Source of the DNA: Candidatus Aerophobetes bacterium Ae_b3a | Lineage (GTDB): Bacteria > Aerophobota > Aerophobia > Aerophobales > AE-B3A | Direction: 5' to 3' | DNA: 64,000 bases | NCBI GenBank assembly: GCA_005223095.1 | Contig: NJBQ01000001.1 | Span: 8,408-72,407 of the forward strand | Part shown: positions 1-64,000 of the stretch, piece after piece | How positions within the stretch are numbered: the first letter of the stretch is position 1 | How the letters are laid out: each line of letters opens with the position of its first letter | Position numbers and translations under genes: made by a program | Notes under the pieces: model-generated | Told to the model about the DNA's origin: nothing | The model's input: only the letters and a program-made list of their open reading frames with translations | Database searches by the model: none

Positions 1-1
1 T

Positions 2-412
2 TATGGAAGTTTTCTTGCAAGGGTTTTATCTCTGTTAGAGCAAGCAAAAAGGAAAACAGTAAGACAGGTAAATACTATTATCACATATACCTGTTGGAAA
101 ATTGGGAAACTGGTTGTTGAGGAAGAACAGAGGGGTACTAATAGAGCCCAATATGGTGAATACTTACCCCAAAAGTTTGCAAGAGATCTTACTAAAAGAT
201 TTGGTAAGGGTTTTACAGAGATTAATTCAAGATATATACGTCAGTTCTATCTTACTTATCCAATCCATCACGCACTGCGTGACGAATTAACTCGGACACA
301 TTATAGACTGCTTTTGGGAATAAGGGATGCAGAAGCGCGTTCCTTTTATGAAATTGAGGCGGTAAACAATAGTTGGCCCAAAGCTCATCTTGCCAAAGAA
401 GAAAGAAAATAG
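2..412 (+). pseudogene. DUF1016 (YhcG-like) protein, N-terminal portion only; enters from the 5' window edge in frame 2 and stops well before where the family's C-terminal PDDEXK nuclease domain would lie
   Basis: Frame-2 translation ...CWKIGKLVVEEEQRGTNRAQYGEYLPQKFARDLTKRFGKGFTEINSRYIRQFYLTYP...THYRLLLGIRDAEARSFYEIEAVNNSW matches the conserved N-terminal block of DUF1016 proteins as I recall it. It has no start codon in the window and was not in the ORF track because it lacks an M. Stop at 410-412. Confidence 0.5.
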
Positions 413-425
413 TAGAGATTAAAAT

Positions 426-1274
426 ATGCAGATTACTCAATTCTTAAATCCCTGTTTACAGAAGAGATTAAATAAGGACGGGATTGAGAAATTTCTGGCT
501 TCTTTGGGTGAGGAAAGATTAAAACAGAAGAAAACCCGGATGGAGAACCTTTTGAAAATTGCTAATCCTGATGAGGCACTTTACAGAGAACTTATGCTTG
601 CTCTCGGGTATAAAAATAATAAAGTCCAGTTTCTGGAATTAGCCATGATTCTACCTTATTCAGAAATTTGCAAGTTGAATGATCAAGGGATAATTGAAAA
701 AGCCCTACTTTATAGAGCGGGTTTTTTAGAATCAAAGGAAGGTTTACCTGAAGATTTTGATTTTTCCTTGAAGATGGAGAAATCAGTATGGCGATATAGG
801 GGAACACGGCCAGCAAATTACCCGGAAAGAAGGATAGAGGATGTCTCGAGATTACTATTATATAGTTTGGAAGATGGATTATGTAGCCTTTTTGAGAGGA
901 AAATTGTGGAGAATTACTCAGAAAAAGTAGACAAAAAAAGAGCGATGAGTTTCTCTCGTGCCATCATACAGACCTTTACAACAACAAAAGCAGTAGGAAA
1001 AACGAGGGCCATGGAAATATGTTTTAATATAATTTTGCCATTCTTTATTGTAGTATTTAAACAGCGAAGAGAAAGTAGATATGCGGATTTTCTCTATAAA
1101 GTCTATAATTTACATCCTCCCCTTGCCAGTAATTCTATTACAAGAACTGTGGAAAAGCAGCTCTTCTGCAATGAGAAAAATAATCCAGGGAGAATTGCCA
1201 CCTCAGCAAGAAGACATATGGGTCTGATACTGTTATATTACAAAAATAAGGGGATTGGAGAAGATAAAGGATGA
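426..1274 (+). CDS. hypothetical protein; weak resemblance to the C-terminal two-thirds of DUF2851-family proteins (possible gene fragment)
   Basis: 282-aa ORF with RBS-like GTAGAGATTAAA upstream. The segments ALYRELMLALGYKNNKVQFLELAMILPY and FNIILPFFIVVF recall conserved blocks of DUF2851 from memory. The family N-terminal region is absent. Confidence 0.35.
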   Translation: MQITQFLNPCLQKRLNKDGIEKFLASLGEERLKQKKTRMENLLKIANPDEALYRELMLALGYKNNKVQFLELAMILPYSEICKLNDQGIIEKALLYRAGFLESKEGLPEDFDFSLKMEKSVWRYRGTRPANYPERRIEDVSRLLLYSLEDGLCSLFERKIVENYSEKVDKKRAMSFSRAIIQTFTTTKAVGKTRAMEICFNIILPFFIVVFKQRRESRYADFLYKVYNLHPPLASNSITRTVEKQLFCNEKNNPGRIATSARRHMGLILLYYKNKGIGEDKG

Positions 1275-1546
1275 ATAAAGGGCTTAAAACGCTATCAAGT
1301 TTAGAGAAATTAGTTGGTTTTGTAGTATCAGAATGCAATCCAGAGAAGATAATTCTGTTTGGTTCTTATGGTACACAAAGAATTACTAAAATCTCTGATA
1401 TAGATCTATTAATTATAAAAGAGACAAACAAGCGGTTTGTAGATAGAGTGGTGGAATTAATGCAACTTATAAGAAGTCAGTTTGGATTCAAATATCCCGT
1501 TGAGCCTCTCGTTTATACGCCGAATGAATTTAGAAGAGCAAAGTAA
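1271..1546 (+). CDS. minimal nucleotidyltransferase (Pol-beta superfamily, MNT-type antitoxin-like)
   Basis: Motif ILFGSYGTQRITKISDIDLLI is the GS...D.D signature of the nucleotidyltransferase fold. 91 aa. Start overlaps the upstream stop by 4 nt (ATGA). Confidence 0.75.
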   Translation: MNKGLKTLSSLEKLVGFVVSECNPEKIILFGSYGTQRITKISDIDLLIIKETNKRFVDRVVELMQLIRSQFGFKYPVEPLVYTPNEFRRAK

Positions 1547-1595
1547 ATTAACAGTTTATTCACTCGAACAGTTCTATTAAAAGGAGTCGTTTTGT

Positions 1596-1673
1596 ATGAG
1601 AAAAAATAAGGCAGCGGCAGAAATTTGGTTTAAAAAAGCAAAAGACCATCTGGCTTTTGCAAGAGCTGGTTGA
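1596..1673 (+). pseudogene. remnant of a HEPN-domain partner gene (25 codons, then a stop)
   Basis: AAGGAG RBS 9 nt upstream. Translation MRKNKAAAEIWFKKAKDHLAFARAG* resembles the conserved N-terminal helix of HEPN proteins (A.EWL.KA..DL..A) that normally follow MNT genes. It is truncated by TGA at 1671. Confidence 0.45.
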
Positions 1674-1750
1674 AAAATAGGGGTCAGGTCTTGATATTTG
1701 AAGTAATAATTCTATCTATTTTGCTAGAATAGTATAATGAGGCAGGAAAA

Positions 1751-2569
1751 ATGCTAAGAGTTGAAGAGGTTGCGAAGCATGAATGGCGGTTTATTTATCC
1801 TCCCAAATACGAGGAATTAATGGATAAATTTGGTGAAGGCATTGAACTGTGGCAAATGGGTCATACTAGAGCGGCGGAGAAGATTCATAAAGAGATTATT
1901 GCCGAATTCCCGGGATTCATTGATGTCTATAATCAGCTGGGTTTACTGTATGAGGAATCAGGCAGGGACAGATTGGCCTTTAAAAGCTGGATAAAAGGCT
2001 ACCAAATAGGAAGACGAACTTTTCCTCATAGTTTTACCCCTGGGAAAGATTTATTGCCGTGGGGATTACTGGACAACCGTCCTTTCTTGAGATGTGTTCA
2101 TGGTCTAGCACTGTGTTTTTTTGATGGAGGAAATCTGGCCAAAGGTATTGAGCTGTTTGATTTTATTATTTCGGTAAATCCTAATGACAATCAAGGAGTA
2201 AGAGCAGTGCTAGTGGAGGGATATTTAAAAACTGGCAATTACCAAGCAGCTGTGGATATGTGTGATAAATACAAAGGTGACATTACGGTTGAGCTTACTT
2301 ACGGAAAACCCTACGCGCTGTTCAAACTAGGCGACAAGGGGAAGGCTACTCTTCTATTGAGGGAGGCTATTGGATTCAGTCCAAAAGTGATTAAAGAGCT
2401 TCTAAAGAAGAGGCATATACAGCCTGAATCTCTTGACCCGGATAGATACACTGTTGGCGGAGATGATGAGGCTTTTTATTATTGGGAAAGAAGCGGAATT
2501 CTATGGGAAGATCCAGAAATGAAGCAATGGCTGATTCAAAATGAAGATAAAGGCAAGCGTCCAAGATGA
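1751..2569 (+). CDS. hypothetical protein with TPR-like helical repeats
   Basis: 272-aa ORF with a TATAAT -10-like box about 15 nt upstream. Repeated amphipathic helix pairs (YNQLGLLYEESGRDRLAFKSWIKGY..., AKGIELFDFIISVNPNDNQG, LKTGNYQAAVDM). No catalytic motif recognised. Confidence 0.45.
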   Translation: MLRVEEVAKHEWRFIYPPKYEELMDKFGEGIELWQMGHTRAAEKIHKEIIAEFPGFIDVYNQLGLLYEESGRDRLAFKSWIKGYQIGRRTFPHSFTPGKDLLPWGLLDNRPFLRCVHGLALCFFDGGNLAKGIELFDFIISVNPNDNQGVRAVLVEGYLKTGNYQAAVDMCDKYKGDITVELTYGKPYALFKLGDKGKATLLLREAIGFSPKVIKELLKKRHIQPESLDPDRYTVGGDDEAFYYWERSGILWEDPEMKQWLIQNEDKGKRPR

Positions 2570-2694
2570 AATCTCTAATTAGAAATAACGATTTTTGAAA
2601 AAATATTTTGCCAACAATCTTTAAAGAAAAAAGGGCTAGAAAGTGAACTTAGGTCTTAATAACATCAAGAAAGATGGATAAGGAGTAATGTACT

Positions 2695-4050
2695 ATGAAG
2701 GAAGAACCTAAGAGAATAGTGCGGTTTCCTGAGAATTTCGTTTGGGGTGCAGCAACGGCTTCCTATCAGATTGAGGGGGCTTACAATGAAGATGGTAAGG
2801 GAGAGTCTATCTGGGACAGATTCAGTAGGACTCCCGCTAAAGTGAAAGATGGTGATAAAGGAGGCGTAGCCTGTGATTTTTACCATCGCTACCAGGATGA
2901 TATTAAATTGATGAAGGCAATCTCTCTTAATGCCTACCGATTTTCTATCGCCTGGTCGCGTATCTTTCCTCAGGGAAAAGGACAGATAAATCAACGCGGT
3001 CTCGATTTTTATGAGCGAGTGGTAGATGAACTCCTTAGTAGCGGCATAGAACCATTTGTCACTCTTTATCATTGGGACCTACCCCAGGCTCTGCAAGAAA
3101 AAGGAGGTTGGGCAAATAGAGACACTATAGGCTATTTCAAAGACTATGCGGAAGAAGTTTCCAAAAAGCTGGGTGATCGTGTCCGCTTTTGGATTACCCA
3201 TAATGAGCCCTGGGTAGTCTCCTTTCTTGGCCATCACTTAGGAATCCATGCCCCGGGAATAAAGAATCTTTCTACAGCTCTCAAAGTCTCCCATCATCTA
3301 CTTCTGTCTCATGCAGAAACAGTAGCCGTTATAAGAGATAATGGTGATGAGAAAACCCAGGTAGGAATTACTCTTAACCTTTCTTCAGTGCATCCAGCCT
3401 CAGAAAGTGAAGAGGATAAGAAGGCAGCAAAGAGATATGATGGCTATCTTAATCGATGGTTTCTAGAGCCTATCTATAAAGGGTCTTATCCTGAGGACAT
3501 GCTCGCTCTATATGGTGATGAAGTCCCTGAAATTCAAGCTCAGGACTTAGAGCGCATATCAACAAAAATAGATTTCCTGGGAGTTAACTATTATACCCGA
3601 ACTGTGGTTAAGGCAGATAAGAAAGAAGCATTTTTAGGCCTCAGCTCAGTTAAGCCTACCGGTGCCGAATATACAGAAATGGACTGGGAGATTTATCCAC
3701 CTGGGATTTACGAGATTTTGAAACGTGTTCACAATGACTATGATGCTCCTGTTATTTACATAACGGAAAATGGGGTTGCCTTTCCTGACAAAATAGACAA
3801 AAATGGTCGGGTGAATGATGAATCACGCATTGAATATCTTAAGGGCCATTTTCTCCAGGCAAACAGAGCAATTGAGGATGGTGTTAAACTTTTTGGGTAT
3901 TTTGTCTGGTCCCTCTTAGATAACTTCGAATGGGCCTACGGATATTCCAAGCGATTTGGTCTTATTTACACGGATTATCCTACTCAGAAGCGGATAATCA
4001 AAGCTAGCGGCTGGTGGTATAGAAAAGTGATAGAGGAGAATGGAGTATAG
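2695..4050 (+). CDS. GH1 family beta-glucosidase
   Basis: N-terminal FVWGAATASYQIEGA, the NEP acid/base region (ITHNEPW) and the ITENG nucleophile motif (YITENGVAF) are hallmark GH1 signatures. 451 aa. Confidence 0.9.
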   Translation: MKEEPKRIVRFPENFVWGAATASYQIEGAYNEDGKGESIWDRFSRTPAKVKDGDKGGVACDFYHRYQDDIKLMKAISLNAYRFSIAWSRIFPQGKGQINQRGLDFYERVVDELLSSGIEPFVTLYHWDLPQALQEKGGWANRDTIGYFKDYAEEVSKKLGDRVRFWITHNEPWVVSFLGHHLGIHAPGIKNLSTALKVSHHLLLSHAETVAVIRDNGDEKTQVGITLNLSSVHPASESEEDKKAAKRYDGYLNRWFLEPIYKGSYPEDMLALYGDEVPEIQAQDLERISTKIDFLGVNYYTRTVVKADKKEAFLGLSSVKPTGAEYTEMDWEIYPPGIYEILKRVHNDYDAPVIYITENGVAFPDKIDKNGRVNDESRIEYLKGHFLQANRAIEDGVKLFGYFVWSLLDNFEWAYGYSKRFGLIYTDYPTQKRIIKASGWWYRKVIEENGV

Positions 4051-4110
4051 AAAATACTAGAAGCTGAAGAGAGTTGGGAATCAAGTTTCCGATGAGAATG
4101 AGAAATTAGA

Positions 4111-5181
4111 ATGAAGATACTACATACAGCAGATATTCATTTAAAGGAATATGAAGATGAGCGATGGGAGGCTCTTCAGGAACTGATTGAGGTTGGAAAG
4201 AAGGAAAGGGTCAAAATTTTTGTAATAAGTGGAGATCTTTTTAATAAAGATATTGATGCTGAAAACTTAAGACCTAAGATACGGAAGCTCTTCTCCCATA
4301 ATGGCTTTCAAATCGTCCTCATCCCGGGAAATCATGATAGTGATTCCTATGGGAGTGGTATGTATTTTGGTGAAGATGCTACTATTTTGACTGATTTAGA
4401 GGATTGCTTTGAATATAAAGGGGTGAGAATATGTGGTATTCCCTTTGAGCCTATAGAAGGAGAGAAAATTATTTATAAACTTCGCTCTTTTTTGAATAAA
4501 TTTACCTCGGATAAAAAGAAGAAAAACATATTACTCTACCATGGGGAACTACTTGATGCATTCTTTTCCCGAAAAGATTTTGGCGATGAGGGAGGGGAAA
4601 GATATATGCCGGTTAAGCTCTCTTACTTTAAAGATTTGAATATTGATTATGTGCTTGCCGGACATTTTCACTCTAATTTCCAGGTAAGGAGACTGGCAAA
4701 GGGGGGATATTTTGTTTATCCGGGTTCTCCTCTTTCGCTAACAAAAAGAGAGACAGGACAGAGAAAGGTTAATATCTTTAAGCTGGGAGGTCCGCCCGGG
4801 GAATATCTTCTTAATACTCCTTATCTAGAAGAAGTGAATATAATATTTGACCCCTTGAAAGACAAAATTCCGCTGCAGATTGTGAAAAAACATCTAGCCA
4901 GTTTTCCGCCTGAGGCAAAAATTATTCTCACCATCAAAGGATATGTTAACAGTAAAGAGATTAAGATGGATGAATCCGAACTGGTAGAAGAAATCAAGAA
5001 GATTGCCTCGAATAGGTGTGTTGAACTCCCTAAATTTGAATTCAAAGACATTCAGATGATACTAGAGGATGAGCTCTTTAAGAAACTCTTGCATAAACTT
5101 GAGCAAGCCGATTATGATGAGAAGAAAAAGAGACAGATGCGTGATATAGCCATTAAAGCAATGTCAGAGGCAAGAGTGTGA
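4111..5181 (+). CDS. SbcD/Mre11-like calcineurin-type metallophosphoesterase (YhaO-like)
   Basis: Phosphoesterase motifs HTADIHL, ISGDLFN and PGNHD in the expected order. Translationally coupled to the downstream Rad50-like gene (GTG at 5178 overlaps its TGA). Confidence 0.7.
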   Translation: MKILHTADIHLKEYEDERWEALQELIEVGKKERVKIFVISGDLFNKDIDAENLRPKIRKLFSHNGFQIVLIPGNHDSDSYGSGMYFGEDATILTDLEDCFEYKGVRICGIPFEPIEGEKIIYKLRSFLNKFTSDKKKKNILLYHGELLDAFFSRKDFGDEGGERYMPVKLSYFKDLNIDYVLAGHFHSNFQVRRLAKGGYFVYPGSPLSLTKRETGQRKVNIFKLGGPPGEYLLNTPYLEEVNIIFDPLKDKIPLQIVKKHLASFPPEAKIILTIKGYVNSKEIKMDESELVEEIKKIASNRCVELPKFEFKDIQMILEDELFKKLLHKLEQADYDEKKKRQMRDIAIKAMSEARV

Positions 5182-7520
5182 AAATAAAGGGATTTTCAAT
5201 AACAAGATACGGTCCTCTGTCTAAGATGGAGCAAATTTCACTGGGCAATTTCAACCTATTCTTTGGCAGGAACGAGGAGGGAAAAACACTAACCATAGAT
5301 GCTTTGGTGAAGATGCTCTTGAGAAAAAACATCAGAGATTTTATCCATATTAATCGAGTAGAAGAGAATCCAGAAGGTTATGTAATCATAGAAAATGAGG
5401 AAAAAGAGGAAGTCAAATTACCCGAAAAAGGGGATTTAACAAAATTGGCTGACCTCACTTCTTCAGAATGCCGTAATATTTTTATCATAAGAAATAGTGA
5501 CCTTTCTATTGCCGCCGAGAGTGAGTTTTATACCAATGTAACCGATCGCCTCACTGGTTTAAAAACAAGACAGATTCTCTCTATAAAGAATAAGCTGCAG
5601 GAATTGGGGAAATTAACCCGAGCAGATAGCACTGCCTCCCTTTCTAATAAGAAAGAATTTGGGAAAATAAAATCTCGTCTTGATAGGGCTGCTGGACTTA
5701 TTGAAAAGACAAGCACTTTAGAAGATGAGGTTAAAGAAGAGGGCTTCGACAGACTGGAAGAGGAGTCTATACGGGTGAAGGAAGAGAAAGACAAAATCAG
5801 GGAAAAAATAGAAGAATTTGAAGAAGCGGGTAAAAGAGAAAAATATGAAAAGGGAAAAGAAGCCCTGAAGGCTCTTAAGCGAGCTTTTAGAAAGAGTAAG
5901 GATTTGGAAGTTTATAACCAGGAGGATAGCCAGTTGTGGAGAGATAATGAGAGAGACATCAAGGCTAATGAAAAAGAAAAAGAGCAGCTTTTAGTTGAGC
6001 TTGATAAAAAGGAGAAGAAATTTCAAAAGACATCTGAAAATTTGAAGCAAAGAGAGCAACAGTTCCATATTTTCAAGGAAAGAAAGAAGGAACTGGATAA
6101 TGAGGTTAAACCAGAGATAAAAAATTATCAGACAAAGAAGGGAGAGTTGGTGCTTAAGGAGACAAAGAATAAATTCCTTACTTTTCTAATGACAGTTTCT
6201 GTAATATTATTGGGGGTCTCTTTGCTGGGAATTATTATTAGACCCGGCTTACTTTTCTATCTATTAGCTATCTTATTTTCAATTTCATTTGTGGTTTCAA
6301 GTATATTTAAACTCCAATTAAAGAAAGAGAAAGGCTCGCTGGCACAATTGTTTGAGAGAATTAAACTAAATCTTTCACGATTTGCTCTAAGGACAAACGA
6401 TATAGAAGGAGTTCTTTTTCATATTCAAAAGTTTGAGGACCAATACGGCAAAAAGGCTGGTGAATTAGAGGAGGTCAGAGGAGAGAAAAAGTTATTACAA
6501 AGCGAGATGGAAAAATTAAAACAAGAGAGAATTACAGAGATAGAAGATAGGATAAAGAGTGCTTACAGAAAAATAGAGGATGTGAAGATAAAGACAAGAG
6601 AGGAATCGCTCCCAAAATATAGCCAAAAACTGAGACTAAAACTGAAGTGTGAGAAGTTAGTCAGGGAGCAGGAAAGCTTTTTGAAAGCTCTTTTAGGAGA
6701 AAAGGGTGAGAGTTTAGAAGAAAACATTTCCCATTGGGATGAAGAGCTCAAAGAGCTGGAGGAGTATAAAGATAGAGCCAGGCATATGAAGTATAATGAG
6801 AAGAGTATTGCAGGATTAAAAGAGAAAGGAAAATTACTTGAGGAGGAGTCGAGGAAAATAGAGAGCACGATGGAGAAGTTCCAGAAGGAATTGGCAGAAA
6901 TAGAAAGAAGAGTGAATGAGATTCTAGGAGGAGAGCTAGAAGAAGATTACTTATATTGCAAGACCTCGGTGGACTTAGAGGCGATTGAAAATAAATTGCA
7001 GGAATCTATAGATGAAAATGAGACTAATAAGGATAATGTTCTTGAAGTTATGAAAATTTTTGAGAAAATAGAAAAGGAGGAAAAGGAGAAAGTCTCTCAG
7101 CTTTTTGGTGAGGAGAGCTCTGTCTCACAGCATTTTAAGGAAATAACCGATGGTCTTTACCAGAAGGTGGTCTTTCAGCAAGAAAGAGGAAAAATCAAGG
7201 TAGAGCGCAAAGATGGATTGATTCTGGATGCAGAAAAGCTATCCGGTGGTGCCTATGACCAATTATACCTTTCTATTCGACTTGCTCTGGGGGAAAAGCT
7301 CTTAAAGAAAAAGAAGGGATTCTTTATTATGGACGACCCTTTTATAAAGGCCAGTCCTGATAGATTAAAAAGACAGATGAAAATGCTGAAGAGAATCTCC
7401 AGTTCGGGATGGCAGATTATCTATTTTACTGCAAAAGGAGAAGTGAAGGAGGCTTTAAAAGAGGATATAGACAGCAGAATGGTTAATTATGTTGAGGTAA
7501 AAAGTTCTCTGAAATTATAG
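5178..7520 (+). CDS. Rad50/SbcC-like ABC-type ATPase with a long coiled coil and a central two-helix membrane hairpin (YhaN/AAA_27-like)
   Basis: N-terminal Walker A FFGRNEEGKTLT, C-terminal signature LSGGAYDQLYLSIRLAL and Walker B-like FFIMDDPF. About 450 aa of K/E-rich heptad sequence in between. The hydrophobic stretch FLTFLMTVSVILLGVSLLGIIIRPGLLFYLLAILFSISFVVSSIF (nt ~6177-6315) interrupts the coiled coil where a Rad50 zinc hook would sit. Confidence 0.65.
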   Translation: MKIKGFSITRYGPLSKMEQISLGNFNLFFGRNEEGKTLTIDALVKMLLRKNIRDFIHINRVEENPEGYVIIENEEKEEVKLPEKGDLTKLADLTSSECRNIFIIRNSDLSIAAESEFYTNVTDRLTGLKTRQILSIKNKLQELGKLTRADSTASLSNKKEFGKIKSRLDRAAGLIEKTSTLEDEVKEEGFDRLEEESIRVKEEKDKIREKIEEFEEAGKREKYEKGKEALKALKRAFRKSKDLEVYNQEDSQLWRDNERDIKANEKEKEQLLVELDKKEKKFQKTSENLKQREQQFHIFKERKKELDNEVKPEIKNYQTKKGELVLKETKNKFLTFLMTVSVILLGVSLLGIIIRPGLLFYLLAILFSISFVVSSIFKLQLKKEKGSLAQLFERIKLNLSRFALRTNDIEGVLFHIQKFEDQYGKKAGELEEVRGEKKLLQSEMEKLKQERITEIEDRIKSAYRKIEDVKIKTREESLPKYSQKLRLKLKCEKLVREQESFLKALLGEKGESLEENISHWDEELKELEEYKDRARHMKYNEKSIAGLKEKGKLLEEESRKIESTMEKFQKELAEIERRVNEILGGELEEDYLYCKTSVDLEAIENKLQESIDENETNKDNVLEVMKIFEKIEKEEKEKVSQLFGEESSVSQHFKEITDGLYQKVVFQQERGKIKVERKDGLILDAEKLSGGAYDQLYLSIRLALGEKLLKKKKGFFIMDDPFIKASPDRLKRQMKMLKRISSSGWQIIYFTAKGEVKEALKEDIDSRMVNYVEVKSSLKL

Positions 7521-7925
7521 TAAACATTTCTGGGTGGCATTATGGTGAGATAGTATAATTTTTTAGATTCTATCATGGACTACAAGACCTTGTTTGAGAT
7601 TTAAGGTCTTCTACATTAGAAAATTTCTTGACTTTTCCTTCTCTTATATCCTTCTCTGTCTCTCTTTCGCCTTTCTGCCATTCCTCAGTCCACCATAATC
7701 GAATGGTTTGACACGCACTGTGTTACGTAACAGACTTAAGGCGGGTTCTTGACACAGCGGTGGTTTCCATTAAAATGAAAACCAGTTCCTCTTAATGGTG
7801 AAAACTTTCTAATTTTCTTAAAAAACAGAATTACTGACAATATTACTTCTTGGGACGGGGTTTTTACCTCTTCCCTGGAAGATAGAAGAACTTACTCAGA
7901 CTTACCGCTGAAGAAAGGATTTCTT

Positions 7926-8861
7926 GTGCCTAAAGGATTTGGTCGAGACATTATCCATCGATGGCAAGGAAATCCCATTATTACAATTGAAGATCTCTCA
8001 TTCCGCTGTATCGACATATGCAATGCGGGTGCTGTGAAAGTAGCTGACCAATATATCCTTTTATTAACAATACAGAATCTTGAAGGACGCTATTCCATGT
8101 ACTGCGCACAAAGTACGGATGGGTATTATTTCGAGGTGGACGATCGACCGTTTTTGTCCCCCTGTCAGGAGAAGCCATTGGCAATCTACGAGGAACGGGG
8201 TGTTCTCGATGGCAGAATTGTCTTGCTGGAAGGGGTGTACTACATCTGTTACGATGCTCTTGGGCGCCACGGCTATCGAGCTGCGCTTGCCCGCACAGAA
8301 GACTTCAGGACCGTTCAGCGTATAGGTGCTGTTTCCGAGCCAGATACCAAAAGTGGCGTGCTATTCCCGAGGAAGATCAAAGGAAAATATGCCCGACTGG
8401 AAAGACCCTGGGAAGGACGCAGTATCTGGGTTAGTTATTCTGAAGATCTAGAATATTGGGGGTGGTCCGAGGTAGTAGCGACCCCGCGAGGTGGCTCTTG
8501 GGACTCCGACCACATAGGCATTGCCACACCCCCAATAGAAATCGATCCCGGGTGGCTTTTCATTTACTATGGCGTTAAACAGACCTCTACCGGACCGCTC
8601 TTTCGCCTTGGAGCAGTAATTCTCGACGCAGAGAACCCCATAGAAATCTTAGGCCGAACAAGTGCTCCCATTCTCTCGCCACGCGAGGATTACGAGCGCA
8701 TAGGAGATGTGTCTAATCTGGTATTTTCGTCTGGAGCAATTATCGAACCGAACGGCGGAGTAAGACTGTACTACGGAGCAGCTAACTCCTGTATATGCCT
8801 GGGTACAACGAAGGTGCAAAACATTGTGCAGGCATGCCTGAAAAGCGAGAAGGAATTCTGA
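7926..8861 (+). CDS. GH130-family glycosidase/phosphorylase (beta-mannoside-acting family), paralog 1
   Basis: GTG start. Blocks RWQGNPII, LLEGVYYICYDA and the five-bladed-propeller pattern with VLFPRKIKGKYARLERP match GH130 (DUF377) conserved regions. Confidence 0.65.
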   Translation: MPKGFGRDIIHRWQGNPIITIEDLSFRCIDICNAGAVKVADQYILLLTIQNLEGRYSMYCAQSTDGYYFEVDDRPFLSPCQEKPLAIYEERGVLDGRIVLLEGVYYICYDALGRHGYRAALARTEDFRTVQRIGAVSEPDTKSGVLFPRKIKGKYARLERPWEGRSIWVSYSEDLEYWGWSEVVATPRGGSWDSDHIGIATPPIEIDPGWLFIYYGVKQTSTGPLFRLGAVILDAENPIEILGRTSAPILSPREDYERIGDVSNLVFSSGAIIEPNGGVRLYYGAANSCICLGTTKVQNIVQACLKSEKEF

Positions 8862-8863
8862 TA

Positions 8864-9793
8864 ATGGAAAGAAAAACTGGGCCAGACATATTTCATCGTT
8901 GGAAAGAAAATCCGGTTCTAACCCTGGAGGACATTCCTTTTCATTGTAATACAGTCTTCAATGGCACTTCCGTCAAATTTGGCGACGAATACCTTCTGCT
9001 CCTGCGAATTGAAGGGCAACAGGGGTATTCCTTTTTTGCACTGGCCAGAAGCCGAGATGGCTTCCATTTTGATGTAGAAGATCGACCAGTCCTTCTTCCT
9101 GCCAAGAGAGGTATCTTTGGAATATATGAAGCACGAGGCATTGAAGATCCTCGGGCAACGTTTATGCAGGGTTCCTACTATATTATGTATACAGCCTATT
9201 CAGGTCATGGGGCTCGAATTGCGCTTGCCAAAACAGATGATTTCTACACATTTGAGCGCATTGCCCTTATCTCTGAGCCAGGGAACAAGGATGGAGTCCT
9301 GTTTCCCGAGAAAATCAACAACCGATATGTGCGCTTAGACAGACCTATTGGTTTAGGTATAGGCAGCATCTGGATTTCCTATTCCAATGACCTATATAGC
9401 TGGGGTCATTCCGAAGTGTTGATCTCTCCACGCCCAGGGTATTGGGATTCTTATCGAGTGGGGGCATCCGTTCCCCCCATTCGCACCAATCGTGGATGGC
9501 TGGAGATCTACCACGGCGTCCAGATGACTCCAGGTGGACCAATTTACCGTGCAGGGACTGTGCTACTCGATCTGAAAGATCCTTCACTGGTAATTGGTCG
9601 CTCTAGCGCGCCTTTACTGGCACCTCGAGAAAATTATGAACGTATTGGCGATGTTGGCAATGTGGTTTTTCCTTGCGGTGCTATTGTTGAATCAGATGGG
9701 GAAGTAAAGATGTATTACGGTGCTGCGGATACCTGTCTTTGTGTTGCCAGCGCAAGGCTAGAAGATATTATAAAGCACACACTGGAAGCATAG
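8864..9793 (+). CDS. GH130-family glycosidase/phosphorylase, paralog 2 (tandem duplicate)
   Basis: Start at MERKTGPD chosen over the upstream ATG because AAGGAA lies 8 nt upstream and this begins right after the paralog-1 stop. Contains RGIEDPRATFMQGSYYIMYTAYSG, the G.EDPR.T hallmark of GH130, and is colinear with paralog 1. Confidence 0.75.
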   Translation: MERKTGPDIFHRWKENPVLTLEDIPFHCNTVFNGTSVKFGDEYLLLLRIEGQQGYSFFALARSRDGFHFDVEDRPVLLPAKRGIFGIYEARGIEDPRATFMQGSYYIMYTAYSGHGARIALAKTDDFYTFERIALISEPGNKDGVLFPEKINNRYVRLDRPIGLGIGSIWISYSNDLYSWGHSEVLISPRPGYWDSYRVGASVPPIRTNRGWLEIYHGVQMTPGGPIYRAGTVLLDLKDPSLVIGRSSAPLLAPRENYERIGDVGNVVFPCGAIVESDGEVKMYYGAADTCLCVASARLEDIIKHTLEA

Positions 9794-9844
9794 AAATCTG
9801 AATATTTACCTACCGAATTGTGGAAAGTAGAAAGGCTAAGCTGA

Positions 9845-12130
9845 TTAGAACGTTATGCTTTGTTGTTGAGCAATTTCGCGAACACGATGAAGTGCCATTA
9901 ACCAGGCAAGGGTAGATTCGGCGCCTTGGTTTTGATTGACTCCTGTAGATTGTAGACTATCCTTGCAGCCACCTGTCCTAAAATCACATACTACTTGATG
10001 AACATCATTGCTGCCAAGAAACCAGTTGAAACACCAGTCAATTCTTTCAATCCATTTCCCTTGCTCTGTTAATAAATATGCTTCATAGCAAGCATCAATG
10101 AAAGCAGGTACTTCAATAGGTTGCTGGTCAAATTGTGCTTTCTTTTCTTCACGCTTAAACCAACCATTATTACCAATCAATGAAAGATGTCCTTCTTCGG
10201 GGTTAGTTTGAATTTTCAGGAGCCATTCCAGAGAATTTAATCCCTGATTATATATATTTCTTTTCTTGAACATTCGTCCGGCAGCCAGGAATGCTTGAGC
10301 TAAGCGGGCATTATCGTAAGTAACAATATTTTCTCCCCACGGCCAATTAGCCGATGCATTATCTGCAAAAAGTTTTGAAAGGCGCCCGGTCAATAAGGTG
10401 CACAAACGTTGAACTTCAAGATCGCCACCAAAGCGCTGAAGATAAGAGAGACATCCGAGAATAGAATAGGCCCAAGCACGAGGTGAAGTAAAAGATTCTA
10501 AGACTGGTAATAATCTATGAAACAATCTGGTAGAAAGTCCCAGAATTGAATGTGTAGGGGAATGAAGGATTGCTATACCTAAACTCCAAAGTGTTCTGCC
10601 ATGGCTATCCTCAGAGCCTACTTGTTCAAGCCAACGTCTATCGTAAGACATAAAATTTCGAATGCAGCCACTATCCTTATCCACAGCATAGTTAAGAAAA
10701 GAAAGATAAACCTGCAACAAAGATAAGACATCTTCCTCTTTGAATAATTTGTAGTTCATAATAGTGACTATTAGAGCCCGAGCATTATCATCAGTGCAGT
10801 AGCCGTGCGAGCGGTCTGGAGTAGTAAATGCTGCATGCTGGAAAATGCCTGTGTCATCGGTTAAGAGTCGAAGGTAATTAAGCTTAATTTCGGATAGAGA
10901 AGGTGGTTCAGCAATCCACTCTCTGGCAGGTGGGTGAGGAGCTGGACGTCTGTATTCCTTGAGCCCGCGCTGAAACGTCTCGATATAGGTGCGAGCTACC
11001 TTTGACCATATCATTTGTCGTCCAAACTGGTAAGCCCGTTTTCGCAAGTAATTTCGCTGCCTTTCATCACTAAGAAGCTCAGCTAGTTGATTAGCCAAAG
11101 CATCTACATCTCCAAACGGCACCAATCTTCCTCTATTATCAGATAGTAATTCTTCAGCATACCAGAAGGGAGTAGAGACAATTGCCTTGCCACAAGCTAC
11201 GGCATAGGCTAATGTTCCCGAAACAATTTGTTCTTTTGATAAATAGGGCGCCAAATAGATATCGGTTGCATTCAGAAAGCCTATAAGCTGTTCCAGGTTA
11301 ACAAAGCGGTTATAAAAAACGACGTGTTTCGTTAATCCTTTCTGTCTAACCAATTTTTCTAAGGAAGCCCTGTATTCTTCTCCCAAGCACCGTTTAACCT
11401 CCGGATGCGTAGCACCAAGTATGATATAGAGCAAATCGGGGAATTCTTGAACTATCAGGGCTATAGCTTCAATGACTATCTCAATCCCCTTGTTGGGGCC
11501 AAGAAGACCAAAAGTTAGTATAACCTGCCGTCCCTTGGCTTGAAACCGGTCCTTGTAATCATTGGAATCGAGAAAAGGTACGTCTGGTGTACCGTGATGA
11601 ATCCTAACAATCTTTTCCCGGGGAACATCATAAACATTTACCAGCAGCTCAATAGCTTTTTGGGCTTGCACTACTACAAATGTAGAGTACGAGGAAACAG
11701 ACTTTAGTACTTCAAGTTGCCCTTTTGTGGGTTCTTTTAAGACAGTGTGAAGAGTACTGACTACCAGTTTCCTTGAATTAGCAAGTAAGTCAAGAATGTA
11801 AGCTCCATCCTTGCCACCAAATATGCCAAATTCGTGTTGCAGAGAAATAACATCTATACTAGAAAGGTTAAGAAAGCTGGCTGCCTCCTGATAATCTCTT
11901 CTATGCTCAGTACGAATTTCAAAGCGAATCTCCCTGGCGTAGTTATAGCCCTGAGAAATATTATTAATTAAGGCAACTACCTGAACCATTCCACTAATGT
12001 GAGACTCTTCTTTCTGAATGCGAGCAATATGGCTGGCTAAGTCCTGCGTAAATGTTCCAATTCCACACCGGCGTGGAGGATATGTGCTCACAAACGATAC
12101 GCTAATAGGCTTTGATAAAGCTTTTTGCAT
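9845..12130 (-). CDS. bifunctional-looking protein: N-terminal GT4 glycosyltransferase domain fused to a C-terminal (alpha/alpha)6-barrel glycoside-hydrolase-like domain
   Basis: N-terminus VSFVSTYPPRRCGIGTFTQDLA plus a later GT-B fold region (ILTFGLLGPNKGIE...GATHPE) typical of GT4. The C-terminal ~350 aa is rich in aromatic/acidic hairpin repeats (WSLGIAILHS...WPWGENIVTYDNARLAQAF) like six-hairpin hydrolases (GH63/GDE-like). Confidence 0.6.
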   Translation of the reverse strand: MQKALSKPISVSFVSTYPPRRCGIGTFTQDLASHIARIQKEESHISGMVQVVALINNISQGYNYAREIRFEIRTEHRRDYQEAASFLNLSSIDVISLQHEFGIFGGKDGAYILDLLANSRKLVVSTLHTVLKEPTKGQLEVLKSVSSYSTFVVVQAQKAIELLVNVYDVPREKIVRIHHGTPDVPFLDSNDYKDRFQAKGRQVILTFGLLGPNKGIEIVIEAIALIVQEFPDLLYIILGATHPEVKRCLGEEYRASLEKLVRQKGLTKHVVFYNRFVNLEQLIGFLNATDIYLAPYLSKEQIVSGTLAYAVACGKAIVSTPFWYAEELLSDNRGRLVPFGDVDALANQLAELLSDERQRNYLRKRAYQFGRQMIWSKVARTYIETFQRGLKEYRRPAPHPPAREWIAEPPSLSEIKLNYLRLLTDDTGIFQHAAFTTPDRSHGYCTDDNARALIVTIMNYKLFKEEDVLSLLQVYLSFLNYAVDKDSGCIRNFMSYDRRWLEQVGSEDSHGRTLWSLGIAILHSPTHSILGLSTRLFHRLLPVLESFTSPRAWAYSILGCLSYLQRFGGDLEVQRLCTLLTGRLSKLFADNASANWPWGENIVTYDNARLAQAFLAAGRMFKKRNIYNQGLNSLEWLLKIQTNPEEGHLSLIGNNGWFKREEKKAQFDQQPIEVPAFIDACYEAYLLTEQGKWIERIDWCFNWFLGSNDVHQVVCDFRTGGCKDSLQSTGVNQNQGAESTLAWLMALHRVREIAQQQSITF

Positions 12131-12509
12131 AATTGTCCTTTTTCAAGACATTTCAGTGGGAAAAATAGGGCTTCGCCGATTCCTTGGGAATTTCAGTCCT
12201 CAACAGCCCAATTGGCAAAGCCGACTCTCGCTCCGCTTGCGCTCGCAATAGCTGAATATTTATCTAATGGCATTTCCCTAGTCATAACTTAAGCCAAATT
12301 TCACCTCTTGTCAATCTGATTTGGAGGTGGACATTCCCCAGGATTTGAGAGGTGTTCTCCCGAGAGTCTGAATTGAAGGGGCATTCTAATCAAGAAATAT
12401 TCTGAGGTCTAAGGATTCTCTGAATATTTGCCGATAATAACAAATAAGAAAGAGTTTCCTTATTCTCGATTGTCCGCAGCATTTCTTCTTATTTTGCTTC
12501 GACAGAATC

Positions 12510-12884
12510 ATTAGTTGAGAGAGATTATTTAGCCTACACCAAACTTGACAAGCATACCTATTTGTCTTATACTACCAAATGATGAAGATAGACAAAGGTG
12601 AGCTTCTAGAGAAGCTAAGTCAGACAAATTTATGGCAAAACTTGTCTGCAGAAGAGGTTAGAGTATATCTGCTTCTCATAATCTGTGCTGATGAAATAAG
12701 TGGAAGGTTCTGATTTTAGTGAAGACTCAGGATATACCCTAATGAAATTTCTTCTGGGTAGAAGCAATCTTCCTACAGCAGGTGACAGTTTATAACTTGA
12801 GTTAAGAAGACGGATAATTTAGGGGTTAAGGAGCTAAAAATGAGGCCGGAGGGAGGTGAGAAGTAGGTAGACCATTAGCTGGGG
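12510..12884 (+). promoter_or_regulatory. conserved promoter-plus-leader element, copy A: TTGACA(12544-12549)-17-TATACT(12567-12572), then a ~300-nt conserved 5' leader for the downstream family-5 SBP operon
   Basis: Near-identical to the reverse complement of 47929-48312, which occupies the same position relative to the second SBP gene. Contains the dyad AGCTTCT-AG-AGAAGCT, the hairpin CAGACAA-N14-TTGTCTG and a purine-rich GGAGGGAGGTGAGAAG block. Confidence 0.6.
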
Positions 12885-12978
12885 CAAAGCTTTGTAAAAG
12901 GGAAGCGTTAAATAATTGAATTTCCTTTTTGTAAGCTTTCAGGGAAAAATGAACTAGGTCAAAAAGGAGGAATATCCA

Positions 12979-14886
12979 ATGAAGAAAAGTTGGCTACTGG
13001 TGAGTTTTATCGTAGGCCTTAGTGTGGTTCTTCTGTCAAGCGTGGCGGCGTTCTCACAGCTTCCGCCGGGCATACCGCGACATGAAACGGTGATGATAGA
13101 TCAAATTTTTAGATACAGCGTTACTAATAACTTCAACCTCTGGACGCCAGGAGCAGGATCTACACCCACCAGACAGGGACTTGTATGCGATACCCTGTGG
13201 TATATAGACCAACAGACGGGTGAGTGGATCAACGCTTTAGCCAAAGAGCCACCCATTTACAGTGAGGATTTTACCAAAATGAGTGTGAAACTGAGGAAAG
13301 GAATCTACTGGAGCGACGGAGTCGAGTTCACGGCCGACGATGTTGTATTTACGGTTAAGAATCTAACCAGTCATCCTGCGATGATGTGGGGCACCGAACT
13401 CGAGCTCTATGTTGAGGATGTTCATAAGGTCGACGATTATACAGTTGTTTTTGAATTGACGAAGCCTTACTCGAGGTTTCACAATGTTTTCACTGCCCGG
13501 TATTACGCCGTCTACATCATGCCAAAACATATCTGGGAGAAAGTAGAAAAGCCTATGGAATTTACCTTTTATCCTCCTGTCTCTTTAGGCCCCTATATTC
13601 TGAAGGATGCAGATTCAGCAGGATACTGGGAACTTTTTGAAAGGAGAGAGGACTGGGAGAGAACAAGCGTTGGAAAAGTTACTGGCATGCCACCAGCACC
13701 AAAATATTTCCTGACTATTTTCTACGGTCCCAGTGAGAAGAAGGTTATGGCTATGTCAAAGCACGAGCTGGACTTGTTTATGAATGTCGATTATGAAGCT
13801 TTCAAGAGTCTCCTGGAAAAAGACTCCTATGCTCGTTCCTGGTACAAGGATTACCCGTGGGCATGGCCTGATGAACTTGATGGCAGACGGTTCGGCTTTA
13901 ACCTTGAGAAATTCCCCTACCATATAAAGGATGTTAGGTGGGCTTTGGCACTGGCCCTGGATATAGTAGATCTACAAACAGAATACCTCGGTGGAGTAAC
14001 TAGAGTTACTCCGATTCCCCAACCTGCAACTCCGTTCCACATGAAAAACTACCACAAGCCTCTGGAACCGTGGCTCAGGGAGTTCAAGATTGAGGCTGAG
14101 GAAGGCGTCTATTTCAAGCCCTACGATGAGACTGTGCCATATCAGATTGCCGAGTGGGCTAAAAAACAAGGATACTCAGTACCCAGCGAACCAGAAGATA
14201 TGAAAGATATGTTTGGTGTTGGATGGTGGAAGCACGCTCCCGACGTATCGGAGAAGCTACTCAAGAAGCATGGCTTCAAGAGGAATGCGCAAGGCAAATG
14301 GTTGCTTCCAGATGGTACTCTCTGGAAATTCAAAATTATAGCTGCACCCGATGAGGTAGATGTCTTTCGACTCGCACTTGGCGCTGTTGACCAGTGGAGA
14401 GAGTTCGGGATAGAGGTAGAGGTTTCGACACTGGAAAGGGATCCTTATTATACCTCTAACTCTCTGGGAGACTTCACTTGTACCTCTGCTTGGGGTGGTG
14501 CTTATACCGCTACGGCCGTACTGGATAAATGGCCGTTCATATACAGCTTCCATTCCAAGTTTTATAGACCAACTGGAGAGAGGTCGGTTTCGACTTTTAC
14601 CAATAGCGAGAGAATAAAATCTGAAGAACTTGACCGACTCATAGATGAGATGGAAAAGTTTCCTCCTAACGATCCGAAAACTCCGGAGCTGGTGAAGGAG
14701 TTTATGAAATTGTGGGTCGAGAATATGTGGTCGATCTGTACCGTTAGCTTCAAGAAATTCGTCACCCAAGATGAGTACTACTGGACTCACTTTCCCACCG
14801 CTGATGATCCATACGGGCAACCCTGCTACTGGTTCATGGGAGGTAGGTTCATACTCCCGCATCTTAAGGCTACGGGAAGAAAGTAG
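12979..14886 (+). CDS. ABC transporter substrate-binding protein, family 5 (DppA/OppA-type), secreted
   Basis: Signal peptide MKKSWLLVSFIVGLSVVLLSSVAAFSQ. 635 aa with family-5 SBP architecture. AGGAGG RBS. Confidence 0.85.
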   Translation: MKKSWLLVSFIVGLSVVLLSSVAAFSQLPPGIPRHETVMIDQIFRYSVTNNFNLWTPGAGSTPTRQGLVCDTLWYIDQQTGEWINALAKEPPIYSEDFTKMSVKLRKGIYWSDGVEFTADDVVFTVKNLTSHPAMMWGTELELYVEDVHKVDDYTVVFELTKPYSRFHNVFTARYYAVYIMPKHIWEKVEKPMEFTFYPPVSLGPYILKDADSAGYWELFERREDWERTSVGKVTGMPPAPKYFLTIFYGPSEKKVMAMSKHELDLFMNVDYEAFKSLLEKDSYARSWYKDYPWAWPDELDGRRFGFNLEKFPYHIKDVRWALALALDIVDLQTEYLGGVTRVTPIPQPATPFHMKNYHKPLEPWLREFKIEAEEGVYFKPYDETVPYQIAEWAKKQGYSVPSEPEDMKDMFGVGWWKHAPDVSEKLLKKHGFKRNAQGKWLLPDGTLWKFKIIAAPDEVDVFRLALGAVDQWREFGIEVEVSTLERDPYYTSNSLGDFTCTSAWGGAYTATAVLDKWPFIYSFHSKFYRPTGERSVSTFTNSERIKSEELDRLIDEMEKFPPNDPKTPELVKEFMKLWVENMWSICTVSFKKFVTQDEYYWTHFPTADDPYGQPCYWFMGGRFILPHLKATGRK

Positions 14887-14899
14887 CCTTAATAATTAT

Positions 14900-14930
14900 C
14901 CCCCCTCCCTCAGGGAGGGGGGATTTCTGT
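14900..14930 (+). terminator. GC-rich hairpin CCCCCCTCCC-tca-GGGAGGGGGG followed by ATTTCTGT (terminator-like; member of the GC-palindrome repeat family)
   Basis: Perfect 10-bp stem directly after the SBP stop codon, with a T-rich tail on the + strand. Confidence 0.45.
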
Positions 14931-14940
14931 AGGATAAAAA

Positions 14941-15945
14941 ATGAGCCTTTTAAGAAGATATATCGTGCCCAGGATAATTCAGTGGCTGATTGTTATTTTC
15001 GTGGGGGTAACTGTAGCCTTCCTAGTGCCGAGGTTTACCCCAACGGATCCTGTTCAGACGACGCTCATGAGGGTAACAGCTTATGGGGCCATAAACCCAG
15101 AAGCTGTAGCGAAGCTAGAAGAGATCTTAAAGGACCTTTATGGTTTAAGAGGAAGTCTTTTCCAACAATATGTTCGGTTCTGGAAGCATCTCCTTAGGGG
15201 CGACCTTGGACCATCCCTTACCATGTTTCCCACCCCGGTGATAGAGGTTATAAGAAACTCATTACCCTGGACTGCTGGATTGTTGATAATTTCTACTATT
15301 ATTGGGTGGACAATCGGTATCATTATCGGAACGTTTACAACCTATTTCTCTGGGAGAAAATGGACCCAGATCTTAGATACTATTCTCATGTGCATCTATC
15401 CCATTCCTTATTACATAATGGCTTTGGTTTTGGTGATTTTATTTGCTTATGTTTTGCCCGTCTTCCCTCTGGTGGGCGGAGTGGGTATAGGCCTGAAGCT
15501 GTCTTTCAGTTGGACATTCGTTGGTAGTGTTCTCAAACACGGCTTTCTTCCTGCGCTCTCTCTCATTATAATTGGCTTAGGATACCGAGTCTTGAGCCAA
15601 AAGGCACTCGTATCAACTGTTGTTGCGAGTGATTATGTCACCTATGCTGAGGCAGCAGCATTGCCCCGGCGCAAAATACTGTTTCAATACGTAATGAGAA
15701 ACACCCTACTTCCTCAGATTACCGACCTTGCCCTCAGCTTAGGCCTTGTTTTCAGCGGGGCCCTTATTACAGAGTATGTTTTCTCTTACCCCGGAATAGG
15801 TCAGGTGCTTTATACTGCTATACTTCAAGGAGACTTTAACCTCATGATGGGAATAACGCTGTTCTCTATTGTTGGAATTGCAACAGCTGCTTTGATAATC
15901 GACCTTCTCTATCCACTTTTTGATCCAAGAGTTAGATACAGGTAA
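14941..15945 (+). CDS. ABC transporter permease (DppB/OppB-type)
   Basis: 334 aa, multiple TM segments. N-terminal MSLLRRYIVPRIIQWLIVIF and the conserved EAA-like loop region are typical of DppB/OppB. Confidence 0.85.
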   Translation: MSLLRRYIVPRIIQWLIVIFVGVTVAFLVPRFTPTDPVQTTLMRVTAYGAINPEAVAKLEEILKDLYGLRGSLFQQYVRFWKHLLRGDLGPSLTMFPTPVIEVIRNSLPWTAGLLIISTIIGWTIGIIIGTFTTYFSGRKWTQILDTILMCIYPIPYYIMALVLVILFAYVLPVFPLVGGVGIGLKLSFSWTFVGSVLKHGFLPALSLIIIGLGYRVLSQKALVSTVVASDYVTYAEAAALPRRKILFQYVMRNTLLPQITDLALSLGLVFSGALITEYVFSYPGIGQVLYTAILQGDFNLMMGITLFSIVGIATAALIIDLLYPLFDPRVRYR

Positions 15946-15955
15946 TTGAGGGAGC

Positions 15956-16828
15956 ATGCTGGTAATACTAAAAATAGTAAAAGACCTTATCAAGCACGAC
16001 AAGAGGTTTTCCGTTGGATTGTTTGTCATCTTAATCGTGCTCTCGCTGGCAATTCTTTCTTTTTTTTCTCCCTATGGCCCAACCGTAAGACGCGTCGTCT
16101 CAAGAAATCTTCTACCTTCCTTTGAACATCCTTTGGGAACAAATTCGCTTGGGCAGGATATTTTTTGGAAATTGACATATGCTATACGGAACTCTCTCAT
16201 CCTTGGTATCCTTGTATCCCTCATCTCCCGAATCATAGCAACAGCTAATGGTTTGTTATCCGGTTATGTAGGGGGGACCACTGACAGAATCCTGTCCACT
16301 ATCACCGGTAGTTTCATTGTAATCCCTCGCCTTCCCATATTAATACTTCTCTCCTTTTCTTTAAGAGAAAGGATGAGTATTCTCACTCTGGTTATTATAC
16401 TGGCAGTCCTTGATTGGGCGTGGCCCTCAAAACGATACAGAGCTCAGGTTCTCAGCCTGAGAGAGAGAGAGTTTACTTACACAGCCGTTTTTTCAGGAAT
16501 GAATACCTTTAAGGTTGTCTTTAAGGAACACTTCCTCTTTCTCATACCATATATGATGGCTGATCTCATAAGTGGATTCTTATGGGCTATAGCCATGGAA
16601 ATTACCTTGTCCATCTTGGGGCTTTCTGCTCTTGCGACACCGACGATTGGGACAATGATCTATTGGGCCAATTACCATCAAGCTTTGCTTAGGGGGGTAT
16701 GGTGGTGGATTTCCCCACCCATAATTATAGCAGTCTTAACGGTCGTGGCATTATACATGCTATCTTCCAGCATCAGCGAGTATCTTGATCCACGAACCAG
16801 GCTTCAGAGAATTGGGGTGAAGGCATAA
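15956..16828 (+). CDS. ABC transporter permease (DppC/OppC-type)
   Basis: 290 aa polytopic membrane protein, second permease of the set. Confidence 0.85.
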   Translation: MLVILKIVKDLIKHDKRFSVGLFVILIVLSLAILSFFSPYGPTVRRVVSRNLLPSFEHPLGTNSLGQDIFWKLTYAIRNSLILGILVSLISRIIATANGLLSGYVGGTTDRILSTITGSFIVIPRLPILILLSFSLRERMSILTLVIILAVLDWAWPSKRYRAQVLSLREREFTYTAVFSGMNTFKVVFKEHFLFLIPYMMADLISGFLWAIAMEITLSILGLSALATPTIGTMIYWANYHQALLRGVWWWISPPIIIAVLTVVALYMLSSSISEYLDPRTRLQRIGVKA

Positions 16829-16832
16829 ACCT

Positions 16833-17822
16833 ATGGCCGTAGTTAAGGTAGAAAAGCTAAAGGCTTACTATGTTACAGGTATTTATGGAGTTAAACGGAC
16901 CATTAAAGCAATTGAAGATCTTTCCCTGGAAATTAACAAGAACGAGATTTTGGGAATTGCCGGAGAATCAGGTTGTGGCAAGACCACGCTCACAAAAGTG
17001 CTCTTTGGCATGATAAAGCCTCCCTTAACGGTTCTTGGCGGGAAGGTGGTCTATAACCTCGGGGATGGAAATGCAGATATTTTATCAATGCCAAGCGACC
17101 AGCTCACGAAGCTAAGGTGGAAGGAGGTCTCTTACATACCTCAGGGGTCCATGAGTGTCCTCAATCCAGTGAGGAGAATAAAGAAGACGTTCCAGGATTT
17201 TATAGGAACTCATCGGAGAATGGAGAAAAAAGAGGACTTTGAGATTCTTGTGAGAAATTATTTAAGAGATCTTGGTTTACCCTTGGGGGTTCTGGCTTCA
17301 TATCCTCACCAACTTTCTGGGGGAATGAGGCAAAGGGTGACAGTAGCCCTGGCCACGATTCTCAAACCCAGGATTATCTTTGCGGATGAACCTTCCACTG
17401 CTTTAGACGTTGTAGTACAAAGAGGTGTTATACAACTTCTTAAGAGAATTCAAAAAGAACAGAAAAGCACTCTTGTACTGGTTACCCATGATATGGCTGT
17501 TCATGCCAACATAGCTGATAGAATTGCTATAATGTACGCTGGTAAAATCATTGAGGAAGCAAAGACCAGTGTCATATTCAAAGGCTCTCTACATCCCTAT
17601 ACAAAATATCTTATAGACTCTCTTCCAAGGATTGGTGACAAAGGATATAGAGTAAGTGTTCCAGGAACTCCTCCTCAACTTAGCAGTCCACCAAAGGGGT
17701 GTAGATTCCACCCCCGATGTCCGAACACTCGGGAAATGTGCAAAGAGAAAGTTCCTCTTTTGGTGGACGTTGGAGATGGACATAAAGTAGCGTGTTCCTG
17801 TATATCAGACGAGAAAATATGA
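16833..17822 (+). CDS. ABC transporter ATP-binding protein (DppD/OppD-type)
   Basis: Walker [10 protein letters not shown], signature LSGGMRQR, Walker B IIFADEPSTALD. C-terminal oligopeptide-type extension with CxxC cysteines. Confidence 0.9.
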   Translation: MAVVKVEKLKAYYVTGIYGVKRTIKAIEDLSLEINKNEILGIAGESGCGKTTLTKVLFGMIKPPLTVLGGKVVYNLGDGNADILSMPSDQLTKLRWKEVSYIPQGSMSVLNPVRRIKKTFQDFIGTHRRMEKKEDFEILVRNYLRDLGLPLGVLASYPHQLSGGMRQRVTVALATILKPRIIFADEPSTALDVVVQRGVIQLLKRIQKEQKSTLVLVTHDMAVHANIADRIAIMYAGKIIEEAKTSVIFKGSLHPYTKYLIDSLPRIGDKGYRVSVPGTPPQLSSPPKGCRFHPRCPNTREMCKEKVPLLVDVGDGHKVACSCISDEKI

Positions 17823-18802
17823 GCAATAACAATAAATTGCTGGCTGTTGAGAATCTGACCAAGATTTTTGCCATAGGTGGTGGATTTTCCAGAGATAAGT
17901 TAGTCGCTGTTAACAGAGCCTGCTTTGAGATAGGATCTGCCAATTCAGAGATATTTACTTTAGCCGGTGAAAGTGGTAGCGGCAAAACAACCCTGGCTAG
18001 GACAATACTTGGCCTTATTGAACCAACTTATGGGAGCATAATTTATAAAGGTAAGGATGTAACAAAGATAAAAGATAAAAAAGAGCGGATGTGGTTTAGG
18101 AAAGAAGTTCAACCGGTCTTTCAGAACCCCTTTGAGACATTTAATCCCCTGAAAAAAGTTGATACATATCTTTATGAGACGATCCTTAATTACGACGTTG
18201 CTAACAAGGGAAGGGATACCGAGCAAGTTCTGAAAAATATTTTGAATTCGGTTGGACTTTCCTTGCAGGAAATTGAAGGGAGATATCCAAATGAACTCTC
18301 AGGTGGTCAACTCCAAAGGACATCCGTAGCAAGAGCACTTATTACTAACCCTTCTCTCCTCATTGCAGATGAACCTGTTTCCATGGTGGATGCTTCACTG
18401 AGAATGTCTATAGTTAATCTACTGAAAAAACTTAAAGAAGAGTACGATGTTAGTGTGATGTACATAACTCACGATCTTGATACCGCTTATTATATAAGTG
18501 ATCGAATAGCTATAATGCTTAGAGGGATCATCGTAGAAATGGGGCCTGTGGAAAAGGTCTTAGTTGATCCTCTGCATTTTTATACCAAGCTCCTTAAAGA
18601 ATCTGTTCCAGAGCCAGACCCGGATAGAAAGTGGAAGGAGGAGATAAAGCTCTCAACGTTCGAAGCCGAGGAATTTGCTAGAGTTGGGTGTAAATTTGCC
18701 GGAAGGTGTCCTTCCGTTATGGATGTCTGCGGAAAGCAGGACCCGGAAGACGTATTGGTGGATGGAAGAGTCATAAAATGCCATTTTTATAAGAAAAAAT
18801 GA
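17819..18802 (+). CDS. ABC transporter ATP-binding protein (DppF/OppF-type)
   Basis: Start at MSNNNK, whose ATG overlaps the upstream TGA as ATGA. Walker A GESGSGKTT, signature LSGGQLQR, Walker B LLIADEPVSMVD. Confidence 0.9.
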   Translation: MSNNNKLLAVENLTKIFAIGGGFSRDKLVAVNRACFEIGSANSEIFTLAGESGSGKTTLARTILGLIEPTYGSIIYKGKDVTKIKDKKERMWFRKEVQPVFQNPFETFNPLKKVDTYLYETILNYDVANKGRDTEQVLKNILNSVGLSLQEIEGRYPNELSGGQLQRTSVARALITNPSLLIADEPVSMVDASLRMSIVNLLKKLKEEYDVSVMYITHDLDTAYYISDRIAIMLRGIIVEMGPVEKVLVDPLHFYTKLLKESVPEPDPDRKWKEEIKLSTFEAEEFARVGCKFAGRCPSVMDVCGKQDPEDVLVDGRVIKCHFYKKK

Positions 18803-18947
18803 GTGCGACTTTGAATAGGCATTTCAAAGAAAATCTGTATTCTTATATTTCGGCTATCTACTTTACGTTTCTCGACGTCCACGCCCATACGAAAAATCAA
18901 AAGAAGAGGCTAGTTTACTAAATAAAAAGACAAAAGGGAGGAGTAAA

Positions 18948-21743
18948 GTGACCTTGCAAGAGAGGAAAGGTGAAAAAACGGTAGGGGGTGTCACAGACCT
19001 ACTCTGTGAATATACCCTGAATCCAGTGGGGATTGATGTAGGCTTGCCTCGGTTTTCCTGGGTACTCAATCATTGGGAACGCGGACAGCTTCAGTCAGCC
19101 TACCAGGTGCTTGTTGCCCGCAAGCGGGAATATTTAGACACCGATAACGGTGATATGTGGGACAGCGGTAAAGCAACCTCAGGGGAGTCAGTAAATGTTC
19201 CATATGCAGGTACTCTTCTAGAGAGTAGAAAAATGTATTACTGGAAGGTACGTGTGTGGGATAAAGATGGAAAGGTAAGTCCCTGGAGTAAGACAGCTAC
19301 ATTTGAGATGGGCCTTTTGAAACCGGATGACTGGGAAGGAAAATGGATTAAGGGAGGAAATCTCCTCCGTAAGGAATTTACTGTTGGTAAGGATATTGAG
19401 CAGGCACGGGCATACATATGTGGATTAGGTTACTACGAGTTGCGCATTAATGGAGAAAAAGTTGGCGACCATGTTCTTGATCCAGGCTGGACAGATTACG
19501 AAAAGAGAGCATTGTATGTTACCTATGATCTGATTAACTATCTTAAAGGGAACGAAAACGCAGTAGGTGTTATGCTAGGTAATGGACGTTATAGCCCACC
19601 AGGCAAGGTATCTAATAAAAGCCTAACGCCCCCACTAAAAAAGTATGGCCACTCACCGGTGCTGATATTACAGATACATATACATTTCACTGATGGCTCC
19701 AGCATAAGGGTTGTAACTGATGAGACTTGGAAAACTGTCCAGGGTCCTATTGTCAGGGATGACATTTATGATGGCGAGACGTATGATGCCAGACTTGAGA
19801 GAGAAGGTTGGGACGCGCCGAACTTTGATGATGCTAATTGGAATTCTGCCACCGTCGTGGATGCCCCTGGTGGAAAGTTAGTCTCCCAGGCGAGCTTTCC
19901 GCCAATTAAGGTGGTAAAAATATTGCAACCTAAGAAAATTACCAATTCAAAGCCGAATGTTTATGTCTATGACTTCGGACAGAATTTCACTGGCTGGGTG
20001 AGGCTCCGTGTGCGTGGTCCAAGAAGCACTCAGATACAACTGAGATATGCTGAATTATTAGATGAGAACGGCATGATTAACACTATACCTAATCGTGGGG
20101 CAAAAGCAACCGATACCTATATCCTGAAAGGAGAAGGAGAAGAAATATACGAGCCACGCTTTACCTACCATGGCTTTCGCTATGTCGAGGCAACTGGTTT
20201 TCCTGGCACACCAATCCTGGAGAGTTTAGAAGGAGGTGTAGTCCACTCAGCGGTAGAGCCTGTTGGTGGCTTTACCTGCTCTAATTCTTTGATCAACAAG
20301 ATTCACCAGAATATCCTCTGGGGACAACTGAGCAATCTCATGAGTATTCCCACCGACTGTCCACAGCGCGATGAGCGCATGGGATGGATGGGTGATGCTC
20401 AACTTGTTGTGGAAGAAGCAATTTACAACTTTGATATGGTCGGCTTTTTTGGGAAATGGACTGGTGATATAGAGGATGCTCAAAAAGAGGACGGCAGCGT
20501 GCCAGATGTTGTGCCACCTTATTGGAGCATTTACCCTGCTGATCCTGTTTGGGGCACAGCTTGCGTGACCATTCCCTGGCATCTATATCTCTATTATGAG
20601 GATAAACACATTCTGGAGCAAAACTATTCTCTTATGAAGAAGTGGGTAGATTTTTTAGGCGCGCAGGCAACTGATTATATTATTACCTATGGTAAATATG
20701 GAGATTGGTGCCCTCCCCGGCATGCTCGTCCAGTGGATACTGCGCTCATACTAACCTCAACCTGGTATTACTTTCATGATGTTATGGTCTTGTCTAAGAT
20801 TGCCCGTATTTTGGGCAACCACGAGGATGCAGAAAAGTATGTCCAGCTCTCTGACAAGATTAAGGAGGCCTTCAACAGGGAGTTTCTACGGGAGGGCTTC
20901 TATTGTGGCGAAAAATATACTGACTTGTATAAGAGGGTGGAAGCTCTTCTACCTGCGGGAACTCCTGAGGATAAGAAAGGGGAAATGATTAAGAAAACGC
21001 TCCCATTATTTGCCCCCAGCGGCCAGACCTCCAATGTGCTCCCTCTTTTCCTGAATATGGTGCCTGAAAACAAGAAAGAGGATGTGTTTGAGAATCTGGT
21101 GCATGATATTGTGGCAACACAGAGCAGTCACCTTAACACAGGGATTGTAGGCACCAAGTATATATTTGATATCTTAACAAAATTTGGACGCACAGATCTT
21201 GCCTATAAGCTAGCAACGCAAACCACCTATCCCAGCTGGGGCTATATGATCAAGGAAGGCGCGACAACCATATGGGAAAGATGGGAATACCTTGCTGATG
21301 TTGGCATGAACTCACACAATCATATAATGTTTGGCACCGTGGATGCCTGGTTCTACAAGGTGTTGGCCGGCATCAGCCTTGATCCTGCTGGCCCTGGTTT
21401 TCAGCGAATCATCATCAAACCCCACCCCGTCGGCGACCTCAAATATGCCAGTGCCTCACTTAAGACCATTAGAGGCATACTATCCTCAAGTTGGACCAGA
21501 CAGGATAGGTCGCTAGTATTAAATATCACTTTGCCTGTCAATTCTCAGGGGAAGGTGAGCATTCCAAAAATGAAGCTGGAAAATGTCGTAATCAAGGAAG
21601 GTAAAACGATAATCTGGGAAAATGGCATATACTTTGAAGGCACAGCGGGTATCACCGTTGGAAGAGAGAATGATGAATGTGTCACATTCGATGTAGGATC
21701 GGGGTCCTACTCTTTTAATTTAACGGGAACTCCCCCTCTGTAA
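18948..21743 (+). CDS. GH78 alpha-L-rhamnosidase
   Basis: GTG start with AGGGAGGAG RBS. N-terminus LLCEYTLNPVGIDVGLPRFSWVL...QSAYQVLVA is the canonical start of bacterial alpha-L-rhamnosidases. 931 aa with the (alpha/alpha)6 catalytic region (MGWMGDAQL...). Confidence 0.85.
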   Translation: MTLQERKGEKTVGGVTDLLCEYTLNPVGIDVGLPRFSWVLNHWERGQLQSAYQVLVARKREYLDTDNGDMWDSGKATSGESVNVPYAGTLLESRKMYYWKVRVWDKDGKVSPWSKTATFEMGLLKPDDWEGKWIKGGNLLRKEFTVGKDIEQARAYICGLGYYELRINGEKVGDHVLDPGWTDYEKRALYVTYDLINYLKGNENAVGVMLGNGRYSPPGKVSNKSLTPPLKKYGHSPVLILQIHIHFTDGSSIRVVTDETWKTVQGPIVRDDIYDGETYDARLEREGWDAPNFDDANWNSATVVDAPGGKLVSQASFPPIKVVKILQPKKITNSKPNVYVYDFGQNFTGWVRLRVRGPRSTQIQLRYAELLDENGMINTIPNRGAKATDTYILKGEGEEIYEPRFTYHGFRYVEATGFPGTPILESLEGGVVHSAVEPVGGFTCSNSLINKIHQNILWGQLSNLMSIPTDCPQRDERMGWMGDAQLVVEEAIYNFDMVGFFGKWTGDIEDAQKEDGSVPDVVPPYWSIYPADPVWGTACVTIPWHLYLYYEDKHILEQNYSLMKKWVDFLGAQATDYIITYGKYGDWCPPRHARPVDTALILTSTWYYFHDVMVLSKIARILGNHEDAEKYVQLSDKIKEAFNREFLREGFYCGEKYTDLYKRVEALLPAGTPEDKKGEMIKKTLPLFAPSGQTSNVLPLFLNMVPENKKEDVFENLVHDIVATQSSHLNTGIVGTKYIFDILTKFGRTDLAYKLATQTTYPSWGYMIKEGATTIWERWEYLADVGMNSHNHIMFGTVDAWFYKVLAGISLDPAGPGFQRIIIKPHPVGDLKYASASLKTIRGILSSSWTRQDRSLVLNITLPVNSQGKVSIPKMKLENVVIKEGKTIIWENGIYFEGTAGITVGRENDECVTFDVGSGSYSFNLTGTPPL

Positions 21744-21913
21744 AGGTGGGGATGAGAGCAATCGTGTCAAGCCATTCGGTTTGGATATCCTGAATAGGGT
21801 TGGACACTCTCAGAATTAAAAAGAACAGAGAAAATTCACCCTTCCACAAGATAGATGAGGATTTTCATAGATGGATCATAGAAATTCCGAATAACGGGAG
21901 ACTAGCCTCACTT

Positions 21914-21946
21914 CCACATTTCCAGAAAGAAATGTGGTGTTTATGG
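21914..21946 (+). terminator. putative intrinsic terminator CCACATTTC-cagaaa-GAAATGTGG then TGTTTATGG
   Basis: 9-bp perfect stem followed by a T-rich tract, in the convergent gap after the rhamnosidase gene. Confidence 0.4.
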
Positions 21947-21998
21947 TAGTTTGCGAGTCCGTTCAGTCACTATATTTAAAGAGTGCCACGTTCTTTAT

Positions 21999-22691
21999 TT
22001 ACCTCTTCTTTTGTAATCTTTCTTGAACTGCTTCGCTTGTTAACTCCCGGATTGCATCAGAAGCAATCCATTTGGCACTTCTTGCATCCATTTTCTGAAT
22101 CTCTTTTGCAGTCTCAATCGCCTTCCTGTTCAAATTGACATTCCGTTTTCCGATATTCCTTAAGGCCCAATTGACTGCCTTTTTAACATAGTTTCTATCG
22201 TCATCCGCTTCCCGTTTTATCACCGGCAGGAGGGCCAAAAACTTTCTGTCCGGCGCTTCCTTGTCGTGCCATGCCAAACAGGCCATCAAGGCAAAGCCAG
22301 CACGCTTTTCAAATTCTTTTTCGCGCTTAGTCCACTCTACTGCTTTCTCCCATGCCATAGGCGTTTTATCAAACAAATTCATACAACACTGATCACATAC
22401 GTCCCACGAGTCAAAATCCTTTATCCAGGCATCCATTTGTTTTTTTGTCACCTGATTTGGGTCGTCAATCATACTGGCAAGTATGCACGCTTCGTGAATA
22501 CCTGAATCCCAAAGCTGTTGAGCAAGGGGGTGATCCCTTCCAATTTCTTTTGCCATTTTCCTTAGGTCGGGAACAGAAACTCCGTAGGTACTTTTTGGAT
22601 TAATACCAAATCGTGCCATACCCTCTACTGCCTTGGGATTAGACAATGTTTTTAGTTTCTTAAGGATGTTCTCATATTGCATTTTTTTCAT
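21999..22691 (-). CDS. DNA alkylation repair enzyme (AlkD/AlkC-like HEAT-repeat DNA glycosylase family)
   Basis: 230 aa all-helical protein with repeated HEAT-like units and conserved W/D/R positions (WDVCDQC..., RNYVKKAVNWALRNIG) typical of the DNA_alkylation family. Confidence 0.65.
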   Translation of the reverse strand: MKKMQYENILKKLKTLSNPKAVEGMARFGINPKSTYGVSVPDLRKMAKEIGRDHPLAQQLWDSGIHEACILASMIDDPNQVTKKQMDAWIKDFDSWDVCDQCCMNLFDKTPMAWEKAVEWTKREKEFEKRAGFALMACLAWHDKEAPDRKFLALLPVIKREADDDRNYVKKAVNWALRNIGKRNVNLNRKAIETAKEIQKMDARSAKWIASDAIRELTSEAVQERLQKKR

Positions 22692-22794
22692 TCTTTCCAG
22701 TGATTCAGGTTCAGTTGGGTAGGGGCCAATTGTATTGTTTAAGCGATATTACCGTTCAGATTTTCTTAATACAGAAGAAAATTGTCTTCAGGTA

Positions 22795-23592
22795 TTATTC
22801 TTTTACTGCTCTGATTAAGCTTTCAGCAAAAACTCCCACTTTTTCAACTAAAGTTTTGCTCCCTTGATGTTTTTCTATTTTCTTGACGATGGCACTCCCC
22901 ACTATTACTGCCTCGGCTAAGGAGGCGGTTTTTCTGGCTTCTGAAGGTGAGGAGATGCCAAATCCTATTCCTACCGGGGTTGAGGTAAGAGAGTGAACCT
23001 TGGTTACTAAATCTCTTAAGTTTTTATCTTCTCTTTTTTCATCACCGGTAATGCCGGTGTAGGCTACACAATAGATAAATCCTTGACTTTTCTGGCAGAC
23101 TAACTTTATTCTATCTTCTGAGCTAACCGGAGTAAGGAGAAGGATAAGAACAAGGTTGTTTTTCTTAGACTCTTTTAGCAAAAAATGAGCCTCTTCTGGA
23201 GGAAGGTCAACGATTATTAATCCATCTACCCCTGCCCCAGATGCTCTTTCTATGAATTCTCTTTCTCCAAATTTGAAAATGGGGTTGTAGTAGCCCATTA
23301 AAACAATGGGAATCTCCGTCTCTTGGCGCAATTCTCCAACCAGGCTCAATATTTTTGGAAGGGAGGTTCCTTTTTCCAATGCTCGCTGGGAGGACTTTTG
23401 AATAACTGGTCCCTCGGCAAGGGGGTCAGAAAAGGGGACTCCCAGCTCGATAATATCAGCCCCTCTTTTTTCCAGTTCAAGAACCAGAGCTTTACTGGTA
23501 GTAAAATCTGGATCTCCCGCTGTAATAAAGGAAATAAAGGCTTTTTTGCCCTCCTTCTTCAATTCCTTAAACTTTTTTTTAATACGATTCAC
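22795..23592 (-). CDS. trpA: tryptophan synthase alpha subunit
   Basis: KKAFISFITAGDPDF...ADIIELGVPFSDPLAEGPVIQ are TrpA active-site blocks. The GTG start at 23590-23592 (VNRIKKKF) with GAGGT 8 nt upstream is preferred over the upstream ATG of the ORF track (to 23709), whose extra 39 residues are not TrpA-like. Confidence 0.8.
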   Translation of the reverse strand: MNRIKKKFKELKKEGKKAFISFITAGDPDFTTSKALVLELEKRGADIIELGVPFSDPLAEGPVIQKSSQRALEKGTSLPKILSLVGELRQETEIPIVLMGYYNPIFKFGEREFIERASGAGVDGLIIVDLPPEEAHFLLKESKKNNLVLILLLTPVSSEDRIKLVCQKSQGFIYCVAYTGITGDEKREDKNLRDLVTKVHSLTSTPVGIGFGISSPSEARKTASLAEAVIVGSAIVKKIEKHQGSKTLVEKVGVFAESLIRAVKE

Positions 23593-23748
23593 TCTTAACC
23601 TCGATTTTAGCGTTAATATCTGGTGTTTTTCATATTTTCCACTATCGTGTTGCCATTGCCAGGCGAAGCCGAAGCAATCCCATGAGATTGCCACGCTTGT
23701 TTTCAGCAAGTTCGCAATGACGGAAAACAGGGATCTATACGCTAAACG

Positions 23749-24942
23749 CTATCCGCTATCTACTATTCCACTTACCTGCTCTACATCCTTATCGCCCCGT
23801 CCAGACAGATTAACCACCACTATCTTATCCTTGTCCAATTCAGGCACCAGTTTGCTTAGATAGGCAATAGCATGGGCACTTTCCAGGGCTGGAATGATTC
23901 CCTCCAGTTCAGATAGAGTTTGAAAAGCTTTCAGCGCCTCCCTGTCATTAACGGTAACATATTTGGCTCTGCCGATTTTTTTAAGATGGGAGTGTTCTGG
24001 TCCAACTCCTGGATAATCCAGGCCAGCAGCCACTGAGTGAGTTAGGCTGATTTGTCCATATTTATCTTGCAGTAGATAGCTTTTTGCTCCATGCAGTATA
24101 CCGATGCTCCCTCGAGCTAGGGTGGCTCCGTGTTTATCTTCTGAAAGATCTAGCCCTCCTGCTTCCACTCCAATTAATTGCACAGCATCTTCCAGAAAAG
24201 GGTAAAAGAGCCCCAGGGAATTACTGCCTCCTCCCACACAGGCTACCAGATAGTCAGGCACTCTTTTCTCTTTGAGCAGAATTTGTTCTTTTGTTTCCTT
24301 GCCTATGACTGATTGAAAATCCCGCACCATCATAGGATAGGGGTGAGGTCCCACTACTGAGCCCAGAACATAATAAGTAGTTCTGACATTGGTTACCCAA
24401 TCTCTAATGGTTTCATTGATTGCATCCTTTAAAGTACAGCTTCCTGAGGAAACAGGAATTACTTCTGCACCTAATAACTCCATTCTAAATACATTAAGTC
24501 GCTGCCGTCTAATATCCTCATCTCCCATATATACTCTACAGGGAAGCCCTAATACAGCGGCAGCCGTAGCTGTGGCTACCCCATGTTGACCAGCTCCAGT
24601 TTCAGCAATAATACGTTTTTTGCCCATTCTTTTAGCTAGAAGTACCTGTCCCAGAGTATTATTGATTTTATGAGCTCCGGTATGGGCCAGGTCTTCTCTT
24701 TTAAGATAAATCTTAGCTCCAGCTAAGCTTTTGGTTAGTCTTTCGGCAAAATAAAGTGGCGTGGGGCGACCAGCATAATCGGCTAAATATTTCTCTAATC
24801 TCTTATGAAAATCTTTATCTTCTTTTGCTTCTGAATAAGCCTCCTCTAATTCTTTCAGAGCAGGCATAAGTGTTTCGGGAACAAATTTTCCTCCGAAGGC
24901 TCCAAAATGTCCTTTTTTATCGGGCAGACTATGATGCTCCAT
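23749..24942 (-). CDS. trpB: tryptophan synthase beta subunit (TrpB1)
   Basis: [16 protein letters not shown], the PLP lysine region HTGAHKINN, and GGGSN. Confidence 0.9.
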
Positions 24943-25561
24943 CCGTTTCTCTCACTATTCTGACGAAATTTTTTAATTTCTTTAGATTCTTTTTTCCTGG
25001 CCTTTCCTCTACTCCACTGCTTACATCTACTCCATAAGGCTCTACTTCACTTATTGCTTCTCTTATATTCTCAGGATTTAATCCACCTGAGAGAATAATA
25101 GGTAATCCAAATTTTTTAATCTCTTTGGCTATATGCCAGTCAAAGGTCTTTCCTGTACCGCCGTAGGCAAAAGGAGAATAGGCATCAAGAAGATAAGCGT
25201 CTATTTTACCCTGGTACTGGGCGGCCTTTTTTAATACGCTTTTATCCTTGATACGAAAAGCTTTAACTATCTTCTGCTTGAATCCCTCACAGTAAGAGGG
25301 AGACTCTTGGCCATGGAATTGCAAAGTAGTCAAACCACAGCTCTCGGTTATCTCTTCTACCTTTTCTCTATCCTCGTTAACAAAGACTCCCACGCTGGAG
25401 ATAAAAGGAGGGAGAAGCTTAATAATTTCCTGAACTATTTCAGGCTTTACTCTTCTGGGGCTGTCAGCAAAAATAAAGCCAAGAGCATCTACTTTTAGAT
25501 CTACTGCCCAGCCAGCATCTTCTTTGTTAGTTATACCACATATTTTGATTTTAATCATCAT
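24929..25561 (-). CDS. trpF: phosphoribosylanthranilate isomerase
   Basis: [11 protein letters not shown]...DALGFIF. 210 aa TIM-barrel PRAI pattern. Overlaps trpB by 14 nt. Confidence 0.85.
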
Positions 25562-25651
25562 ATTGCGTTAATTAACCCCTCACCTTAATCCTCTCCCCCA
25601 AGGGGAGAGGGAATTTCTTTTTTCGAGCAACGAATTTCGATTCACCATTCA

Positions 25652-26500
25652 CTAAATACTATTCACCATTTTAAGCTCTCTCAGTTTTTCTCCCACATTT
25701 TTACTTTTCAATAAGGCCTCTCCTATCAAAAAGGCATCTACTCCTGCTTCTTGGAGCCTGTAGATATCTTTTTTATTGTTAATTCCACTTTCACTGACTA
25801 CTACTCTATCCGAAGGTATCTTCTTTATAAGATTGAAACTCATCTTTAAATCTACTTTAAGATTTTCCAGATTCCTATTATTAATGCCCACAATATCAAC
25901 AGGAAGGTCTTTGATTTTTTGCCACTCTTCCTCAGCGTGAATTTCTACCAGACAGTCTAAATCCATTTGCCAGGCCAAATCTAGATATTCTTTTAACTTT
26001 TCTCTATCTAATATGCGAGCAATTAGGAGTAGAGCATCCGCTCCCCCGGTTCTAGCCTCATAAATTTGATACTCATCCACTATAAACTCTTTTGCCAGAA
26101 TGGGAAGGGAAGAGGCTTTCCTCGCCTTCTCTAAATCTTTAAGCTCTCCCTTAAAGAACTTCTGGTCAGTCAAAATAGATAGAGCTGAGGCGCCATTCTT
26201 CTCATAAATTCTGGCTAGTTCCTCTAAACTAAAATTTTTAATTATAACTCCAGCTGAAGGGGAGGCTCTCTTAATCTCAGCAATAATATTAATCTTTGTT
26301 GCAGAGGAGATAGCTTTCCTGAAGTTCCTGGTGGGAGTAGAAGCGGCTAGCTTCGATTTTAGGGCCGCCAATGGGACTTCTTTTTTTCGCCTGGCAACCT
26401 CTTTAAGCTTATTATTTACTATCTCATCTAAGATCAAAGTCGTTCCCCTCACCCCATCCCTCTCCCCACAGGGGAGAGGGCGCCATTTACCACTCACCAA
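25652..26500 (-). CDS. trpC: indole-3-glycerol phosphate synthase
   Basis: ILDEIVNNKLKEV..., IIAEIKRASPS, VDAFLIGEALLKS are IGPS blocks. Confidence 0.85.
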   Translation of the reverse strand: MVSGKWRPLPCGERDGVRGTTLILDEIVNNKLKEVARRKKEVPLAALKSKLAASTPTRNFRKAISSATKINIIAEIKRASPSAGVIIKNFSLEELARIYEKNGASALSILTDQKFFKGELKDLEKARKASSLPILAKEFIVDEYQIYEARTGGADALLLIARILDREKLKEYLDLAWQMDLDCLVEIHAEEEWQKIKDLPVDIVGINNRNLENLKVDLKMSFNLIKKIPSDRVVVSESGINNKKDIYRLQEAGVDAFLIGEALLKSKNVGEKLRELKMVNSI

Positions 26501-26560
26501 TTAACCAATCACCACTTACCATCTTATTGTTTTTCTCGATGAACTATGGACCATGAACTA

Positions 26561-27571
26561 TCAACTATTAGTAAATTCAACCAGGGATTCCAGTTTCTTA
26601 TTAGCTTTTCCCGAGTCAACGGAGTCTTTGGCTATCTTGATTCCTTCCTTGAAACTTTTGGCTCGTCCTGCTGCTACCAGACAAGCGGCAGTATTGATAA
26701 GAATGATGTCTCTTTTGGCGCCTTTTCCTCCTCTTAAAATGTCTTTAAGAATGCGGGCGTTTTCTTCTCTATCTCCTCCCCTTATCTCCTCTAAAGAAGC
26801 CCTTTGCATGCCAAAGTCTTCTGGTCTAATATAATAAGTTTTTATTTTACCCTCTTTTAGCTCGGTTATTCTTGTTCTTGCCTTAATGCTGATTTCATCA
26901 AGGCCATCTTCTCCCCAGACAACAAAGGCACTTCTCACCCCCAGATTCTTTAATACTCTGGCTAACGGCTCGGTAAGAGAAGAACTATGCACGCCCATAA
27001 GACGCACATTAGCTCTCAGTGGATTAATCAGGGGCCCCAGAATATTAAATACTGTTCTCATTCCCATTTCTTGTCGCGGTGCAAGAGCATATTTCATAGC
27101 CGGATGACAACAAGGAGCAAAAAGAAAACCAATTCCTATTTTTTCCAGGCACTCTTTCACCTTTTCTTTAGATGTAGTTAGCTTTACTCCCAAGGCTTCC
27201 AGAACATCAGCGCTGCCACATTTGCTGGAAAGGGCCCGGTTGCCATGTTTAGCTACGGTTAGCCCTGCTCCTGCTACAACCAAGGCAACCACCGTAGAAA
27301 TGTTAAAAGTATTAAGACTATCGCCTCCGGTTCCGCAGGTGTCCACTAAGGTATCTATCTTTATAGAAAAGGTATCGACTTTCTCCAGCATTGCTCTGGC
27401 AAAACCAGTAATCTCAGCTACTGTCTCTCCCTTCATCCTAAGAGCAGTAAGAAATGAAGCAATCTGAGCGGGAGTAGCTTTTCCTTCCATAATCTCTTTC
27501 ATTACTTGCCTTGCTTCTTCCTCTTGCAGGTTCTTTCTTTCCACCAACATTTTTAAGATGTTTTTCATCAT
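26561..27571 (-). CDS. trpD: anthranilate phosphoribosyltransferase
   Basis: [27 protein letters not shown], the GTGGD motif, and [21 protein letters not shown]. Confidence 0.9.
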
Positions 27572-27616
27572 TTTTTTTCGGTCCTATACGCTAAACGCTA
27601 CCCGCTATACGCTATA

Positions 27617-28219
27617 TTAGCAAGGCAGTTCCCACATTTTGAGGTGAATGCTTTCTTCCAGTTTTAAAAAGTTCTTTAATAATTTCTTACCTGCTTCAGT
27701 CAATATTGATTCCGGGTGGAATTGCATGCCGAAGACAGGATATTCTTTATGTCTTATTCCCATAATTTCTTCTTTCTTGGTCCAGGCAGTTCTGATTAAA
27801 CAATCGGGAAGAGTGCCATTCTTGATTATTAAAGAGTGATAACGGGTAGCCAGGAAAGGATTTTCTGTTCCCTGGTAAATATCCTTACCATAATGATAGA
27901 TTAAAGAGGTTTTCCCGTGCATAAGAATTTTTGCTCTGACAATCTTTGCTCCAAAAACTTCGCCTATACACTGATGTCCCAGGCAGACTCCCAGAATAGG
28001 AATCTGAGAAGCGAAATGCTCCACTACCTGTTCAGAAATGCCGGCATTTTTTGGCTGACCCGGACCAGGAGAAATGACAATTCCCTCTGGCTTTTTTTCT
28101 TCTATTATCCTTAAGCTAATCCTATCATTGCGATAGACCTCTGTTTTCTTTCCCAGTTCCTCCAGATATTGGACCAGATTATAGACAAAGGAATCGTAAT
28201 TATCAATAACCAGAATCAT
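27617..28219 (-). CDS. trpG: anthranilate synthase component II (glutamine amidotransferase)
   Basis: MILVIDNYDSFVYNLVQYL, catalytic GVCLGHQ, and the C-terminal HPES. Overlaps trpE by 4 nt. Confidence 0.85.
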   Translation of the reverse strand: MILVIDNYDSFVYNLVQYLEELGKKTEVYRNDRISLRIIEEKKPEGIVISPGPGQPKNAGISEQVVEHFASQIPILGVCLGHQCIGEVFGAKIVRAKILMHGKTSLIYHYGKDIYQGTENPFLATRYHSLIIKNGTLPDCLIRTAWTKKEEIMGIRHKEYPVFGMQFHPESILTEAGKKLLKNFLKLEESIHLKMWELPC

Positions 28220-29712
28220 TCTATACCTTTCTCGGCTATTTCAATGGCTTTAATCAAAGCACGGGCCTTATTTAGTGTTTCCTCATATTCAGACTCAGGC
28301 TCAGAGTCAGCCACAATACCTGCCCCTGCTTGAATATAAGCAATGTTATCTTTAATGAGGATGGTGCGAATAATGATGCAGGTATCCATATTTCCAGAAA
28401 AGCTAAAGTATCCTAGCGCTCCAGCATAAGGACCCCGGCGGCAAGGTTCAAGCTCTTCGATAATTTCCATTGCTCTTACCTTAGGAGCTCCAGAGACTGT
28501 TCCTGCCGGAAAACAGGCCCTAAGAAGGTCGTATTGGTCCATTCCTTTCCTTAGTTTCCCCTGGACATTGGAAACAAGGTGCATAACATGAGAGTATTTC
28601 TCTACTGAAAATAGCTCTGTTACCTTGACTGTCCCATACTCACAGACTCTTCCCATATCATTGCGTCCCAGGTCCACCAGCATTATATGTTCGGCTCTCT
28701 CCTTAGGATCGATAGATAGTTCCTCAGCCAGGAGTTCATCTTCTGCTCTATCTTTTCCCCGTTTTCTCGTTCCCGCGATAGGTCTATAGGTTATTTCTTC
28801 TTCCTCCATTCTTACCAGAGTCTCGGGGGAGCTTCCCACTATCTCAAAATCTCCACATTTCAGGTAATACATATAAGGAGAAGGATTGAGAGATCTTAAA
28901 GTGCGATAAATGTCAAAAGCAGAAGCGTCCACTTTTCTTTTTAATCTCTGAGATAAGACTACCTGGAAAATGTCCCCTGCCCTGATATATTCTTTGGCTT
29001 TTTTTACCTTAGACTGGAAAATATGAGAGGTGAAGTTAGATTCAATCTTCTCGTTAGCAATTTCTTTCTTTTTTTCTTTTCTCTCACCATGAAGCAAGGA
29101 AGGAGAAGGCTGCCTCAATTTTTTGATCACCCCATCTATTTCATGCTTGGCTTTCTGGTAGGCTATTTGAGGAGATTCCTTTTTCTCTAAAAGGGCGTAA
29201 GAGACTACCTTTATTTTATGACTAAGATGGTCAAAGATAATTAAAGTATGACTGAGCATAAATAGGGAATCGGGAAGGTTTAAATCGTCCTGATTGTTCT
29301 CAGGGATTTCTTCCCAGAAACGGACCATGTCATAACCAACATAACCTACTGCTCCTCCTGAAAAACGAGGAAGTTTTGCTGAATTAACCGTTTTGTAGCC
29401 AGCCATAATCTTTTTTAAGGCATCTAAGGGGTCTTTCTCCACTCTTAGAATTTCACTTTTTCCTTGTCGGATAATTTCTATTCTTTCCCCTTTGCTTTTG
29501 AAAACAAGGACAGGGTCGCTGCCTAAGAAAGAATATCTCCCTAGTTGTTCGCCTTTTTCTACACTTTCTAAAAGATAGGAGAACTTTCCCTTCCCCAGTT
29601 TAATGAAAGCAGAGACAGGAGTTTCTAAGTCAGCCAATATCTCTCGCCAGACAGGGATGAGATTTCCTTTTTTAGATAAGGTTTCAAATTTTCTCTCGTC
29701 CGGATAATACAA
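28216..29712 (-). CDS. trpE: anthranilate synthase component I
   Basis: 498 aa with a chorismate-binding C-terminal domain (GAVGYVGYD..., RGPYAGALGYFSFSGNMDTCIIIRT). Confidence 0.9.
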   Translation of the reverse strand: MYYPDERKFETLSKKGNLIPVWREILADLETPVSAFIKLGKGKFSYLLESVEKGEQLGRYSFLGSDPVLVFKSKGERIEIIRQGKSEILRVEKDPLDALKKIMAGYKTVNSAKLPRFSGGAVGYVGYDMVRFWEEIPENNQDDLNLPDSLFMLSHTLIIFDHLSHKIKVVSYALLEKKESPQIAYQKAKHEIDGVIKKLRQPSPSLLHGERKEKKKEIANEKIESNFTSHIFQSKVKKAKEYIRAGDIFQVVLSQRLKRKVDASAFDIYRTLRSLNPSPYMYYLKCGDFEIVGSSPETLVRMEEEEITYRPIAGTRKRGKDRAEDELLAEELSIDPKERAEHIMLVDLGRNDMGRVCEYGTVKVTELFSVEKYSHVMHLVSNVQGKLRKGMDQYDLLRACFPAGTVSGAPKVRAMEIIEELEPCRRGPYAGALGYFSFSGNMDTCIIIRTILIKDNIAYIQAGAGIVADSEPESEYEETLNKARALIKAIEIAEKGIE

Positions 29713-29880
29713 TAATTTGCCCCCTCACCCTACTCCCCCAAGGGGGGAGAGGGTGTTTTCTTTTCTTGCCAGTGACTAGCAAGTAGTGACAAGCGACGAA
29801 TTTTGAGGAATGTCCTTCGGTACAGATGCAAATTCCTCTGATTCAAGTAGATGTAGCTAGAGAGGAATAATAAGCAGAAC

Positions 29881-31233
29881 CTATACCTCTTCCACTTCAG
29901 GCAAAGATTTAAGCGCCTCCTCAATCTTTTCCTGGGGATAGGCATAATCTTCTAGTTTCCCTCTGAAATAAGTATCATAGGCGCCCAAATCAAAGTAACC
30001 GTGGCCAGAATGATTGAAGACAATTACCGTCCCTGGCTTGGCTTTCTTTGCTTCTTCGATTACCGCTTTGGTAGCATGGGCTGTTTCGGGTGCCGGCAGA
30101 AATCCTTCTGTCTGAGTGAATAGCAACGCCGCATCAAATACCTCTTTTTGATGATAAGCCTGGGCCTCTATTAGCCCCAATTTCAGTAGATGGCAGAGAA
30201 TGGGTGCATCGCCATGATATCTCAGACCTCCCGCATGAATTGGAGGAGGAACAAAAGAGTGTCCCAGAGTAAACATCTTCACCACCGGTCCCGTTCCAGC
30301 GGTATCCCCAAAATCATACCTATATGGGCCTCTAGTGAGGCTGGGACAGGCTGTAGGTTCTACAGCTATGAACCGTATGTTCTCGCCAGCAAGCTTTCTG
30401 GGAAGAAAAGGTAGGAAGAAGCCACTAAAGTTACTTCCTCCTCCTACACAGCCAATCATTATATCTGGCTTCTCTCCTACTTTATCCAGTTGTTTTTCCA
30501 CCTCTAAGCCTACTATGGTCTGATGGAGAAGAACGTGATTTACCACGCTTCCTATTGAGTATTTGGTGTCTTCATGAGTCGCTGCATCTTCTATTGCCTC
30601 GGATATGGCAATTCCCAGACTACCAAGGCAGTCTGGATCTTCTTTGCGGGTTTTCTTGCCGAATTCTGTGCGATTAGAGGGAGAGCGAAACATCTCTGCT
30701 CCCCAGCTTTGAGCTAAGAACCTTCTGTAAGGTTTTTGGTCGTAGCTTATCCCTACCATATAGATAGTGCATTCTAATCCGAACATCCTACATGCAAAAG
30801 CCAAAGCACTTCCCCATTGGCCGGCTCCGGTCTCGGTAGCTAATCTTTTAACCCCTTCTTTCTTGTTATAGTAGGCCTGGGCGACGGCTGTATTTGGTTT
30901 GTGGGAACCTGGCGGGGATAGGGATTCATCTTTATAATATATCTTAGCCGAGGTTCCTATTGCCTCCTCTAACCGATAGGCTCTACGCAGGGGAGTGGGA
31001 CGGTATTGAGTATAGACCTTCAATACTTCCTCAGGTATGTCAATACGGTGCTGGGGAGACATCTCCTGTTCAATACAAGCCATGGGGAAAATTGGCAAAA
31101 GGTCTTCCGGAACCAGAGGCTTTTTAGTGCCAGGGTGCAGTTCCGGGGGTAGGGACCCAGGCAAATCTGGTAAGACATTGTACCATGCTTTTGGTATTTC
31201 TCTTTCTTGTAGTAAGATTTTTTTCTCAGCCAT
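29881..31233 (-). CDS. trpB2: TrpB2-type tryptophan synthase beta-like protein (indole-salvaging paralog)
   Basis: 450 aa with the longer TrpB2-type N-terminus [25 protein letters not shown]. The PLP lysine context GSHKPNTA and GGGSNFSG. First gene of the trp cluster. Confidence 0.8.
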
Positions 31234-31429
31234 ACTCTTTCTCCTTTTCTTTGTTTTTTCTATGTTTTTTTGGAATTCTTAGCTTTCTTCTCTCCCCCCC
31301 CTTCCATTTTTATATCTTATGTTTTGATGCTCAATGCAATAAAAAAACTGCGCTCTAAGCCCAGTTTTCTTAAAAACAACCTCTAACCCAGGCTCGTCTC
31401 ATCTTATCTTGTCTATTCTAATCTGGAAA

Positions 31430-31654
31430 TTACTTGCCAGACTCTACTTTTCCATATTTTGAAAGGATTTCGGCTTTGCCTCTAATCTTTATGGCTGAAA
31501 TATGTTGGGTGAACTGAGAGATCCAAACCTCACCCTTATCTAGTTTTTCCGTATGGTGAACAACTGTTTCTTTGCCTCGCGTTAAGCCAATAATAGTAAC
31601 CCCATTCTCGCAGGCTTTGACTACAATAAGATCAGCTTTTTGTGATTCTTCCAT
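31430..31654 (-). CDS. small hypothetical protein (74 aa); beta-rich, very loosely CsrA/SpoVT-like in pattern
   Basis: ORF with G-rich SD-like upstream sequence. ENGVTIIGLTRGKETVVH alternates hydrophobic and polar residues. No confident family assignment. Confidence 0.3.
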   Translation of the reverse strand: MEESQKADLIVVKACENGVTIIGLTRGKETVVHHTEKLDKGEVWISQFTQHISAIKIRGKAEILSKYGKVESGK

Positions 31655-31806
31655 CTATTCCTCGTATCTCGTTTCCTCTTCCCCAGGGGAAGAGGATTAA
31701 AGTGAGGGGGAATCGAGCAATCAGTATCTAGAACTCAGACCCTTTTCTTTTTCTAAGGTGCGATTCACCATTCACCACTCACCATTCACGAACAACGGGT
31801 CTTAAG

Positions 31807-32202
31807 TTACCTCTTAGGAATCTGATGTCTTGCTCTGGCTCCGGTCAATCCCGGTTTCTTTCTTTCCTTCATCCGGGGGTCCCGGGTTAGGAAACCGGCT
31901 TTTCTCAGGATTCCTTTTAGCTCAGGATTTACCCTCAGAAGAATCCGAGAAAGTCCGAGCCTTATAGCTTCCGCCTGGCCAGTTAAGCCTCCTCCTTTGA
32001 CTTTTACCTCCACATCAAATCTGTCCAGAAAATCTACTTTCTCTAAGGGCTCCTTTATTATTTTGATATAAGTCTTGCGGGGAAAGTAATCATCAATAGT
32101 CCTTTTGTTAACCATCATATTACCCTTGCCCGCCTTCATCCTTACCTGCGCTGTTGCCGTTTTTCTTCTTCCTGTAGCAGCATAACCTTCCATTTTATTC
32201 AT
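31807..32202 (-). CDS. rpsI: 30S ribosomal protein S9
   Basis: GRRKTATAQVRMKAGKG...GGGLTGQAEAIRLGLSRIL...LTRDPRMKERKKPGLTGARARHQIPKR is the universal S9 pattern, with its basic C-terminal tail. Confidence 0.9.
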   Translation of the reverse strand: MNKMEGYAATGRRKTATAQVRMKAGKGNMMVNKRTIDDYFPRKTYIKIIKEPLEKVDFLDRFDVEVKVKGGGLTGQAEAIRLGLSRILLRVNPELKGILRKAGFLTRDPRMKERKKPGLTGARARHQIPKR

Positions 32203-32335
32203 CTCGCTCCTTGTTATGTTAAATTAGTATATGCTGATGTTACCAGAAAATTTAAACTCGTCAAGGATATTTTTGACATACTCAAACTTTTTCGCTAGTG
32301 TGGGAGTAGACTTCTAAAAATATTCTAATGAGGAG

Positions 32336-32542
32336 GTGAGAGAAATGAGACTATGGCTAGCATGGATCCTACTTATCCTGGGACTTGTTGTCCTTATCCC
32401 TACTTCCGTGGGAGGAGACAAGGTAAGTGCATTAGGATACGATGCTCTGTGTAGTTGGAGCCCCTATAGCTCCATCATTCTTTGGATTGGTGCGGGAATT
32501 AATTTCTGGCTGGCTGGCAAAAAGAAAAAGAAGGCGAAATAG
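32336..32542 (+). CDS. small predicted membrane protein (68 aa)
   Basis: GAGGAGGTGAG RBS. Two hydrophobic helices (LWLAWILLILGLVVLI, IILWIGAGINFWLAG) and a lysine-rich tail. Confidence 0.3.
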   Translation: MREMRLWLAWILLILGLVVLIPTSVGGDKVSALGYDALCSWSPYSSIILWIGAGINFWLAGKKKKKAK

Positions 32543-32681
32543 AACTGGATTTACCTGTGCCTTTCAAGGTTTTGTGCGGAAGTAATCAATTCTTTTGTGA
32601 TTAATTAGCTTCTACTGCTTCCGGCTGAAATCCAGGATTTCAGTTATCGTCTCTAATGGTGAAGAATTCAAAAGACTGGTT

Positions 32682-33665
32682 CTAATCTATCGGAGTAGTT
32701 TCTGGAATGAGGTACTTGAAGAACTTTGACTCCAGGGGCACTACAATGAGCGTCTTCTGGGTAAGAGTTTCTCGGTAAGTTTCTAAAGTTTTCAAAAAAT
32801 TGAAGAAGTCAGGGTCTTGCTCATAAGCTTGAGCATAGGTGGCGGTAGCTCTGGCATCTGCCTGTCCTTTTATCTCCTGGGCTTTTCGGTAAGCTTCTGA
32901 CCTTATCTGGGCCAGTTCCTTTTCCATCTCTCCTAAGATTTTAGCTCTCTCACCTTCTCCTTCCGACAAATACCTATTTGATATCCGATTCCTCTCAGCC
33001 TTCATTCTGGAAAAAACAGCATCAGTATTAGCTTTAGGAAGATCAGCCCTGGTGATTCTCACATCTATGATCTCTATTCCATATTGCCTGGTAACAGTAT
33101 CACTCTTTTTGGTGACATCTCTCATAATTTTCTCTCTGCCCGCCTCTATCTTTTCTATCTCTTCTCTTTCTCTTTTTCTCTCTTCTTCCCAGGTTACCTC
33201 GGTAGAGATGATTTCTCTATCAGATGTTCTTATGATTTCCATCATGTTATACTTACCCACCTCTTCCCTGAGCACAGAATAGATAATATCATCAAGTCGC
33301 GCGTAAGCTCCCACCTCGTTTCTGACCGTCTTCAGAAAGAGAAGGGGATCAACTATTCTCCATCGGGCATAGTTGTCAAGGAATATATACTTTTTGTCCT
33401 CAGTAACACATCTTCTGGCAGCAGCATCGTATTCCAGCAGTCGATCCTCAAATCTATTTACCTTCTGGACAAAGGGCTTTTTTATGTAAAGACCTGGTTT
33501 TTTAACTGTTTTTATGGGCCTTCCCAGCTCGGTAATGACTACCTGATTTATTTCATTGACAGTATAAACAGTGGAATTAAGCGTTAAAAGGCCTATTACT
33601 ACAATGATAATTTCCAGCAGCAGGTAATTACTTATTTTGGGAATGATATTTTTTTTAGTAGCCAT
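32682..33665 (-). CDS. hflC: HflC-like SPFH/band-7 membrane protease modulator
   Basis: N-terminal TM, an SPFH domain, and a C-terminal coiled coil rich in E/R/K. Immediately downstream of an HflK-like gene. Confidence 0.7.
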   Translation of the reverse strand: MATKKNIIPKISNYLLLEIIIVVIGLLTLNSTVYTVNEINQVVITELGRPIKTVKKPGLYIKKPFVQKVNRFEDRLLEYDAAARRCVTEDKKYIFLDNYARWRIVDPLLFLKTVRNEVGAYARLDDIIYSVLREEVGKYNMMEIIRTSDREIISTEVTWEEERKREREEIEKIEAGREKIMRDVTKKSDTVTRQYGIEIIDVRITRADLPKANTDAVFSRMKAERNRISNRYLSEGEGERAKILGEMEKELAQIRSEAYRKAQEIKGQADARATATYAQAYEQDPDFFNFLKTLETYRETLTQKTLIVVPLESKFFKYLIPETTPID

Positions 33666-33668
33666 ATC

Positions 33669-34607
33669 TTATCTCTTAGATGATTCCTCTAAACCTTTGT
33701 CTCTCAGATTCAAGAACTTCAAAAATCCTTCCTCAGCCTCTGAGATAACGATTTTTTCAATTTCTGGCAAAATGTTTCGCATTGTCTCTAGATAAAGCCT
33801 ATCTTTGGTTACCTGTTTTGCTTTTTTATATTCCTTTAGTCTTTGCAAGAATCTATTGGCGTCACCTTGAGCATGTTTTGTTCTTTCTACCGCGTATGCT
33901 TCTGCTTGTCTTATTGTTTTTTCTGCCTCACCCCTGGCTTTGGGGATTTCCTGATTATATTTTCCCAAAGCTTCATTGATAAACCGCTCTCTATCTTCTT
34001 TGGCACTGGCAACCCTTTCAAATGCCTCTTTTACCTCGCCGGGAGCATGAACATCTTGCAGTTTTACTGTAACTACATAAATACCACTTTTATATAGGTC
34101 CAGAATTTCCTGCAGTTTATTCGCTGTTACCTCCTGAATTTCTTCTCGTCCCACGGTTAAGGCTTCATCCACACCTCTATCTCCGATGGTTTGTCTCATG
34201 GCCGCCTCGGCAGCATTCTTTATGGTTTTTTTGACGTTTCTAACATTGAAAAGATAATCTCTGGCATCCTTGATTCTATATTGAACAATAAACCAGAGGT
34301 CAACTATGTTTATATCTCCTGTCAGCATTAAAGCTTCTTCTTCAATAGATTCATAAACGGCAGGGGGACCTGTGCTTATAGTTCTATAGCCAATTTCCAT
34401 CTTTTGAACCTTGGCTACTTGGGGCTTGTCTATTCTCTCCACCGGCCAGGGTATATGGTAATATATCCCCGGGCCTCTAGAAGCATAATATCTTCCCCAA
34501 CGTCGGACTATCCCTTCTTGTTCCGGGTGGACAATATAAATACCTGAGAGAACCCACAGGACTATAACAACTATGACTATTACCAATCCTATTCTTTTAC
34601 GATTCAT
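33669..34607 (-). CDS. hflK: HflK-like SPFH/band-7 protein
   Basis: MNRKRIGLVIVIVVIVLWVLSGIYIVHPEQEGIVRRWGRY is the typical HflK start. SPFH core and a coiled-coil tail. Confidence 0.7.
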   Translation of the reverse strand: MNRKRIGLVIVIVVIVLWVLSGIYIVHPEQEGIVRRWGRYYASRGPGIYYHIPWPVERIDKPQVAKVQKMEIGYRTISTGPPAVYESIEEEALMLTGDINIVDLWFIVQYRIKDARDYLFNVRNVKKTIKNAAEAAMRQTIGDRGVDEALTVGREEIQEVTANKLQEILDLYKSGIYVVTVKLQDVHAPGEVKEAFERVASAKEDRERFINEALGKYNQEIPKARGEAEKTIRQAEAYAVERTKHAQGDANRFLQRLKEYKKAKQVTKDRLYLETMRNILPEIEKIVISEAEEGFLKFLNLRDKGLEESSKR

Positions 34608-34664
34608 ACTTTCCCCTCACCCTTCCCTCTCCCCAGAGAGGAGAGGGCATACGATATACGAGTA

Positions 34665-36632
34665 TCATTTCATTATACCATAAGTGGTGAATATTCTCAA
34701 GACCTCGTTGGGTAATTCAGCTAAGCGGTCCCTTTTTATAATAACATAATCATCTATGAGAAATTTGGCACATTCTTCGTGCTCGGCTCCAATAACAAAC
34801 AGAAAAGGAAGAATTCCATCTTCTTGCAAGCTCTTGAAGCTCTCTCTTACATCCTGGGGAGTATCTGGCTCTCCATCAGTAATGATACAAAACCCCTTGG
34901 GCATGCCTTCAACCTCCCTCAGATTATCAGAAATGTATTTTATAGCATTGACCATCAAGGTACCTCCGTAAGGAGATAGGGACATTATTCTTCCTCTGTT
35001 TTCTTCACCATAATTTTCTTTAAAGTCTTTTATTGTATAGACTGTATCCTTATAATTCATTATTTCTCTGAATAAGATTCCCCCCGAATGGAAAGCAAAA
35101 ATGCCGAAAGGATAACCAGAATAGTTCAATGCCTCACCCTGTATCAATAAAGCATCCTTAATATAATCAATTATTCTATATCCAAATCCAAAAGCAGTAG
35201 AAGAACTTATATCTGCTAAAATAGCCCAGGCTGCCTTTTTTTTAATTCTGGCTCTCTTGCGGAACATCTTTTTATTTGGTCTTACCCCGGTAGCCTCATA
35301 TTCTAATTCTGCCTGGACGTATTCTCCTATGTTAATTTCCTCGCCGGCTCTAGCTTTCTTTTTTCCTCTATATCTTTCCTCTAATCTTTTAAAATAGCTC
35401 TCAATGGCTCTAATTTCTCCATTATATTTTTCTATTGTCTTATGAGCTTTCTCAATGTCGCTGCGGGAGCCCTGGGGTATGGCTATATTCACCCCTGGAC
35501 TTGGCTTGGGTACTATCTTTCTAAAATAACCACTGCCTATCCAATAGCTGAGCTTATCTTTTTCTGAAGCGGAGTCTATTTTCTGTTTCTCTTTCTCTTT
35601 CTGTCTTTTTCCCCTTCTATCTTGCTTTTCGCTCTCTTTTTCTTTCTTAAATCGAGGTTCTCTCTCTTTGTGTTCGCCTGGAATTGATTCCTCTGGCTGA
35701 TTTTTTTTTGCTTTTTTCTTTGGACTTATCTTTTTTTGCTGCTCTTTTTTGGCTGATGAAGCTTTTCTTTCTTTTCTATCCTGAACTGAAGGGTGCTTTT
35801 TACCCTCTTCCCTCCCTTCCCTTGGTTTTACAGAACCCTTATATTTCTTGGGAAGACCTGGACTCATCCTACTATGGCCCCTGCCAGCAAAGGGAGGAAG
35901 TTGTCTCATAGGCTGCTTGATATCAAAATTTTCCTTGAATTTGACATATATTTTTTCTGTTGCTTCTAAAGAGACATGAATATCCTTATTTTCTGCACTT
36001 CGCGCTATACTTACACATTCATTTAAGAGATTATTGTACTGAGGAGGAACCTCATCAATAGTCTCATCAAGCAAAGTCTTTTGCAGAAAAAATTCCCTGA
36101 AAGCACTTAACCCCTTTTTCTTTTTCATTAAGTATTTGGGACTGGGTCTTCTATTAAGATAGATACGTTTTTCTTTCTCCTTAGAAAAACGCGCCAGTCC
36201 AGGTAGCTCTCCCCTGGCTTTACGGTCTATTCTATTATCTTCCACTATATTAAAGATTTCATGGGCCAGGGTAGGATTCTCCTTAAATTTTTCCCTTAAG
36301 AAAAAGTCCTCCAGGAATCGATTTATCGATTTAGGGTCGTATTCTTTATCAGGATGGAACTCTTGATTTAGTTTGATAAATTCCTTTATATGGTCTGATT
36401 CGTGCCTTACGGCACTGGCAATCATAATTTCATTATCAGGATCAGTAAGAGCAAGCTTAAACTGAGTGGGTAGGTGTATCTTTTCTCCGTCAGTATAAAT
36501 AGCCGGACCAGAAATGAGAGGGAGAAAGGTTTTCTTATCAAAAACGAGCCGGTGTCTTTCACTAGCTCCATCCTCTATTCTAAAGTCTATAACCCTTTTT
36601 AACTCTGGTTCTATCTTTTGGCAGAGAGCCAT
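34665..36632 (-). CDS. large protein with a C-terminal von Willebrand factor A domain (CbbO/NorD-like partner of a MoxR-type ATPase); N-terminal region carries an HExxH motif; central K/E-rich low-complexity linker
   Basis: C-terminal vWA with MIDAS-like ILADISSST (DxSxS) and CIITDGEPD. N-terminal SAVRHESDHIKEF (HExxH). Residues ~260-340 are lysine/glutamate repeats (KKEQQKKISPKKKAKKNQPEE...). Confidence 0.6.
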   Translation of the reverse strand: MALCQKIEPELKRVIDFRIEDGASERHRLVFDKKTFLPLISGPAIYTDGEKIHLPTQFKLALTDPDNEIMIASAVRHESDHIKEFIKLNQEFHPDKEYDPKSINRFLEDFFLREKFKENPTLAHEIFNIVEDNRIDRKARGELPGLARFSKEKEKRIYLNRRPSPKYLMKKKKGLSAFREFFLQKTLLDETIDEVPPQYNNLLNECVSIARSAENKDIHVSLEATEKIYVKFKENFDIKQPMRQLPPFAGRGHSRMSPGLPKKYKGSVKPREGREEGKKHPSVQDRKERKASSAKKEQQKKISPKKKAKKNQPEESIPGEHKEREPRFKKEKESEKQDRRGKRQKEKEKQKIDSASEKDKLSYWIGSGYFRKIVPKPSPGVNIAIPQGSRSDIEKAHKTIEKYNGEIRAIESYFKRLEERYRGKKKARAGEEINIGEYVQAELEYEATGVRPNKKMFRKRARIKKKAAWAILADISSSTAFGFGYRIIDYIKDALLIQGEALNYSGYPFGIFAFHSGGILFREIMNYKDTVYTIKDFKENYGEENRGRIMSLSPYGGTLMVNAIKYISDNLREVEGMPKGFCIITDGEPDTPQDVRESFKSLQEDGILPFLFVIGAEHEECAKFLIDDYVIIKRDRLAELPNEVLRIFTTYGIMK

Positions 36633-36641
36633 CTTAAATCC

Positions 36642-38081
36642 TCAACCTTTTATTCTCTTATTAACCCTTTCCATCAATTTCTTGTATAATGTCTGGTCAC
36701 TTTCATAGGTTGACTTGGGATTAAGCATATACACCTCTATCAGCTTTCTTAGCGACTGTTTGCTGGCTAAAGATGCCTGGCAAACCTCCACCGCTCCCCT
36801 TAAACCCATATCTTTCTTGTAGCTGGCCAGAATATTTCTGAAATCAAAAATAAGTTCGGTGATGAGAGTAGCCATTTTCTCATCCAGTCCCGCTGCTCTT
36901 GACATAAGTATATCAATGGTACCCTCTTTGTCAGGATAAATCAATTTAATCTGAGCCCATCTTTCTAAGAAGGCATCACTCAGTTCAATAGGTGTATATC
37001 TGGAATCCAGATTACCCGAGGAAATCATTTTGAAATTGTCTGCTCCTTCAATAACCTCAAAACCATATTGAGACTGAATAGTTAGCTTTTTATCGTCCAG
37101 GACACCGTGTAGGCCATAGAGGACGCCTGGATCCACCGGACCTATTTCCTCAAAATAGAAGATACCATTATGAACCATAGCCAGACTCAAAGCGCCGGGT
37201 GCCTTTATAGGTTTAGGGTCGGCCGGAACCCAGGAGCCTATTATATCATCCATGCTCGTTTCTCTATTGCCTGTGGGAGCCATATAAAAAGGTATATTAT
37301 TTATATGAGCATACCATTTAATCATAGTGCTCTTGCCACATCCAGTAGGACCATTTAGTAAAATAGGTTTTCCCTTGTCCGCCAGTTCACAAAATGTCTC
37401 CCATTCACCTTGTTGATCTATATACTCTATAGCTTCCTTCACTCTATTCACAGGATAGTGCGAAAGAATAAAATTACTATATTTTCCTTCTTCTATATCC
37501 TCTACCCCTTCTAAGGATTCGATAGATTTAGTTTTTTTATTCTTTAGAACATCTAATAATTTATCCAGAACAACCAAAGAAAGAAAGTCAGTATGAGCAA
37601 ACTCTGGCTCAAGTTCCAGAAGGCCTCTGATTTTCTTTTTCCGGCGGAAAAGATAATAATTTCCTATCACTATATTTCTTTTTATATCATATCCCTTAAA
37701 AAAACCATTCTTTTCTAGCCTTTCTCTGCGTCTTTTACCCAGGTCATTCTTATTAATGGTGATTATTTCATAGTTGTTAGAAGGAGATTTAAGAATAGCT
37801 CTCTTTTTATCTTTAAAGGAGAGAAGTGTGGTTTTATTTTGGCTGATGGTTCTTAAGTGGTAATCTTCTAAAGGATAATTTTCTGCTATCCAGGCTCCTA
37901 ATTTACCTATCCTTTTGCGAGTTGTCCCTTCAATCAAACTTATATTGTAATAGACAGGAAGATAGATTTCTCTTTGCAGGGGAACAAAATCTACTTTTAT
38001 TATCTTCCCGGGTATAACAGGCGTGAGCAAAGCACTTTCCTGCTCTTTATCTTTCTTGAATTCCACTATGTATCTGTTCAT
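36642..38081 (-). CDS. AAA+ ATPase of the MoxR/CbbQ/GvpN (AAA_5-like) type with a ~225-aa N-terminal extension
   Basis: Walker A LLNGPTGCGKST, Walker B-like GIFYFEEIG, then an arginine-rich sensor region. The extension begins MNRYIVEF.... Overlaps the upstream gene by 4 nt. Confidence 0.65.
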   Translation of the reverse strand: MNRYIVEFKKDKEQESALLTPVIPGKIIKVDFVPLQREIYLPVYYNISLIEGTTRKRIGKLGAWIAENYPLEDYHLRTISQNKTTLLSFKDKKRAILKSPSNNYEIITINKNDLGKRRRERLEKNGFFKGYDIKRNIVIGNYYLFRRKKKIRGLLELEPEFAHTDFLSLVVLDKLLDVLKNKKTKSIESLEGVEDIEEGKYSNFILSHYPVNRVKEAIEYIDQQGEWETFCELADKGKPILLNGPTGCGKSTMIKWYAHINNIPFYMAPTGNRETSMDDIIGSWVPADPKPIKAPGALSLAMVHNGIFYFEEIGPVDPGVLYGLHGVLDDKKLTIQSQYGFEVIEGADNFKMISSGNLDSRYTPIELSDAFLERWAQIKLIYPDKEGTIDILMSRAAGLDEKMATLITELIFDFRNILASYKKDMGLRGAVEVCQASLASKQSLRKLIEVYMLNPKSTYESDQTLYKKLMERVNKRIKG

Positions 38082-39052
38082 TTATCTTTCTCTTCTTTAT
38101 CCTCTTTTCCCCAGATTCTATCGAAGTCCGCCTCTTCTCCTGTTTTCTGTGGTTCTTCTATCTCCATACGCCATATATCCATATCTTCTTCTTTGGGCTC
38201 TGTTCCATTAATAATATAATTAGAAAAGGCAAATGAGTTCTGGTAGGTTCCTCTGTATCCAATAATAATGGCCTTAAGATTCTCAGATTTTTCAAAGGAT
38301 TGAGCTATTGGCTCCCACTCTCTGGATAGTCTTTTTTCTTCTTGCAGGAGGCGTTGGCTTAAATAAGATTTTCTTTCTACCTTGGGTGTCTTATTAAATT
38401 CTTCCTCTATCTTTTTCAGCTTGATACTCTTCTTTTTAAAGTAAGCTAACAATCCTTTATCCAGGGATAGATATTTACGGAAAAAGCGTCTTTCGGCAGG
38501 ATAAGCACCTATCTGAAAGAAAGGAGAGGTAAATTTACCTAGGTCAGCTAGCCAGGGAACTATCACTCCACAAATAACATCGCCAAAAACGAAATAGAAC
38601 CCCCCCAGCACCGCAGTGATTTTAGGAGTGGAGTAAGTACTGGCGATAACTGCCCATCCAATTATTTCTGTTAAGATACCATATTTCATAGCTCGCTCAA
38701 TAGCATACTTTCTTAATTTTTGTACTTCTTCTTGTTGAACAGGATTAATTTTTATTCTACCACCTCTAAATTCCTTTTCAAAACCATTGGTCAAATATCG
38801 GATGAAGTCTTCCTTTCTATTTCTGATGTTTATTTCAAGAAGATATTTTATCCTTTCAGTCAGAACTTTAAAGTGTTGGTAGCTTCTTTCCCTATCCTGG
38901 TATTCAATCAGTACTATAGCATTACAATCACTGTCATTTCCATAGATTCTTGATTGAAGCTCGAGCTGATTTCTTACTTCGAAGAATCTGCCATCCAGAT
39001 ATACTCCAATCCCTTTACCTAACTCATCATCAAGCTCTTTTATTCTCATCAC
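38078..39052 (-). CDS. hypothetical membrane protein (two central TM helices), part of the AAA+/vWA operon
   Basis: 324 aa. Hydrophobic pair GILTEIIGWAVIASTYSTPKITAVLGGFYFVFGDVICGVIVPWLADL. Acidic C-terminus. 4-nt overlaps on both sides. Confidence 0.4.
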   Translation of the reverse strand: MMRIKELDDELGKGIGVYLDGRFFEVRNQLELQSRIYGNDSDCNAIVLIEYQDRERSYQHFKVLTERIKYLLEINIRNRKEDFIRYLTNGFEKEFRGGRIKINPVQQEEVQKLRKYAIERAMKYGILTEIIGWAVIASTYSTPKITAVLGGFYFVFGDVICGVIVPWLADLGKFTSPFFQIGAYPAERRFFRKYLSLDKGLLAYFKKKSIKLKKIEEEFNKTPKVERKSYLSQRLLQEEKRLSREWEPIAQSFEKSENLKAIIIGYRGTYQNSFAFSNYIINGTEPKEEDMDIWRMEIEEPQKTGEEADFDRIWGKEDKEEKDK

Positions 39053-39603
39053 TGAGCACCGATAAATATCCTGATAAATTCTTGTTCAAAGACTCTTCTA
39101 GAAATGGCCAGGGGAATAAAGCGGAGAAGTTCTTCTATGCCAGTTGATATTTTTGTCTTTACCCGCATAAGAGTTGATATGTTTCTGCCTTTCTTAAAAC
39201 AGTAAATTCTTCCTTTTATCTCTCTGTCATCAAACACATAGGAATGAGTTAATCCTGACTTTTCTAGCTTTTCCCCCGCCTTTTTTTGTTCCTGAAGTAT
39301 TGTTTCCTCCTTGGATAGCTTAGCAAAGGAGAGATAAAGACCATCAATCCGTAGTCTCCCTTCCTTTTCCAAATAGGCAATTTCCTCTCTTTTGTTGTCA
39401 TATACCTTGATGCCACTCCTGGCAGGATAAAATGTCTCCAGGTAGCCTTTTATTCCTTGCGGAGTCTTTACTTCCAGCACTAGAGGTAGCTTCTTTTCTT
39501 TTAGGATAAAGTCGCCATCTATATAACCCAGCAGTCTGCTATCTTTCTCTATCTTTAGTAGGTGCGTTCTATTTTGGTTGGTTCTAATGATATATCGGTT
39601 CAT
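39049..39603 (-). CDS. hypothetical protein (184 aa), first gene of the AAA+/vWA operon
   Basis: Starts MNRYII, sharing the MNRYI start with the AAA+ protein's N-terminal extension. No recognisable catalytic motif. Confidence 0.4.
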   Translation of the reverse strand: MNRYIIRTNQNRTHLLKIEKDSRLLGYIDGDFILKEKKLPLVLEVKTPQGIKGYLETFYPARSGIKVYDNKREEIAYLEKEGRLRIDGLYLSFAKLSKEETILQEQKKAGEKLEKSGLTHSYVFDDREIKGRIYCFKKGRNISTLMRVKTKISTGIEELLRFIPLAISRRVFEQEFIRIFIGAQ

Positions 39604-39689
39604 TAAATCGTCGCCATTCTCGTATTGCGTCGTGCGTGATGCGTATTGCGCAATATGAAATACGAAAAGCGTAAATATTCACCGAACGA

Positions 39690-39790
39690 CGTCATTGCGA
39701 GCGCAAGCGAAGCAATCTCATTCTTCATCAGAGATTGCCACGTCGTCCTGAAGGCTTTCAGGACTCCTCGCAATGACAGAAAGAAACGTA
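39690..39790 (+). repeat. multi-hairpin intergenic repeat element (module F), full copy: outer arms GTCATTGCGAG/CTCGCAATGAC enclosing hairpins GCAATCTCAT..AGAGATTGC and GTCCTGAA-ggct-TTCAGGAC
   Basis: Nested inverted repeats read directly from the sequence. A homologous copy lies at 23628-23730, with partial copies at 12222-12252 and 59375-59410 in reverse orientation. Confidence 0.55.
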
Positions 39791-40112
39791 TTTCACTGAG
39801 CATTTACCGAAAAGCGAACAAAGTGAAGCAATCTCAATGAGGTATTGGATATTCAATGTTCTTTTTGGTGTGAAGACTATTTTTCTGTCGCTCAGTCTTG
39901 TATTAGGGGAAAGTTGTTCAGTGTAGGGAATGGCCAGTCCTGTTTTCTACATAACTCTTAGGCTAAAAGGCGCGCATACTGTTTCTTTGCTTCTTTTTTC
40001 TCAGCCCCTCTTCTTTTAGGTTATTTTATTATTTTGTGAACACTCTACATTCATTATATACATTATAACGGCATTGTAAAGGGGAGAAAACGAATCTTTT
40101 AAAATTTACAAA

Positions 40113-41435
40113 CTACCAAAAATGTTTAAATTGAGGCAGTTGGTTTTTGTTTGCCTCAAACATCTCCTTTACCATCTTCTCTATTTCGGCCAGGCTTAAA
40201 ACAGCAGAGGTTAAAGGATCAAAACAGATTGAATGAAATATCATTCTCGGATCACCACTAATAGCACCATCCACTGCCAGCTCTTCGCATCTAGCACTGA
40301 TATTATTGAGAATAGCCAGTTGTGGCGGTAGCGAACCTACATGAATAGGACTAAATCCACGCTTGGAGGTAATTACTGGCACTTCAACACAGCAGCCTTC
40401 TGGAAGATTATCTATAAGACCAAAGTTTCTCACATTTCCATTAAATTCATACAGGGTTCCATCTCCAATTGTGGCATTGAAAATGTTTGCTGCATACTCT
40501 TTGCCTCTTTTTAGGTCTATTGATGGTTCTTCAAGCCATTTCTTTATTTCAGATTTCCAGGTATGCTCTCTTTTCAGGTATTCTTTCAGGATAAAGGCAT
40601 ATTCTCCCGGATTCCAGCCAGTACTATGCCTGCAATATTTCTCTATCAGGTCAGCTCTTTTTCTAAACCAGGCATTGTATTCCGAGTTATGGCCACTGGA
40701 TTCCGTAGCATAATAATCCAGATGGAGAAACATCTCATTTCTTACCTGCTCTTCATTGTAAATCTCAGGTCTCTTAACAGCTTCTTTAATAAGAGGGTAG
40801 ACATCTTTACCATTCCTTTTGAACTCCAGAAACCAAGCCTGATGATTTATCCCGGCACAAAGATAGGTAATCTCTTCCATAGGAGCACCTATCCACTTGG
40901 CCAGCATCTCGGCTGTACCCTGGACGCTGTGGCAAAGACCGGTTACTTTGACTTTGCTCTCACTTTGCATGGCACGACAAAGCATAGCCATAGGGTTTGT
41001 ATAGTTTAGGAAAATAGCCTCAGGGCAGTAATGCTCTATGTCTTTACATATGTCAAGCATTACTGGTATTGTTCTCAAGGCCCTGAAAATTCCAGCCGGG
41101 CCCCTGGTATCGCCAACATTTATATCCACTCCATACTTTTTGGGGATTTCTATATCTGACCGCCATACCTGAACCCCGCCCACAAGGATGGTGCAAACCA
41201 CTCCATCTGCTCCCTTGAGCGCCTCAACTCTATCTTTGGTAGCAAGCACCTTTGCTGGGTAATTTCCCGCAGCGATTATTTTCTCTATTGCTTTTTTCGC
41301 GAAGAAAAGGCGTTCCTCATTGATATCCATAAGCGCTACCGTACTGCCCTCAAGTGCGGGGAAAGTGAGAATATCCCTCACCAATCTTCTGGTGAATTCA
41401 AAGCTCCCTGCTCCTATAAAAGCAATTTTTGGCAT
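40113..41435 (-). CDS. GH4 family NAD+/Mn2+-dependent glycosidase (alpha-glucosidase/alpha-galactosidase type)
   Basis: [18 protein letters not shown] (Rossmann GAGS start), the CHSV region ([10 protein letters not shown]), and ~440 aa, typical of GH4. Confidence 0.85.
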
Positions 41436-41463
41436 ATAAAACTCCTTTCTTATCTCAGTATTA

Positions 41464-42462
41464 TTAAGCGTAGAGCCAACATTTGACCTGATGTCCTTTT
41501 TCTACTTCAATTACGGGAGGTTCCTCTTCAGATTGACAAATTTTTTTAATCTCCAAGCATCGGGGAGCGAAAAGGCAACCCCGGAGAATGGATAAAGGAT
41601 CAGGAACTGTTCCCTTAATCATGGCCAGTCTTTCTCCCTTTCCTACAATAGAGGGTATAGATTTTAATAAGGCCTGTAGATAAGGGTGCATGGGATGGTG
41701 GAAGAGGTCGTGAGCACTGGCGTATTCCATAATTTTTCCTAAATACATTACCGCTACATTATCGGATGTCTCGGCGATAACTCCCAGGTTGTGAGTTATC
41801 ATCATAATAGCCATACCAAATTCTTGTTGAAGCTCTTTCATTAGCTCTAATACCTGGGCCTGGACAGTTACGTCTAAAGCGGTAGTAGGCTCATCAGCGA
41901 TAAGAAGATTAGGATGGCAGGAAAGAGCCATAGCGATTATAGCCCTCTGACGCATACCCCCGCTCAGTTGATGAGGATAATCATCGACCCTTTGAGCCGG
42001 ATCAGAGATTCCTACCCGATCCAGCATCTTGATAGCGTGCTCTTTAGCCTCCTTCTTGGTTACCTTTTGATGGACCATGATGGATTCAATTATTTGATCT
42101 CCGATGGTATAGACCGGATTCAGGGAAATCATGGGTTCCTGAAAGATCATGGCTATTTCTCCCCCTCTAATGTTCCTCATCTTGCTTCCCCTTGAATCTA
42201 ACCGGATAAGATCTACACTTTTTTCTTTATTTTCCCCATATAATATCTCTCCCCGGGTTATCCTTCCTGGAGGTGCAGGAATCAATCGCATAATGGAAAG
42301 AGCGGTAACGCTTTTTCCACAGCCGCTTTCGCCTACTACGCCTAAGGTCTCACCCCGACGTATCTTTAAATTAACCCCATCTACTGCTTTGACAATCCCA
42401 TCATCAGTATAGAAATAGGTGCACAACCCTTTTACATTGATTAAACAAGAATTGGTCTCCAA
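41464..42462 (-). CDS. ABC transporter ATP-binding protein (Dpp/Opp D/F family)
   Basis: Walker A GESGCGKS, signature LSGGMRQR, Walker [13 protein letters not shown]. Oligopeptide-type C-terminal extension. Confidence 0.9.
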
Positions 42463-42526
42463 TTTTTTCCTGCCTGATTGTTTTAGGGGTATTTCTTACC
42501 TTGTGAAGCTATTTAGATTATTCTTG

Positions 42527-43549
42527 CTAAAATTGTCTTATTCCTTTTAAGGAAAAATCATCAGCAAAATGACAGGCTACATAATGCTCATCGCCGATAT
42601 CCTCCAGAGGAGGTTCCTCTTGACTACAGATCTTTTTAGCATATCGGCATCTGGGATGGAAAGTGCATCCGGAGGGAGAATTCGCCGGGTTAGGGACATC
42701 CCCTTGCAGAAGAATACGTTCTGGTTTAACATCTGGATCAATGACGGGAACAGCGGACATTAAGGCTTCAGTATAAGGATGCCTCGGTCCTTGGTAAACC
42801 TCCTCCGCTTGGCCCACCTCCATTATCTTTCCCACATACATTACCGCTATGCGGTTGCTAATATGATACACTACGCTCAGGTCATGGGCAATAAAAAGGT
42901 AGGTCAGGTTAAATTGCACCTGGAGGTTCTCCAGCAGGTTAATTACCTGAGCCTGGACTGACACATCAAGAGCTGAAACAGGCTCATCAGCGATAACTAA
43001 TCGGGGATTTAATGCTAAGGCTCGGGCAATTCCTATTCTCTGTCTTTGTCCACCACTGAACTCATGAGGATACCTTCTCATATATCTGGGATTTAGCCCC
43101 ACTATCTTCAAGAGTGTTCTAACCCTGTCCTCTATCTCCTTTCCCTGGGCCACCTTATGGATTATCAAGGGCTCACCCACTATATCCATAACTGTCATTC
43201 GAGGATTTAAAGAAGCATAGGGGTCCTGAAAGATCATCCTCATCTCTCTTCTCAGGCTCTTTATCTCCCTGTCTTCTAATTTGGTTATATCTAATTTTTT
43301 CCCTTTGCCCGTCTTAAACCAGACCTCTCCATCTGTAGGCTCTATCAACCTCAGGATGCTTCTTCCAAGCGTGGTTTTCCCACAGCCACTTTCTCCCACC
43401 AGCCCAAGAGTTTCCCCCTGGCGAATAAAAAGATCAACTCTATCAACTGCCTTGACGTAGCCTACAACTCGTCGAAAGACTCCCCTGGTTATGGGAAAGT
43501 ATTTCTTGAGATTTTTTACCTCAAGCAATATCTCGTTCTGCTTGTCCAC
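42527..43549 (-). CDS. ABC transporter ATP-binding protein (Dpp/Opp D/F family)
   Basis: Walker [10 protein letters not shown], signature FSGGQRQR, Walker [13 protein letters not shown]. Confidence 0.9.
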
Positions 43550-43572
43550 CTCTCACCTCATATGATCTGTTA

Positions 43573-44718
43573 TCATCGGCGTGAGTAAGGATCAGCCGCA
43601 TCCCTTAAGCCATCCCCCAAGAAGTTAAAGCCCAGAACGGTAATTACAATAAATGCGCCCGGAATTGCAATCCAGAGATGTCTTCCCATGGTTTGCAGGT
43701 TTTGAGCTTCTTGCAAGAGGACTCCCCAGCTTACCATTGGAGGTTGAAGACCTAATCCCAAAAAGCTTAAGGTACTTTCCGCCAATATCAGCCAGGGGAT
43801 AGTTATGGTAAGTACCACAATAATATGGCTAAGACAATTAGGAATAAGATATTTAAAGATAATTCTGGCATCACTTGCTCCTGCCTCTTTGGCTGATAAA
43901 ACAAACTCCTGCTCACGCAAGGACAACACCTTTCCCCTTACCTCTCTGGCAAGGGGAGTCCAGCTTAACAGCCCAAATAGCATCATTATGGCTATGAAAA
44001 CGTATAAAGATGACCAGGTTGCAGGAATGGCGATACTGAGAGCCATCCATAAGGGTAGTTGAGGGAAAGATTGAAGAAACTCAACTATCCGCTGAAGAAT
44101 CATATCAGTAATACCTCCATAATATGCCGAAATTGTGCCCACCATGCTTCCTATGAAAGCACTGAGGATTGCTCCAAGTAGAGCTATCGATAACGACACT
44201 CTCCCTCCTAACATAATCCTTGCCCAAAGATCCCTGCCATAATTGTCCATTCCGAAAAGATGTATACTACCTCCCTTCGCAACACCAAAGAGATGCAACT
44301 TGCAGGGAATTCCAAAGGGCTTATACTCCCATCCTCTTACCAAAAAATAAATGGGAAATCTTTTGCTTGTGTCCTCCGTATAAATTCTCTTCCAGGTCTG
44401 AGGATCGAGCTCCAGCTTTAAATTATAGACAAATGGTCTTAAGTGGAACTTACCCTTGTCATCGAAAAAATGTATTCTCTGAGGAGGGGAAAAACTTGCA
44501 CGGTGATCGATTTTTAAGGGATTGTAAGGAGAGAAAAAGGGAGCAAAGATAGCTAAAATAGCCATAATAATAACTAAAATAGCACCGATAATAGCAGTTT
44601 TGCTTCTTTTAAATTTTCTCCAAACCAGTTGTATATATGCCTCACCTTTTACAGGCTCCGCAAAGCTGTTTTTTTTTCTTGATCTCTCATTTTTTAATAT
44701 CAAGAATGCCTCAGTCAT
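43573..44718 (-). CDS. ABC transporter permease (DppC/OppC-type) with an extended periplasmic loop
   Basis: 381 aa. N-terminal TM, then a ~100-aa soluble loop, then the conserved permease core. Confidence 0.85.
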   Translation of the reverse strand: MTEAFLILKNERSRKKNSFAEPVKGEAYIQLVWRKFKRSKTAIIGAILVIIMAILAIFAPFFSPYNPLKIDHRASFSPPQRIHFFDDKGKFHLRPFVYNLKLELDPQTWKRIYTEDTSKRFPIYFLVRGWEYKPFGIPCKLHLFGVAKGGSIHLFGMDNYGRDLWARIMLGGRVSLSIALLGAILSAFIGSMVGTISAYYGGITDMILQRIVEFLQSFPQLPLWMALSIAIPATWSSLYVFIAIMMLFGLLSWTPLAREVRGKVLSLREQEFVLSAKEAGASDARIIFKYLIPNCLSHIIVVLTITIPWLILAESTLSFLGLGLQPPMVSWGVLLQEAQNLQTMGRHLWIAIPGAFIVITVLGFNFLGDGLRDAADPYSRR

Positions 44719-45724
44719 ACCTTATTCGGGGATCTATCCAGGCCAGAATGAGATCAGATAATAGATTTCCAATCACTAAAACAACTGTCACCATCAACAG
44801 AAAAGATCCAGCTAAAAGAGTATCCTGAAACACAAGAGCATCGTAAAATGCAGGACCGGTGGTGGGAAGATTTAAGACTATGGCGGTAACCATTGTCCCC
44901 TGTACTATGTAAGGAAGAGCTACTCCTTGATAGGCGATAATGGGATGGAGGGCATTTACCACTGCGTGTTTATAGAGAACAATCCTTTCCTTCAAGCCCT
45001 TGGCACGAGCAGTAATTACATATTGAGATCTGAATACATCTAAAAGGTTTGCTCTCATTACCCGCATATTCCTGGCAACCCCTGCCACCCCTGAGATCAC
45101 TACCGGAATCCAAAAATGCTGAAGAAAATCAACAAATTTTGCCCAATTCCAGGTAGCTAAAACATACTCAGGGGAGCTAAGCCCTCCAACGTGGGGAACG
45201 CGGAACCTAAAAACCAGTAAATACATTATCACCAGGGCAGTAAAGAATTCAGGAAAGGAAAGACCTATAAATGCCAAAAAAGTACTCAAATGGTCTCCCA
45301 AACTGTATTGATGGGTAGCCGAATAAATACCAATTAAAAGCCCTACTAATGTAGAGATCAAATGGGCGGAAAGGGCTATGATCATGGTCCATTTTAATCT
45401 TTCCCAGATCACCTCCTGGGCAGGCTTTCTATATCCAAAGGAATAGCCGAAATCTCCCTTGGTAACGATGTTCTTTATCCAGATTAGATATTGAACAGGC
45501 ATGGATTTATCTAATCCATACGTTTTTCTCATCTCATCAACCATTTTTCTCGATTCCTCCTCACTTAAGCCCGCCTGAGATTTTAGTTGTGACTCTATAG
45601 CAGTCAAAAAATCACCGGGAGGGAGTTGGATTATCACAAAGCAAACAATACTAACAGCGAGCAATAATGGAATGACATAAAGAATTCTTCTGATAATATA
45701 GCTTATCACAGGATGGTTCCCCAT
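44711..45724 (-). CDS. ABC transporter permease (DppB/OppB-type)
   Basis: 337 aa polytopic protein. N-terminal MGNHPVISYIIRRILYVIPLLLAVSIVCFVIIQLPPGDF is typical of DppB/OppB. Confidence 0.85.
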   Translation of the reverse strand: MGNHPVISYIIRRILYVIPLLLAVSIVCFVIIQLPPGDFLTAIESQLKSQAGLSEEESRKMVDEMRKTYGLDKSMPVQYLIWIKNIVTKGDFGYSFGYRKPAQEVIWERLKWTMIIALSAHLISTLVGLLIGIYSATHQYSLGDHLSTFLAFIGLSFPEFFTALVIMYLLVFRFRVPHVGGLSSPEYVLATWNWAKFVDFLQHFWIPVVISGVAGVARNMRVMRANLLDVFRSQYVITARAKGLKERIVLYKHAVVNALHPIIAYQGVALPYIVQGTMVTAIVLNLPTTGPAFYDALVFQDTLLAGSFLLMVTVVLVIGNLLSDLILAWIDPRIRYD

Positions 45725-45790
45725 TTAATTAGGAGGGGGAAGGATATCCTTCCCCCTCCTACATTTCTTTCCTTTGTCCCTTTCCCTTGT

Positions 45791-47851
45791 TTATTTCTCC
45801 TCATAGGTTGGAATTACCCCCGGGAGAAGTTCAGGCTTTTGCTCCTCCTTGGGAACCCAAAGCTGCCATGCACATTGAGCCACATCGAACCATTCATACA
45901 TGTAAGGTGGAGTACCGGGTGGAACGTTCCTCAGTCTATTGGCAATTGCATTACCCACCTGCATCTTATAGAGGCCAATCGTGTAAACGTTTTCAGTCCA
46001 TAAATTTTGAATTTCTGAGAATGTTTCCCTTACCTTTGAACCAGATCTCTCAGTTTTTAGTGAGTTTATCAGATCTCTTAAGCGAGCCTCAAAGGGAAAT
46101 AGGTCTCTTTCCCCCCCTGGTCCAGCCTGGTGCCAGGTAGGAGTAATCTCGGTTACAGGCCCAAGGTCGGTTAATCTTGTCAGGGGAGTAAGACACAACA
46201 CATTATCACGATATATAGGTATCTCAAGTTCTCCACTGTCGGATAGAGCATCGTAAGTTGTGGTCTTGATGACTTTAAGAACAGACTTAATACCAGCTTC
46301 CCTAAGGTAGGGAACTAAGGCCTCTCCTAAGTTCACGGCTGCGGTTTCGTCTTCAACGATATGGATTACAAGGGTTAAATCCTGACCAGCTAATGGAGTA
46401 CCTGTAGCCCACTCCATTATACCATCGCCATCGATGTCCTTAAATCCCAGCTCTGCAAACAAACCTTTTGATTTTTCCAGATCATAAGCATAGGTGACGA
46501 TAGCATCGGGATCATAATATGGAGAAGAGTCAACCAGACTACCTTCATACGGTGCAATTAGAGGTCCTGGGAAAATTGAGTTTGTTATTCCCTCCCGGTT
46601 AATGGCGTAGGATAAAGCTTTTCTAAACCTGGGATCTCTGAATAACTCTCTCATGGCTCGGTCTCTCTCCGTCTTCACCCCTTTGTAAAGTGAAAAATTT
46701 GGCTGCAAACTAAACGAAGCGTTATAACCCACAAATCGAGCCACAAAGTAGGAGTCTGACCTCCGTGCTTCTTCCAGGGCAAAAGAGAAAACCCCCGGTG
46801 TTTCTAGGTTGGTATAATCAATACTTCCGGCTATCACATTTAAGGTTCTGGTTATCCCTCTTCTTCCCTTTTCAATATAAGCCTCGTTAAAATAGGGAAG
46901 TTGTTGTCCTTTCTCATCCACCTTCCAGTAGTAAGGATTTCTCCTGGCCACTATGAATCTTGCCGGTTCGAATTTTACTGGCACCCAAGGACCGAGCGTT
47001 ACCACCGGAAGATCCTCAGGAGGTAGGGAATGAATGAAGCCTTCGTAAGTAGCATCTGGATTGTATTTTGGATGATGCTTTGCTAGAACATGCTTGGGAA
47101 CTGGTGCCAAACCGTAGCGGCCCATGCGGAAAAGAATGTATAGAGGGAAGCCTGCCCCAAAACGCCACCTGATGGTATACTTATCTACCTTTTCCAGTTC
47201 GGTTAATTTTCCGTTTATTGTCCATGCGCCCGCGCCGAGGAAGGAAGGAATATGGGAATCTAAATGGCAGTCGTAATATGTAAACAGGACATCATCAGCC
47301 GTGAATTCCACTCCATCCGACCACTTTGCTCCTTCAAGCAGATGCATGGTAAGGGTCTTGCCATCTTCGGACCATTCCCAACTGGTAGCTAAGTTTGGTA
47401 CAGGTTCAATGGGATTTTTTAGCATCCACATATGGGCGGGTTCCACCAGGCCTTCCCAGACAAGCACCTCGGTGCCCCACCAACCTGATGTTAATCCTGC
47501 TGCCCAGTTCCAGCCCGCGGTTGGAGACCCACAAAAGACCCTCCACTTATCACCATATACCCCTAGGCCGTCACTCATAACCTTAGACTTTATAACCTGG
47601 GGGTTCTTGGGCAATCTCTCCCACACTGGGGGAAGTTCCCCTTTGGCCACTGCCAACTCTAATGCCTCAGGTTCGATATAGTTCGGGAGGGCCTTGTACT
47701 CCATAATGTCACTGATTTCGAACTTGCCTAAAAAGCTCTCCTGAGCGATAGCCACTGCACTAAACGAGGCGATGAACATAAGCGCTATTAATATTGGCAT
47801 AACTCTCTTCATCTTAACCTCCGGAAAAACATATTTTCTTGCGTCATACAT
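45791..47851 (-). CDS. ABC transporter substrate-binding protein, family 5 (DppA/OppA-type), secreted
   Basis: Signal peptide MKRVMPILIALMFIASFSAVAIA. 686 aa. Paralogous to the SBP at 12979 but strongly diverged at the protein level. Confidence 0.85.
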   Translation of the reverse strand: MYDARKYVFPEVKMKRVMPILIALMFIASFSAVAIAQESFLGKFEISDIMEYKALPNYIEPEALELAVAKGELPPVWERLPKNPQVIKSKVMSDGLGVYGDKWRVFCGSPTAGWNWAAGLTSGWWGTEVLVWEGLVEPAHMWMLKNPIEPVPNLATSWEWSEDGKTLTMHLLEGAKWSDGVEFTADDVLFTYYDCHLDSHIPSFLGAGAWTINGKLTELEKVDKYTIRWRFGAGFPLYILFRMGRYGLAPVPKHVLAKHHPKYNPDATYEGFIHSLPPEDLPVVTLGPWVPVKFEPARFIVARRNPYYWKVDEKGQQLPYFNEAYIEKGRRGITRTLNVIAGSIDYTNLETPGVFSFALEEARRSDSYFVARFVGYNASFSLQPNFSLYKGVKTERDRAMRELFRDPRFRKALSYAINREGITNSIFPGPLIAPYEGSLVDSSPYYDPDAIVTYAYDLEKSKGLFAELGFKDIDGDGIMEWATGTPLAGQDLTLVIHIVEDETAAVNLGEALVPYLREAGIKSVLKVIKTTTYDALSDSGELEIPIYRDNVLCLTPLTRLTDLGPVTEITPTWHQAGPGGERDLFPFEARLRDLINSLKTERSGSKVRETFSEIQNLWTENVYTIGLYKMQVGNAIANRLRNVPPGTPPYMYEWFDVAQCAWQLWVPKEEQKPELLPGVIPTYEEK

Positions 47852-47928
47852 TACTCATTTTTCTGTGGAAAGCCCTAAAAACTAGAGAAAGGAATAGATC
47901 CTTCAACATTTCTCTTTTTAGATGCTTT

Positions 47929-48312
47929 CCTCATACCCCAGCTAACGACTTACTTGCTTCTCACCTCCCTCTGGCCTTATTTTTAGCTCTTTAACCCTTA
48001 AATTATCCGTCTTCTTAACTCAAGTTATAAACTGTCTCCTGCGGGAGGTCGAGCCGTCCAGTCTCTCATTATAAGCTTTTCCCCCAGCAGCACCTTTTTT
48101 GGCGTCCCTCTATCCTTCCACTTATTTCATCAGCGCAGATTATGAGAAGCAGATATACTCTAACCTCTTCTGCAGACAAGTTTTGCCATAAATTTGTCTG
48201 ACTTAGCTTCTCTAGAAGCTCACCTTTGTCTATCTTCATCACTTAACAGTATAAGATAAATAGGTATGCTTGTCAAGTCTCGTGTAGGCTAAATAATCTC
48301 TCTCAACTAATT
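47929..48312 (-). promoter_or_regulatory. conserved promoter-plus-leader element, copy B (minus orientation): -35 TTGACA at 48276-48271, 17-nt spacer, -10 TATACT at 48253-48248, then a ~300-nt conserved leader
   Basis: Reverse complement aligns with 12510-12884 at roughly 95% identity in two blocks, separated by a ~75-nt non-homologous central segment. Confidence 0.6.
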
Positions 48313-48454
48313 CCTAACCTTGCCCCCTCCCAGTTTTTAGTATTCCTCTATAAACCCACCTTTAAGAAGCTTTTCCAAGTAAGAGTTCTTCCTTTTTCAG
48401 CAATCTCTTATAGCGAGATTTCAAAAACTGGGGGGCGGCAAGGTAACAGGGGGG

Positions 48455-48482
48455 TTGACTTAGCCCCTGCTTATACTATACT
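48455..48482 (+). promoter_or_regulatory. candidate sigma-70-type promoter TTGACT-16-TATACT facing the family-1 SBP sugar operon (divergent from the copy-B promoter)
   Basis: Hexamers read directly from the sequence. A transcript from here would have a ~690-nt leader, so closer promoters cannot be excluded. Confidence 0.35.
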
Positions 48483-49177
48483 ATATATAGGTATTAAGTT
48501 ACTCGCTCTTAGATGATTACCTGGATTGCCAAAAAATCATCTTTGGTAACAAGGTATTGTTTCATACAAAATCAATATAAGATTCTCCCTTTCTCAAACC
48601 AGAACATAGTACCTCCATATATCACCAGAACCAGAGTTTTGGACCCCACCAGACAATAGACACCGCAGTTCACTTCTCAAAAAGTAGAGTTTACTTCTTT
48701 CTTATTAAGGTCATTGTTGATGATTGATCATAGATGAGACCTGGAAGAACGGATAAACTCCCTTAAGAATTCCAATCTTTGGTGTAATGTTATAGTATCG
48801 CAATTTTGATAATTTCTCTGGATCGTTATCAACCAAACCTCCTCAGGTAATAGCTCAGAAAAACGGGGGGAGCAGGCCGAAGGCCGTTGAGGGGGGATGT
48901 TTCCCCCCTCAATATGTTCATTGGGATATTCCCAATAATATAACTAGGCAAGAGGCAAGCAATAAAACAAATATTACTGAGATATGTCATATAGCATATT
49001 GTGAGAGTTTTAAAGAAACTAGCAAGAATAAAGGGTCTGAGGGGAGGTGAGAAATCGGGTAGGCCAAATCCAGCTTGGATAAAAGAAAGTTCTCAAAGAA
49101 AAAAGGAAAATGTTAGATAATTGCCTTTGTTGATGGGAGCTTTTAGAAAAAGTGAACTTTAAAAAAGGAGTATTAGG

Positions 49178-50458
49178 ATGATTAAGAAATGTGTTCATAT
49201 TGGGGTTATGGTATTAGTATTGACAGGACTGCTTTTTGGCATATCGAACTCCGCATTAGCACAGGAAAAGGTTACCTTAAGAACAATAGGAGGCCCAGAT
49301 CCTCATGGCTATGAGGCTGCCGAGGATAATTTGTTTGAGAAGGTTTCTCCCTGGATCAAAGTGGAAAGAACTACCGTTCCCTATGGAAGAGAGCAACGTC
49401 TGAAACTCATTGCTTCTTTCCGCAGTGCCAGACCGTATGACATGTACATAATTGACTGTGTGGAAGTTTCTGAGTATGCCAATGCTGGCTGGGCTTTGGA
49501 TGTAACAGAGCGGGTCACTCCAGAGATGAAAGAAGGTATTCTCCCATTTGCAGCAGACGGAATGATGTATCAGGGTCGCTGGTATGGTCTGCCTTGGATA
49601 TCTGAATGGAAGTCCTTTGTATATAATGCCCGTATGCTTAAAGAGGCTGGTTTTACAGGCCCTCCAAAGACATGGGATGAATTTGTGGAACAGAGCAAAA
49701 GACTACAGGCGGCTGGAATCGTCGAGAGATACGCAACGGCTTGGTCCTGGGCTCAAAAGGAGTGTTTGATTTGCGATTCTGTAGCGATTATGGCCAGCTT
49801 CGGTGGACAATTCTTTGATGAGGACCTTAATCCTGTGTTTAATAGTCAGGCAGGAGCGGAAGCTTTGCAGTGGATGATAGACTCTATGTACAAGCACAAA
49901 ATCTCTGATCAGGCGTCTCTTACCTTTACTGAGTCAGATGTAGATGCCCTTATGGAGGGAGGAAAAATTGCTTTCGAACTAAGATGGGGACTACCTCTGG
50001 TTATCCTCAACGATCCTAAGGCATCCAAGGTGGTGGATGAATGTAAGATAGGCCTGTTCCCGGCAAAAACTCTTGCTACCTACCCCGGCTACACTGTCTC
50101 TGGACCTATGGGGTGGAGCATCGCTCTTGATTCTCCACATAAAAACGAAGCTTGGGAATACGTGGAGTTTAGGGCTGGATTTGTAGGGGCAAAGAGAAAT
50201 GCTATCAAATACGGTGTATTTCCTGGTTGGATTTCTCTATATGAAGACCCTTCTGTAACCGATGCTATTCCTGGGCTAGATGTAATGCTAGAGTCTGGAA
50301 AACAGGTTGTGAACAGGCCGCGAGTCCCCTGGTATTACAAATTTTCTGATGCTCTCCAGTTGGAGTTACACAAAGCCATGACTCGGGCTAAAAGTCCGGA
50401 AAATGCACTTGACGATGCAGTAACTGAAACTCTAAAGATAAAGAGAGAGGCGGAATAG
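49178..50458 (+). CDS. ABC transporter substrate-binding protein, family 1 (sugar-binding), secreted
   Basis: Signal peptide MIKKCVHIGVMVLVLTGLLFGISNSALAQEK. 426 aa, typical size and composition for MalE/UgpB-type sugar binders. AAGGAG RBS. Confidence 0.8.
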   Translation: MIKKCVHIGVMVLVLTGLLFGISNSALAQEKVTLRTIGGPDPHGYEAAEDNLFEKVSPWIKVERTTVPYGREQRLKLIASFRSARPYDMYIIDCVEVSEYANAGWALDVTERVTPEMKEGILPFAADGMMYQGRWYGLPWISEWKSFVYNARMLKEAGFTGPPKTWDEFVEQSKRLQAAGIVERYATAWSWAQKECLICDSVAIMASFGGQFFDEDLNPVFNSQAGAEALQWMIDSMYKHKISDQASLTFTESDVDALMEGGKIAFELRWGLPLVILNDPKASKVVDECKIGLFPAKTLATYPGYTVSGPMGWSIALDSPHKNEAWEYVEFRAGFVGAKRNAIKYGVFPGWISLYEDPSVTDAIPGLDVMLESGKQVVNRPRVPWYYKFSDALQLELHKAMTRAKSPENALDDAVTETLKIKREAE

Positions 50459-50512
50459 GAATAGGAAGGGGTCCCGCTCTACAGGGGCCCCTTCTTTCTT
50501 AAAATCGTATAA

Positions 50513-51385
50513 ATGCAAAAAAAACAAATCGGTATTCTTCTCTGCCTACCTAGTTTTATAATAATCTTCTTTGTGCTGGGTTATCCTTTAGGTTATTCAA
50601 TTTACATAAGCTTTCTGAAAATGAACATTGCCTCATCCCTTCGCGGACCGGAATTTGTCGGCCTGACAAATTATGTGAATGCTTTATACGATATTAAACT
50701 GTGGGCAGCTATCGGTCGCACAGCATACATCACTGTTTGGGATGTGCTTGTAGGTACCAGTCTAGGTTTGCTTATGGCTCTTCTTCTCAATACAATGCTT
50801 AAGGGGCGAGGGATCCTTCGGGCAATTGTTCTCTTCCCCTTTATACTTCCCCCCGTGGTTAACGGACTGATTTGGAAGTGGGTATATAATCCAAACTACG
50901 GGTTTCTAAACGGCTTTTTGTATCAAATTGGAATAATTCGCAACTATCAGTCCTGGCTCTCCCAACCTTGGACTGCCCTGCATATGATCATTTTGGCAAA
51001 CCTGTGGCAGGGAACTGCTTTTGCTTATATCCTTTATCTAGGGGGTCTACAGTCCATCCCTCTTCAACTCTACGACGCAGCAAAAATAGACGGAGCCTCT
51101 CGCTACCAGACATTAATCCGGATTACTCTTCCGCTGCTTCTGCCTATCACTCTCGTCATTGTGGTTCTTAAAACTATCCTCACTTTTAAACTGTTTGATC
51201 TTATCTACGTTCTTACGGGAGGAGGACCGGCCAATTCCACTCAGGTAATTACTTATTATATTTACAAGAAAAGCTTTGACTTTCTGGAATTTGGAGGAGC
51301 AGCTGCGCTCTCCTATATTTTGACCTTACTCCTTCTTGTCTTCGTGTATGTTTACTATAAGCTTTTACAAAAAGACGTATATTGA
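50513..51385 (+). CDS. carbohydrate ABC transporter permease (MalF/UgpA-type)
   Basis: 290 aa with six TM segments and the EAA loop region (AAKIDGASRYQTLIRITLPLL). Confidence 0.85.
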   Translation: MQKKQIGILLCLPSFIIIFFVLGYPLGYSIYISFLKMNIASSLRGPEFVGLTNYVNALYDIKLWAAIGRTAYITVWDVLVGTSLGLLMALLLNTMLKGRGILRAIVLFPFILPPVVNGLIWKWVYNPNYGFLNGFLYQIGIIRNYQSWLSQPWTALHMIILANLWQGTAFAYILYLGGLQSIPLQLYDAAKIDGASRYQTLIRITLPLLLPITLVIVVLKTILTFKLFDLIYVLTGGGPANSTQVITYYIYKKSFDFLEFGGAAALSYILTLLLLVFVYVYYKLLQKDVY

Positions 51386-51403
51386 GATTTTAAAAGGCGC
51401 ATC

Positions 51404-52249
51404 GTGAGCAAAAAATCTTTTAGATACATAATTTTTGTAGGTGTGGTCTTTCTTCTTTTGTGGACTCTTGCTCCCCTTTACGTAGTTTTCATATCCAGTA
51501 TTACTCCTGACAAAGATCTGCTAAATGTGCCTCCTAAGTGGATTCCCACGCCAGATTTGAGTAATTATGCCTACGCACTCACGAGTGGAGAAGAGGGAGG
51601 GACAGCTTGGCTGTTTAGAAAAAGTCTTGTAAACAGTTTCATAGTTGCAGCCGGTGTAACTGTGTTTTGTCTGTTTATAGGAGGACTTGCTGGATACGCT
51701 TTCTCCAGATTTGCTCTGCCTTTCAAGGATAAACTTTTATTTTTGGTTCTTTTCACCCAAATGCTCCCGGTAATTACGGTAGTTATTCCCCTTTATTTGA
51801 TTTTTTCTACCTTTCGTATGTTGGACAGACTCATTACTCTGGTCATTGTCTACTCTTCCTTCACTCTCCCTTTGGTTATCTGGCTGCTGAAAGGATTTTT
51901 TGATACTATTCCCGCTGATTTAGAGGAGGCGGCAATGGTTGATGGCTCCACCTTATTAGGAGCCTTCTTTAGAATAGTAGTTCCCCTCTCTATACCAGGT
52001 GTGATTGCCACGGGGGGCCTGGCCTTTCTGGCAGCTTGGAATGAGTTTATGATTGTCCTTGTGTTCACTAGCACCGCAGCCTCTAAGACGATGCCTGTAG
52101 CAATAGCTGAGTTCATAGGAAGATTCAGGGTGGACTATGGACTTATGTGTTCAGTAGGGATAATTGCTTCTCTTCTTCCTGTGGCCCTTGCCCTTGTGTT
52201 CCAGAAATACTTAGTTCAGGGTCTATCAGCCGGGGGAGTAAAAGGCTGA
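51404..52249 (+). CDS. carbohydrate ABC transporter permease (MalG/UgpE-type)
   Basis: 281 aa. EAA motif region EEAAMVDGSTLLGAFFRIVVPLS. Confidence 0.85.
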   Translation: MSKKSFRYIIFVGVVFLLLWTLAPLYVVFISSITPDKDLLNVPPKWIPTPDLSNYAYALTSGEEGGTAWLFRKSLVNSFIVAAGVTVFCLFIGGLAGYAFSRFALPFKDKLLFLVLFTQMLPVITVVIPLYLIFSTFRMLDRLITLVIVYSSFTLPLVIWLLKGFFDTIPADLEEAAMVDGSTLLGAFFRIVVPLSIPGVIATGGLAFLAAWNEFMIVLVFTSTAASKTMPVAIAEFIGRFRVDYGLMCSVGIIASLLPVALALVFQKYLVQGLSAGGVKG

Positions 52250-52393
52250 ATATATTTGTAATGGTCAATACTCCGCAGACAGAAAGGAGGCTCTAAAGGA
52301 AGTAGAATTTTTAATTCTTTCTATTGTTGTAGATCGAAAGAGAAGAAAGCATCGCAAGTATGCCAAAAGAAAATGAAAGGAGAAGGTTAAGAG

Positions 52394-53761
52394 ATGAAAA
52401 AACTTAAAGTTGTCCTTATTGGAGCAGGGAGTGCCTCTTTTGGACGAGGTACTATTGCTGATTTGATGGCTACGGAGGAATTAAAAGAATCTGAATTAAC
52501 AATAAGTCTTGTTGATATAGATAAAAAGGCATTAGATAGAATGTATCGACTGGCTAATCTTCTCAAAGAACGGTACAGTTCTAAGGCTAAAATTGAAGTT
52601 AAAACTGAGAGGGAAAAGGTGCTTCCAGGCGCAAACTATGTTATTGTATCTGTCGCCCAGAAACGATGGCAATTATGGGAGAAAGATTTTTATATACCGG
52701 TTAGTTATGGTTTTCCACACATATTTGGAGAAAATGGAGGCCCTGGTGCAGCTTTTCATACCTTGCGAAGTTTGCACCTTATGATTCCTATATGCAAGGA
52801 TATGGAAAAACTTTGTCCCGAGGCACTTCTTATTAACTTTACCAACCCGGAGAGTAGAGTCTGTCTGGGTGTTAGTAAGCTTACGAGCATTCGATCGGTA
52901 GGACTTTGCCATGGTGCTTTTGAGACTTTAGATGCAATAAGCCGGATATTGGAGAAACCGAAAGCGGATATTGATCTAACCATCGGTGGAATTAATCACT
53001 TTCATTGGGTACTTCAGATACATAGTCGGTCTGATGGAAAAGATCTTTATCCGGAATTTCATCAAAGAATGAAAGAATCGGACTGGGGTCTAGATCGTCT
53101 TACTCGGTGCATGTACGAGCTATTTGGCTTCTTTACTTATCCTGCCGCAAGCCATATTGGAGAATATGTATCTTTTGCTTATAATATATGCGGTCCGGTT
53201 TTTTTGAAGTGGGGCCTGGGAGAAGTATCCCAAAGAATAGGAGCTAAAGCCTCTGAATATGTCTATACAGTCGAGGGCAAGCCCGGCCAGCCCAGTTATC
53301 ACCTCTGGTCAGAGGAAGAGGCGGATAAAATCCAGCGAGTAGTAGAAGGTAAAGAACCTCTTACGGAGGAACTTGCTCAACCAAGTAGAGAATTAGCCGC
53401 TCCTATCATTTGTGATATTGAATTTGACCACAAGAAAAAGGAACTCTCAGTAAATGTACCTAATGAGAACTTAGCCATTTCCAATTTGCCAGAGGATGCC
53501 ATCGTGGAAGTTCCTGCTCAGGTAGATGCTGAAGGTATTCACCCTATTAAAGTTGGACCACTCCCTGAAGTACTTGCAGCAATATGCCGCAACCAAATTT
53601 CCATTCAAAACTTGTTAGTGGAGGCCTACCGACAAAGGTCTAAGAAGCTCTTACTTCACGCACTGATTCTTGAACCGATAGTAGACAGCGTAGATCGAGC
53701 CAAAAAGATGATGGAGCATTTGCTAAAGCTAGAGGCTGATTATCTACCTGAACTTCATTAG
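52394..53761 (+). CDS. GH4 family NAD+/Mn2+-dependent glycosidase
   Basis: MKKLKVVLIGAGSASFGRG Rossmann start and the GLCHG region. 455 aa. Paralog of the gene at 40113-41435. Confidence 0.85.
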   Translation: MKKLKVVLIGAGSASFGRGTIADLMATEELKESELTISLVDIDKKALDRMYRLANLLKERYSSKAKIEVKTEREKVLPGANYVIVSVAQKRWQLWEKDFYIPVSYGFPHIFGENGGPGAAFHTLRSLHLMIPICKDMEKLCPEALLINFTNPESRVCLGVSKLTSIRSVGLCHGAFETLDAISRILEKPKADIDLTIGGINHFHWVLQIHSRSDGKDLYPEFHQRMKESDWGLDRLTRCMYELFGFFTYPAASHIGEYVSFAYNICGPVFLKWGLGEVSQRIGAKASEYVYTVEGKPGQPSYHLWSEEEADKIQRVVEGKEPLTEELAQPSRELAAPIICDIEFDHKKKELSVNVPNENLAISNLPEDAIVEVPAQVDAEGIHPIKVGPLPEVLAAICRNQISIQNLLVEAYRQRSKKLLLHALILEPIVDSVDRAKKMMEHLLKLEADYLPELH

Positions 53762-54117
53762 TAACAAGGTTAAAAGGGATTATCACGTGTAGAAAAAAAT
53801 ACTACTTTTCAAAATGGAGACTAAGATTTCTGTTTCCCATCCAGGGAACATTAATTTTTTCCAAAGAGGAGACCCAATTCATTAGCATAGGATTAAATGA
53901 CCTTTTCTTAAATTCGATCCTGACTTCATCACCAGTTATTTCACCTGCAGCCCTACCCTCAACAAAGGCACGATAGGTGGTTTTGGCTTTGGAATTTTTA
54001 AATAGTTTGAATTTGCTTAATAGAATCTTATTCCAAGTTCGGTGAGTCTATCCAGGTTCTCATGAGTTGTCAATTTAGAATCAAAGACCAGATATTCGGG
54101 TAAGAGCTTTTTGTCAA

Positions 54118-55479
54118 TTATAAGATGTAGCGAGAAAGGTCTTCGCTCTCCACAATATTCTTGAGTCTCTCTTGCACATATTTAGCAGTAATAGTGAAAG
54201 ACCTCTTCCTTATATTAGCAGCCTTGAAGCTGATATCTTCTAGAAGCTTCTCCATAATGGTGTATAATCTTCTTGCTCCAATATCTTCTGTTCGTTCGTT
54301 CACCAAAAAAGCCAAAAGGGCGATTTCTTTGATAGAGCTATCCTTAAAAATAAGGTTTATTCCTTCTGTTTCTATCAGAGCTTGATATTGTTTAATCAAG
54401 GCATTTTTGGGTTCAGTCAAAATTTTTTCAAAATCGTTTTGGGTGAGTCTGTCCAGTTCTACCCGAATGGGGAATCTACCCTGCATTTCAGGAATCAAAT
54501 CAGAAGGAGAAGCAGAGTGGAAAGCTCCCGCTGCTATGAAGAGAATGTGGTCTGTCTTAATAGGTCCATATCTAGTAGCTACGGTAGTTCCTTCCACTAT
54601 TGGCAAAAGGTCTCTTTGCACTCCTTCTCGGGAGACATCTATCTTGTCTACTCCTCCTCCTACAACCTTATCTATTTCATCAACGAATATTATCCCCGAG
54701 TTCTCTACCCGATGAGTAGCGTCTTCAACAACCTTGTCCTTATCTATTAATTTTTGAGCCTCTTGCTCAGTGATGATTTGACGGGCTTCTTTTAGGGGGA
54801 CCTTTCTTTCCTTGGTACGTTTGGGGAGCATGTCTCCCAATAAATCCTGAAAGTTCATTCCCATTTGCTCTGTTCCAGCACTACTAAATATCTCTATCAT
54901 AGGAGTGAGTCTTTCCGTGGCTTTTATCTCAATTAATCTATCCTCTAGTTCCTTATTGTTTAATTTCTCTCTCAGTTTTTCTCTGGTCTTCTTTACCCTT
55001 TCTATTCTTTCCCCTTCTCCGCCTTCCTCTTGCTCCGCTGATGGTAAGGCCTTGGGAAGAGGTGGAAGGAGAATATCCAGAAGTCTTTCCTCAGCCAGTC
55101 TTCTCGCTTTCTTCCTTACTCTCTGTATCATCTCTCCTTGGATTGTGTGCACGGCCATGTTCATCAAATCTCTGACCATAGATTCCACATCTCTACCCAC
55201 ATAACCTACTTCAGTATACTTGCTTGCTTCTATCTTTAGAAAAGGAGCCTGGGCTAGTTGTGCTAATCTTCGCGAAATTTCTGTCTTTCCTACTCCAGTG
55301 GGGCCAATCATAATAATATTCTTAGGGGCTACCTCATCGCGCATCTTAGCAGGCAGCTTCTGACGACGCCATCTATTTCTTAAGGCGATAGCTACAGCAC
55401 GTTTAGCATCATCCTGCCCTATGATATATTTATCTAACTCCCTTACGATGGCGGGAGGAGTAAGTTGCTTTTCTCTCAT
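54118..55479 (-). CDS. hslU: ATP-dependent protease ATPase subunit HslU
   Basis: [34 protein letters not shown], Walker [12 protein letters not shown], and the I-domain insertion. 453 aa. Confidence 0.9.
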
Positions 55480-55499
55480 CGTTTTTCTCCTTCAAGTGC

Positions 55500-55670
55500 C
55501 TCGGACAATTTTCTTCCGTCACCATTCTCGTATCTCGTTGTTCGTATCTCGTATCTAGTGTAACGTATTGCACTATGCTTTTTAAAGCCTTTTTTCGAGA
55601 TACGAGATACTAGATACGATTCACGTTTCTTCAAGGAATGTCCTTCGGCAAACGTATAAGTTCCTAATAC
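55500..55670 (+). repeat. composite intergenic repeat between hslV and hslU: TCACCATTC, CGTATCTCG units as an imperfect long inverted repeat, and a GGAATGTCCTTCGG module
   Basis: The arms CGTATCTCGTATCTAGTG and CGAGATACGAGATACTAGATACG flank a T-rich centre. GGAATGTCCTTCGG also occurs at 29803-29817. CGTATCTCG also occurs at 31673-31683. Confidence 0.5.
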
Positions 55671-55682
55671 TTTAAAAAACGT

Positions 55683-56207
55683 CTATAGTTCCTCAATAGT
55701 TATATTGTCATTTGTATAAATACATATAGAAGCAGTTATATGCATGGCTATTTCTACAATTTTTTTAGGAGGATAATTGGTGTGGTCGGCTAAAGCCTGG
55801 GCTGCTGCTTGAGCATAACCAGCTCCTGAGCCAATGGCTATTACCCTATCGTCGGGTTCAATTACGTCTCCACTTCCCGATATTAATAGAGATTTTTCCT
55901 TATTAACTACAATCATTAGGGCTTCCAGTCTGCGCAGAGTCTTATCCTGTCGCCAGTCCTTAGCCAGCTCCAGGGAAGCACGGGGAAGATTTCCCTGGTA
56001 TTGTTCAATTTTCTTTTCAAATTTCTCAAAAAGAGTAAGGGCATCGGCGATGGCGCCGGCAAAGCCAGCTAATACCTTTCCCTTCTGAAGTCTTCTTATC
56101 TTATGTGCTTTGTGTTTCATAATGGTATCTTCAAAAGTTACCTGTCCGTCCCCAGCAATAGCTACATGTTTTTTATCTCTTACCGCTAAAATAGTAGTAG
56201 AACGCAA
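55683..56207 (-). CDS. hslV: ATP-dependent protease subunit HslV
   Basis: [21 protein letters not shown] is the N-terminal threonine protease signature of HslV. 174 aa. Confidence 0.9.
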
Positions 56208-56219
56208 TCTAAAACCTCC

Positions 56220-57101
56220 TTATGCTCTTGGATGAGCTTTGTCATAGACTTCCTTCAGTCTTTTTATACTCAAATGCGTATAGATTTGAGTAGTGGAGAG
56301 TCTTTCATGACCAAGCAACTCTTGCACCGAACGTATGTCTGCTCCTCGATTTAAGAGATGAGTGGCAAAAGAATGACGTAGGCTATGGGGACCTGAAACC
56401 TTATGAATGTCGGCTAAATCCAGATATCTATTTATTTTTTTTCGCATGAACCTATCCGATAGTCTCTGGCCGGATTTATTTAGAAATAGTGCCCTGACAC
56501 CAGGTTTTGCTTTCTCTCTATGTAATTCCCTATAGGTAGCCAGTGCCTTTAAAGCGTAATTCCCCAGAGGGATTATTCTTTCCTTGTTTCCTTTGCCTTT
56601 AACTTTAACTGTTTCCCCTGCAAAGTCAATATTATCTATATTTAAATCTGCCAACTCGGCTATTCTCATCCCCGTAGCATACAATAGTTCTAGAGCGGCT
56701 TTGTCCCTATAATGAAAGAAATTATTTCCTTTTACTGAGTTTAAGAGCTTTTCTACTTCTTCTTCCTCCAAAAAAGAAGGAATTTTTTTCTCCAGCTTCG
56801 GACCTCGTAGACCAGATAAGACAAAAGAAGAAAGGTATCCTTTTAGATAAAGATAGTGGAAGAAACTTTTCAAGACAGATACCCGGCGGGCCAGAGTAGA
56901 TTTCTGTAAGCTTCTTTTCTGTAGTGAGCTAAGATATTCTCGTACTATGGGATACCCCACTTCTTCTAGCTCTTTTTTTCTTGAAGAGAGAAAGCTGAGA
57001 AAGTCCTTTATATCACTGCTATAACTTTTCACTGTCTGATAAGAGAGATTTCTCTCCTGGGTGAGGTATTGCTGGAATCTATTCAGCCACTCTATCTGCA
57101 T
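56220..57101 (-). CDS. xerC: tyrosine recombinase XerC/XerD family
   Basis: N-terminal SAM-like domain (YLTQERNLSYQTVKSYSSDIKDFLSF). C-terminal catalytic R...HxxR...Y region (HSLRHSFATHLLNRGADIRSVQELLGHERLSTTQIYTH). Located between topA and hslV as in Firmicutes. Confidence 0.85.
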   Translation of the reverse strand: MQIEWLNRFQQYLTQERNLSYQTVKSYSSDIKDFLSFLSSRKKELEEVGYPIVREYLSSLQKRSLQKSTLARRVSVLKSFFHYLYLKGYLSSFVLSGLRGPKLEKKIPSFLEEEEVEKLLNSVKGNNFFHYRDKAALELLYATGMRIAELADLNIDNIDFAGETVKVKGKGNKERIIPLGNYALKALATYRELHREKAKPGVRALFLNKSGQRLSDRFMRKKINRYLDLADIHKVSGPHSLRHSFATHLLNRGADIRSVQELLGHERLSTTQIYTHLSIKRLKEVYDKAHPRA

Positions 57102-59208
57102 CTATTTTTTTTATTATTTTATAAGGAATTTTTTCCAATTTTAGCTCTTCTATTCTATAACCCTTAATCTTTTCCCCACAGCGGGGGCATTTAAAGCCAT
57201 CTTTGTCTCTAAAGAGAAAAGGATTCTGGCAATGAGGACAAATTTCTTTGACGGGTGGCTGTTGAGAGATAAACTTGCATTGAGGAAATTTAGAGCAACC
57301 ATAAAAAATAGCTCCCTTTTTGGATGTCCTCTCCACTATTTCTCCTTTACAATCTGGAGTAGGACACCTTACCCCTGTTTTATTACTTATATCTCTGGTG
57401 TTTTTACATTCCGGGTAATCACAACAAGCCAGGAATGCTCCGTAACGGCCAAACTTTAGAACCATCTTTTTCCCGCACTGCTCACATTTAGTTGAGTTAA
57501 TTTGAAGCCCTTCTTTTTTGACGTTCTTCATTTTCTCTTTAGCTATATCTAAATCCTTATCGAATTGGTGGTAAAAATCACCTATTATGATTATCCATTT
57601 TCTCTTTCCCTCCTCCACCGCATCCAGATCTTCTTCCATCCGGGCAGTAAAACGGGTATCAAGAATATTAGAGAAATTGTCTACCAGGAGGTCATTTACT
57701 ACCTTTGCCAGGAGAGTGGGAATGAGTTTGCCTTTCTGCCATCTCACATAACCCCTTGTTTTGATAGTGACAATGGTAGGGACATAGGTGCTCGGCCTTC
57801 CTATTCCTTTTTCTTCTAAGGCTTTTATCAAAGAGGCTTCCGTATAATGAGAGGGAGGTTGGGTGAAGCGCTGTTCGGAAACAAGTTCTTTCAATTTTAG
57901 AACTTCTCCTTCTTTAATAGGAGGTAGAATTTTCTCTTTTCCACCTCTCTCTTTATAGATACTGATGAATCCAGGAAATTCGATCTTCTTTCCTTCTGCC
58001 TGAAAAAGATACTTTTCACCCTTAATGTTTACTGTAACCGTGCTCAAAATTGCCTTTTTCATCTGAGAGGCAAGAAATCTTCGCCAGATTAGTTCGTATA
58101 GCTTAAGGTGACGGCTGGGTAGGTATTTTTTCATCTTATCCGGAGTCCGGAAAATACTGGTCGGTCTTATAGCTTCATGGGCATCCTGACTTGATTTTTT
58201 ATTTTTGTAGAAGGGTATCTTAATTGGAATAAACTCTTCTCCTAATTCCTTTCTAAGGTAGTTCCTTGCCTCCAACTGTGCTTCTTTAGCCACTCGCACA
58301 GAATCTGTGCGCATATAGGTAATCAGACCTATTCTCCCCTCTTTTCCTACATCCTGTCCTTCGTAGAGGTTCTGGGCTATCTTCATAGTCTGACTGGTAG
58401 AGAATTTCAGGAGATAACTAGCTGTCTGTTGCAGAGTGCTGGTAATAAATGGTGCATAGGGAGACCTCTCTTTCTTCTCTTTTTTTACCTCTGTTACTCT
58501 ATACCTCTCTTTTTCTATTCTTTCCGCCAGTTCCCTTGCTTCCTTCTCATTTAATATCTTTATTGCCTTATCCTCTACCTTTGATAACTTTGCCTCTAGG
58601 ATAACCTTTCTGCCAGGAGAAGAAAATTTAGCCAGAATAGTCCAATATTCCTTTAAAACAAACTTCTCAATCTCTTTTTCTCGTTCACAAATAAGTCTTA
58701 CTGCTACTGACTGGACTCTTCCGGCGGAAAGTCCTCTCTTCACCTTTTCCCATAGAAGAGGGGAAAGCTTATATCCTACCAGGCGATCCAGTGCTCTTCT
58801 TCCCTGTTGAGCATCGACTTTATTGACATTGATATCGCTGGGACTCTTTATAGCATTTTGCACAGCCTCTTTTGTTATCTGGTTAAAGACTATTCTTCCT
58901 CCTTTGGTGTGCTCAAGCTCCTGGGAAAGATGCCAGGCGATAGCTTCTCCTTCTCTATCTAAATCAGTAGCCAAATAGACCTGTTCCATAGTTTTACTTA
59001 AGTCCCTTAATTTCTTGACGGTCTTTCTTTTGCCAGGAATTATCTGATAGGTAGGTTTAAACTCATTTTCGATATCTATCCCCAGTTTTTTTTTGGGCAG
59101 GTCCTTTATATGTCCATAACAGGATTCAACCTGAAAATTTTTACCCAGAAACTTATTTATGGTCTTAGCCTTTGCGGGAGACTCCACAATAACCAAATTC
59201 TTAGCCAT
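57079..59208 (-). CDS. topA: DNA topoisomerase I
   Basis: TOPRIM start MAKNLVIVESPAKAKTINKFLG, active-site Tyr region, and C-terminal zinc-ribbon repeats (CxxC...CxxC). 709 aa. Confidence 0.9.
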   Translation of the reverse strand: MAKNLVIVESPAKAKTINKFLGKNFQVESCYGHIKDLPKKKLGIDIENEFKPTYQIIPGKRKTVKKLRDLSKTMEQVYLATDLDREGEAIAWHLSQELEHTKGGRIVFNQITKEAVQNAIKSPSDINVNKVDAQQGRRALDRLVGYKLSPLLWEKVKRGLSAGRVQSVAVRLICEREKEIEKFVLKEYWTILAKFSSPGRKVILEAKLSKVEDKAIKILNEKEARELAERIEKERYRVTEVKKEKKERSPYAPFITSTLQQTASYLLKFSTSQTMKIAQNLYEGQDVGKEGRIGLITYMRTDSVRVAKEAQLEARNYLRKELGEEFIPIKIPFYKNKKSSQDAHEAIRPTSIFRTPDKMKKYLPSRHLKLYELIWRRFLASQMKKAILSTVTVNIKGEKYLFQAEGKKIEFPGFISIYKERGGKEKILPPIKEGEVLKLKELVSEQRFTQPPSHYTEASLIKALEEKGIGRPSTYVPTIVTIKTRGYVRWQKGKLIPTLLAKVVNDLLVDNFSNILDTRFTARMEEDLDAVEEGKRKWIIIIGDFYHQFDKDLDIAKEKMKNVKKEGLQINSTKCEQCGKKMVLKFGRYGAFLACCDYPECKNTRDISNKTGVRCPTPDCKGEIVERTSKKGAIFYGCSKFPQCKFISQQPPVKEICPHCQNPFLFRDKDGFKCPRCGEKIKGYRIEELKLEKIPYKIIKKIDADRVAE

Positions 59209-59812
59209 TATACCTCTATTCCTCTATTGTTCTCTGTCTGGTTAGAAAAGACTTCCCCTGCTTGCCCTATTAAAGGCTTTAGCTCTAACCAGACCTATCC
59301 CAATTTTCTAACGGGATTTATGTCGCTCATAAGATATGAGAGTGATAGATTTTGTCAAGTCAACCCGTCTTTAGGTTGCTTCGCTTCGCCTGGCAATGAC
59401 GAAATTGTACTTCTTCAGCGCCTTCTCAATCTCAACCGCACACGGGGTTGATAAGATGAAGATATTCTTCTATAATGTAAATGATTTTTAATTATAATAA
59501 TGAATAGTTAGCCGCATAGGAATTTCAAAAAATTCCGGAAAATGTCAAGAAATTTGTCCTTAACTTAGAAGGCTGGCGATTTACATCGTTGTCGAAGGAT
59601 ATTTTCTGAAGAAGCCTTATAGGAGCTACCTTAACGAGGCTTCGAGTTGAGGATAAAGAAAAATATACTGTCTGAGGAGCAAAGCGACGAGTTCATATTT
59701 TTCCCGAAACGAGAAGCTAAGTAGAAAGAATAAAAGGCTACTATACAGCGACGGAAGAAATTGTCCTGAGGCATATTTAGGGTAATTATAATAAAAAAGA
59801 GGAGGACAAGAT

Positions 59813-61105
59813 ATGATTTCCCGGGAAAGAGTAAAACTTGCTATCAATCACAAAGAAGCCGATAGAATTCCCCTTGATTTGGGAAGTACACTTGTGACAG
59901 GAATACAGGCAAGTATTTATGCTAAACTCAAAAATGCGCTGGGTATATCAAAGGGATTGGTTAAAGTATATGATCCCTTTCAGATGCTTGCAGAAGTTGA
60001 AGATGAGGTCAAGCAATTACTGGGAGTAGATACGTATGGTATCCAATTACCTGTAACATTATTTGGATACAGGAATGAGAATTGGAAAAAATTTAGAATG
60101 TTTGACGGTACAGAGGTTTTAATCTCAGGAAATTTTGAGTATGACCTGCTTGAAAACGGAGATATTGTTCAGTATCCGAAAGGAGACAGGAGTGCTCCTC
60201 CATCCGGAAAGATGCCCAAAGGAGGATATTATTTTGACGTGATAGTAAGGCAGGAGCTAATTGATGAGAGCAAACTCGACCCCAAAGAATGGGTTGAACA
60301 AACATACTCCCTATACACAGATGAAGATCTGGAGTATCTGGAGAAAACCTCTAGATGGTATTATAAGAACACTGACTATTCTCTGGTAGGTAATTTTTGG
60401 GGAGCAGGATTTGGAGATATAGCAACTGTTCCCGGTCCCCATATCCCCTACCCAAAAGGGATTAGAGATGTGGAGGAATGGTATGTGTCAGCGATAACAA
60501 GGAAACAGTATATAAAAGAGATATTTCAATATCAGCTTGAGCTTCAGATGAAGAATCTCAAGATGTATAGGGAGGCAGTTCAGGATCGGATAGACATAAT
60601 TGTGATGAGCGGTACAGATTTTGGAGCTCAGAACGGCCCTTTTATATCACCAAATCTATACAGAGAGGTTTTTAAACCACTACATAAAGCCATGAATGAT
60701 TGGATTCATGAAAATACAAATTGGAAAACCTTTTTTCATACCTGTGGCTCTATCGTAGATTTTTTAGACGATTTTGTAAGTGCTGGCGTTGATATATTAA
60801 ACCCTGTCCAGATATCCGCAGCCGGGATGGATCCAGATTTTTTAAAGAAAAACTATGGAGATAAATTTGTATTCTGGGGCGGAGGTGTTGATACACAAAA
60901 GACCTTGCCTTTTGGAACCCCTGAAAATATAAAAGAAGAAGTTGAAAATAATATGCTCACATTTGGTAAAGGGGGAGGATTTGTATTTAATACCGTCCAT
61001 AACATACAGCCTAGTGTCCCTATAGACAACCTGGTAACAATGTTTGAAACTGTGCGTGAAAAAGGCACTTATGATTACTTAAAGAAGCAAAGTCTTAAGA
61101 AATAA
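59813..61105 (+). CDS. uroporphyrinogen decarboxylase (URO-D)-superfamily protein (decarboxylase or methyltransferase-like; specificity unclear)
   Basis: AGGAGG RBS. N-terminal RERVKLAINHKEADRIPLDLGS resembles the URO-D/MtaA-family start. 430 aa TIM-barrel-sized protein. Confidence 0.5.
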   Translation: MISRERVKLAINHKEADRIPLDLGSTLVTGIQASIYAKLKNALGISKGLVKVYDPFQMLAEVEDEVKQLLGVDTYGIQLPVTLFGYRNENWKKFRMFDGTEVLISGNFEYDLLENGDIVQYPKGDRSAPPSGKMPKGGYYFDVIVRQELIDESKLDPKEWVEQTYSLYTDEDLEYLEKTSRWYYKNTDYSLVGNFWGAGFGDIATVPGPHIPYPKGIRDVEEWYVSAITRKQYIKEIFQYQLELQMKNLKMYREAVQDRIDIIVMSGTDFGAQNGPFISPNLYREVFKPLHKAMNDWIHENTNWKTFFHTCGSIVDFLDDFVSAGVDILNPVQISAAGMDPDFLKKNYGDKFVFWGGGVDTQKTLPFGTPENIKEEVENNMLTFGKGGGFVFNTVHNIQPSVPIDNLVTMFETVREKGTYDYLKKQSLKK

Positions 61106-61120
61106 GTGGTCAGTTCTTGC

Positions 61121-62362
61121 TTATATTCTATCCAAATCTGCTTCTACTTCTGTTTCCTCTCCTGCATAAATATACAAGTATTGTACGTAGGCTCGGTAAT
61201 ATTCTTTTATTATCACTACCTCATGCCAGCCCTCCTCTATATTAGTTATAGTCAAAGGAGTGGTTCCTCCTTCTATTCCATTCAAGAACACTCTGGCGTA
61301 GCGAGGTGAGGATGTGACGTAGAGAGAACCTGTCATTGGTTCGAGCTGGGCAAATACCTGGGCGGTTATATTTTGCTTCACCCGAACAGTGGAGTACCAA
61401 TCATAGTAGCCATCTTTACTTATTCTAATCTGGTATTCACCTACTTTTAAATTACTGATAGTAAGAGGAGTTCTCCCCCGGTAGGCACCAGCGAGATAAA
61501 CCTTAGCATTGGAGGGAGTAGAGTTTATATAAATTGAGCCTGTTCTAGGAACAGGTTCAAGTCGAGCAAATACATAAGTAGTACTACTTCCTTTTACCTG
61601 AACCGTTTCTGAGTAATTATAATAGTCTTTTTTAGTAACTTTGATAGTGTGCTTGCCCACTTTGACATTGCTAAGAGTGATGGGTGTTTTCCCACGGTAG
61701 GCACCATCGAGATAGACCTCGGCATAAGATGGGGTGGAAGTAACTTTAATTTTTCCGTATTGGGGGACTACTTTGCTGATGACATTGAAAGTGCAACTAG
61801 CCCCAGCCCGATTGGGTTGTGGAATAATTTTTATTTGCTCGTTGAACTTAGTGGCAAAGCCTTCCTCTGACCTGCTGATAACAGGGTATCTTTCTTCTGG
61901 ATGCTCATCATGGTATCTCCGGATTTCCTCATCAGAGAAAAACCACCAGGGGCTAGTAGTGGCAGTAGCTCTGATTATCGCTTTTCCCAGAGGACGAGTA
62001 ACCTCGAAGCGGAACTTGTCACTGGCAGAGGGAATAGCATGAACCTTGTTAGCCTCAAAAAAGTTATTTTTCCGATAACGATTGGGAAGGAGAAGTCTTA
62101 TCCTGCCACCTGACCTCTGCTCAAAAAGGGTTAGATAACAGTCCTTATTGGACTTGAAATATATAGTTATGTCTTCTCCTACCGTATAGCTCTTCCCACA
62201 TCCTTTGTCTATCCATACTTCAATCCTGAAATCCGGTACTGGTCTAATGGTTATTTTCCCGGATTGGGGTTTTGTTTCTTTCTGGGCCAGGACAGGCGAA
62301 AAAATATTTCCTAATAACACTATTCCTATGATTGCTCCCAATAAAAACTTTTTATTTTTCAT
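61121..62362 (-). CDS. secreted protein with an N-terminal DUF4384-like region and three tandem PEGA domains
   Basis: Signal peptide MKNKKFLLGAIIGIVLLGNIFSPVLA. Three ~70-aa repeats of the form S.P.A.VYL.G.YRG.TP.T..N.KVG.H.I...K.GY, which is the PEGA pattern. Confidence 0.65.
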   Translation of the reverse strand: MKNKKFLLGAIIGIVLLGNIFSPVLAQKETKPQSGKITIRPVPDFRIEVWIDKGCGKSYTVGEDITIYFKSNKDCYLTLFEQRSGGRIRLLLPNRYRKNNFFEANKVHAIPSASDKFRFEVTRPLGKAIIRATATTSPWWFFSDEEIRRYHDEHPEERYPVISRSEEGFATKFNEQIKIIPQPNRAGASCTFNVISKVVPQYGKIKVTSTPSYAEVYLDGAYRGKTPITLSNVKVGKHTIKVTKKDYYNYSETVQVKGSSTTYVFARLEPVPRTGSIYINSTPSNAKVYLAGAYRGRTPLTISNLKVGEYQIRISKDGYYDWYSTVRVKQNITAQVFAQLEPMTGSLYVTSSPRYARVFLNGIEGGTTPLTITNIEEGWHEVVIIKEYYRAYVQYLYIYAGEETEVEADLDRI

Positions 62363-62602
62363 GATTTTCTCCTTTCCAAACTAATGAAATTATTTCCTCT
62401 CTCATATATTTAGACTCAGAAAAGGAAGAAATGTTCCCTTTTTACTGAGGAATCTTTCTTAACAAAGATTAATTTGCCTATAGATTAACATAATTCTTGG
62501 CAGAAAGCAAATACTCGCTAGCTTCTAGAAAGGGATTGATGTTGACAAATAGCCTCCCTTGTGTAAAATAGATGGAAAACAGTTAATCAGAGTGAATTCA
62601 TT

Positions 62603-64000
62603 ATGACAGAGCAGACAAGATTGGTGGAAGAGAAGCTGGTAAAGGAAAGAAAAGATAAGCTTCAATTCTGGATAGAGAAAGAGGGGAATCCTTATCTGGC
62701 AAATTTTACTCCTCGCCATTCTGCCCAATGGATAAAGGATAACTATGAGGAGATAAAGCCAGGAGAAGAAACAGATACAGAGGTATGGATAGCAGGAAGG
62801 ATTATTACTTTGCGGGCTCATGGGAAAACGAGTTTTGCCGATATAAAAGACGAGAAGGGCAGAATTCAGGTTTATGCCAGGAAAGATGTGCTGGGTGAGA
62901 AATATACTCTCTTCCGGAAACTGGACCTGGGGGATATAATTGGGATAAAAGGTAAGGTCTTTAAGACAAGAACGGGTGAGGTAACCGTGCAAATTCTCCA
63001 ATTTTCTCTTCTGGCCAAGTCTCTTCGTTCTCTTCCAGAGAAGTGGCATGGACTACAGGATATAGAACTTCGCTACCGAAAACGCTACCTGGACCTATTA
63101 TCTAACCCTGAGGTGAAGACAGTCTTTTTACAGCGCGGACTAATAGTAAGATTAATAAGGGATTTTCTAAATCAAAGGGGATTTCTAGAAGTAGAAACTC
63201 CTATGATGCAGCCTATTGCTGGAGGGGCTACAGCCAGGCCCTTCAAAACTCATCATCAAGCTCTAAAACAGGACTTCTATCTACGCATTGCTCCCGAACT
63301 TTATCTTAAGAAATTGGTGGTGGGAGGGCTGGAAAAGGTCTATGAGCTAAATAGAAATTTCAGAAATGAAGGAATGGACAGATTCCACAACCCTGAATTC
63401 ACTATGCTGGAGGTCTATTCTGCTTATAGCGATTACACAAGAATGATGACTTTCACAGAGGAACTCATCTGTGAGATAGCAAAGAAGGCAAAAGGAACTC
63501 TAAAAATAGATTACCAGGGAAAGAAAATTAATCTTTCCCCTCCCTGGAAAAGGATAACCTTCAAGGATGCGCTTAAAGAGATAGGAGGGGTTGAGGTTGA
63601 TTATGATGATGAAAAAGAACTAAGAAAAGTAGCTAGGGAGTCTGGCTTAGAAGTAGAGGGGTTAAGAAACGAGCAGATAATGGAGCATCTCCTGGACAAA
63701 CATGTCGTTCCTGAGTTAATTCAACCCACATTCATATTTGATTACCCTTCTTCTACTTCTCCCCTGGCTAAGAGAAAAAAGGATAATCCCTCTTTAATAG
63801 AAAGGTTCGAAATATTTGTAGGAGGAGAGGAGCTAGGTAATGCTTACTCAGAATTAAATGACCCCCTTGAACAAAGAGAGCGATTATTAGAGGTGAAAAC
63901 AAGAGAAAACTCATTGGATGAGGATTTTTTGGAGGCATTGGAGTATGGGATGCCTCCTACCTCTGGTTTGGGGATAGGAATAGACCGAATGGTTATGCTT
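62603..64000 (+). CDS. lysS: lysine--tRNA ligase, class II (3' partial; runs off the window)
   Basis: Anticodon-binding OB-fold region (VWIAGRIITLRAHGKTSFADIKDEKGRIQVY). Class II motifs FRNEGMDRFHNPEFTMLE (motif 2) and GLGIGIDRMVML (motif 3). Absent from the ORF track because no stop falls within the window. Confidence 0.9.
   Translation, partial: MTEQTRLVEEKLVKERKDKLQFWIEKEGNPYLANFTPRHSAQWIKDNYEEIKPGEETDTEVWIAGRIITLRAHGKTSFADIKDEKGRIQVYARKDVLGEKYTLFRKLDLGDIIGIKGKVFKTRTGEVTVQILQFSLLAKSLRSLPEKWHGLQDIELRYRKRYLDLLSNPEVKTVFLQRGLIVRLIRDFLNQRGFLEVETPMMQPIAGGATARPFKTHHQALKQDFYLRIAPELYLKKLVVGGLEKVYELNRNFRNEGMDRFHNPEFTMLEVYSAYSDYTRMMTFTEELICEIAKKAKGTLKIDYQGKKINLSPPWKRITFKDALKEIGGVEVDYDDEKELRKVARESGLEVEGLRNEQIMEHLLDKHVVPELIQPTFIFDYPSSTSPLAKRKKDNPSLIERFEIFVGGEELGNAYSELNDPLEQRERLLEVKTRENSLDEDFLEALEYGMPPTSGLGIGIDRMVML

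Follow-up and report, generated by a model that had tools for sequence, protein, structure and literature searches.

Two near-identical copies of a cassette (copy A and copy B) lie in opposite orientation upstream of two ABC transporter operons in the 64,000-nt stretch of DNA that we analysed (hereafter the window), which comes from Candidatus Aerophobetes bacterium Ae_b3a, a marine-sediment MAG. Our analysis indicates, with a probability that we put at about 0.85, that each copy is a composite scar, in which a captured promoter with a fragment of a small gene is followed by a differently deleted LacI-family pseudogene and then by a native spacer. That the two copies are so alike beside diverged genes most probably means that the cassette arose recently from one source, rather than that an RNA is under selection.

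The repeat pair and the two operons

An inverted-repeat search of the 64-kb window confirmed the two near-identical inverted copies that the earlier note had placed upstream of two substrate-binding-protein (SBP) genes. The sole long inverted repeats in the window are the arms of block 1 (12510-12707 / 48114-48311; 198 nt, 96% complementary, 8 mismatches) and of block 2 (12772-12884 / 47936-48048; 113 nt, 13 mismatches, 88% and thus below the ~94% estimated earlier), and the ~65-75 nt that separate block 1 from block 2 do not align between copy A and copy B. Downstream, each copy faces a family-5 SBP gene (PF00496), and the two operons are delimited as follows:

12979..14886, + strand: SBP A, family 5, 635 aa, first gene of ABC operon A
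18948-21743, + strand: GH78 rhamnosidase, last gene of operon A
45791..47812, - strand: SBP B, family 5, 673 aa, first gene of ABC operon B
40113-41435, - strand: GH4 glycosidase, last gene of operon B

SBP B has its longest ORF from 47851, but its true start is probably 47812, where the ATG follows a GGAGG ribosome-binding site and gives the 673-aa length of most cluster members. With SBP B starting there, block 2 is ~95 nt from the SBP start codon in copy A and ~124 nt in copy B, and the equal distances once assigned to the two copies no longer hold. The SBPs of the two operons are 34% identical over only 100 aa, the permeases 26-30% and the ATPases 37-40%, values that mark operons A and B as old, deeply diverged paralogs. 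Because of this divergence the repeat is not a leftover of a recent whole-operon duplication; a recent duplication of the whole operon or the whole region, which had already been discounted from the protein divergence, is out at 26-40% identity.

Two further repeats and insertions were seen around operon B. A 76-nt direct repeat (71% identity, 41828-41903 / 42921-42996) inside adjacent ABC ATPase genes of this operon is ordinary paralog similarity. Between hslU and cassette B lies a four-gene SBP1-type sugar operon (SBP_bac_1, two permeases and GH4; 49178-53761, +), which is absent from the same hslU-side interval in contigs L014 and L029, and this interval is therefore strain-variable.

Copy A is fixed in the population. 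The stretch 12131-12978 is matched at 99.6-100% in six independent assemblies, which excludes copy A as an assembly artefact, and four other assemblies end at 12792, at the edge of block 2, as a repeat would predict. At locus A, the 10 contigs listed out of 23 with SBP A all carry the cassette or break inside it. The exact fused architecture of copy B was not recovered in any independent assembly.

Block 1 and its parent gene family

Block 1 consists of a promoter and codons 1-43 of a truncated small gene, with the following parts:

12499..12578, + strand: copy A upstream region with the native small-gene promoter; homology to L003 and L011 from 12499/12504
12545-12550 (-35, TTGACA) and 12568-12573 (-10, TATACT), + strand: copy A promoter
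12579..12713, + strand: copy A residual 44-aa ORF, with small-gene codons 1-43 to ~12704
48243..48400, - strand: copy B upstream region with promoter; L011 655-976 matches 48400-48117
48276-48271 (-35) and 48253-48248 (-10), - strand: copy B promoter
48069..48242, - strand: copy B residual 57-aa ORF, with the same 43 codons to ~48117

Compared with L003, the upstream region of copy B has a deletion inside it, and it reaches further upstream than that of copy A. In a promoter scan, TTGACA-17-TATACT scored 11/12 in both copies (12545-12573, +; 48276-48248, -), which bears out the earlier description of a textbook promoter in each copy as one of near-consensus sigma-70 type. The ORF start, MMKIDKGELLEKLSQTNLWQNLSAEEVRVYLLLIICADEISGR, comes directly after the -10 box in both copies. 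Beyond ~12704 the ORF of copy A continues out of frame through LacI-derived sequence to a stop, and past ~48117 that of copy B runs out of frame across a LacI C-terminal remnant. Positions 12574-12579 read ACCAAA in copy A, where copy B (48247-48242) and the small-gene family have GTTAAG; one change in this cluster between the -10 box and the start makes an upstream GTG an ATG, and the cluster may be a single multi-base event.

A protein search with the 43 residues matched just four short metagenomic ORFs, and a Pfam search with the 57-aa ORF gave no match. The parent gene was found on related contigs: L011 has a complete 93-aa gene (851-1132) that shares 89% nucleotide identity with block 1 over its 5' part, and L002 carries at 495-782 a homolog of the block 1 gene with 72% nucleotide identity and a frame open for ~95 aa. 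By tblastn, the full-length family protein matches copy A at 12582-12704, and the block 1 ORF matches the full-length family at 58.5% over 41 aa (E 4e-13). The family comprises 88 homologs of 93-107 aa from subsurface metagenomes, with further members at L005 6001-6279, L006 1685-2002 and L009 6001-6297, and a gene of the L011 type is a plausible donor of block 1.

Pairwise counts of the cassette ORF copies gave 14/12/10 differences at the three codon positions and a synonymous to nonsynonymous ratio of 6:27, against 92/59/137 differences at codon positions 1/2/3 and a ratio of 109:120 for the full-length family genes. Because these substitution patterns differ, we regard the family as a real coding gene and the cassette copies as decaying fragments. 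Neither window ORF (44 and 57 aa, with unrelated tails) has the ~93-107-aa length and the winged-helix core of a complete member.

In all family members the promoter has the form TTGACA-17-TAtAaT and ends 7-10 nt before the ATG, without a Shine-Dalgarno sequence; with the promoter so close to the ATG and no Shine-Dalgarno, the mRNA of the family is probably leaderless. The captured promoter is native to the small-gene family. The full-length small protein had no match in Pfam, NCBIfam or PHROGs, and none of the PDB sequences was significant (best E=0.06, uncharacterised proteins). Its AlphaFold model (pLDDT 86) has the topology H-H-H-b-H-H-b-b, and the top Foldseek matches are all winged-helix regulators, none of them at E<=0.001 (best 0.03, TM ~0.5), which weakly suggests a winged-helix-like fold. 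The core elements of the winged helix in the model lie beyond residue 45, and the cassettes retain the first three helices only.

Full-length members usually lie divergent from an HTH_3/31 gene, with Wzz/GNVR, GGDEF or type IV pilus genes following them. This genomic setting, at the head of polysaccharide or pilus clusters, is unrelated to sugar transport. In L011 and L002 the small gene is followed by a 98-aa ORF, that of L002 weakly resembling DUF6812, below the Pfam cut-off. L002 also has the C-terminal end of a PLDc_2 gene duplicated (892-1431 / 3090-3203) downstream of a second, truncated small-gene copy, and this duplication points to a local rearrangement in that contig.

The variable middle

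The segment between the two blocks is made of two different leftovers of one LacI-family repressor gene:

12700..12795, + strand: copy A LacI-family remnant, residues 224-250 plus the last four codons, GDSL, and TAA
48025..48117, - strand: copy B LacI-family remnant, residues 319-348 plus stop, 93.5% to L014 by tblastn

In copy A, residues 224-250 are encoded at 12700-12780, and GDSL with the TAA stop at 12781-12795. Copy A matches residues 224-250 of the L014 LacI-family protein at 96% (tblastn) and L014 2701-2782 at 98.8% nucleotide identity. In the alignments, the deletion of copy A lies between two GCAG microhomologies and that of copy B between two G[T/G]GGAAGG repeats; because the internal deletions in A and B differ, the middles do not align.

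L014, found by a metagenome scan with the block 2 pattern, holds an uninterrupted 348-aa LacI-family gene (LacI HTH plus Peripla_BP_1/3) in the order hslU, LacI-family gene, block 2 and SBP5 operon, and its hslU is 93.8% identical to window 54117-55520. L004 has, in this order, block 1, the copy A middle, ~200 nt more of LacI-family coding sequence, the copy B middle and block 2; its 125-aa ORF is a LacI-family C-terminal domain (PF13377, Peripla_BP_3, 9e-29) in one frame. No sequence encoding a LacI N-terminus or HTH was found in the window, whose copies are therefore remnants and not genes; the HTH occurs elsewhere, in L014 (PF00356, 3e-19) and as a fragment in L003. Like the full-length gene in related contigs, the remnant immediately precedes the SBP operon and has the same orientation.

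The fusion and its spread

The small gene meets the LacI-family gene at a junction, GATGAAATAAG joined to TGGAAGGTTC, that is identical in both window copies, L001 and L004; it reads GATGAAATAAG followed by TGGAAGG, and L003 differs by one base at the junction. The occurrence of the same junction in all the fused copies recovered argues for one origin, in a single fusion after which the copies suffered deletions independently. In L003 (731-2023) a truncated IS transposase on the minus strand (DUF772 / DDE_Tnp_1_6) comes after an N-terminal LacI fragment (HTH, 106 aa) and abuts the upstream region of block 1. The arrangement suggests that the foreign promoter fragment entered a LacI-family gene via an IS-associated rearrangement. 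The L003 transposase was not found in the window, and no transposase lies beside either copy.

Copy B sits in place, where L014 has its LacI-family gene in the hslU-to-SBP5 arrangement. For locus A, an ancestral LacI-family gene is hinted at only by L015, where such a gene lies near sequence resembling the glycosyltransferase side of this locus. The flanks outside the two cassettes are unrelated. L013, L014 and L015 share their LacI-family gene and block 2 at 94-99% identity. The LacI-family gene together with a spacer of ~110 nt, 87-99% identical, also stands before at least five transporter operons (three SBP5, one SBP1 and one 328-aa type), and this homology ends at differing points just before the binding-protein gene, a pattern suggestive of paralogs evolving in concert or of downstream operons being swapped. 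Near-identical LacI-family paralogs or swapped operons would make homology available for recombination, and we favour recombination between paralogous loci as the way in which the fused gene moved. A recently spread promoter cassette had been put forward earlier as a fallback; this much of it stands, that one fusion with the same junction occurs at two loci or more, and overall it is only partly right.

The following course of events would account for the two scars. A LacI-family repressor gene once stood before the SBP operon, until one illegitimate fusion, with which an IS fragment is associated in L003, brought small-gene codon 43 up against LacI-family codon 224. The fused structure then reached at least two loci, probably by recombination between near-identical LacI-family paralogs, and was shortened independently, copy A losing residues 251-344 at the GCAG microhomologies and copy B residues 224-318 at the GGAAGG repeats. 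With the repressor gone, the operons would no longer be under its control, and the captured promoter probably reads through a leader of ~400-430 nt into each of them. No intrinsic terminator was found between the promoter and the SBP gene in either copy, which together with the near-consensus promoter makes read-through into the operons likely; read-through and derepression are thus the probable, sequence-based expectation for both loci.

Block 2 and the distal element

The stop codon of the LacI-family gene is followed immediately by block 2, which is therefore the native spacer between repressor gene and SBP gene. Its parts, and the hairpin beyond it, are:

12796..12884, + strand: copy A block 2 proper, native LacI-SBP spacer; follows the LacI stop, L013/L014/L015, 87-98%
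47936..48024, - strand: copy B block 2 proper, native spacer
12832-12884, + strand: copy A distal sub-element, with AGCTAA, GGAGGGAGGTGAGAAG at 12848-12863 and TTAGCT at 12875-12880
47992-47936, - strand: copy B distal sub-element
12886..12939, + strand: copy A long imperfect hairpin/inverted repeat, from block 2 to the SBP ribosome-binding site
47868..47931, - strand: copy B long imperfect hairpin before the SBP B ribosome-binding site, z -2.55

The closest relative of block 2 is L014 for copy A and L003 for copy B. At 87-98% identity, the block 2 module stands ahead of five different binding-protein genes (SBP5-635; SBP5-673; SBP5-666, which is 52% identical to SBP B in amino acids; a family-1 SBP of 440 aa; and a sugar-type protein of 328 aa). 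Block 2 and the region ahead of the full-length LacI-family gene were searched for a LacI-type operator palindrome, with nothing convincing; the sole palindrome, 5+5 TAACT-TG-AGTTA, lies over the stop codon.

Distal block 2 (12832-12884) and the hairpin could be a genuine operon-proximal regulatory element, a reading that is compatible with a scar elsewhere in the cassette and that we consider possible, if rather unlikely. Such an element could be a promoter/operator region or a 5'-UTR structure acting on translation or mRNA stability. Upstream of operon B, L027 (605-661), L028 (169-225) and L029 (3858-3916), contigs reached via the SBP B cluster members P0110 and P0114, retain the distal ~57 nt of block 2 and the hairpin at 94-96%. 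None of the three has a LacI-family gene or proximal block 2 upstream of operon B (L029 has an RHH-type small gene), so it is the operon, not the regulator gene, that the distal part accompanies. Its persistence there, its presence at 87-98% ahead of the five binding-protein genes, and an SD-like GGAGGGAGGTGA after which no start codon follows are all in keeping with a regulatory role. The hairpin, found also at L013 ~5245-5300 (-), L012 ~2755-2815 (-) and L014 ~3170-3222, has arms that differ by locus and retains its palindromy and a loosely conserved centre, GYGTTRAA..ATT, with three pairs showing compensatory change.

Against this stand hairpin fold z-scores that range from -2.55 to +1.44, so that stability is not significant, and a consensus energy of -8.0 with a covariation term of -0.86 over about four independent versions. 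The AGCTAA/TTAGCT stem is broken in L012, and the hairpin is lost in L004, between AAGCTTT direct repeats. The distal purine-rich motif has no other copy in the window, the other ABC operons included, and the identity of the distal element equals that of the neighbouring LacI coding sequence, which recency alone can explain.

Other readings of the cassette

A more ambitious proposal takes the fusion of promoter and dead repressor as an adaptive "derepression module" that spreads by homologous recombination among near-identical LacI-family paralogs standing before many different sugar transporters, with distal block 2 and the hairpin as a shared 5'-UTR control element that all these operons keep. 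We judge this to be distinctly improbable; were it true, operon after operon would be constitutive and promoter-captured in an energy-starved sediment bacterium.

It is very unlikely that the cassette is a discrete mobile element, be it MITE-like or a transposon end with an outward promoter. The presence of the same fusion at two or more loci, the IS fragment (DUF772 / DDE_Tnp_1_6) that adjoins the cassette in L003 and the assemblies that break at the cassette edge would fit such an element, but its boundaries have neither terminal inverted repeats nor target-site duplications, and they differ between the copies, on the left (12499 vs 48400) as on the right (~12970 vs ~47936). Moreover, an uninterrupted LacI-family gene has the right part as its native spacer, and neither window copy has a transposase at its side.

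Between copies A and B the ORF fragment has 2/129 mismatches and block 2 has 13/113 (p=0.002). Mosaic ancestry accounts for this greater likeness of the ORF fragment, which could also mean some weak constraint. That the leaderless peptide of 44 or 57 aa has a function of its own, such as dominant-negative pairing with the full-length protein, is a still fainter prospect. The fragment is the best-conserved part between A and B, and promoter and start codon are kept in all copies; the changes in the cassette are mostly nonsynonymous (27:6) and flat across codon positions, however, the C-terminal tails differ and arise out of frame, and the fragment is without the predicted winged-helix core.

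The least credible reading is the one that the earlier note preferred, in which the complete ~380-nt leader acts as a structured cis-regulatory RNA, either riboswitch-like or binding a protein, and keeps its stem while the insert varies. High, seemingly non-coding conservation beside diverged genes invited it, and the hairpins it named and the purine-rich block bracketed by AGCTAA/TTAGCT are indeed present in the sequence. The leader is not of non-coding origin, however: block 1 and the middle are derived from coding sequence, the insert being LacI leftovers and block 1 a truncated gene, and the apparent architecture of stem and insert comes from deletions in a pseudogene. Rfam gave no match across the window at the gathering score, nor for both leader regions at E<=1 with permissive filters. 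The leaders fold no better than shuffles (z -0.41 for A, -1.08 for B), and the RNAalifold consensus of seven diverged block 1 homologs (-7.26 kcal/mol) has a covariation term of -0.1 and keeps neither of the named hairpins. Selection on the leader, proposed as the cause of its conservation, gives way to a recent common origin of the cassette.

We therefore return to the composite scar. The explanation is an ordinary one and opens no long-standing question. It removes a false riboswitch candidate and illustrates that independent deletions in a duplicated pseudogene can mimic a conserved leader with a variable insert. It further offers a clear and fully traceable case of regulatory rewiring in the uncultured phylum Aerophobetes, in which fusion to a strong foreign promoter destroyed the repressor of a sugar operon and the same event is found at two transporter loci at least. 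It also brings out a family of small proteins, as yet without a name, whose conserved promoter is so placed that translation would be leaderless.

Comparison with known systems

Like riboswitch leaders, the cassettes form a long 5' region with local hairpins before a transporter operon; unlike riboswitches and other Rfam leaders, they show no model match, covariation or excess stability, and coding remnants explain their sequence. The small protein is like the winged-helix factors (MarR/SarZ, the CodY C-terminal domain, ArsR/Fur-like) in predicted topology, but it has neither a significant fold match nor a sequence-family match to them. The middle resembles a decayed LacI/GalR repressor gene, with remnants that encode the C-terminal sugar-binding domain (Peripla_BP_3 / Peripla_BP_1) in the position of the full-length gene. 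It differs from an intact LacI/GalR repressor in that 31 (A) and 30 (B) of 348 codons survive and the HTH is gone, and from plain decay of such a gene in that a foreign promoter and gene fragment now stand in place of the 5' part. Compared with the outward or hybrid promoters of IS elements, the promoter here comes from a chromosomal small gene, 43 codons of which came along, and activation of the operons would follow from its placement. In other respects the cassette is like IS-associated promoter capture: a strong foreign sigma-70 promoter is aimed into the operon, a repressor gene is interrupted, and an IS fragment adjoins the cassette in L003.

Follow-up and report, generated by a model that had tools for sequence, protein, structure and literature searches.

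In the 64-kb window, i.e., the whole stretch of 64,000 nucleotides of DNA of an uncultured Candidatus Aerophobetes bacterium that was analyzed, the GC-rich palindromes of the trp cluster and the hflK leader are five copies of a repeat that has been described before, namely the BoxC element, also named PIT (potential intrastrand triplex) or "TM" (triplex motif, TMECO), a G/C-rich class II motif for an intrastrand triplex (Bergler 1992; Hoyne & Maher 2000, 2002; Hoyne et al. 2000; Holder et al. 2015 (PMC4666352)). The host is new; the kind of element is known. The explanation that best accounts for the data as a whole, to which we assign a probability of roughly three in four, is that the five trp and hflK copies are BoxC/PIT/TM(ECO) elements, that these form a non-autonomous repeat that is gained and lost, and that they have no dedicated role in trp regulation, three of them having probably been co-opted as Shine-Dalgarno (SD) sequences.

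Architecture of the five elements

Each copy spans about 35 nt and is composed of three blocks connected by two loops: CCCTCTCCCC, loop, GGGGAGAGGG, loop, GGGTGAGGGG. Block 2 is the Watson-Crick complement of block 1, a pyrimidine block, and is mirrored by block 3. A scan for this three-block arrangement identified five elements in the 64-kb window and none in 30 shuffles of the window, so the elements are far beyond chance.

The five copies, referred to as TM1 to TM5, occupy five different spacers of the window. TM1 (25576-25611, - strand) is found in the trpC/trpF spacer and reads CCCTCTCCCC-ttg-GGGGAGAGG-attaa-GGTGAGGGG, while TM2 (26445-26480, - strand) lies in the trpD/trpC spacer and reads CCCTCTCCCC-tgt-GGGGAGAGGG-atg-GGGTGAGGGG. 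The copy in the trpB2/trpE spacer, TM3 (29720-29755, - strand), is degenerate, with a truncated block 2 (CACCCTCTCCCCCC-tt-GGGGGAG-ta-GGGTGAGGGGG). TM4 (31675-31710, + strand; CCTCTTCCCC-a-GGGGAAGAGG-attaaa-GTGAGGGGG) is located between rpsI and mtrB (TRAP), where it is inverted with respect to the genes and thus oriented opposite to the other four copies; its hairpin part is at 31675-31695. TM5 (34613-34647, - strand; CCCTCTCCT-ctct-GGGGAGAGGG-aa-GGGTGAGGGG) is part of the 5' leader of hflK. Inverted A+B pairs of the element were not found in the 64-kb window. Names given to the genes in an earlier note on this DNA (trpC, trpF, trpD, trpE, trpB2, rpsI and hflK) are backed by Pfam; its "small ORF" is the MtrB/TRAP gene, and its "vWA gene" (34665-36632) has no Pfam match.

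That note had described the elements as two-arm palindromes. The hairpins are real, and five of the six positions that it listed coincide with a GC-rich stem or lie close to one, but the defining third block, GGGTGAGGGG, had been overlooked; the segment 31687-31707, for example, is not a palindrome and covers block 2, loop 2 and block 3 of TM4. Predicted RNA folds, calculated with Watson-Crick pairs only, yielded a hairpin of 9-13 bp at every copy (bulged and of 13 pairs in TM3), with block 3 largely unpaired in the stable-hairpin folds.

The copies were also compared with a triplex rule in which block 2 complements block 1, block 3 is antiparallel to block 2, the stem is at least 8 and each layer contains at most one mismatch. 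The triads accepted for block 3 over block 2 were G·G, A·A and T·A (class II purine-motif intrastrand triplex). At k=8, all five copies conform to this rule, with 0/0 mismatches (duplex/triplex) in TM1, TM2 and TM5, 0/1 in TM4 and 1/1 in TM3. The strict published pattern, 5'-CCCTCNCCC-N3-6-GGGNGAGGG-N3-GGGNGAGGG-3' (Holder 2015), is matched exactly by TM2 alone (26446-26480, - strand), i.e., by one of the five copies; TM1, TM4 and TM5 depart from it only in the length of loop 2 (5, 6 and 2 nt, respectively) or at one block position. The four window copies that differ from the strict TMECO pattern do so by a loop 2 of 2, 5 or 6 nt or by a truncated block.

In single-stranded DNA with the E. coli sequences, block 1 pairs with block 2 into a hairpin; block 3 bends back to contact block 2 by reverse-Hoogsteen G·G:C, A·A:T and T·A:T triads, and the result is a purine-motif intrastrand triplex (PMC4666352). 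Formation of this triplex in vitro was demonstrated using CD and NMR (Tm 70-82 C), where the NMR data obtained with a DNA oligonucleotide indicated a triplex, not a G-quadruplex (G4), and an in vivo DMS footprint was negative for the triplex (PMC4666352). In RNA, where purine-motif triplexes do not arise, only the hairpin of blocks 1 and 2 would be expected.

The Aerophobetes copies share with BoxC/PIT/TM(ECO) the three-block layout, near-identical block sequences (CCCTC[T/G]CCCC, GGGGAGAGGG, GGGTGAGGGG), short variable loops, a length of about 35 nt and multiple, mostly intergenic copies in both orientations, as well as a local hypervariability among close relatives; like the E. coli members, they have no linked transposase, as far as the 64-kb window shows. 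They differ in their host: the strict TMECO pattern was described from Proteobacteria, and the present copies come from a candidate phylum of low GC content (about 41%). Their local density is also higher (5 in 9 kb as compared to 23 in 4.6 Mb in E. coli MG1655). Furthermore, they occupy gene junctions within an operon and have heptamer arrays on their flanks; their loop 2 measures 2-6 nt, where the strict pattern has 3, block 3 abuts start codons, and one relative harbors an in-frame intragenic copy.

Three such tandem heptamer arrays, all on the - strand, are found close to the elements. The first (26483-26526; GGTAAGT/GGTGATT-like on the sense strand) abuts block 1 of TM2, and its number of units differs among relatives. 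The second (25631-25672; GGTGAAT/AGTATTT), upstream of TM1, provides the stop codon of trpC together with the five codons before it. The third (31763-31789; four GTGAATG units on the sense strand) follows rpsI at 52 nt from TM4.

Distribution and turnover

Further copies beyond the window were found, as the earlier note anticipated, and are very numerous; its view of a dispersed, intergenic, REP-like repeat family holds. The 40-mer consensus is present in all complete E. coli genomes (5,426/5,426), at a median of 17 places, and blocks 2 and 3 of the window copies are the same sequences as in the E. coli Table 1 of PMC4666352. The family, which the note had proposed might be uncatalogued, matches the published BoxC/PIT/TM(ECO) motif. 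The motif is also found in many other phyla, where the loop-2 variants AGTAA, ATTGA and ACTGA were seen, and on viral (phage or prophage) contigs. In a search that did not demand block 1 (120 genome loci, many phyla), 115 of the 142 matches to blocks 2 and 3 also carry block 1, as compared to 0/135 control positions. Aerophobetes-like loci contain 14 TMs in 114 kb, and distant loci none in 407 kb. In Microcystis, Anabaena and Nostoc, G/C-rich triplex motifs were reported to reach very high numbers, and element loci are more rearranged than control sites (PMC4666352). The elements are recorded neither in Rfam nor in the E. coli K-12 reference annotation, and are therefore easily rediscovered.

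Turnover of the element is seen upon comparison of spacers in relatives in which the flanking proteins are 84-95% identical. Both the content of the trpD-trpC, trpC-trpF and trpG-trpD spacers and their length (0 to about 600 nt) vary. At the trpD-trpC junction, 8 relatives carry a TM and 11 lack one; TM1 is missing from relatives in which trpC and trpF abut, which is the ancestral state of this junction. Additional TM copies are found at other gene junctions, and in one relative (L138) a TM is located in frame within trpE, as a 14-residue insertion.

Similarity between paralogous copies is bounded by the start of block 1 and the end of block 3. TM1 and the trpG-trpD copies of two relatives (L125 and L127) are 95-97% identical over 35-39 nt, and the similarity ends at the element edges; TM2 and TM5 are 89.7% identical over 39 nt, a likeness that is restricted to the element. 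Larger units are also duplicated: in L135, a 170-nt heptamer-TM-heptamer mosaic is found at two sites, inverted and 97.6% identical.

For this genome, these data suggest a non-coding, non-autonomous repeat that comes and goes in the spacers between genes and is copied there, be it as the lone element (about 35 nt) or as a module of larger mosaics with heptamer arrays. The element would be tolerated where expression is unharmed, with no dedicated part in trp regulation, and copying via structure-provoked replication or recombination errors appears likelier than copying via a dedicated transposase. In a bolder scenario, which we consider unlikely, the three-block element is the structure recognized by a widely conserved copying machinery or a horizontal vector, and in Aerophobetes it travels in SD-bearing mosaic cassettes. 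If true, this scenario would explain the near-identical units of about 35 nt across many phyla and phage or prophage contigs; the cassettes would enter the junctions of translationally coupled genes without causing polar effects, such that a mobile donor of ribosome-binding sites would repeatedly rebuild operon junctions.

With the assignment to BoxC/PIT/TM(ECO), the practical gain is that the elements can be labeled correctly, and not as terminators, trp attenuators or a new repeat family. The Aerophobetes copies add material to the thirty-year-old question of the role and spread of the element, namely gene junctions of an essential operon that are cleanly filled or empty, a 170-nt mosaic that was duplicated recently, a copy that is translated as part of trpE, a third block at the SD position, and presence in many phyla and on viral contigs. 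The copying unit and the tolerance rules of the element are now testable; no new mechanism is revealed.

Block 3 and expression of the flanking genes

In three sense-oriented copies, block 3 is positioned 5-7 nt before a start codon: it ends 7 nt from the trpC TTG (26437; TM2), 7 nt from the trpE TTG (29712; TM3) and 5 nt from the hflK ATG (34607; TM5). Genes of the window usually have AAGGAG(G) as their SD, at 4-9 nt ahead of the start codon, and relatives that lack the TM carry cctGAGGtat or AAGGAG ahead of the same trpC TTG start. No other purine-rich SD candidate was found upstream of the TM-preceded genes. From the sequence, block 3 has probably been co-opted as the SD of trpC, trpE and hflK, in place of the ordinary SD of the relatives. 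In TM1, 14 nt separate the end of block 3 from the trpF ATG (25561), which is too much for a good SD.

A stronger version of this idea is that the elements are selected RNA-level modules, in which an intercistronic hairpin together with an SD would protect mRNA from exonucleases or set translation rates, perhaps with an RNA G4 acting as a toggle. Four of the five window copies are sense-oriented with block 3 at 5-14 nt from a start codon, the predicted hairpins are stable and leave block 3 largely unpaired, and TM4 is identical across three independent assemblies of the species. In addition, TM2 and TM5 contain the segment GGGG-aga-GGG-atg-GGGG-tga-GGGG, which conforms to a G4 motif. A strong sigma-70-like site (34672-34700, - strand; TTGAGA-17-TATAAT with an extended TG) is found just upstream of TM5, where its 11/12 matches are matches to a consensus only and promoter-like sites of the scan are no commoner than in shuffles. 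If this predicted promoter is used, TM5 would form the 5' end of the hflK mRNA and cap it. However, the presence or absence of the element at orthologous junctions shows that the genes work without it, and its position is not fixed: in L135 it is found 70 nt upstream of the start codon with an ordinary SD in between, in L140 and TM4 it is antisense, and in L138 it is in the coding region. Over roughly nine independent sites in the relatives, about 5 copies are sense-oriented and 4 antisense. Across many phyla, this same element lies at variable distances (10-310 nt) from ORFs, with no functional bias in E. coli, and the NMR data on DNA noted above speak against the G4 (PMC4666352). Selection as an RNA-level module is thus improbable, though less so than the readings considered below.

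Other repeats and hairpins

In enterobacteria and pseudomonads, a REP/BIME element is a palindrome of two arms that ends in a conserved GTAG/CTAC, and it has a matching RAYT (REP-associated tyrosine transposase), the gene of which typically has the repeats on its flanks; REPs can stabilize upstream mRNA, as at malE-malF. The earlier note had likened the present elements to this class, and an imperfect palindrome mobilized by a RAYT (IS200/IS605 Y1 type) encoded elsewhere in the genome would account for short, GC-rich, palindromic, multi-copy sequences that are extragenic, often in operons, joined with other short motifs into mosaics in the way of BIMEs, and polymorphic among relatives. Here, however, there is no GTAG/CTAC at the ends of any copy (the sole CTAC, at 29730, is internal to TM3), and the conserved, asymmetric and non-palindromic third block, a mirror of block 2, is foreign to REPs. 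Furthermore, a Pfam search of the 47 ORFs of the 64-kb window revealed no RAYT/IS200-like gene or other Y1 transposase, the sole recombinase being an XerC/D-type gene beside topA and hslVU, and E. coli members have no associated transposase or integrase (PMC4666352). A classical REP/BIME identity is accordingly unlikely.

About as unlikely is a role as intrinsic terminators, be it as attenuators within the trp operon or as stops for antisense transcription from the + strand. The hairpins are predicted to be very stable, and the two terminator-like sites that head the list for the + strand are TM1 and TM3, in which a GC hairpin is followed by a T-run. The + side T-tracts that had been noted are real at these two copies (25611-25626 and 29756-29768), but none is found at the other three, which have no T-run on either side. 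PIT elements have neither promoter nor terminator activity in E. coli (Hoyne & Maher 2002, reported in PMC4666352). On the sense (-) strand, no U-tract or terminator call was found at any copy, in agreement with the earlier conclusion that these are not terminators of the flanking - strand genes; the copies are located between genes that need to be co-transcribed, and they come and go among close relatives.

A TRAP binding site or trp attenuator contains nine to eleven (G/U)AG triplets 2-3 nt apart. TRAP-mediated trp attenuation through terminator/antiterminator hairpins or TRAP binding sites, as an MtrB gene in the cluster and four copies in or beside trp genes might suggest, is effectively refuted: the elements lack a run of such triplets, one copy precedes hflK, relatives keep the trp genes without elements, and the same element is found in E. 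coli and other phyla, for which we know of no TRAP. The sole leader-like (G/U)AG run (31393-31425, followed by a hairpin and U7) is part of a separate leader upstream of trpB2, i.e., the elements are unrelated to this nearby TRAP attenuator.

The BoxC/PIT/TM(ECO) elements and their flanking arrays also resemble, by description, the STRR heptamer repeats and small dispersed repeats that cyanobacteria reportedly harbor (Mazel et al. 1990; Elhai et al. 2008), where tandem 7-nt arrays in spacers are found with repeats of about 20-40 nt inserted in or beside them. The phylum and the heptamer sequences differ (GGTGAAT, CGTATAG and CGAGATA here).

Of the six family members originally proposed, five were confirmed. 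The remaining one (14900-14922, + strand), a two-arm GC hairpin CCCCCCTCCC-tca-GGGAGGGGGG in the spacer between a solute-binding-protein (SBP) gene and a permease gene, was ruled out since it has a different sequence and lacks the third block in the three-block scan. It belongs to another class and resembles the intercistronic stem-loops that separate SBP genes from the first permease gene in ABC-transporter operons, which may serve in partial termination or in protection of the 3' end. Each of the three SBP genes of the window has a strong GC hairpin of its own behind it (-25 to -29 kcal/mol), and the sequences of these hairpins are unrelated, such that they do not constitute a repeat family.

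Three-block elements at gene junctions

The genes on the - strand follow, according to Pfam, in the order orf655, hflK, hflC, rpsI, mtrB (TRAP), trpB2, trpE, trpG, trpD, trpC, trpF, trpB and trpA, and five of the junctions harbor copies of an element composed of three blocks, where block 2 complements block 1 and block 3 mirrors block 2. Read on the gene (-) strand, the layout comprises, in this order, tandem repeats with a unit of 7 nt, in many cases an A-rich stretch, then CCCTCTCCCC, a loop of 2-4 nt, GGGGAGAGGG, 2-6 nt, GGGTGAGGGG and the start codon. The copies are referred to as TM1 (25576-25611, -, trpC/trpF junction, block 3 found 14 nt from the trpF ATG), TM2 (26445-26480, -, trpD/trpC, 7 nt from the trpC TTG at 26437), TM3 (29720-29755, -, trpB2/trpE, 7 nt from the trpE TTG), TM4 (31675-31710, +, rpsI/mtrB, i.e., inverted, with 20 nt between the element and the mtrB ATG) and TM5 (34613-34647, -, orf655/hflK, 5 nt between block 3 and the hflK ATG). 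Exactly these five sites in the window, and none in 30 shuffles, were recovered by a scan that asks for three blocks of 8 nt in succession, the first composed of pyrimidines, the second complementary to it and the third pairing antiparallel with block 2 under G·G, A·A and T·A rules, with at most one mismatch allowed per layer. A scan for perfect hairpins with 8 or more pairs and a GC content of 80% or higher returned two sites in the window and is too strict to describe the family. TM4 is unchanged in independent assemblies of the same species; therefore, the elements are not assembly artefacts.

An earlier note described six GC-rich stem-loop-stem palindromes. The GC stems are indeed present in the window, and those of the trp and hflK copies are real, but the copies have further parts, including the second G-block, GGGTGAGGGG, on the gene (-) strand, which that description did not contain. 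What was taken as a palindrome at 31687-31707 is block 2, loop 2 and block 3 of the inverted copy TM4. The family has five members rather than six because the three-block scan found no third block at the hairpin at 14900. Each of the three solute-binding protein (SBP) genes in the window has its own strong GC hairpin downstream, ahead of a permease gene (14887-14940, +; 50459-50512, +; 45725-45790, -; -25 to -29 kcal/mol). These hairpins are unrelated in sequence, and the one at 14900 is therefore assigned to this functional class, outside the repeat family. The SBP hairpins are consistent with intra-operon stem-loops that would raise expression of the SBP relative to the permeases.

Identity of the family and its occurrence

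Searching full texts for the sequences of the blocks identified Holder et al. 2015 (PMC4666352), where BoxC (Bergler 1992), PIT elements (Hoyne et al. 2000; Hoyne & Maher 2002) and the triplex motif TM(ECO) are one and the same. The published pattern, CCCTCNCCC-N3-6-GGGNGAGGG-N3-GGGNGAGGG, is matched strictly by TM2, while the other four copies fit the general three-block rule. The five elements are thus firmly identified as members of a family already described, in a host new to it, Candidatus Aerophobetes bacterium Ae_b3a, rather than as a new family. The earlier suggestion of an uncatalogued family is explained by the lack of a record in both Rfam and the K-12 reference annotation; neither a search of the window at the Rfam gathering threshold nor a tRNA search gave a match.

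In vitro, the published elements fold into a stable intrastrand triplex of the purine-motif type (CD, NMR, Tm 70-82 C), and DMS probing in vivo gave no triplex signal (PMC4666352). In MG1655 they are always intergenic, 10-310 nt from ORFs and without strand bias; no transposase is linked to them, and the loci are more rearranged than controls (PMC4666352). The same paper reports neither promoter nor terminator activity for them. In the window, Pfam revealed no RAYT or other transposase, as would accompany repeats of the REP/BIME class, and GTAG/CTAC is found at the ends of none of the elements. The sequences of TM2 and TM5 would also fit a G-quadruplex, which is not favored because the published NMR data show a triplex (PMC4666352) and because the predicted RNA hairpin sequesters block 2. 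Involvement of TRAP, considered because the MtrB gene resides in the cluster, was rejected since the run of TRAP-like triplets, together with its terminator, makes up a leader distinct from the elements.

A scan of the genome collection with blocks 2 and 3 only (GGGGAGAGG-N2-6-GGTGAGGGG) matched at least 120 stretches. This raw count is near the chance expectation of ~90 matches in 596 Gb (18-base pattern, five gap lengths; our own arithmetic) and is no evidence by itself. The evidence for a family is instead the excess of block 1, which the pattern did not demand: among the matches listed, a complementary block 1 with a short loop was found just upstream in 115 of 142 (81%), as compared to 0/135 (0-1%) at control positions. 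Hosts among the matches listed include Proteobacteria, Planctomycetota, Verrucomicrobiota, Acidobacteriota, Chloroflexota, Nitrospirota, Omnitrophota, Rokubacteria, Elusimicrobia and Myxococcota. Every one of the 5,426 complete E. coli genomes contains a 40-nt consensus of the element, at a median of 17 places.

The three-block element is also frequent on viral and prophage contigs (IMG/VR; at least 120 stretches, which may include host DNA at prophage edges), with block 1 present in 120/147 among the matches listed. No phage association of the element is reported in the literature.

Relation to start sites and expression

For each of the five copies, the predicted fold of the sense-strand RNA contains the hairpin between blocks 1 and 2. 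A terminator-like call was obtained on the sense strand at none of the five copies, and TM1 and TM3 are terminator-like on the antisense strand only. The elements are real and non-random, and their perception as REP-like repeats other than terminators was correct. Genes in the window usually carry the Shine-Dalgarno (SD) sequence AAGGAG(G) 4-9 nt upstream. Ahead of trpC, trpE and hflK, only block 3 (GGTGA/GAGG) occupies the SD position, 5-7 nt from the start, and judged from this placement block 3 has probably been co-opted as the SD of these genes after insertion. TM1, at 14 nt, is too distant for such a role, and TM4 lies in antisense orientation. Upstream of TM5 is a strong promoter-like site (34700-34672), the use of which would place this copy at the 5' end of the hflK mRNA. 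Overall, we infer a tolerated dispersed repeat for which donation of an SD is incidental.

Gain, loss and neighboring features among relatives

The relatives used for comparison are a graded series of TrpC-anchored metagenome loci. Those that are Aerophobetes-like (114 kb) harbor 14 elements, and the distant ones (407 kb) harbor none. Same-species contigs (98.7-100% similar) are too close to reveal gain or loss, and the ends of contigs L127 and L137, which fold back or are chimeric at repeats, were left out as assembly artefacts. At the trpD-trpC junction, the element is found in 8 relatives and missing in 11, where an ordinary SD (cctGAGGtat or AAGGAG) precedes the same TTG start; in L135 it resides 70 nt upstream, with additional heptamers and the ordinary SD between it and the start. 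The trpC and trpF genes abut (…gacaATGattaaa) in distant relatives as well as in L130 and L135, while elsewhere the junction is filled by heptamers alone, by heptamers and the element (window, L127) or by unrelated sequence. In L139 (1022-1620) it holds an insert of 598 nt, which marks the junction as an insertion hot spot. The two small ORFs of this insert resemble, in translation, an antitoxin/toxin pair. The trpG-trpD junction carries a copy in L125 and L127 and none in the window.

Similarity between paralogous copies is limited to the ~35-39 nt element, ending at the start of block 1 and the end of block 3. In L135, a non-coding mosaic of 170 nt is found at two sites (7830-7999 and 2706-2874), inverted and 97.6% identical, composed of heptamers, the element, inverted heptamers and an SD-bearing tail (attgtcctgaggtattt), which is the sequence found ahead of trpC in several relatives. 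In the relative L138, one element (2049-2135) harbors a nested 22-nt hairpin (aaaaagcac-atc-gtgcttttt) in loop 2, i.e., a small palindrome within another. A second (5419-5452) resides in frame inside trpE (4772-6313) as a 14-residue insertion (…CSFSGNENVPPHPG…) in an otherwise colinear protein, 73% identical to the TrpE of the window. At this site the window trpE reads PSPSLLHGERKE (CCTTCTCCTTCC…GGTGAGAG), which from its sequence may be an eroded, older copy.

Tandem 7-nt arrays of the types CGTATAG, GGTGAAT, GGTAAGT and CGAGATA fill many intergenic spacers (23735-23759, 26483-26526, 27584-27616, 31763-31789, 39621-39650, 55526-55556 and 55596-55619) and recall the STRR repeats of cyanobacteria. 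Relatives differ in how many units an array contains, and in one case the array supplies the codons for the last five residues of TrpC.

The "small ORF" at 31430-31654 (-) is a TRAP/MtrB homologue (PF02081, E=5.5e-36), in agreement with its NCBI name. Directly after its stop codon are seven NAG triplets, each separated from the next by 2 nt (CAG-UAG-UAG-AAG-AAG-GAG-GAG; 31393-31425, -), followed, upstream of trpB2, by a hairpin and U7 (region 31340-31430, -). This arrangement looks like an attenuator under TRAP control, in a candidate phylum that is only distantly related to Bacillus; the triplet run alone has modest statistical support, a chain of seven being found also in 1/50 shuffles. In L138 (4017-4772; ~70% TrpC identity), trpE directly follows rpsI, and mtrB and trpB2 are absent between them; therefore, the TRAP-trpB2 module is variable within the lineage.

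What the first reader, a model, noticed from the sequence alone, without database searches (positions are those of the whole stretch)
34665..39603. Tight four-gene operon: small protein, membrane protein, CbbQ/MoxR-type AAA+ ATPase with a novel N-terminal domain, and a large HExxH-containing vWA protein, bracketed by repeat elements
Four minus-strand genes are joined by 4-nt overlaps or a 9-nt gap at 39603-39049, 39052-38078, 38081-36642 and 36632-34665. The ATPase has Walker A GPTGCGKST, as in the CbbQ/NorQ/GvpN branch, but carries a ~225-aa N-terminal extension. That extension starts MNRYI, exactly like the 184-aa first gene, which hints at a duplicated domain. The 655-aa partner ends in a vWA domain with MIDAS residues DISSS. 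This is the CbbO/NorD arrangement used by MoxR-vWA remodelling pairs. It additionally has an N-terminal HESDH (HExxH) motif and an ~80-aa lysine/glutamate low-complexity linker. The membrane protein could be the client or anchor. The operon is flanked by a GC-palindrome at 34626-34648 and the multi-hairpin element at 39690-39790. There are no neighbouring genes such as Rubisco or NO reductase that would explain a canonical client. This fits the pattern of uncharacterised MoxR-vWA modules, some of which are proposed to act in conflict or defense. No specific defense-system family is recognised.
Basis: partly seen in the sequence, partly recalled or inferred. Interest (0 to 1): 0.7.

Follow-up and report, generated by a model that had tools for sequence, protein, structure and literature searches.

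The report
NorQ/NorD-like AAA+ chaperone with extra domain
This is a rare, undescribed variant of the NorQ/NorD-type ATP-driven protein-remodelling pair. Its motor carries an extra N-terminal domain that also exists as a separate small protein, and in this lineage it always sits next to a membrane protein and the membrane quality-control genes hflK/hflC. It looks like a housekeeping membrane-associated chaperone with an unknown client, not a phage-defence system.

Summary

The 184-aa protein (p1) is a paralogue of the ATPase's ~180-aa N-domain (hhalign 97.4%, E 1.4e-11). That domain has no Pfam or PDB sequence relatives.

The family is tiny: about 26 ATPases among 5.8 billion proteins. It occurs only in Aerophobetes, Nealsonbacteria-like CPR bacteria and DPANN-like archaea, always as p1+p3+p4. 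In Aerophobetes the conserved unit has six genes, p1-p2-p3-p4-hflK-hflC, and keeps this order despite at least four different flanks. So the downstream "bracketing" palindrome lies inside the unit and is one copy of a dispersed repeat.

HExxH(xxE) is conserved in most lineages but absent in one, and its fold is unresolved. Nothing supports defence: no PADLOC hits, no effectors, no viral or plasmid relatives, core-genome setting.

Best reading: a membrane-associated NorQD-like remodeller with an unknown client.

The parts
40053..40080 (-). Best sigma-70-like promoter candidate for the operon (TTTACA-16-TATAAT), about 450 nt upstream of p1
   Evidence: 11 of 12 matches. This is a consensus match only. 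The number of promoter-like sites in the region is not above the shuffled expectation.
39604..39830 (-). Putative 5' leader containing the nested-hairpin repeat element (outer stem GUCAUUGCGAG/CUCGCAAUGAC enclosing two hairpins)
   Evidence: MFE -71.9 kcal/mol, z -2.6. The adjacent 38-mer at 39609-39646 has a second copy at 55517-55554. No Rfam match.
39049..39603 (-). p1: 184-aa free-standing paralogue of the ATPase N-terminal domain, a core component of the system
   Evidence: hhalign of the p1 family against the p3 N-domain gives 97.4% probability, E 1.4e-11, 162 columns end to end; the control against the AAA+ part gives 0.16%. There are 22 real clusters at 50% identity among 1.84 billion representatives. 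No Pfam or PDB relatives. dN/dS 0.09.
38078..39052 (-). p2: 324-aa membrane protein found only in Aerophobetes; candidate anchor or client
   Evidence: 9 orthologues, 54-70% identity. No Pfam, NCBIfam or PADLOC hit. Not homologous to the accessory proteins of the CPR or DPANN versions.
38558..38677 (-). p2 hydrophobic hairpin region (residues 126-165). The strong transmembrane segment is 147-165, with the invariant motif GFYFVFGD.
   Evidence: Kyte-Doolittle 2.11; invariant columns; translation.
38105..38203 (-). p2 acidic C-terminal tail with two invariant tryptophans (EPKEE-LD-W-R-EIEEP...DFD--W)
   Evidence: E285, P286, E289, D292, W294, E306, D309, F310 and W314 are invariant. Its similarity to the NPW...IPK...NPWE tails of the CPR accessory proteins holds only at regex level and was not recovered by an HMM trained on the CPR tails.
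36642..38081 (-). p3: 479-aa MoxR-class AAA+ ATPase of the NorQ/CbbQ type with an extra N-terminal domain
   Evidence: Pfam AAA_5, E 6.7e-12. PDB phmmer hits NorQ at 1e-14 and CbbQ at 2e-11. The top 21 Foldseek hits are all NorQ or CbbQ, TM-score on target 0.75-0.86. Model pLDDT 81.8.
37542..38081 (-). p3 N-terminal domain (residues 1-180): beta-rich, family-specific, homologous to p1
   Evidence: pLDDT 78-94; conserved L41 P42 V43 G59 W64 G126 R135 R152 F166.
37326..37352 (-). Walker A GPTGCGKST. Walker B FYFEE is at 37140-37166. Sensor 1 N357, Arg finger R374 and sensor 2 R428 are all invariant.
34665..36632 (-). p4: 655-aa NorD-like protein (helical N-terminal domain, disordered linker, finger plus vWA)
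36381..36404 (-). HESDHIKE (HExxHxxE) in the long helix 65-92 of the p4 N-terminal domain
   Evidence: It is conserved as HE[SA]DHIxE in Aerophobetes, two CPR lineages and two archaeal-like loci. In Nanoarchaeota L017 it is replaced by CYQRKRYQE. Only H77 and E84 are invariant once distant 1036-aa relatives are included.
35511..35912 (-). Disordered K/E/R-rich linker (residues 241-374), variable in length between orthologues; positional equivalent of the essential NorD linker
   Evidence: (pLDDT 25-42), and (NorD linker 242-393 unresolved; its deletion abolishes function).
35199..35213 (-). MIDAS DxSxS (D474, S476, S478); completed by T558 and D586
   Evidence: (invariant in all orthologues and in distant relatives).
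34620..34648 (.). GC-rich palindrome between p4 and hflK; one of four dispersed copies in the window; not a terminator-like site
   Evidence: copies at 25584, 26453, 29724 and 34620; z -2.2, no U-tract, followed directly by the hflK ribosome-binding site.
33669..34607 (-). hflK equivalog; part of the conserved six-gene block in Aerophobetes
   Evidence: NCBIfam TIGR01933, 270.7 bits against a cutoff of 159.4. Synteny.
32682..33665 (-). hflC equivalog; part of the conserved six-gene block in Aerophobetes
   Evidence: NCBIfam TIGR01932, 240.8 bits against a cutoff of 134.4. Synteny.

Best explanation
The locus encodes an undescribed sub-family of the NorQ/NorD (CbbQ/CbbO) type MoxR-vWA remodelling machine. 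It most likely works on a membrane-associated client as a housekeeping function.

**Shown:**
- p3 has a complete, NorQ/CbbQ-like AAA+ module.
- p4 has the NorD plan: N-terminal domain, long disordered linker, finger plus vWA with an intact MIDAS.
- p1 is a free paralogue of p3's extra N-terminal domain.
- p1, p3 and p4 travel together in three very distant lineages.
- In Aerophobetes they are locked to the membrane protein p2 and to hflK-hflC.

**Inferred from the solved NorQD structures:**
- A p3 hexamer grips the p4 finger in its pore.
- ATP hydrolysis rotates the vWA/MIDAS head relative to the p4 N-terminal domain and stretches the K/E linker.
- This pulls on a target held through an acidic residue at the MIDAS and through the N-terminal domain.

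**Inferred from anatomy only:**
- The extra N-domain on each ring subunit, and its free copy p1, are docking or specificity modules. They would bind p4 or a partner's tail.
- p2 either tethers the machine to the membrane through its conserved acidic two-tryptophan cytoplasmic tail or is itself the client.
- The job belongs to membrane-protein maturation or quality control, possibly including metal delivery by the HExxHxxE site.
For: **AAA+ module.**
- Pfam AAA_5; PDB sequence hits to NorQ and CbbQ.
- Foldseek top 21 hits are all NorQ or CbbQ, then a 1000-fold E-value gap to dynein.
- All catalytic motifs are invariant.

**p4.**
- The model shows a helical N-terminal domain, a 134-aa disordered linker and a vWA domain. 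This is the layout reported for NorD in PMC13036017.
- MIDAS is invariant.

**p1 and the p3 N-domain.**
- hhalign 97.4%, E 1.4e-11, with a negative control at 0.16%.
- Reciprocal weak BLAST hits.

**Co-occurrence of the core.**
- Aerophobetes, CPR, Nanoarchaeota and other archaeal-like contigs.
- p4 and p1 are adjacent with 2-8 nt gaps in every non-Aerophobetes locus.

**Membrane and quality-control context.**
- p2 transmembrane segment and invariant tail.
- hflK/hflC equivalogs.
- The six-gene block is intact across at least four different upstream and at least four different downstream contexts. In L015, p4 and hflK overlap by 4 nt.
- Peptidase-type neighbours occur in other lineages: an M16 peptidase inside the CPR locus L029, and a conserved ~300-aa HExxH membrane protein after p1 in L104 and L189.

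**Housekeeping character.**
- dN/dS 0.06-0.26; core-genome neighbours.
Against: - No client has been identified.
- The hflKC link is seen only in Aerophobetes, and a promoter-like site inside the end of p4 (34700-34672) could drive hflKC separately.
- p2 has no homologue in the CPR or DPANN versions.
- The proposed shared 'W-tail' is a post hoc regex-level resemblance. An HMM trained on the CPR tails did not recover it.
- The fold and ligand of the N-domain are unknown, because fold searches were dominated by the AAA+ and vWA domains.
- Sequence homology of the p4 N-terminal domain to the NorD N-terminal domain is not significant (domain 1 score -3.6).
- The peptidase neighbours rest on one or two contigs each.
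Confidence: 0.5

Rival explanations
1. AAA+-coupled proteolysis or peptide processing: a 'split FtsH-like' machine. The p4 N-terminal domain would be an active HExxH zincin. The p3 ring, working through p4, would present membrane proteins for cleavage. Candidate substrates are p2 in Aerophobetes and the small tail-bearing proteins in CPR. HflKC would modulate the machine as it does FtsH.
For: - HE[SA]DHIxE is strikingly conserved across lineages that share only 27-36% overall identity.
- It lies in a helix preceded by two short strands.
- Linkage to hflK/hflC, the FtsH modulators.
- An M16 peptidase is embedded in the CPR locus, and an extra HExxH membrane protein follows p1 in two archaeal-like loci.
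- The Nealsonbacteria locus has four adjacent small proteins with different bodies and one shared C-terminal peptide. This resembles the metallopeptidase-plus-precursor peptide-processing modules that accompany some MoxR-vWA systems (PMC7159879).
Against: - The Nanoarchaeota orthologue lacks HExxH but keeps an intact ATPase and MIDAS.
- Distant relatives keep only H77 and E84.
- No match to any peptidase family in Pfam or PDB, even at E up to 10.
- The modelled domain is almost all helical.
- NorQ-type rings are described as twisting a bound finger rather than threading substrates.
Confidence: 0.15
2. A dedicated metal-insertion chaperone, strictly analogous to NorQD (Fe), for an unidentified metalloprotein encoded elsewhere. 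H77/H81/E84 of p4 would act as a metal relay site. p2 and HflKC would be neighbours only.
For: [quoted passage not shown]
- H77 and E84 are invariant even in distant relatives.
- The closest solved relative of both proteins is the NorQD pair.
Against: - No metalloenzyme gene is conserved next to the system in any lineage.
- p2 has no invariant His or Cys.
- The rearrangement-resistant linkage to p2 and hflKC would be left unexplained.
Confidence: 0.15
3. An anti-phage or conflict system of the MoxR-vWA type.
For: - Some MoxR-vWA modules are proposed conflict systems (PMC7159879).
- The phyletic distribution is patchy, suggesting horizontal transfer.
- The family is rare.
Against: - No PADLOC family beyond weak P-loop matches.
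- No VMAP or iSTAND partner, and no effector domain C-terminal to the vWA, which ends the protein.
- No relatives carrying the N-domain in 2.9 million viral contigs. None in plasmids.
- Single copy in a core housekeeping neighbourhood.
- Strict vertical conservation with hflKC in one phylum and strong purifying selection.
- Presence in reduced CPR and DPANN genomes next to tRNA synthetases, ribosomal proteins and EF-1alpha.
Confidence: 0.05

Closest known systems
NorQ/NorD (nitric-oxide reductase maturation chaperone; structures 9qh4-9qhg, PMC13036017)
   Same: - The AAA+ module is the best structural and sequence match.
- p4 shares the full NorD plan: N-terminal domain of about 240 aa, a ~130-150 aa unresolved or disordered linker, then finger plus vWA with MIDAS.
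- The two genes are adjacent and translationally close.
   Different: - The ATPase carries a ~225-aa N-terminal extension absent from NorQ (about 270 aa).
- A free paralogue of that domain is an obligatory third component.
- No nor genes are nearby.
[quoted passage not shown]
- The Pfam CbbQ_C domain is not recorded for any family member, whereas plain CbbQ-like hits have it.
- Hosts are Aerophobetes, CPR and DPANN.
CbbQ/CbbO Rubisco activase (5c3c, 6l1q)
   Same: - Same AAA+ sub-class.
- Same pairing of ATPase with a vWA/MIDAS adaptor.
- The distant ~1036-aa vWA proteins that align over 81% of p4 look like long versions of the same adaptor.
   Different: No Rubisco or carboxysome genes nearby. 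p4 is much shorter than typical CbbO. The N-domain and p1 are extra.
Rea1/Midasin AAA ring plus MIDAS domain
   Same: Strongest phmmer hit for the AAA+ module (5e-21, summed over several AAA domains). Second-best fold match for the vWA domain. A finger or loop in the pore is the proposed common docking mode.
   Different: A eukaryotic single-chain giant acting in ribosome biogenesis. Related at class level only.
VMAP / iSTAND MoxR-vWA ternary conflict systems (Kaur et al. 2020, PMC7159879)
   Same: A three-component logic: a MoxR ATPase, a vWA protein and a third family-specific protein.
   Different: The third component here is a paralogue of the ATPase's own N-domain, not VMAP-C or iSTAND. 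The vWA protein has no C-terminal effector. Gene order differs. No mobile or variable context.
FtsH-HflKC membrane quality-control complex
   Same: The parts list matches in outline: a membrane anchor, an AAA+ ring, an HExxH-bearing polypeptide, and hflK/hflC in one conserved cluster.
   Different: The AAA+ module is MoxR class, not classical AAA. There is no M41 peptidase domain. The components are separate proteins. Protease activity is unproven. The resemblance is functional speculation only.

Membership tests
MoxR-class AAA+ ATPase, CbbQ/NorQ/GvpN branch | AAA_5-type AAA+ domain with intact Walker A/B, sensor 1, arginine finger and sensor 2 | tested here: met
   Pfam AAA_5, E 6.7e-12. GPTGCGKST, FYFEE, N357, R374 and R428 are invariant across 18 homologues.
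MoxR-class AAA+ ATPase, CbbQ/NorQ/GvpN branch | Closest solved structures are NorQ or CbbQ rather than other AAA+ clades | tested here: met
   Foldseek ranks 1-21 are all NorQ or CbbQ (E 1.5e-15 to 2.6e-11, TM-score on target 0.75-0.86). The next hit is dynein at 1.4e-8.
MoxR-class AAA+ ATPase, CbbQ/NorQ/GvpN branch | Helix-2 insert and pre-sensor-1 beta-hairpin | tested here: inconclusive
   The model shows strands 282-285/292-295 in the invariant GSWVPADPKPIKAPG stretch and a hairpin at 332-345. I did not superpose these on NorQ residue by residue.
MoxR-class AAA+ ATPase, CbbQ/NorQ/GvpN branch | Compact ~260-280-aa single-module protein with the Pfam CbbQ_C domain (PF08406) | tested here: not met
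   p3 is 479 aa with a 225-aa N-terminal extension. Precomputed Pfam for all 26 family members lists PF07728 only, whereas the plain CbbQ-like hits list PF08406 plus PF07728. The NCBIfam GvpN hit is far below its cutoff (40.5 against 266.8 bits).
NorD/CbbO-type vWA adaptor | C-terminal vWA domain with a complete MIDAS (DxSxS...T...D) | tested here: met
NorD/CbbO-type vWA adaptor | N-terminal domain, long flexible linker, then finger plus vWA | tested here: met
   AlphaFold model compared with the NorD description in PMC13036017. The profile match starts at the pre-vWA helices (p4 391-581 against NorD 394-577).
NorD/CbbO-type vWA adaptor | Encoded next to its client's genes (nor or cbb clusters) | tested here: not met
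   No such genes occur in the window, in 12 Aerophobetes loci or in the CPR and DPANN loci.
NorD/CbbO-type vWA adaptor | Physical finger-in-pore complex with the cognate ATPase hexamer | not testable with these tools
   This needs multimer modelling or biochemistry.
VMAP/iSTAND MoxR-vWA conflict systems | VMAP-C or iSTAND third component, plus variable effector domains C-terminal to the vWA domain | tested here: not met
   The vWA domain ends the protein. The third component is an N-domain paralogue. PADLOC finds nothing specific. Family definition taken from PMC7159879.
Zincin metallopeptidase (for the p4 N-terminal domain) | HExxH in a helix plus a third zinc ligand, in a zincin fold, conserved across the family | tested here: inconclusive
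   HExxHxxE is present in helix 65-92 and conserved in 5 of 6 lineages, but absent in L017. No peptidase family is hit at E up to 10. A domain-only fold comparison was not possible.
HflK/HflC (downstream genes) | NCBIfam equivalog score above the curated cutoff | tested here: met
   TIGR01933 scores 270.7 against a cutoff of 159.4. TIGR01932 scores 240.8 against 134.4.

The most novel reading that the evidence does not exclude
The four parts form a self-contained membrane-protein processing machine built on the MoxR/vWA chassis:
- an AAA+ ring whose dedicated N-domains, and their free copy p1, capture the conserved C-terminal tails of small membrane proteins;
- a NorD-like arm whose HExxH domain is an active zincin that cleaves or matures those proteins.

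In effect this would be a split, FtsH-like AAA protease, regulated by HflKC in Aerophobetes. It would be shared, through ancient transfer, with ultra-small CPR bacteria and DPANN archaea.
Probability: 0.12. Interest if true: 0.75.

Novelty: new variant of a known kind. Interest (0 to 1): 0.5.

Why it matters
MoxR-vWA pairs are widespread, but only a handful have a known client: Rubisco, NO reductase, CO dehydrogenase, chelatases, LdcI/Frd.

- **A new domain on the motor.** This sub-family adds a folded N-terminal domain to the motor and keeps a free copy of it. That arrangement recalls the adaptor-binding N-domains of Cdc48 or ClpX (my own comparison, not tested here). I found no description of it in the papers searched.
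- **A testable context.** The fixed linkage to a membrane protein and to hflK/hflC in Aerophobetes gives a concrete membrane-quality-control hypothesis.
- **An odd distribution.** The family occurs only in Aerophobetes plus reduced-genome CPR and DPANN lineages.
- **A possible new function.** If the HExxH domain proves catalytic, it would be a new way of coupling an AAA+ ring to proteolysis.

If none of this holds, it is simply one more orphan NorQD-like chaperone.

Tried and rejected
- **Profile search with the p4 N-terminal domain (A3).** It returned only 3 near-identical fragments although orthologues exist, so it said nothing about distant relatives.
- **Structure prediction with locus-derived orthologues.** p4 was therefore modelled with a 21-sequence alignment of allowed proteins, giving pLDDT 66.
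- **afdb50 fold library.** Unavailable.
- **PDB fold searches.** They were dominated by the vWA and AAA+ domains. Neither the p3 N-domain nor the p4 N-terminal domain could be classified.
- **Sequence searches of the p1 family and the p4 N-terminal domain against PDB and Pfam at lax thresholds.** Only noise.
- **The idea that all lineages share a C-terminal 'NPW...IPK...W' tail on the accessory membrane protein.**
  - A post hoc regex hits 26 of 801 ORFs in family loci, all next to the system, against 1 of 2758 ORFs in unrelated loci.
  - An HMM trained only on the CPR tails did not rank Aerophobetes p2 in its top 40.
  - I keep it as a lead, not a finding.
- **Homology of p2 to the CPR and DPANN accessory proteins.** Rejected; hhalign gives below 1%.
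- **Defence.** Rejected.
- **Repeats as mobile-element boundaries.** Rejected. They are dispersed repeats, and the palindrome lies inside the conserved block.
- **Rfam.** No RNA family in the region or in the window.
- **P0087, an apparent multi-copy p1 relative.** It is the translation of a tandem repeat, not a family member.

Full report
**Observation.** There are two 4-nt overlaps and one 9-nt gap. Translation of the stated sub-ranges gives GPTGCGKST, FYFEE, HESDHIKE and DISSS. All four genes are under purifying selection: dN/dS against a 98%-identical relative is 0.09, 0.26, 0.06 and 0.17. The window is ordinary core chromosome, with a trp operon, rpsI, hslUV, topA and several ABC transporters. 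GC content over the operon is 0.37-0.39 against about 0.41 for the window.

**The ATPase.** Pfam sees only AAA_5, at residues 240-374.
- Against PDB sequences the best single-domain matches are NorQ (1e-14) and CbbQ (2e-11). Midasin scores higher only because several of its AAA modules add up.
- The AlphaFold model, built from 18 sequences, has pLDDT 81.8.
- Foldseek places NorQ or CbbQ chains at ranks 1-21, with about 260 aligned columns and TM-score on target of 0.75-0.86. The next hit is dynein, with an E-value 1000 times worse.
- Walker A and B, sensor 1 (N357), the arginine finger (R374) and sensor 2 (R428) are invariant.
- Residues 1-180 form a confidently predicted, mostly beta domain that aligns to nothing in the PDB hits.
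- Family members lack the Pfam CbbQ_C domain that ordinary CbbQ-like hits carry.

**The vWA partner.** Pfam misses it in the window protein, but other evidence is clear.
- phmmer and a 10-sequence profile hit NorD (9qhd_G) at 8e-8 and 2.8e-19 over p4 residues 391-591.
- The model (pLDDT 66) shows a helical N-terminal domain at 1-240, a disordered stretch at 241-374, then helices and a vWA fold.
- This is the architecture reported for NorD: N-terminal domain 1-241, unresolved linker 242-393 whose deletion abolishes function, and a finger that enters the NorQ pore (PMC13036017).
- The 'K/E low-complexity linker' is therefore the family's functional linker, and it is about 130 aa long, not 80.
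- The MIDAS residues D474, S476, S478, T558 and D586 are invariant in every orthologue and in distant ~1036-aa relatives.

**The duplication.** The shared 'MNRYI' start is not a coincidence.
- Pairwise BLAST is weak but collinear.
- Cross-hits appear between p1 and the N-termini of other lineages' ATPases.
- A profile-profile comparison of 26 p1-family sequences with the N-terminal 195 residues of 18 ATPases gives 97.4% probability, E 1.4e-11, over 162 columns end to end.
- The same p1 profile against the AAA+ half gives 0.16%.
- The p1 family has no Pfam or PDB sequence relatives. It comprises only 22 genuine clusters at 50% identity among 1.84 billion representatives.

**Distribution and context.** Only 26 full-length relatives of p3 were found among 5.8 billion proteins. 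About 21 of them, at 67-99% identity, come from Candidatus Aerophobetes-type MAGs, some labelled 'Clostridia' by their submitters. Five, at 39-42%, come from Nealsonbacteria-like CPR bacteria. The next hits are plain CbbQ proteins at about 25%. Genome and metagenome scans added a Nanoarchaeota contig and a few more CPR and archaeal-like contigs. p1, p3 and p4 occur together in every contig long enough to tell.
- Aerophobetes: p1-p2-p3-p4.
- CPR: p4-p1-(small membrane protein)-p3.
- Archaeal-like: (accessory)-p3-(small)-p4-p1.
- p4 and p1 are separated by 2-8 nt outside Aerophobetes.

In Aerophobetes the conserved unit is larger than the finding. The two downstream genes score above the curated cutoffs for HflK and HflC. 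The block p1-p2-p3-p4-hflK-hflC is intact in all loci that reach far enough, while both flanks change at least four times. The p4-hflK spacer ranges from a 4-nt overlap to about 275 nt. The GC palindrome at 34620-34648 therefore lies inside the unit. It is one of four dispersed copies in the window, has no U-tract, and is followed directly by the hflK ribosome-binding site. The upstream hairpin element is likewise a dispersed-type repeat sitting in a 509-nt intergenic leader.

**The HExxH motif.** HE[SA]DHIxE is conserved in Aerophobetes, two CPR lineages and two archaeal-like loci. These lineages share only 27-36% overall identity, so the conservation implies constraint. However:
- The Nanoarchaeota orthologue has CYQRKRYQE at that position while keeping its ATPase and MIDAS motifs intact.
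- Distant relatives keep only H77 and E84.
- NorD has AHASDR at the weakly aligned position.
- No peptidase family is matched, even at E up to 10.
- The modelled domain is almost entirely helical.

I could not run a domain-only fold search, so whether this is a zincin, a metal-relay site or a structural motif stays open.

**Accessory proteins.** p2 has one strong transmembrane segment (147-165, invariant GFYFVFGD) after a weaker hydrophobic stretch. It also has an invariant acidic C-terminal tail with two tryptophans.
- In the Nealsonbacteria locus, four neighbouring small proteins have unrelated bodies, three of them membrane-spanning, and all end in almost the same 30 residues: NPWEPVDIPKEK...INPWEKK.
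- A second CPR lineage has one such membrane protein.
- A loose regex covers these tails and the p2 tail, and is nearly absent from 2758 control ORFs. But an HMM trained on the CPR tails alone does not find p2, and p2 is not homologous to any of these proteins.
- The robust statement is that each lineage pairs the core with small, mostly membrane-anchored proteins bearing a conserved cytoplasmic C-terminal tail. That the tails are equivalent is a hypothesis.
- Peptidase-type neighbours recur: hflKC in Aerophobetes, a bona fide M16 peptidase inside one CPR locus, and a conserved ~300-aa GHxFHExLHY membrane protein after p1 in two archaeal-like contigs. Each of the last two rests on very few contigs.

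**Mechanism.** This part is inferred by homology with the NorQD structures.
- The p3 hexamer holds the p4 finger in its pore.
- ATP-driven subunit stepping rotates the vWA head against the p4 N-terminal domain and stretches the linker.
- The MIDAS holds an acidic residue of the target.

What is specific here is the ring of six extra N-domains and the free copy p1. The duplication predates the split of the three lineages, and p4 and p1 are usually translationally coupled. I therefore think p1 and the N-domain bind the same kind of partner: either the p4 N-terminal domain or a tail of the accessory protein. On that view they act as docking or specificity modules. The conserved linkage to p2 and HflKC places the Aerophobetes version at the cytoplasmic face of the membrane, in maturation or quality control of a membrane protein. 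The client is not identified.

**Defence.** Nothing supports it.
- PADLOC gives only weak P-loop matches.
- PHROGs matches only the phage CobS-like AAA module.
- Viral contigs contain no relative carrying the N-domain, and plasmids give no match.
- The vWA protein has no effector domain, and the system lacks the VMAP or iSTAND components that define the known MoxR-vWA conflict systems.

**Verdict.** It is wrong or unsupported on defence and on the meaning of the repeats, and it missed hflKC. The locus is a new variant of a known kind: a NorQD/CbbQO-type remodeller with a new domain, a free paralogue of that domain and a membrane context, restricted to a few unusual lineages. Interest is moderate (0.5). 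It would rise substantially if the HExxH domain proves catalytic or if the tail-capture model holds.

Noticed in passing
window 12510-12884 and 47936-48311: Two adjacent inverted-repeat segments (198 nt at 96% and 113 nt at 88% complementarity) lie 35 kb apart. Each sits just upstream of an ABC-transporter substrate-binding-protein gene (12979-14886 on the plus strand; 45791-47851 on the minus strand). This looks like a duplicated 5' leader or regulatory region. There is no Rfam match.
   Followed up: partly
window 25584-25612, 26453-26481, 29724-29752, 34620-34648: A dispersed family of GC-rich palindromes (CCCTCTCCCC-loop-GGGGAGAGGG) sits in intergenic spacers of minus-strand operons, including inside the trp operon region. 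The elements are REP-like.
   Followed up: partly
window 39609-39646 and 55517-55554; also 55535-55619: A 38-nt CGTATT/CGT-rich repeat upstream of p1 has a 76% copy upstream of hslV/hslU, where it forms its own inverted repeat. The nested-hairpin core at 39690-39790 is single-copy in the window.
   Followed up: partly
L001 5794-7120 and 9600-10004 (Candidatus Nealsonbacteria): Four small proteins (103, 165, 156 and 134 aa; three with transmembrane segments) surround the MoxR-vWA genes. All end in nearly the same tail, NPWEPVDIPKEK...INPWEKK. This suggests a shared recognition tag on otherwise unrelated proteins.
   Followed up: partly
L104 1846-2760 and L189 942-1814: A conserved ~300-aa protein (29% identity, E 9e-29) follows p1 in two archaeal-like contigs. 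It carries a GHxFHExLHY (HExxH) motif and a hydrophobic C-terminus and has no Pfam family. It may be an uncharacterised membrane metallopeptidase.
   Followed up: partly
L029 3963-5264 (also the start of L028): A bona fide M16 (insulinase-type) peptidase gene is inserted between the tail-bearing membrane protein and the ATPase gene in one CPR lineage.
   Followed up: partly
window 34672-34700 (minus strand): A strong promoter-like site (TTGAGA-17-TATAAT with an extended TG) lies inside the last codons of p4. It could give hflK-hflC their own transcript.
   Followed up: no
L007, L008, L009, L012, L015 (record titles): Several MAGs carrying 70-98%-identical copies of this operon are labelled 'Clostridia bacterium' in their records, while others are labelled Candidatus Aerophobetes. 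The labels are probably inconsistent for one lineage.
   Followed up: no
P0087 / P0098 (hits of the p1 search): An apparent 281-419-aa 'relative' of p1 on megabase contigs is the translation of a ~73-aa tandem repeat. It is not a family member.
   Followed up: yes

Follow-up and report, generated by a model that had tools for sequence, protein, structure and literature searches.

A multi-hairpin element in an Aerophobetes contig is probably a head-to-head dimer of a dispersed CGTC-tagged hairpin repeat tied to Ssn-type nucleases

The window analysed here, a 64,000-nt stretch of a single contig, carries a multi-hairpin element at 39690-39778, ahead of an operon that encodes a 184-aa protein, a 324-aa protein and an AAA_5 protein. 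AAA_5 was the only domain found in this operon by PADLOC and Pfam. The GC skew of the window tracks gene orientation, so replication and transcription are inseparable by skew in this stretch. An initial annotation had proposed the element as a candidate small RNA or MITE, and the motifs on which that proposal was built are all in place: GTCATTGCGAG at 39691-39701 and its complement CTCGCAATGAC at 39767-39777, the internal hairpins GCAATCTC...GAGATTGC and GTCCTGAA-GGCT-TTCAGGAC, and the palindrome TATTGCGCAATA at 39644-39655. Two copies of a hairpin unit of 30-48 nt, arranged head to head (HH) as a dimer, make up the element; the formula of the unit is YGTC-ATTGC-GAG-[variable mini-hairpin]-GAA/GTG-GCAAT-C. 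Unit 1, of the GAA type, occupies 39690..39719 on the plus strand (CGTC-ATTGC-GA-GCGCAAGC-GAA-GCAAT-CTC) and is predicted to fold as DNA into the unit hairpin. It is followed by a central spacer of 11 nt (39720..39730), which sequence and folds identify as the loop, and by unit 2, of the GTG type, at 39731..39778 on the minus strand. Read on that strand, unit 2 is TGTC-ATTGC-GAG-GA-GTCCTGAA-AGCC-TTCAGGAC-GA-CGTG-GCAAT-CTC, with a predicted DNA fold of -11.2 kcal/mol for the sense and -8.8 kcal/mol for the antisense strand.

That the element is present in several copies was borne out: with at most 1 mismatch, GTCATTGCGAG occurs 4 times in the window versus 0.46 expected, and none of 100 shuffles reached 4. 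We searched the window with R1, a covariance model of the repeat unit whose training sequences were all foreign to the window, and detected two dimers, each with both of its units (E of 2e-6 to 3e-3), as well as a fifth unit upstream of topA. In the dimer described above, unit 1 scored 36.2 bits (E = 2e-6) and unit 2 scored 26.8 bits (E = 2.9e-4). The second dimer lies in the trpB-trpA gap, where a copy had been correctly noted. Its unit 1, at 23651..23681 on the plus strand (22.6 bits, E = 2.9e-3), has the degenerate tag TGCC and reads TGCC-ATTGC-CAG-GCGAAGC-CGAA-GCAAT-CCC; its unit 2, of the GTG type, at 23684..23722 on the minus strand (25.2 bits, E = 7.1e-4), reads CGTC-ATTGC-GAA-CTTG-CTGAAAA-CAAG-CGTG-GCAAT-CTC. 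The topA copy had been described as partial. It is a copy, but a complete single unit, at 59372..59401 on the minus strand (16.5 bits, E = 0.075; CGTC-ATTGC-CAG-GCGAAGC-GAA-GCAAC-CTA), 165-190 nt 5' of the topA start, and it shares a 16-nt exact match with unit 1 of the second dimer.

The copy upstream of the GT4 gene, at 12222..12252 on the minus strand (CAGCT-ATTGC-GA-GCGCAAGC-GGA-GCGAG), likewise stands as a copy, with a 16-nt exact match, ATTGCGAGCGCAAGCG, to unit 1 of the first dimer (E = 0.001) as its sole support; rather than a partial copy it is a decayed single unit, which R1 did not detect. Two remnants come in addition to the copies already on record. The first, at 39816..39845, is a decayed dimer core (GTGAAGCAATCTCAATGAGGTATTGG) with a 12-nt exact match, GAAGCAATCTCA, to unit 1 of the first dimer; the second, at 59664..59691 on the plus strand, retains the tag and apical part alone (TGTC-TGAG-GAGCAAAGCGAC-GAG; partial R1 match of 18.1 bits over model positions 10-27), and the ATTGC/GCAAT stem is absent. 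Across the window the unit tags are CGTC, TGTC, CGTC and CGTC, with the one degenerate TGCC, the tails are CTC, CCC and CTA, and GCAA(T/C)-C occurs in all units. Units with the degenerate tag or with signs of decay may be inert relics.

Conserved nested stems had been noted across copies, and a covariation check shows that they are kept by compensatory change. In a gap-free alignment of 29 units, 4 of the 5 pairs of the apical helix show changes on both sides, a level of covariation reached by 0 of 500 shuffles. The apical hairpins also differ between the two window dimers, GTCCTGAA/TTCAGGAC versus CTTG/CAAG. The 97-101 nt element folds far better than its shuffles both as RNA (z = -4.6 and -5.3 on the two strands, at -44.1 and -41.5 kcal/mol) and as DNA (z = -5.8 and -5.9, both strands), while the trpB-trpA dimer folds weakly and no better than shuffles (z about -1.5); for the short unit hairpins, z was not significant in the DNA fold. 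Predicted DNA energies are about -26 kcal/mol for the inter-unit dimer fold versus -2 to -11 kcal/mol for the unit hairpins. Given this large difference in stability, unit hairpins may seldom form inside a dimer.

Several features distinguish the two strands of the unit. Among the spacers, CGNAGC and GAGCGNAGCGAC are the most frequent, which amounts to GCGNAGC with a GNA triloop. Stem mismatches on the YGTC-first strand comprise 96 G.A pairs, 18 G.T and 6 A.C, a tally that is small for G.T versus A.C and includes loop-proximal positions. C occupies the position directly after GCAAT in 96% of 413 units, and a pyrimidine precedes GTC in 94%. In a study of Neisseria NTS repeats, the equivalent positions are the most critical for binding and cleavage, and NTS is bound by its nuclease as ssDNA only, RNA and dsDNA not being bound (Chenal et al., 2025; Nat Commun 16:2388; PMC11893778). 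Such mismatches on the YGTC-first strand argue for a structure formed in ssDNA, and the strand-specific features (GCGNAGC mini-hairpins, tandem G.A mismatches and the 5' YGTC tag) are of the ssDNA type.

These observations bear on whether the dimer was selected for its RNA fold, as a small RNA or a cis-acting RNA such as a 3'-end stabiliser, an RNase site or an attenuator at the trpB-trpA junction or in the leader of the downstream operon. The strong predicted RNA fold of the first dimer would fit such a role. Transcription would include both dimers, as each sits between co-directional genes, a strong promoter-like site (11/12 matches) is found about 270 nt upstream of the first dimer, and some apical loops are UUCG- or GNRA-like. 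There is also precedent, in that E. coli REPs stabilise upstream mRNA. We nevertheless consider an RNA function unlikely. Rfam 15 gave 0 matches in the whole window at gathering thresholds and noise alone near the element with E up to 10, no terminator-like site was found in the region, and the second dimer folds only at shuffle level. DNA mini-hairpins typically have such G.A mismatches and GNA triloops, and for the related NTS there is no binding of the RNA form (Chenal et al., 2025). Orientation to genes is variable as well: of the single units at the loci listed, 46 are sense and 30 antisense, with no link to a gene class, and in phage contigs all 6 of 6 units of L138 are antisense while those of L161 are mostly sense. 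The small or structured RNA of the initial annotation is not supported; the multi-hairpin element is a variant of a known repeat class rather than a new small RNA. A phage promoter motif was also considered and was dropped in view of the opposite orientations to genes in L138 and L161.

Units of this kind, which we refer to as the ATTGC class, are widely dispersed. A pattern for the 5' half matched at least 120 loci in bacterial genomes and at least 120 in IMG/VR phage contigs, and the matched loci listed hold 313 distinct units. The bacterial matches listed come from Alpha-, Gamma- and Deltaproteobacteria, Chloroflexota, Bacteroidota, Patescibacteria, Planctomycetota, Cyanobacteria, Sporomusa, Helicobacter and others; the unit-bearing phage contigs encode capsid-, portal- and terminase-like proteins. 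Among 212 units the tags include CGTC (137), TGTC (67) and AGTC (7), and the tails CCA (100), CTC (55) and CCC (22). A reading of the CCA tail as a tRNA acceptor mimic was dropped, as the window tails are CTC and CCC and NTS is not bound as RNA. Pairs of units at the genome loci listed are overwhelmingly HH (63, versus 6 TT and 7 HT), and neighbouring single units in phage contigs lie on the same strand in 25 pairs versus 10 on opposite strands. A full-text search with repeat DNA strings and six peptide translations returned no relevant paper.

About 20 nt of the unit are near-invariant across phyla, with Proteobacteria, Patescibacteria, Chloroflexota and Cyanobacteria among them, and also in tailed phages, which suggests sequence-specific recognition. 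Together with the overall palindromic form and the position of two window copies (12222 and 59372) in divergent promoter regions, this could be taken to indicate a dsDNA operator or nucleoid-protein site, in which a dimeric regulator would bind the palindrome and the hairpins would be incidental. Several results make this very unlikely. Single directional units are common, and the arms of a dimer are usually unlike, so that most dimers are heterodimers. Each arm keeps its local hairpin through compensatory change, which would be needless for a site bound as duplex. Finally, HH dimers at the genome loci listed fall in 24 tandem, 13 convergent and 3 divergent gaps, versus a background of 240/78/72; the element is under-represented in divergent promoter gaps (3/40 versus 18%).

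The anatomy of the unit places it instead close to two published groups of repeats. The first comprises the SRM/NTS hairpins and the ssDNA-specific GIY-YIG nucleases named Ssn (CDD family cd10448). As described, the SRM hairpin is a semi-palindrome of 20-50 nt, the C right after it is critical in binding, and the cognate Ssn binds and cuts the repeat only as ssDNA and only on the sense strand (Chenal et al., 2025; PMC11893778). Like NTS/SRM, the ATTGC unit is directional, with a 5' HGTC tag, an A-T stem start and a C after the stem, and it occurs in many copies that are mostly intergenic and often HH. A repeat-gene-repeat layout around a ~90-aa single-domain GIY-YIG gene is also shared at the level of the family, though not in the window. 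In contrast, NTS has a continuous 8-bp stem and a 4-nt loop, whereas the ATTGC unit has 5 bp, a GA/GAA or GA/GTG loop and an apical hairpin of 7 to >40 nt; the ATTGC class is also frequent in phage contigs. The published SRM search string, HGTCWYN(0-2)YYVSBRHN(0-5)WNVSBRGN(0-2)RNCYNB (Chenal et al., 2025), matched 0 of 166 ATTGC-type units and nothing anywhere in the window, while it does match canonical NTS and L294-type units. This string is a search device built from 29 genomes and gives no functional definition.

The second group consists of the CGTC-1 to CGTC-4 REPs (Di Nocera, De Gregorio and Rocco, 2013; BMC Genomics 14:522; PMC3733652). These share with the ATTGC class the CGTC/TGTC tag, the AT stem start, a short tail (consensus CCA), a predominance of HH dimers, the frequency of heterodimers, a location mostly downstream of genes and an occurrence in many phyla. 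As judged from their text descriptions, the four families have continuous 8-9 bp stems and 4-5 nt loops, whereas the ATTGC stem is interrupted. For intragenic copies the paper gives the peptides VIPAKAGI, RHSELVSGS, VIAGLDPAI/DGRVKPGHD and WIPWSNHGMT, and ATTGCGAG...GAAGCAAT is incapable of encoding any of them. When plasmids were searched by blastn with a Bradyrhizobium-type dimer, there was no match in the hosts listed in 2013 for CGTC-1, which was a first hint that the ATTGC class differs. The superfamily also includes Neisseria dRS3 and Rickettsia RPE-6 (CGTC-1 corresponds to NTS), which differ in having a stem, ATTCCCGC:GCGGGAAT, without an internal loop; the ATTGC-unit model detected Neisseria NTS copies weakly, at 13-14 bits. 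Thus neither published description, be it the SRM string or the set of four CGTC families, covers the ATTGC class.

A partner gene emerged from the loci themselves. Clustering of neighbouring genes (ORFs that begin with M and encode 90 aa or more) at the 240 loci listed gave no recurrent partner, but these settings missed a ~90-aa GIY-YIG gene, which was found by inspecting the ORFs between two units. We then took 80 metagenome loci picked by peptide patterns of this GIY-YIG protein alone. ATTGC-type units lie within about 250 nt of the gene at 62 of the 80, which makes this class the commonest partner of the sampled Ssn-like genes, and at 40 they stand on both sides in HH orientation. A further 10 loci bear units that fit the published SRM string, no locus has both kinds, and most of the rest have CGTC-tagged units of other types in a like arrangement. 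Near the nuclease gene there are 4.76 units per kb, versus 0.22 per kb elsewhere in those loci.

The linked nuclease belongs to Pfam PF01541, with no NCBIfam model and no PDB sequence relative, and is 60% identical to an N. gonorrhoeae homologue that is itself flanked by canonical NTS dimers, the arrangement on record for ssnA. Identity between nucleases is 0.61 and 0.68 within a motif type versus 0.56 between types. Near-identical nuclease genes occur in unrelated flanks (L249/L263 and L274/L306), and the shared block stops where the 3' unit has its outer end. In viral contigs, a scan for the gene gave a single weak match, so phages appear to carry the units but rarely the gene. Neither the 64-kb window nor 46 kb of four related contigs contains an Ssn-like gene (best HMM E = 0.87), and a cognate nuclease in this organism is therefore putative. 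Linkage of nuclease and units shows association and does not establish the nuclease as the agent that spreads the repeats; to our knowledge, a hydrolytic GIY-YIG nuclease is by itself unable to join DNA.

How the copies spread can be considered in the light of presence and absence among relatives. Three relatives (L241, L242 and L245), whose TrpB proteins are 95%, 89% and 86% identical to that of the window, lack the trpB-trpA dimer at the corresponding junction. The nearest named TrpB homologues are from uncultivated lineages, e.g. Candidatus Aerophobetes. This presence/absence, the number of copies and an outer inverted repeat of 11-12 bp that resembles terminal inverted repeats would suit a classical MITE, an internally deleted DDE transposon served by a transposase in trans, and at one locus (L045) a Mutator-family transposase gene does lie between two dimers. 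We give this origin little credence, since 413 flanks showed no target-site duplication or conserved target, the inverted repeat consists of two autonomous directional hairpin units, and single units and tandem unit arrays exist by themselves. Nor does any transposase recur among the 240 loci listed, whereas the GIY-YIG gene is tightly linked. The proposal that the element is a MITE or recombination site comes close nonetheless, in that it is a non-autonomous, REPIN-like repeat that varies in presence among relatives.

The resemblance to REPINs raises a further candidate, mobilisation by a RAYT (HUH tyrosine transposase), as for the GTAG-tagged REPs (Nunvar 2010; Bertels & Rainey 2011). The likeness extends to a non-autonomous intergenic hairpin doublet in HH orientation, a 4-nt tag at the hairpin foot and one linked enzyme gene flanked by repeats, REPtron-like; in addition, Bradyrhizobium copies sit in orthologous spacers, which indicates vertical persistence. 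The tag, however, is YGTC and not GT[AG]G, no Y1/HUH gene recurs near units at the 240 loci listed, and the linked gene is a hydrolytic GIY-YIG nuclease in place of a HUH/Y1 transposase. The CGTC REP study names no dedicated enzyme and reports no tyrosine transposase flanked by CGTC repeats (Di Nocera et al., 2013; PMC3733652). Mobilisation by a RAYT therefore seems highly improbable.

Taken with its anatomy, these comparisons argue that the element is probably an HH dimer of a REP-like hairpin repeat of the CGTC-tagged REP superfamily, or SRM, with an Ssn-type mechanism. Family membership by anatomy, hairpin covariation, the strand-specific features, the variation among relatives and the close linkage to Ssn-like genes are direct observations. 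The mechanism is drawn by analogy with the Neisseria NTS/SsnA pair, and the cognate nuclease of this organism, its cutting of these units and the route of copy spread are presumed. Each unit would act directionally, through the 5' YGTC tag, the 5-bp ATTGC:GCAAT stem, the GA/GAA or GA/GTG internal loop, the variable apical mini-hairpin and then the C directly after the stem. When the YGTC-first strand is exposed as ssDNA, during replication, transformation or conjugation, it would fold into the unit hairpin, which a cognate ~90-aa single-domain GIY-YIG Ssn nuclease could bind and cut a few nt 5' of the tag. With the nuclease gene, the repeat would form an IS-like or REPtron-like module (units-ssn-units), of which gene-less HH dimers and single units, as in the window, may be non-autonomous dispersed copies. 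A side effect can be expected from work on E. coli REPs: a dimer that is transcribed, be it between trpB and trpA or in the long leader of the operon for the 184-aa, 324-aa and AAA_5 proteins, should give rise to a stable hairpin in the RNA, with a possible influence on mRNA decay.

What is gained for the window is mainly clarity: the multi-hairpin is a dispersed repeat of an Ssn-tied class and not a new regulatory RNA. Beyond the window, we tentatively propose that the ATTGC-GAG...GAA-GCAAT units may constitute a distinct and very widespread Ssn recognition class missed by the motif definitions in use, that gene-less HH dimers, the window one included, could be non-autonomous derivatives of an IS-like units-ssn-units element, and that the same-strand bias in phages might reflect replication-linked ssDNA mobilisation or Ssn-type ssDNA restriction acting on phages; we regard this wider proposal as possible rather than probable. 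As the commonest class goes unmatched by the SRM string, the number of SRM-flanked ssn genes may be higher than published. Any Ssn/motif pair could potentially serve as a sequence-specific tool for cutting ssDNA, and the combination of a fixed 20-nt core with a freely variable apical hairpin is a specificity worth characterising. The CGTC REPs described in 2013 without a dedicated enzyme and the Ssn/SRM pairs of 2025 appear to be the same thing. For example, in A. lipoferum AZO_p3 two CGTC-1 HH dimers flank an ssn-like gene, and two were also counted in 2013.

The element at 39690-39778, which the initial annotation put forward as a candidate small RNA or MITE, is a head-to-head (HH) pair of directional units, as judged from the copies among the matches listed; we refer to it as dimer 1. 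It reads CGTCATTGCGAG-CGCAAGC-GAAGCAATCTC, an 11-nt spacer, and GAGATTGCCACG-TCGTCCTGAAGGCTTTCAGGACTC-CTCGCAATGACA, its plus-strand unit being of the GAA type (apical GC-GCAA-GC) and its minus-strand unit of the GTG type (apical hairpin GTCCTGAA-AGCC-TTCAGGAC). All of the stems named in the initial annotation were found in the window sequence, the palindrome TATTGCGCAATA is indeed present upstream of dimer 1, and several copies exist: the 11-mer GTCATTGCGAG, with at most one mismatch, occurs 4 times in the window versus 0.46 expected. The proposed homologous copy between trpB and trpA is a second full copy, dimer 2 (23651-23722): trpB stops at 23749, and trpA has its real start at 23592, on a GTG served by a GAGG ribosome-binding site, with dimer 2 falling in between. 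In layout dimer 2 matches dimer 1, but its apical helix differs (CTTG...CAAG) and its fold is weak. Two further copies had been called partial; the one upstream of topA is in fact a complete single unit (minus strand), while the one upstream of the GT4 gene is decayed, and some window copies are clearly decaying. A covariance model built from 29 foreign units recovers exactly these window units.

A 5'-half pattern, CATTGCSAG-N2-14-GAAGCAATC, was searched in a collection of species-representative genomes, where it identified at least 120 loci across a very wide range of phyla. The unit can be written as [C/T]GTC - ATTGC - GAG - variable spacer - GAA - GCAAT - C(C/T)N, with GTG or GCG replacing GAA at the junction less often. 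The spacer and the G preceding it form a local hairpin, which among the matches listed is most commonly GCGNAGC (a C-G pair closes its GNA triloop) or the longer form GAGCGNAGCGAC; unrelated apical helices also occur there, for example GCCGCC/GGCGGC, GGACC/GGTCC, or GCCCC/GGGGC. Stem covariation, suggested earlier as a check, is present: in a gap-free alignment of 29 units, 4 of the 5 apical pairs change on both sides, none of 500 shuffles equalled the observed covariation, and the pairing is lost when the partners are slid by one to three columns. The 29-unit covariance model found 188 units in the first 100 loci. Among 413 non-redundant units from the matches listed, GCAAT is followed by C in 96% and GTC is preceded by a pyrimidine in 94%; their surroundings show no additional target motif and no target-site duplication. 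Single units also form head-to-tail arrays, at L008:1371-1508 (period ~50 nt) and L172:2694-2820 (~33 nt), which shows that the basic repeat is the unit rather than the dimer.

The two strands of a unit are not equivalent. On the strand that reads YGTC first, the non-Watson-Crick positions of the apical stem are G.A (96), G.T (18), and A.C (6); on the opposite strand, the G.A and G.T positions would become C.T and C.A clashes. DNA mini-hairpins of unusual stability characteristically contain tandem sheared G.A pairs and C-GNA-G triloops, as known from the d(GCGAAGC) literature. Within a dimer folded as DNA, the inter-unit fold is predicted to be much more stable than the unit hairpins (about -26 kcal/mol vs -2 to -11 kcal/mol), with the caveat that G.A pairs and GNA loops receive no credit from nearest-neighbour parameters.

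Inspection of open reading frames between two nearby units revealed a linked enzyme. In two MAGs, one of Pseudomonadota (L119) and one of Planctomycetota (L061), the gene of a ~96-aa GIY-YIG protein sits precisely within an HH pair. As an unbiased test, GIY-YIG relatives were pulled from metagenome contigs by peptide patterns alone, yielding 80 loci. ATTGC-type units flank the gene on both sides, head-to-head, in 40 of the 80, and on one side in 18 by a strict pattern, or in 17 by a recount with slightly wider flanks; with either orientation counted, 62 of the 80 have such units. Unit density is 4.76/kb within 250 nt of the gene versus 0.22/kb in the rest of these loci, and the units lie directly against the ORF, the median distance being ~25 nt on the start side and ~33 nt on the end side. 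Near-identical GIY-YIG genes occur in unrelated flanks, and the common block stops at the outer end of the 3' unit. Nearly all of the 18 loci without ATTGC-type units are flanked by other CGTC-tagged types in the same layout. Among these are the canonical ATTCCGGC/ATTCCCGC type, a type with a CTTGA loop, ACCCT-GAG...GAA-GGGT, and also ATGGC-GAG...GTG-GCCAT, which varies the ATTGC stem by compensatory change and shares its GTG junction with window units. Nuclease identity is 0.61 and 0.68 within a motif type vs 0.56 between types, which, as a sequence comparison, fits cognate nuclease-motif pairs. The class of units found in the window is tightly linked to Ssn-like genes.

A system of a GIY-YIG nuclease with flanking hairpin repeats is already described (Chenal et al., 2025; PMC11893778). 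In N. meningitidis, the single-domain GIY-YIG protein SsnA (94 aa), which modulates natural transformation, binds an oriented dRS3 repeat, the NTS (CGTCATTCCCGCGMAVGCGGGAATCYRG), only as single-stranded DNA and on one strand only; it does not bind RNA, and it cleaves a few nucleotides upstream. Binding depends critically on the C that follows the NTS palindrome, and cleavage on the three bases that precede it. SsnA homologues (cd10448) occur in many phyla, 71% having "Ssn-related motifs" (SRM) on at least one side, and the authors likened the NTS-ssnA-NTS layout to IS and to REP/RAYT systems. The GIY-YIG proteins studied here belong to the Ssn family; the protein of L246, a locus with ATTGC-type dimers at its flanks, is 60% identical to the N. 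gonorrhoeae homologue, which is flanked by canonical NTS dimers. The window element has the defining anatomy of an SRM (tag, oriented hairpin, and 3' C), but the published SRM search string matches 0 of 166 ATTGC-type units and nothing in the window; units matching it occur at 10 of the 80 GIY-YIG loci.

Searches of the literature for unit DNA strings and translations gave no match. In tag, AT-starting stem, CCA tail, and HH dimers, the units resemble the CGTC-tagged REPs (Di Nocera et al., 2013; PMC3733652), for which that paper distinguished four families and reported no dedicated transposase. In those families the stem is continuous over 8-9 bp and the loop has 4-5 nt; ATTGC-type units fail both rules. 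Peptides of their intragenic copies decode to ATTCCCGC..., ATYCTGAA-CTTGT..., ATCGCCGGG-CTTGA..., and ATTCCGTGG... types, and none of these is ATTGCGAG...GAAGCAAT, so that, by the text and supplement of that paper, the ATTGC type stands apart. On A. lipoferum AZO_p3, the gene found between sufB and sufC is annotated as a "GIY-YIG nuclease family protein" and has CGTC-1 HH dimers at its flanks, two in all; two is also the number of HH dimers that the 2013 paper gives for this replicon. An ssn-like GIY-YIG gene also occurs inside a defence island on a Planktothrix agardhii plasmid (L329; NZ_LR882964.1:18447-19513), between an MmeI-type restriction-modification gene and DISARM drmA, and the repeats on its flanks belong to a further type, for which the ATTGC model gives only 13 bits.

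In the best-supported reading of this analysis, each unit would signal a cognate Ssn nuclease to bind and cut when its YGTC-first strand is exposed as single-stranded DNA, and dimers and single units would be non-autonomous copies of a units-ssn-units module. Ssn-like genes are absent from the 64-kb window and from the contigs of its relatives, and thus the window copies are gene-less dispersed units. The analysis shows the anatomy of the family, its covariation and strand asymmetry, its variable presence among relatives, and its linkage to the nuclease gene; we infer that the host has such a nuclease, that the nuclease cuts these units, and the way in which copies spread. A GIY-YIG hydrolase is unable to join DNA on its own.

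Homologues of the window TrpB are present on public contigs at 95%, 89%, and 86% identity, and the relatives' contigs L241, L242, and L245 have the same trp operon. The dimer is absent from the trpB-trpA junction in all three: the genes overlap in L245, and a short unrelated spacer occupies the gap in L241 and L242. The closest relative, L241, has a single GTG-type unit elsewhere, immediately past the trpA stop. Thus, copies are gained and lost over a short evolutionary scale.

HH pairs far outnumber tail-to-tail and head-to-tail pairs at the genome loci among the matches listed, where HH dimers occupy 24 tandem, 13 convergent, and 3 divergent gaps, against 240, 78, and 72 background gaps. Within a dimer, the units tend to have the same tag type (Fisher p = 3e-6) and have a common tail in 76 of 97 (matches listed), which fits either inter-unit pairing or common origin. 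In one Patescibacteria MAG (L045:555-1839), two ATTGC-type dimers enclose the gene of a Mutator-family transposase, which may represent an IS that either landed in a repeat cluster or makes use of the repeats. The 5'-half pattern also occurs in at least 120 IMG/VR contigs (L121-L240), which encode capsid-, portal-, terminase-, and tail-like proteins among the matches listed. Units are common there in short gaps between structural genes of tailed phages (e.g. L138:3337-12745 and L161), and an ssn-like gene is rare, with 1 weak match. Dispersed single units tend to keep one strand within a phage contig, neighbours being on the same strand in 25 cases versus 10 on opposite strands (p = 0.017, matches listed).

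The orientation of units relative to genes varies by phage (antisense in 6 of 6 in L138, mostly sense in L161), and overall 46 single units in tandem gaps are sense and 30 antisense (matches listed), which argues against a transcript-level function with fixed polarity. An RNA-hairpin effect on trpB-trpA or on the operon downstream of dimer 1 is possible. The ~100-nt element folds into an outer stem around a central hairpin and a side hairpin, as RNA or DNA and on both strands (z -4.6 to -5.9). The gap that holds dimer 1 is 509 bp long. On one side is a gene for a GH4 glycosidase (40113-41435, minus strand), and on the other an operon, also on the minus strand (39603 down to 36642), for a 184-aa protein, a 324-aa protein, and an AAA_5 ATPase; the first two gave no family in Pfam or PADLOC. 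A strong promoter-like site directly after the GH4 gene (TTTACA-16-TATAAT, 11/12 matches, 40080-40053, minus strand) implies a ~440-nt operon leader containing dimer 1, and a search around the dimer found no terminator-like site.

Other repeats share the window. Short heptamer-like tandem repeats (CTATACGCTAAACGCTA..., CGTATCTCGT...) occupy several intergenic gaps (23735-23766, 27584-27615, 39609-39646, 55517-55554; 39638-39655). The motif GATGCGTATTGCGCAATA adjoining dimer 1 occurs only once in the window. An identical stretch of 20 nt is present at the trpB-trpA junction of L241. A second hairpin family, CCCCTCACC...CTCTCCCC-NNN-GGGGAGAG, has five copies versus 0.04 expected (25576-25611, 26445-26480, 29716-29751, 31661-31709, and 34612-34647), all in short gaps of a long minus-strand gene run, and in L017 an ATTGC-type dimer contains a similar sequence within its central loop. 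Finally, a ~375-nt sequence is duplicated in inverted orientation (12510-12884 and 47936-48311; 96% over 198 nt and 88% over 113 nt). Its two copies closely precede paralogous genes of the SBP_bac_5 (oligopeptide-binding) family (12979, plus strand; 47851, minus strand), and it may be a shared leader or promoter region.
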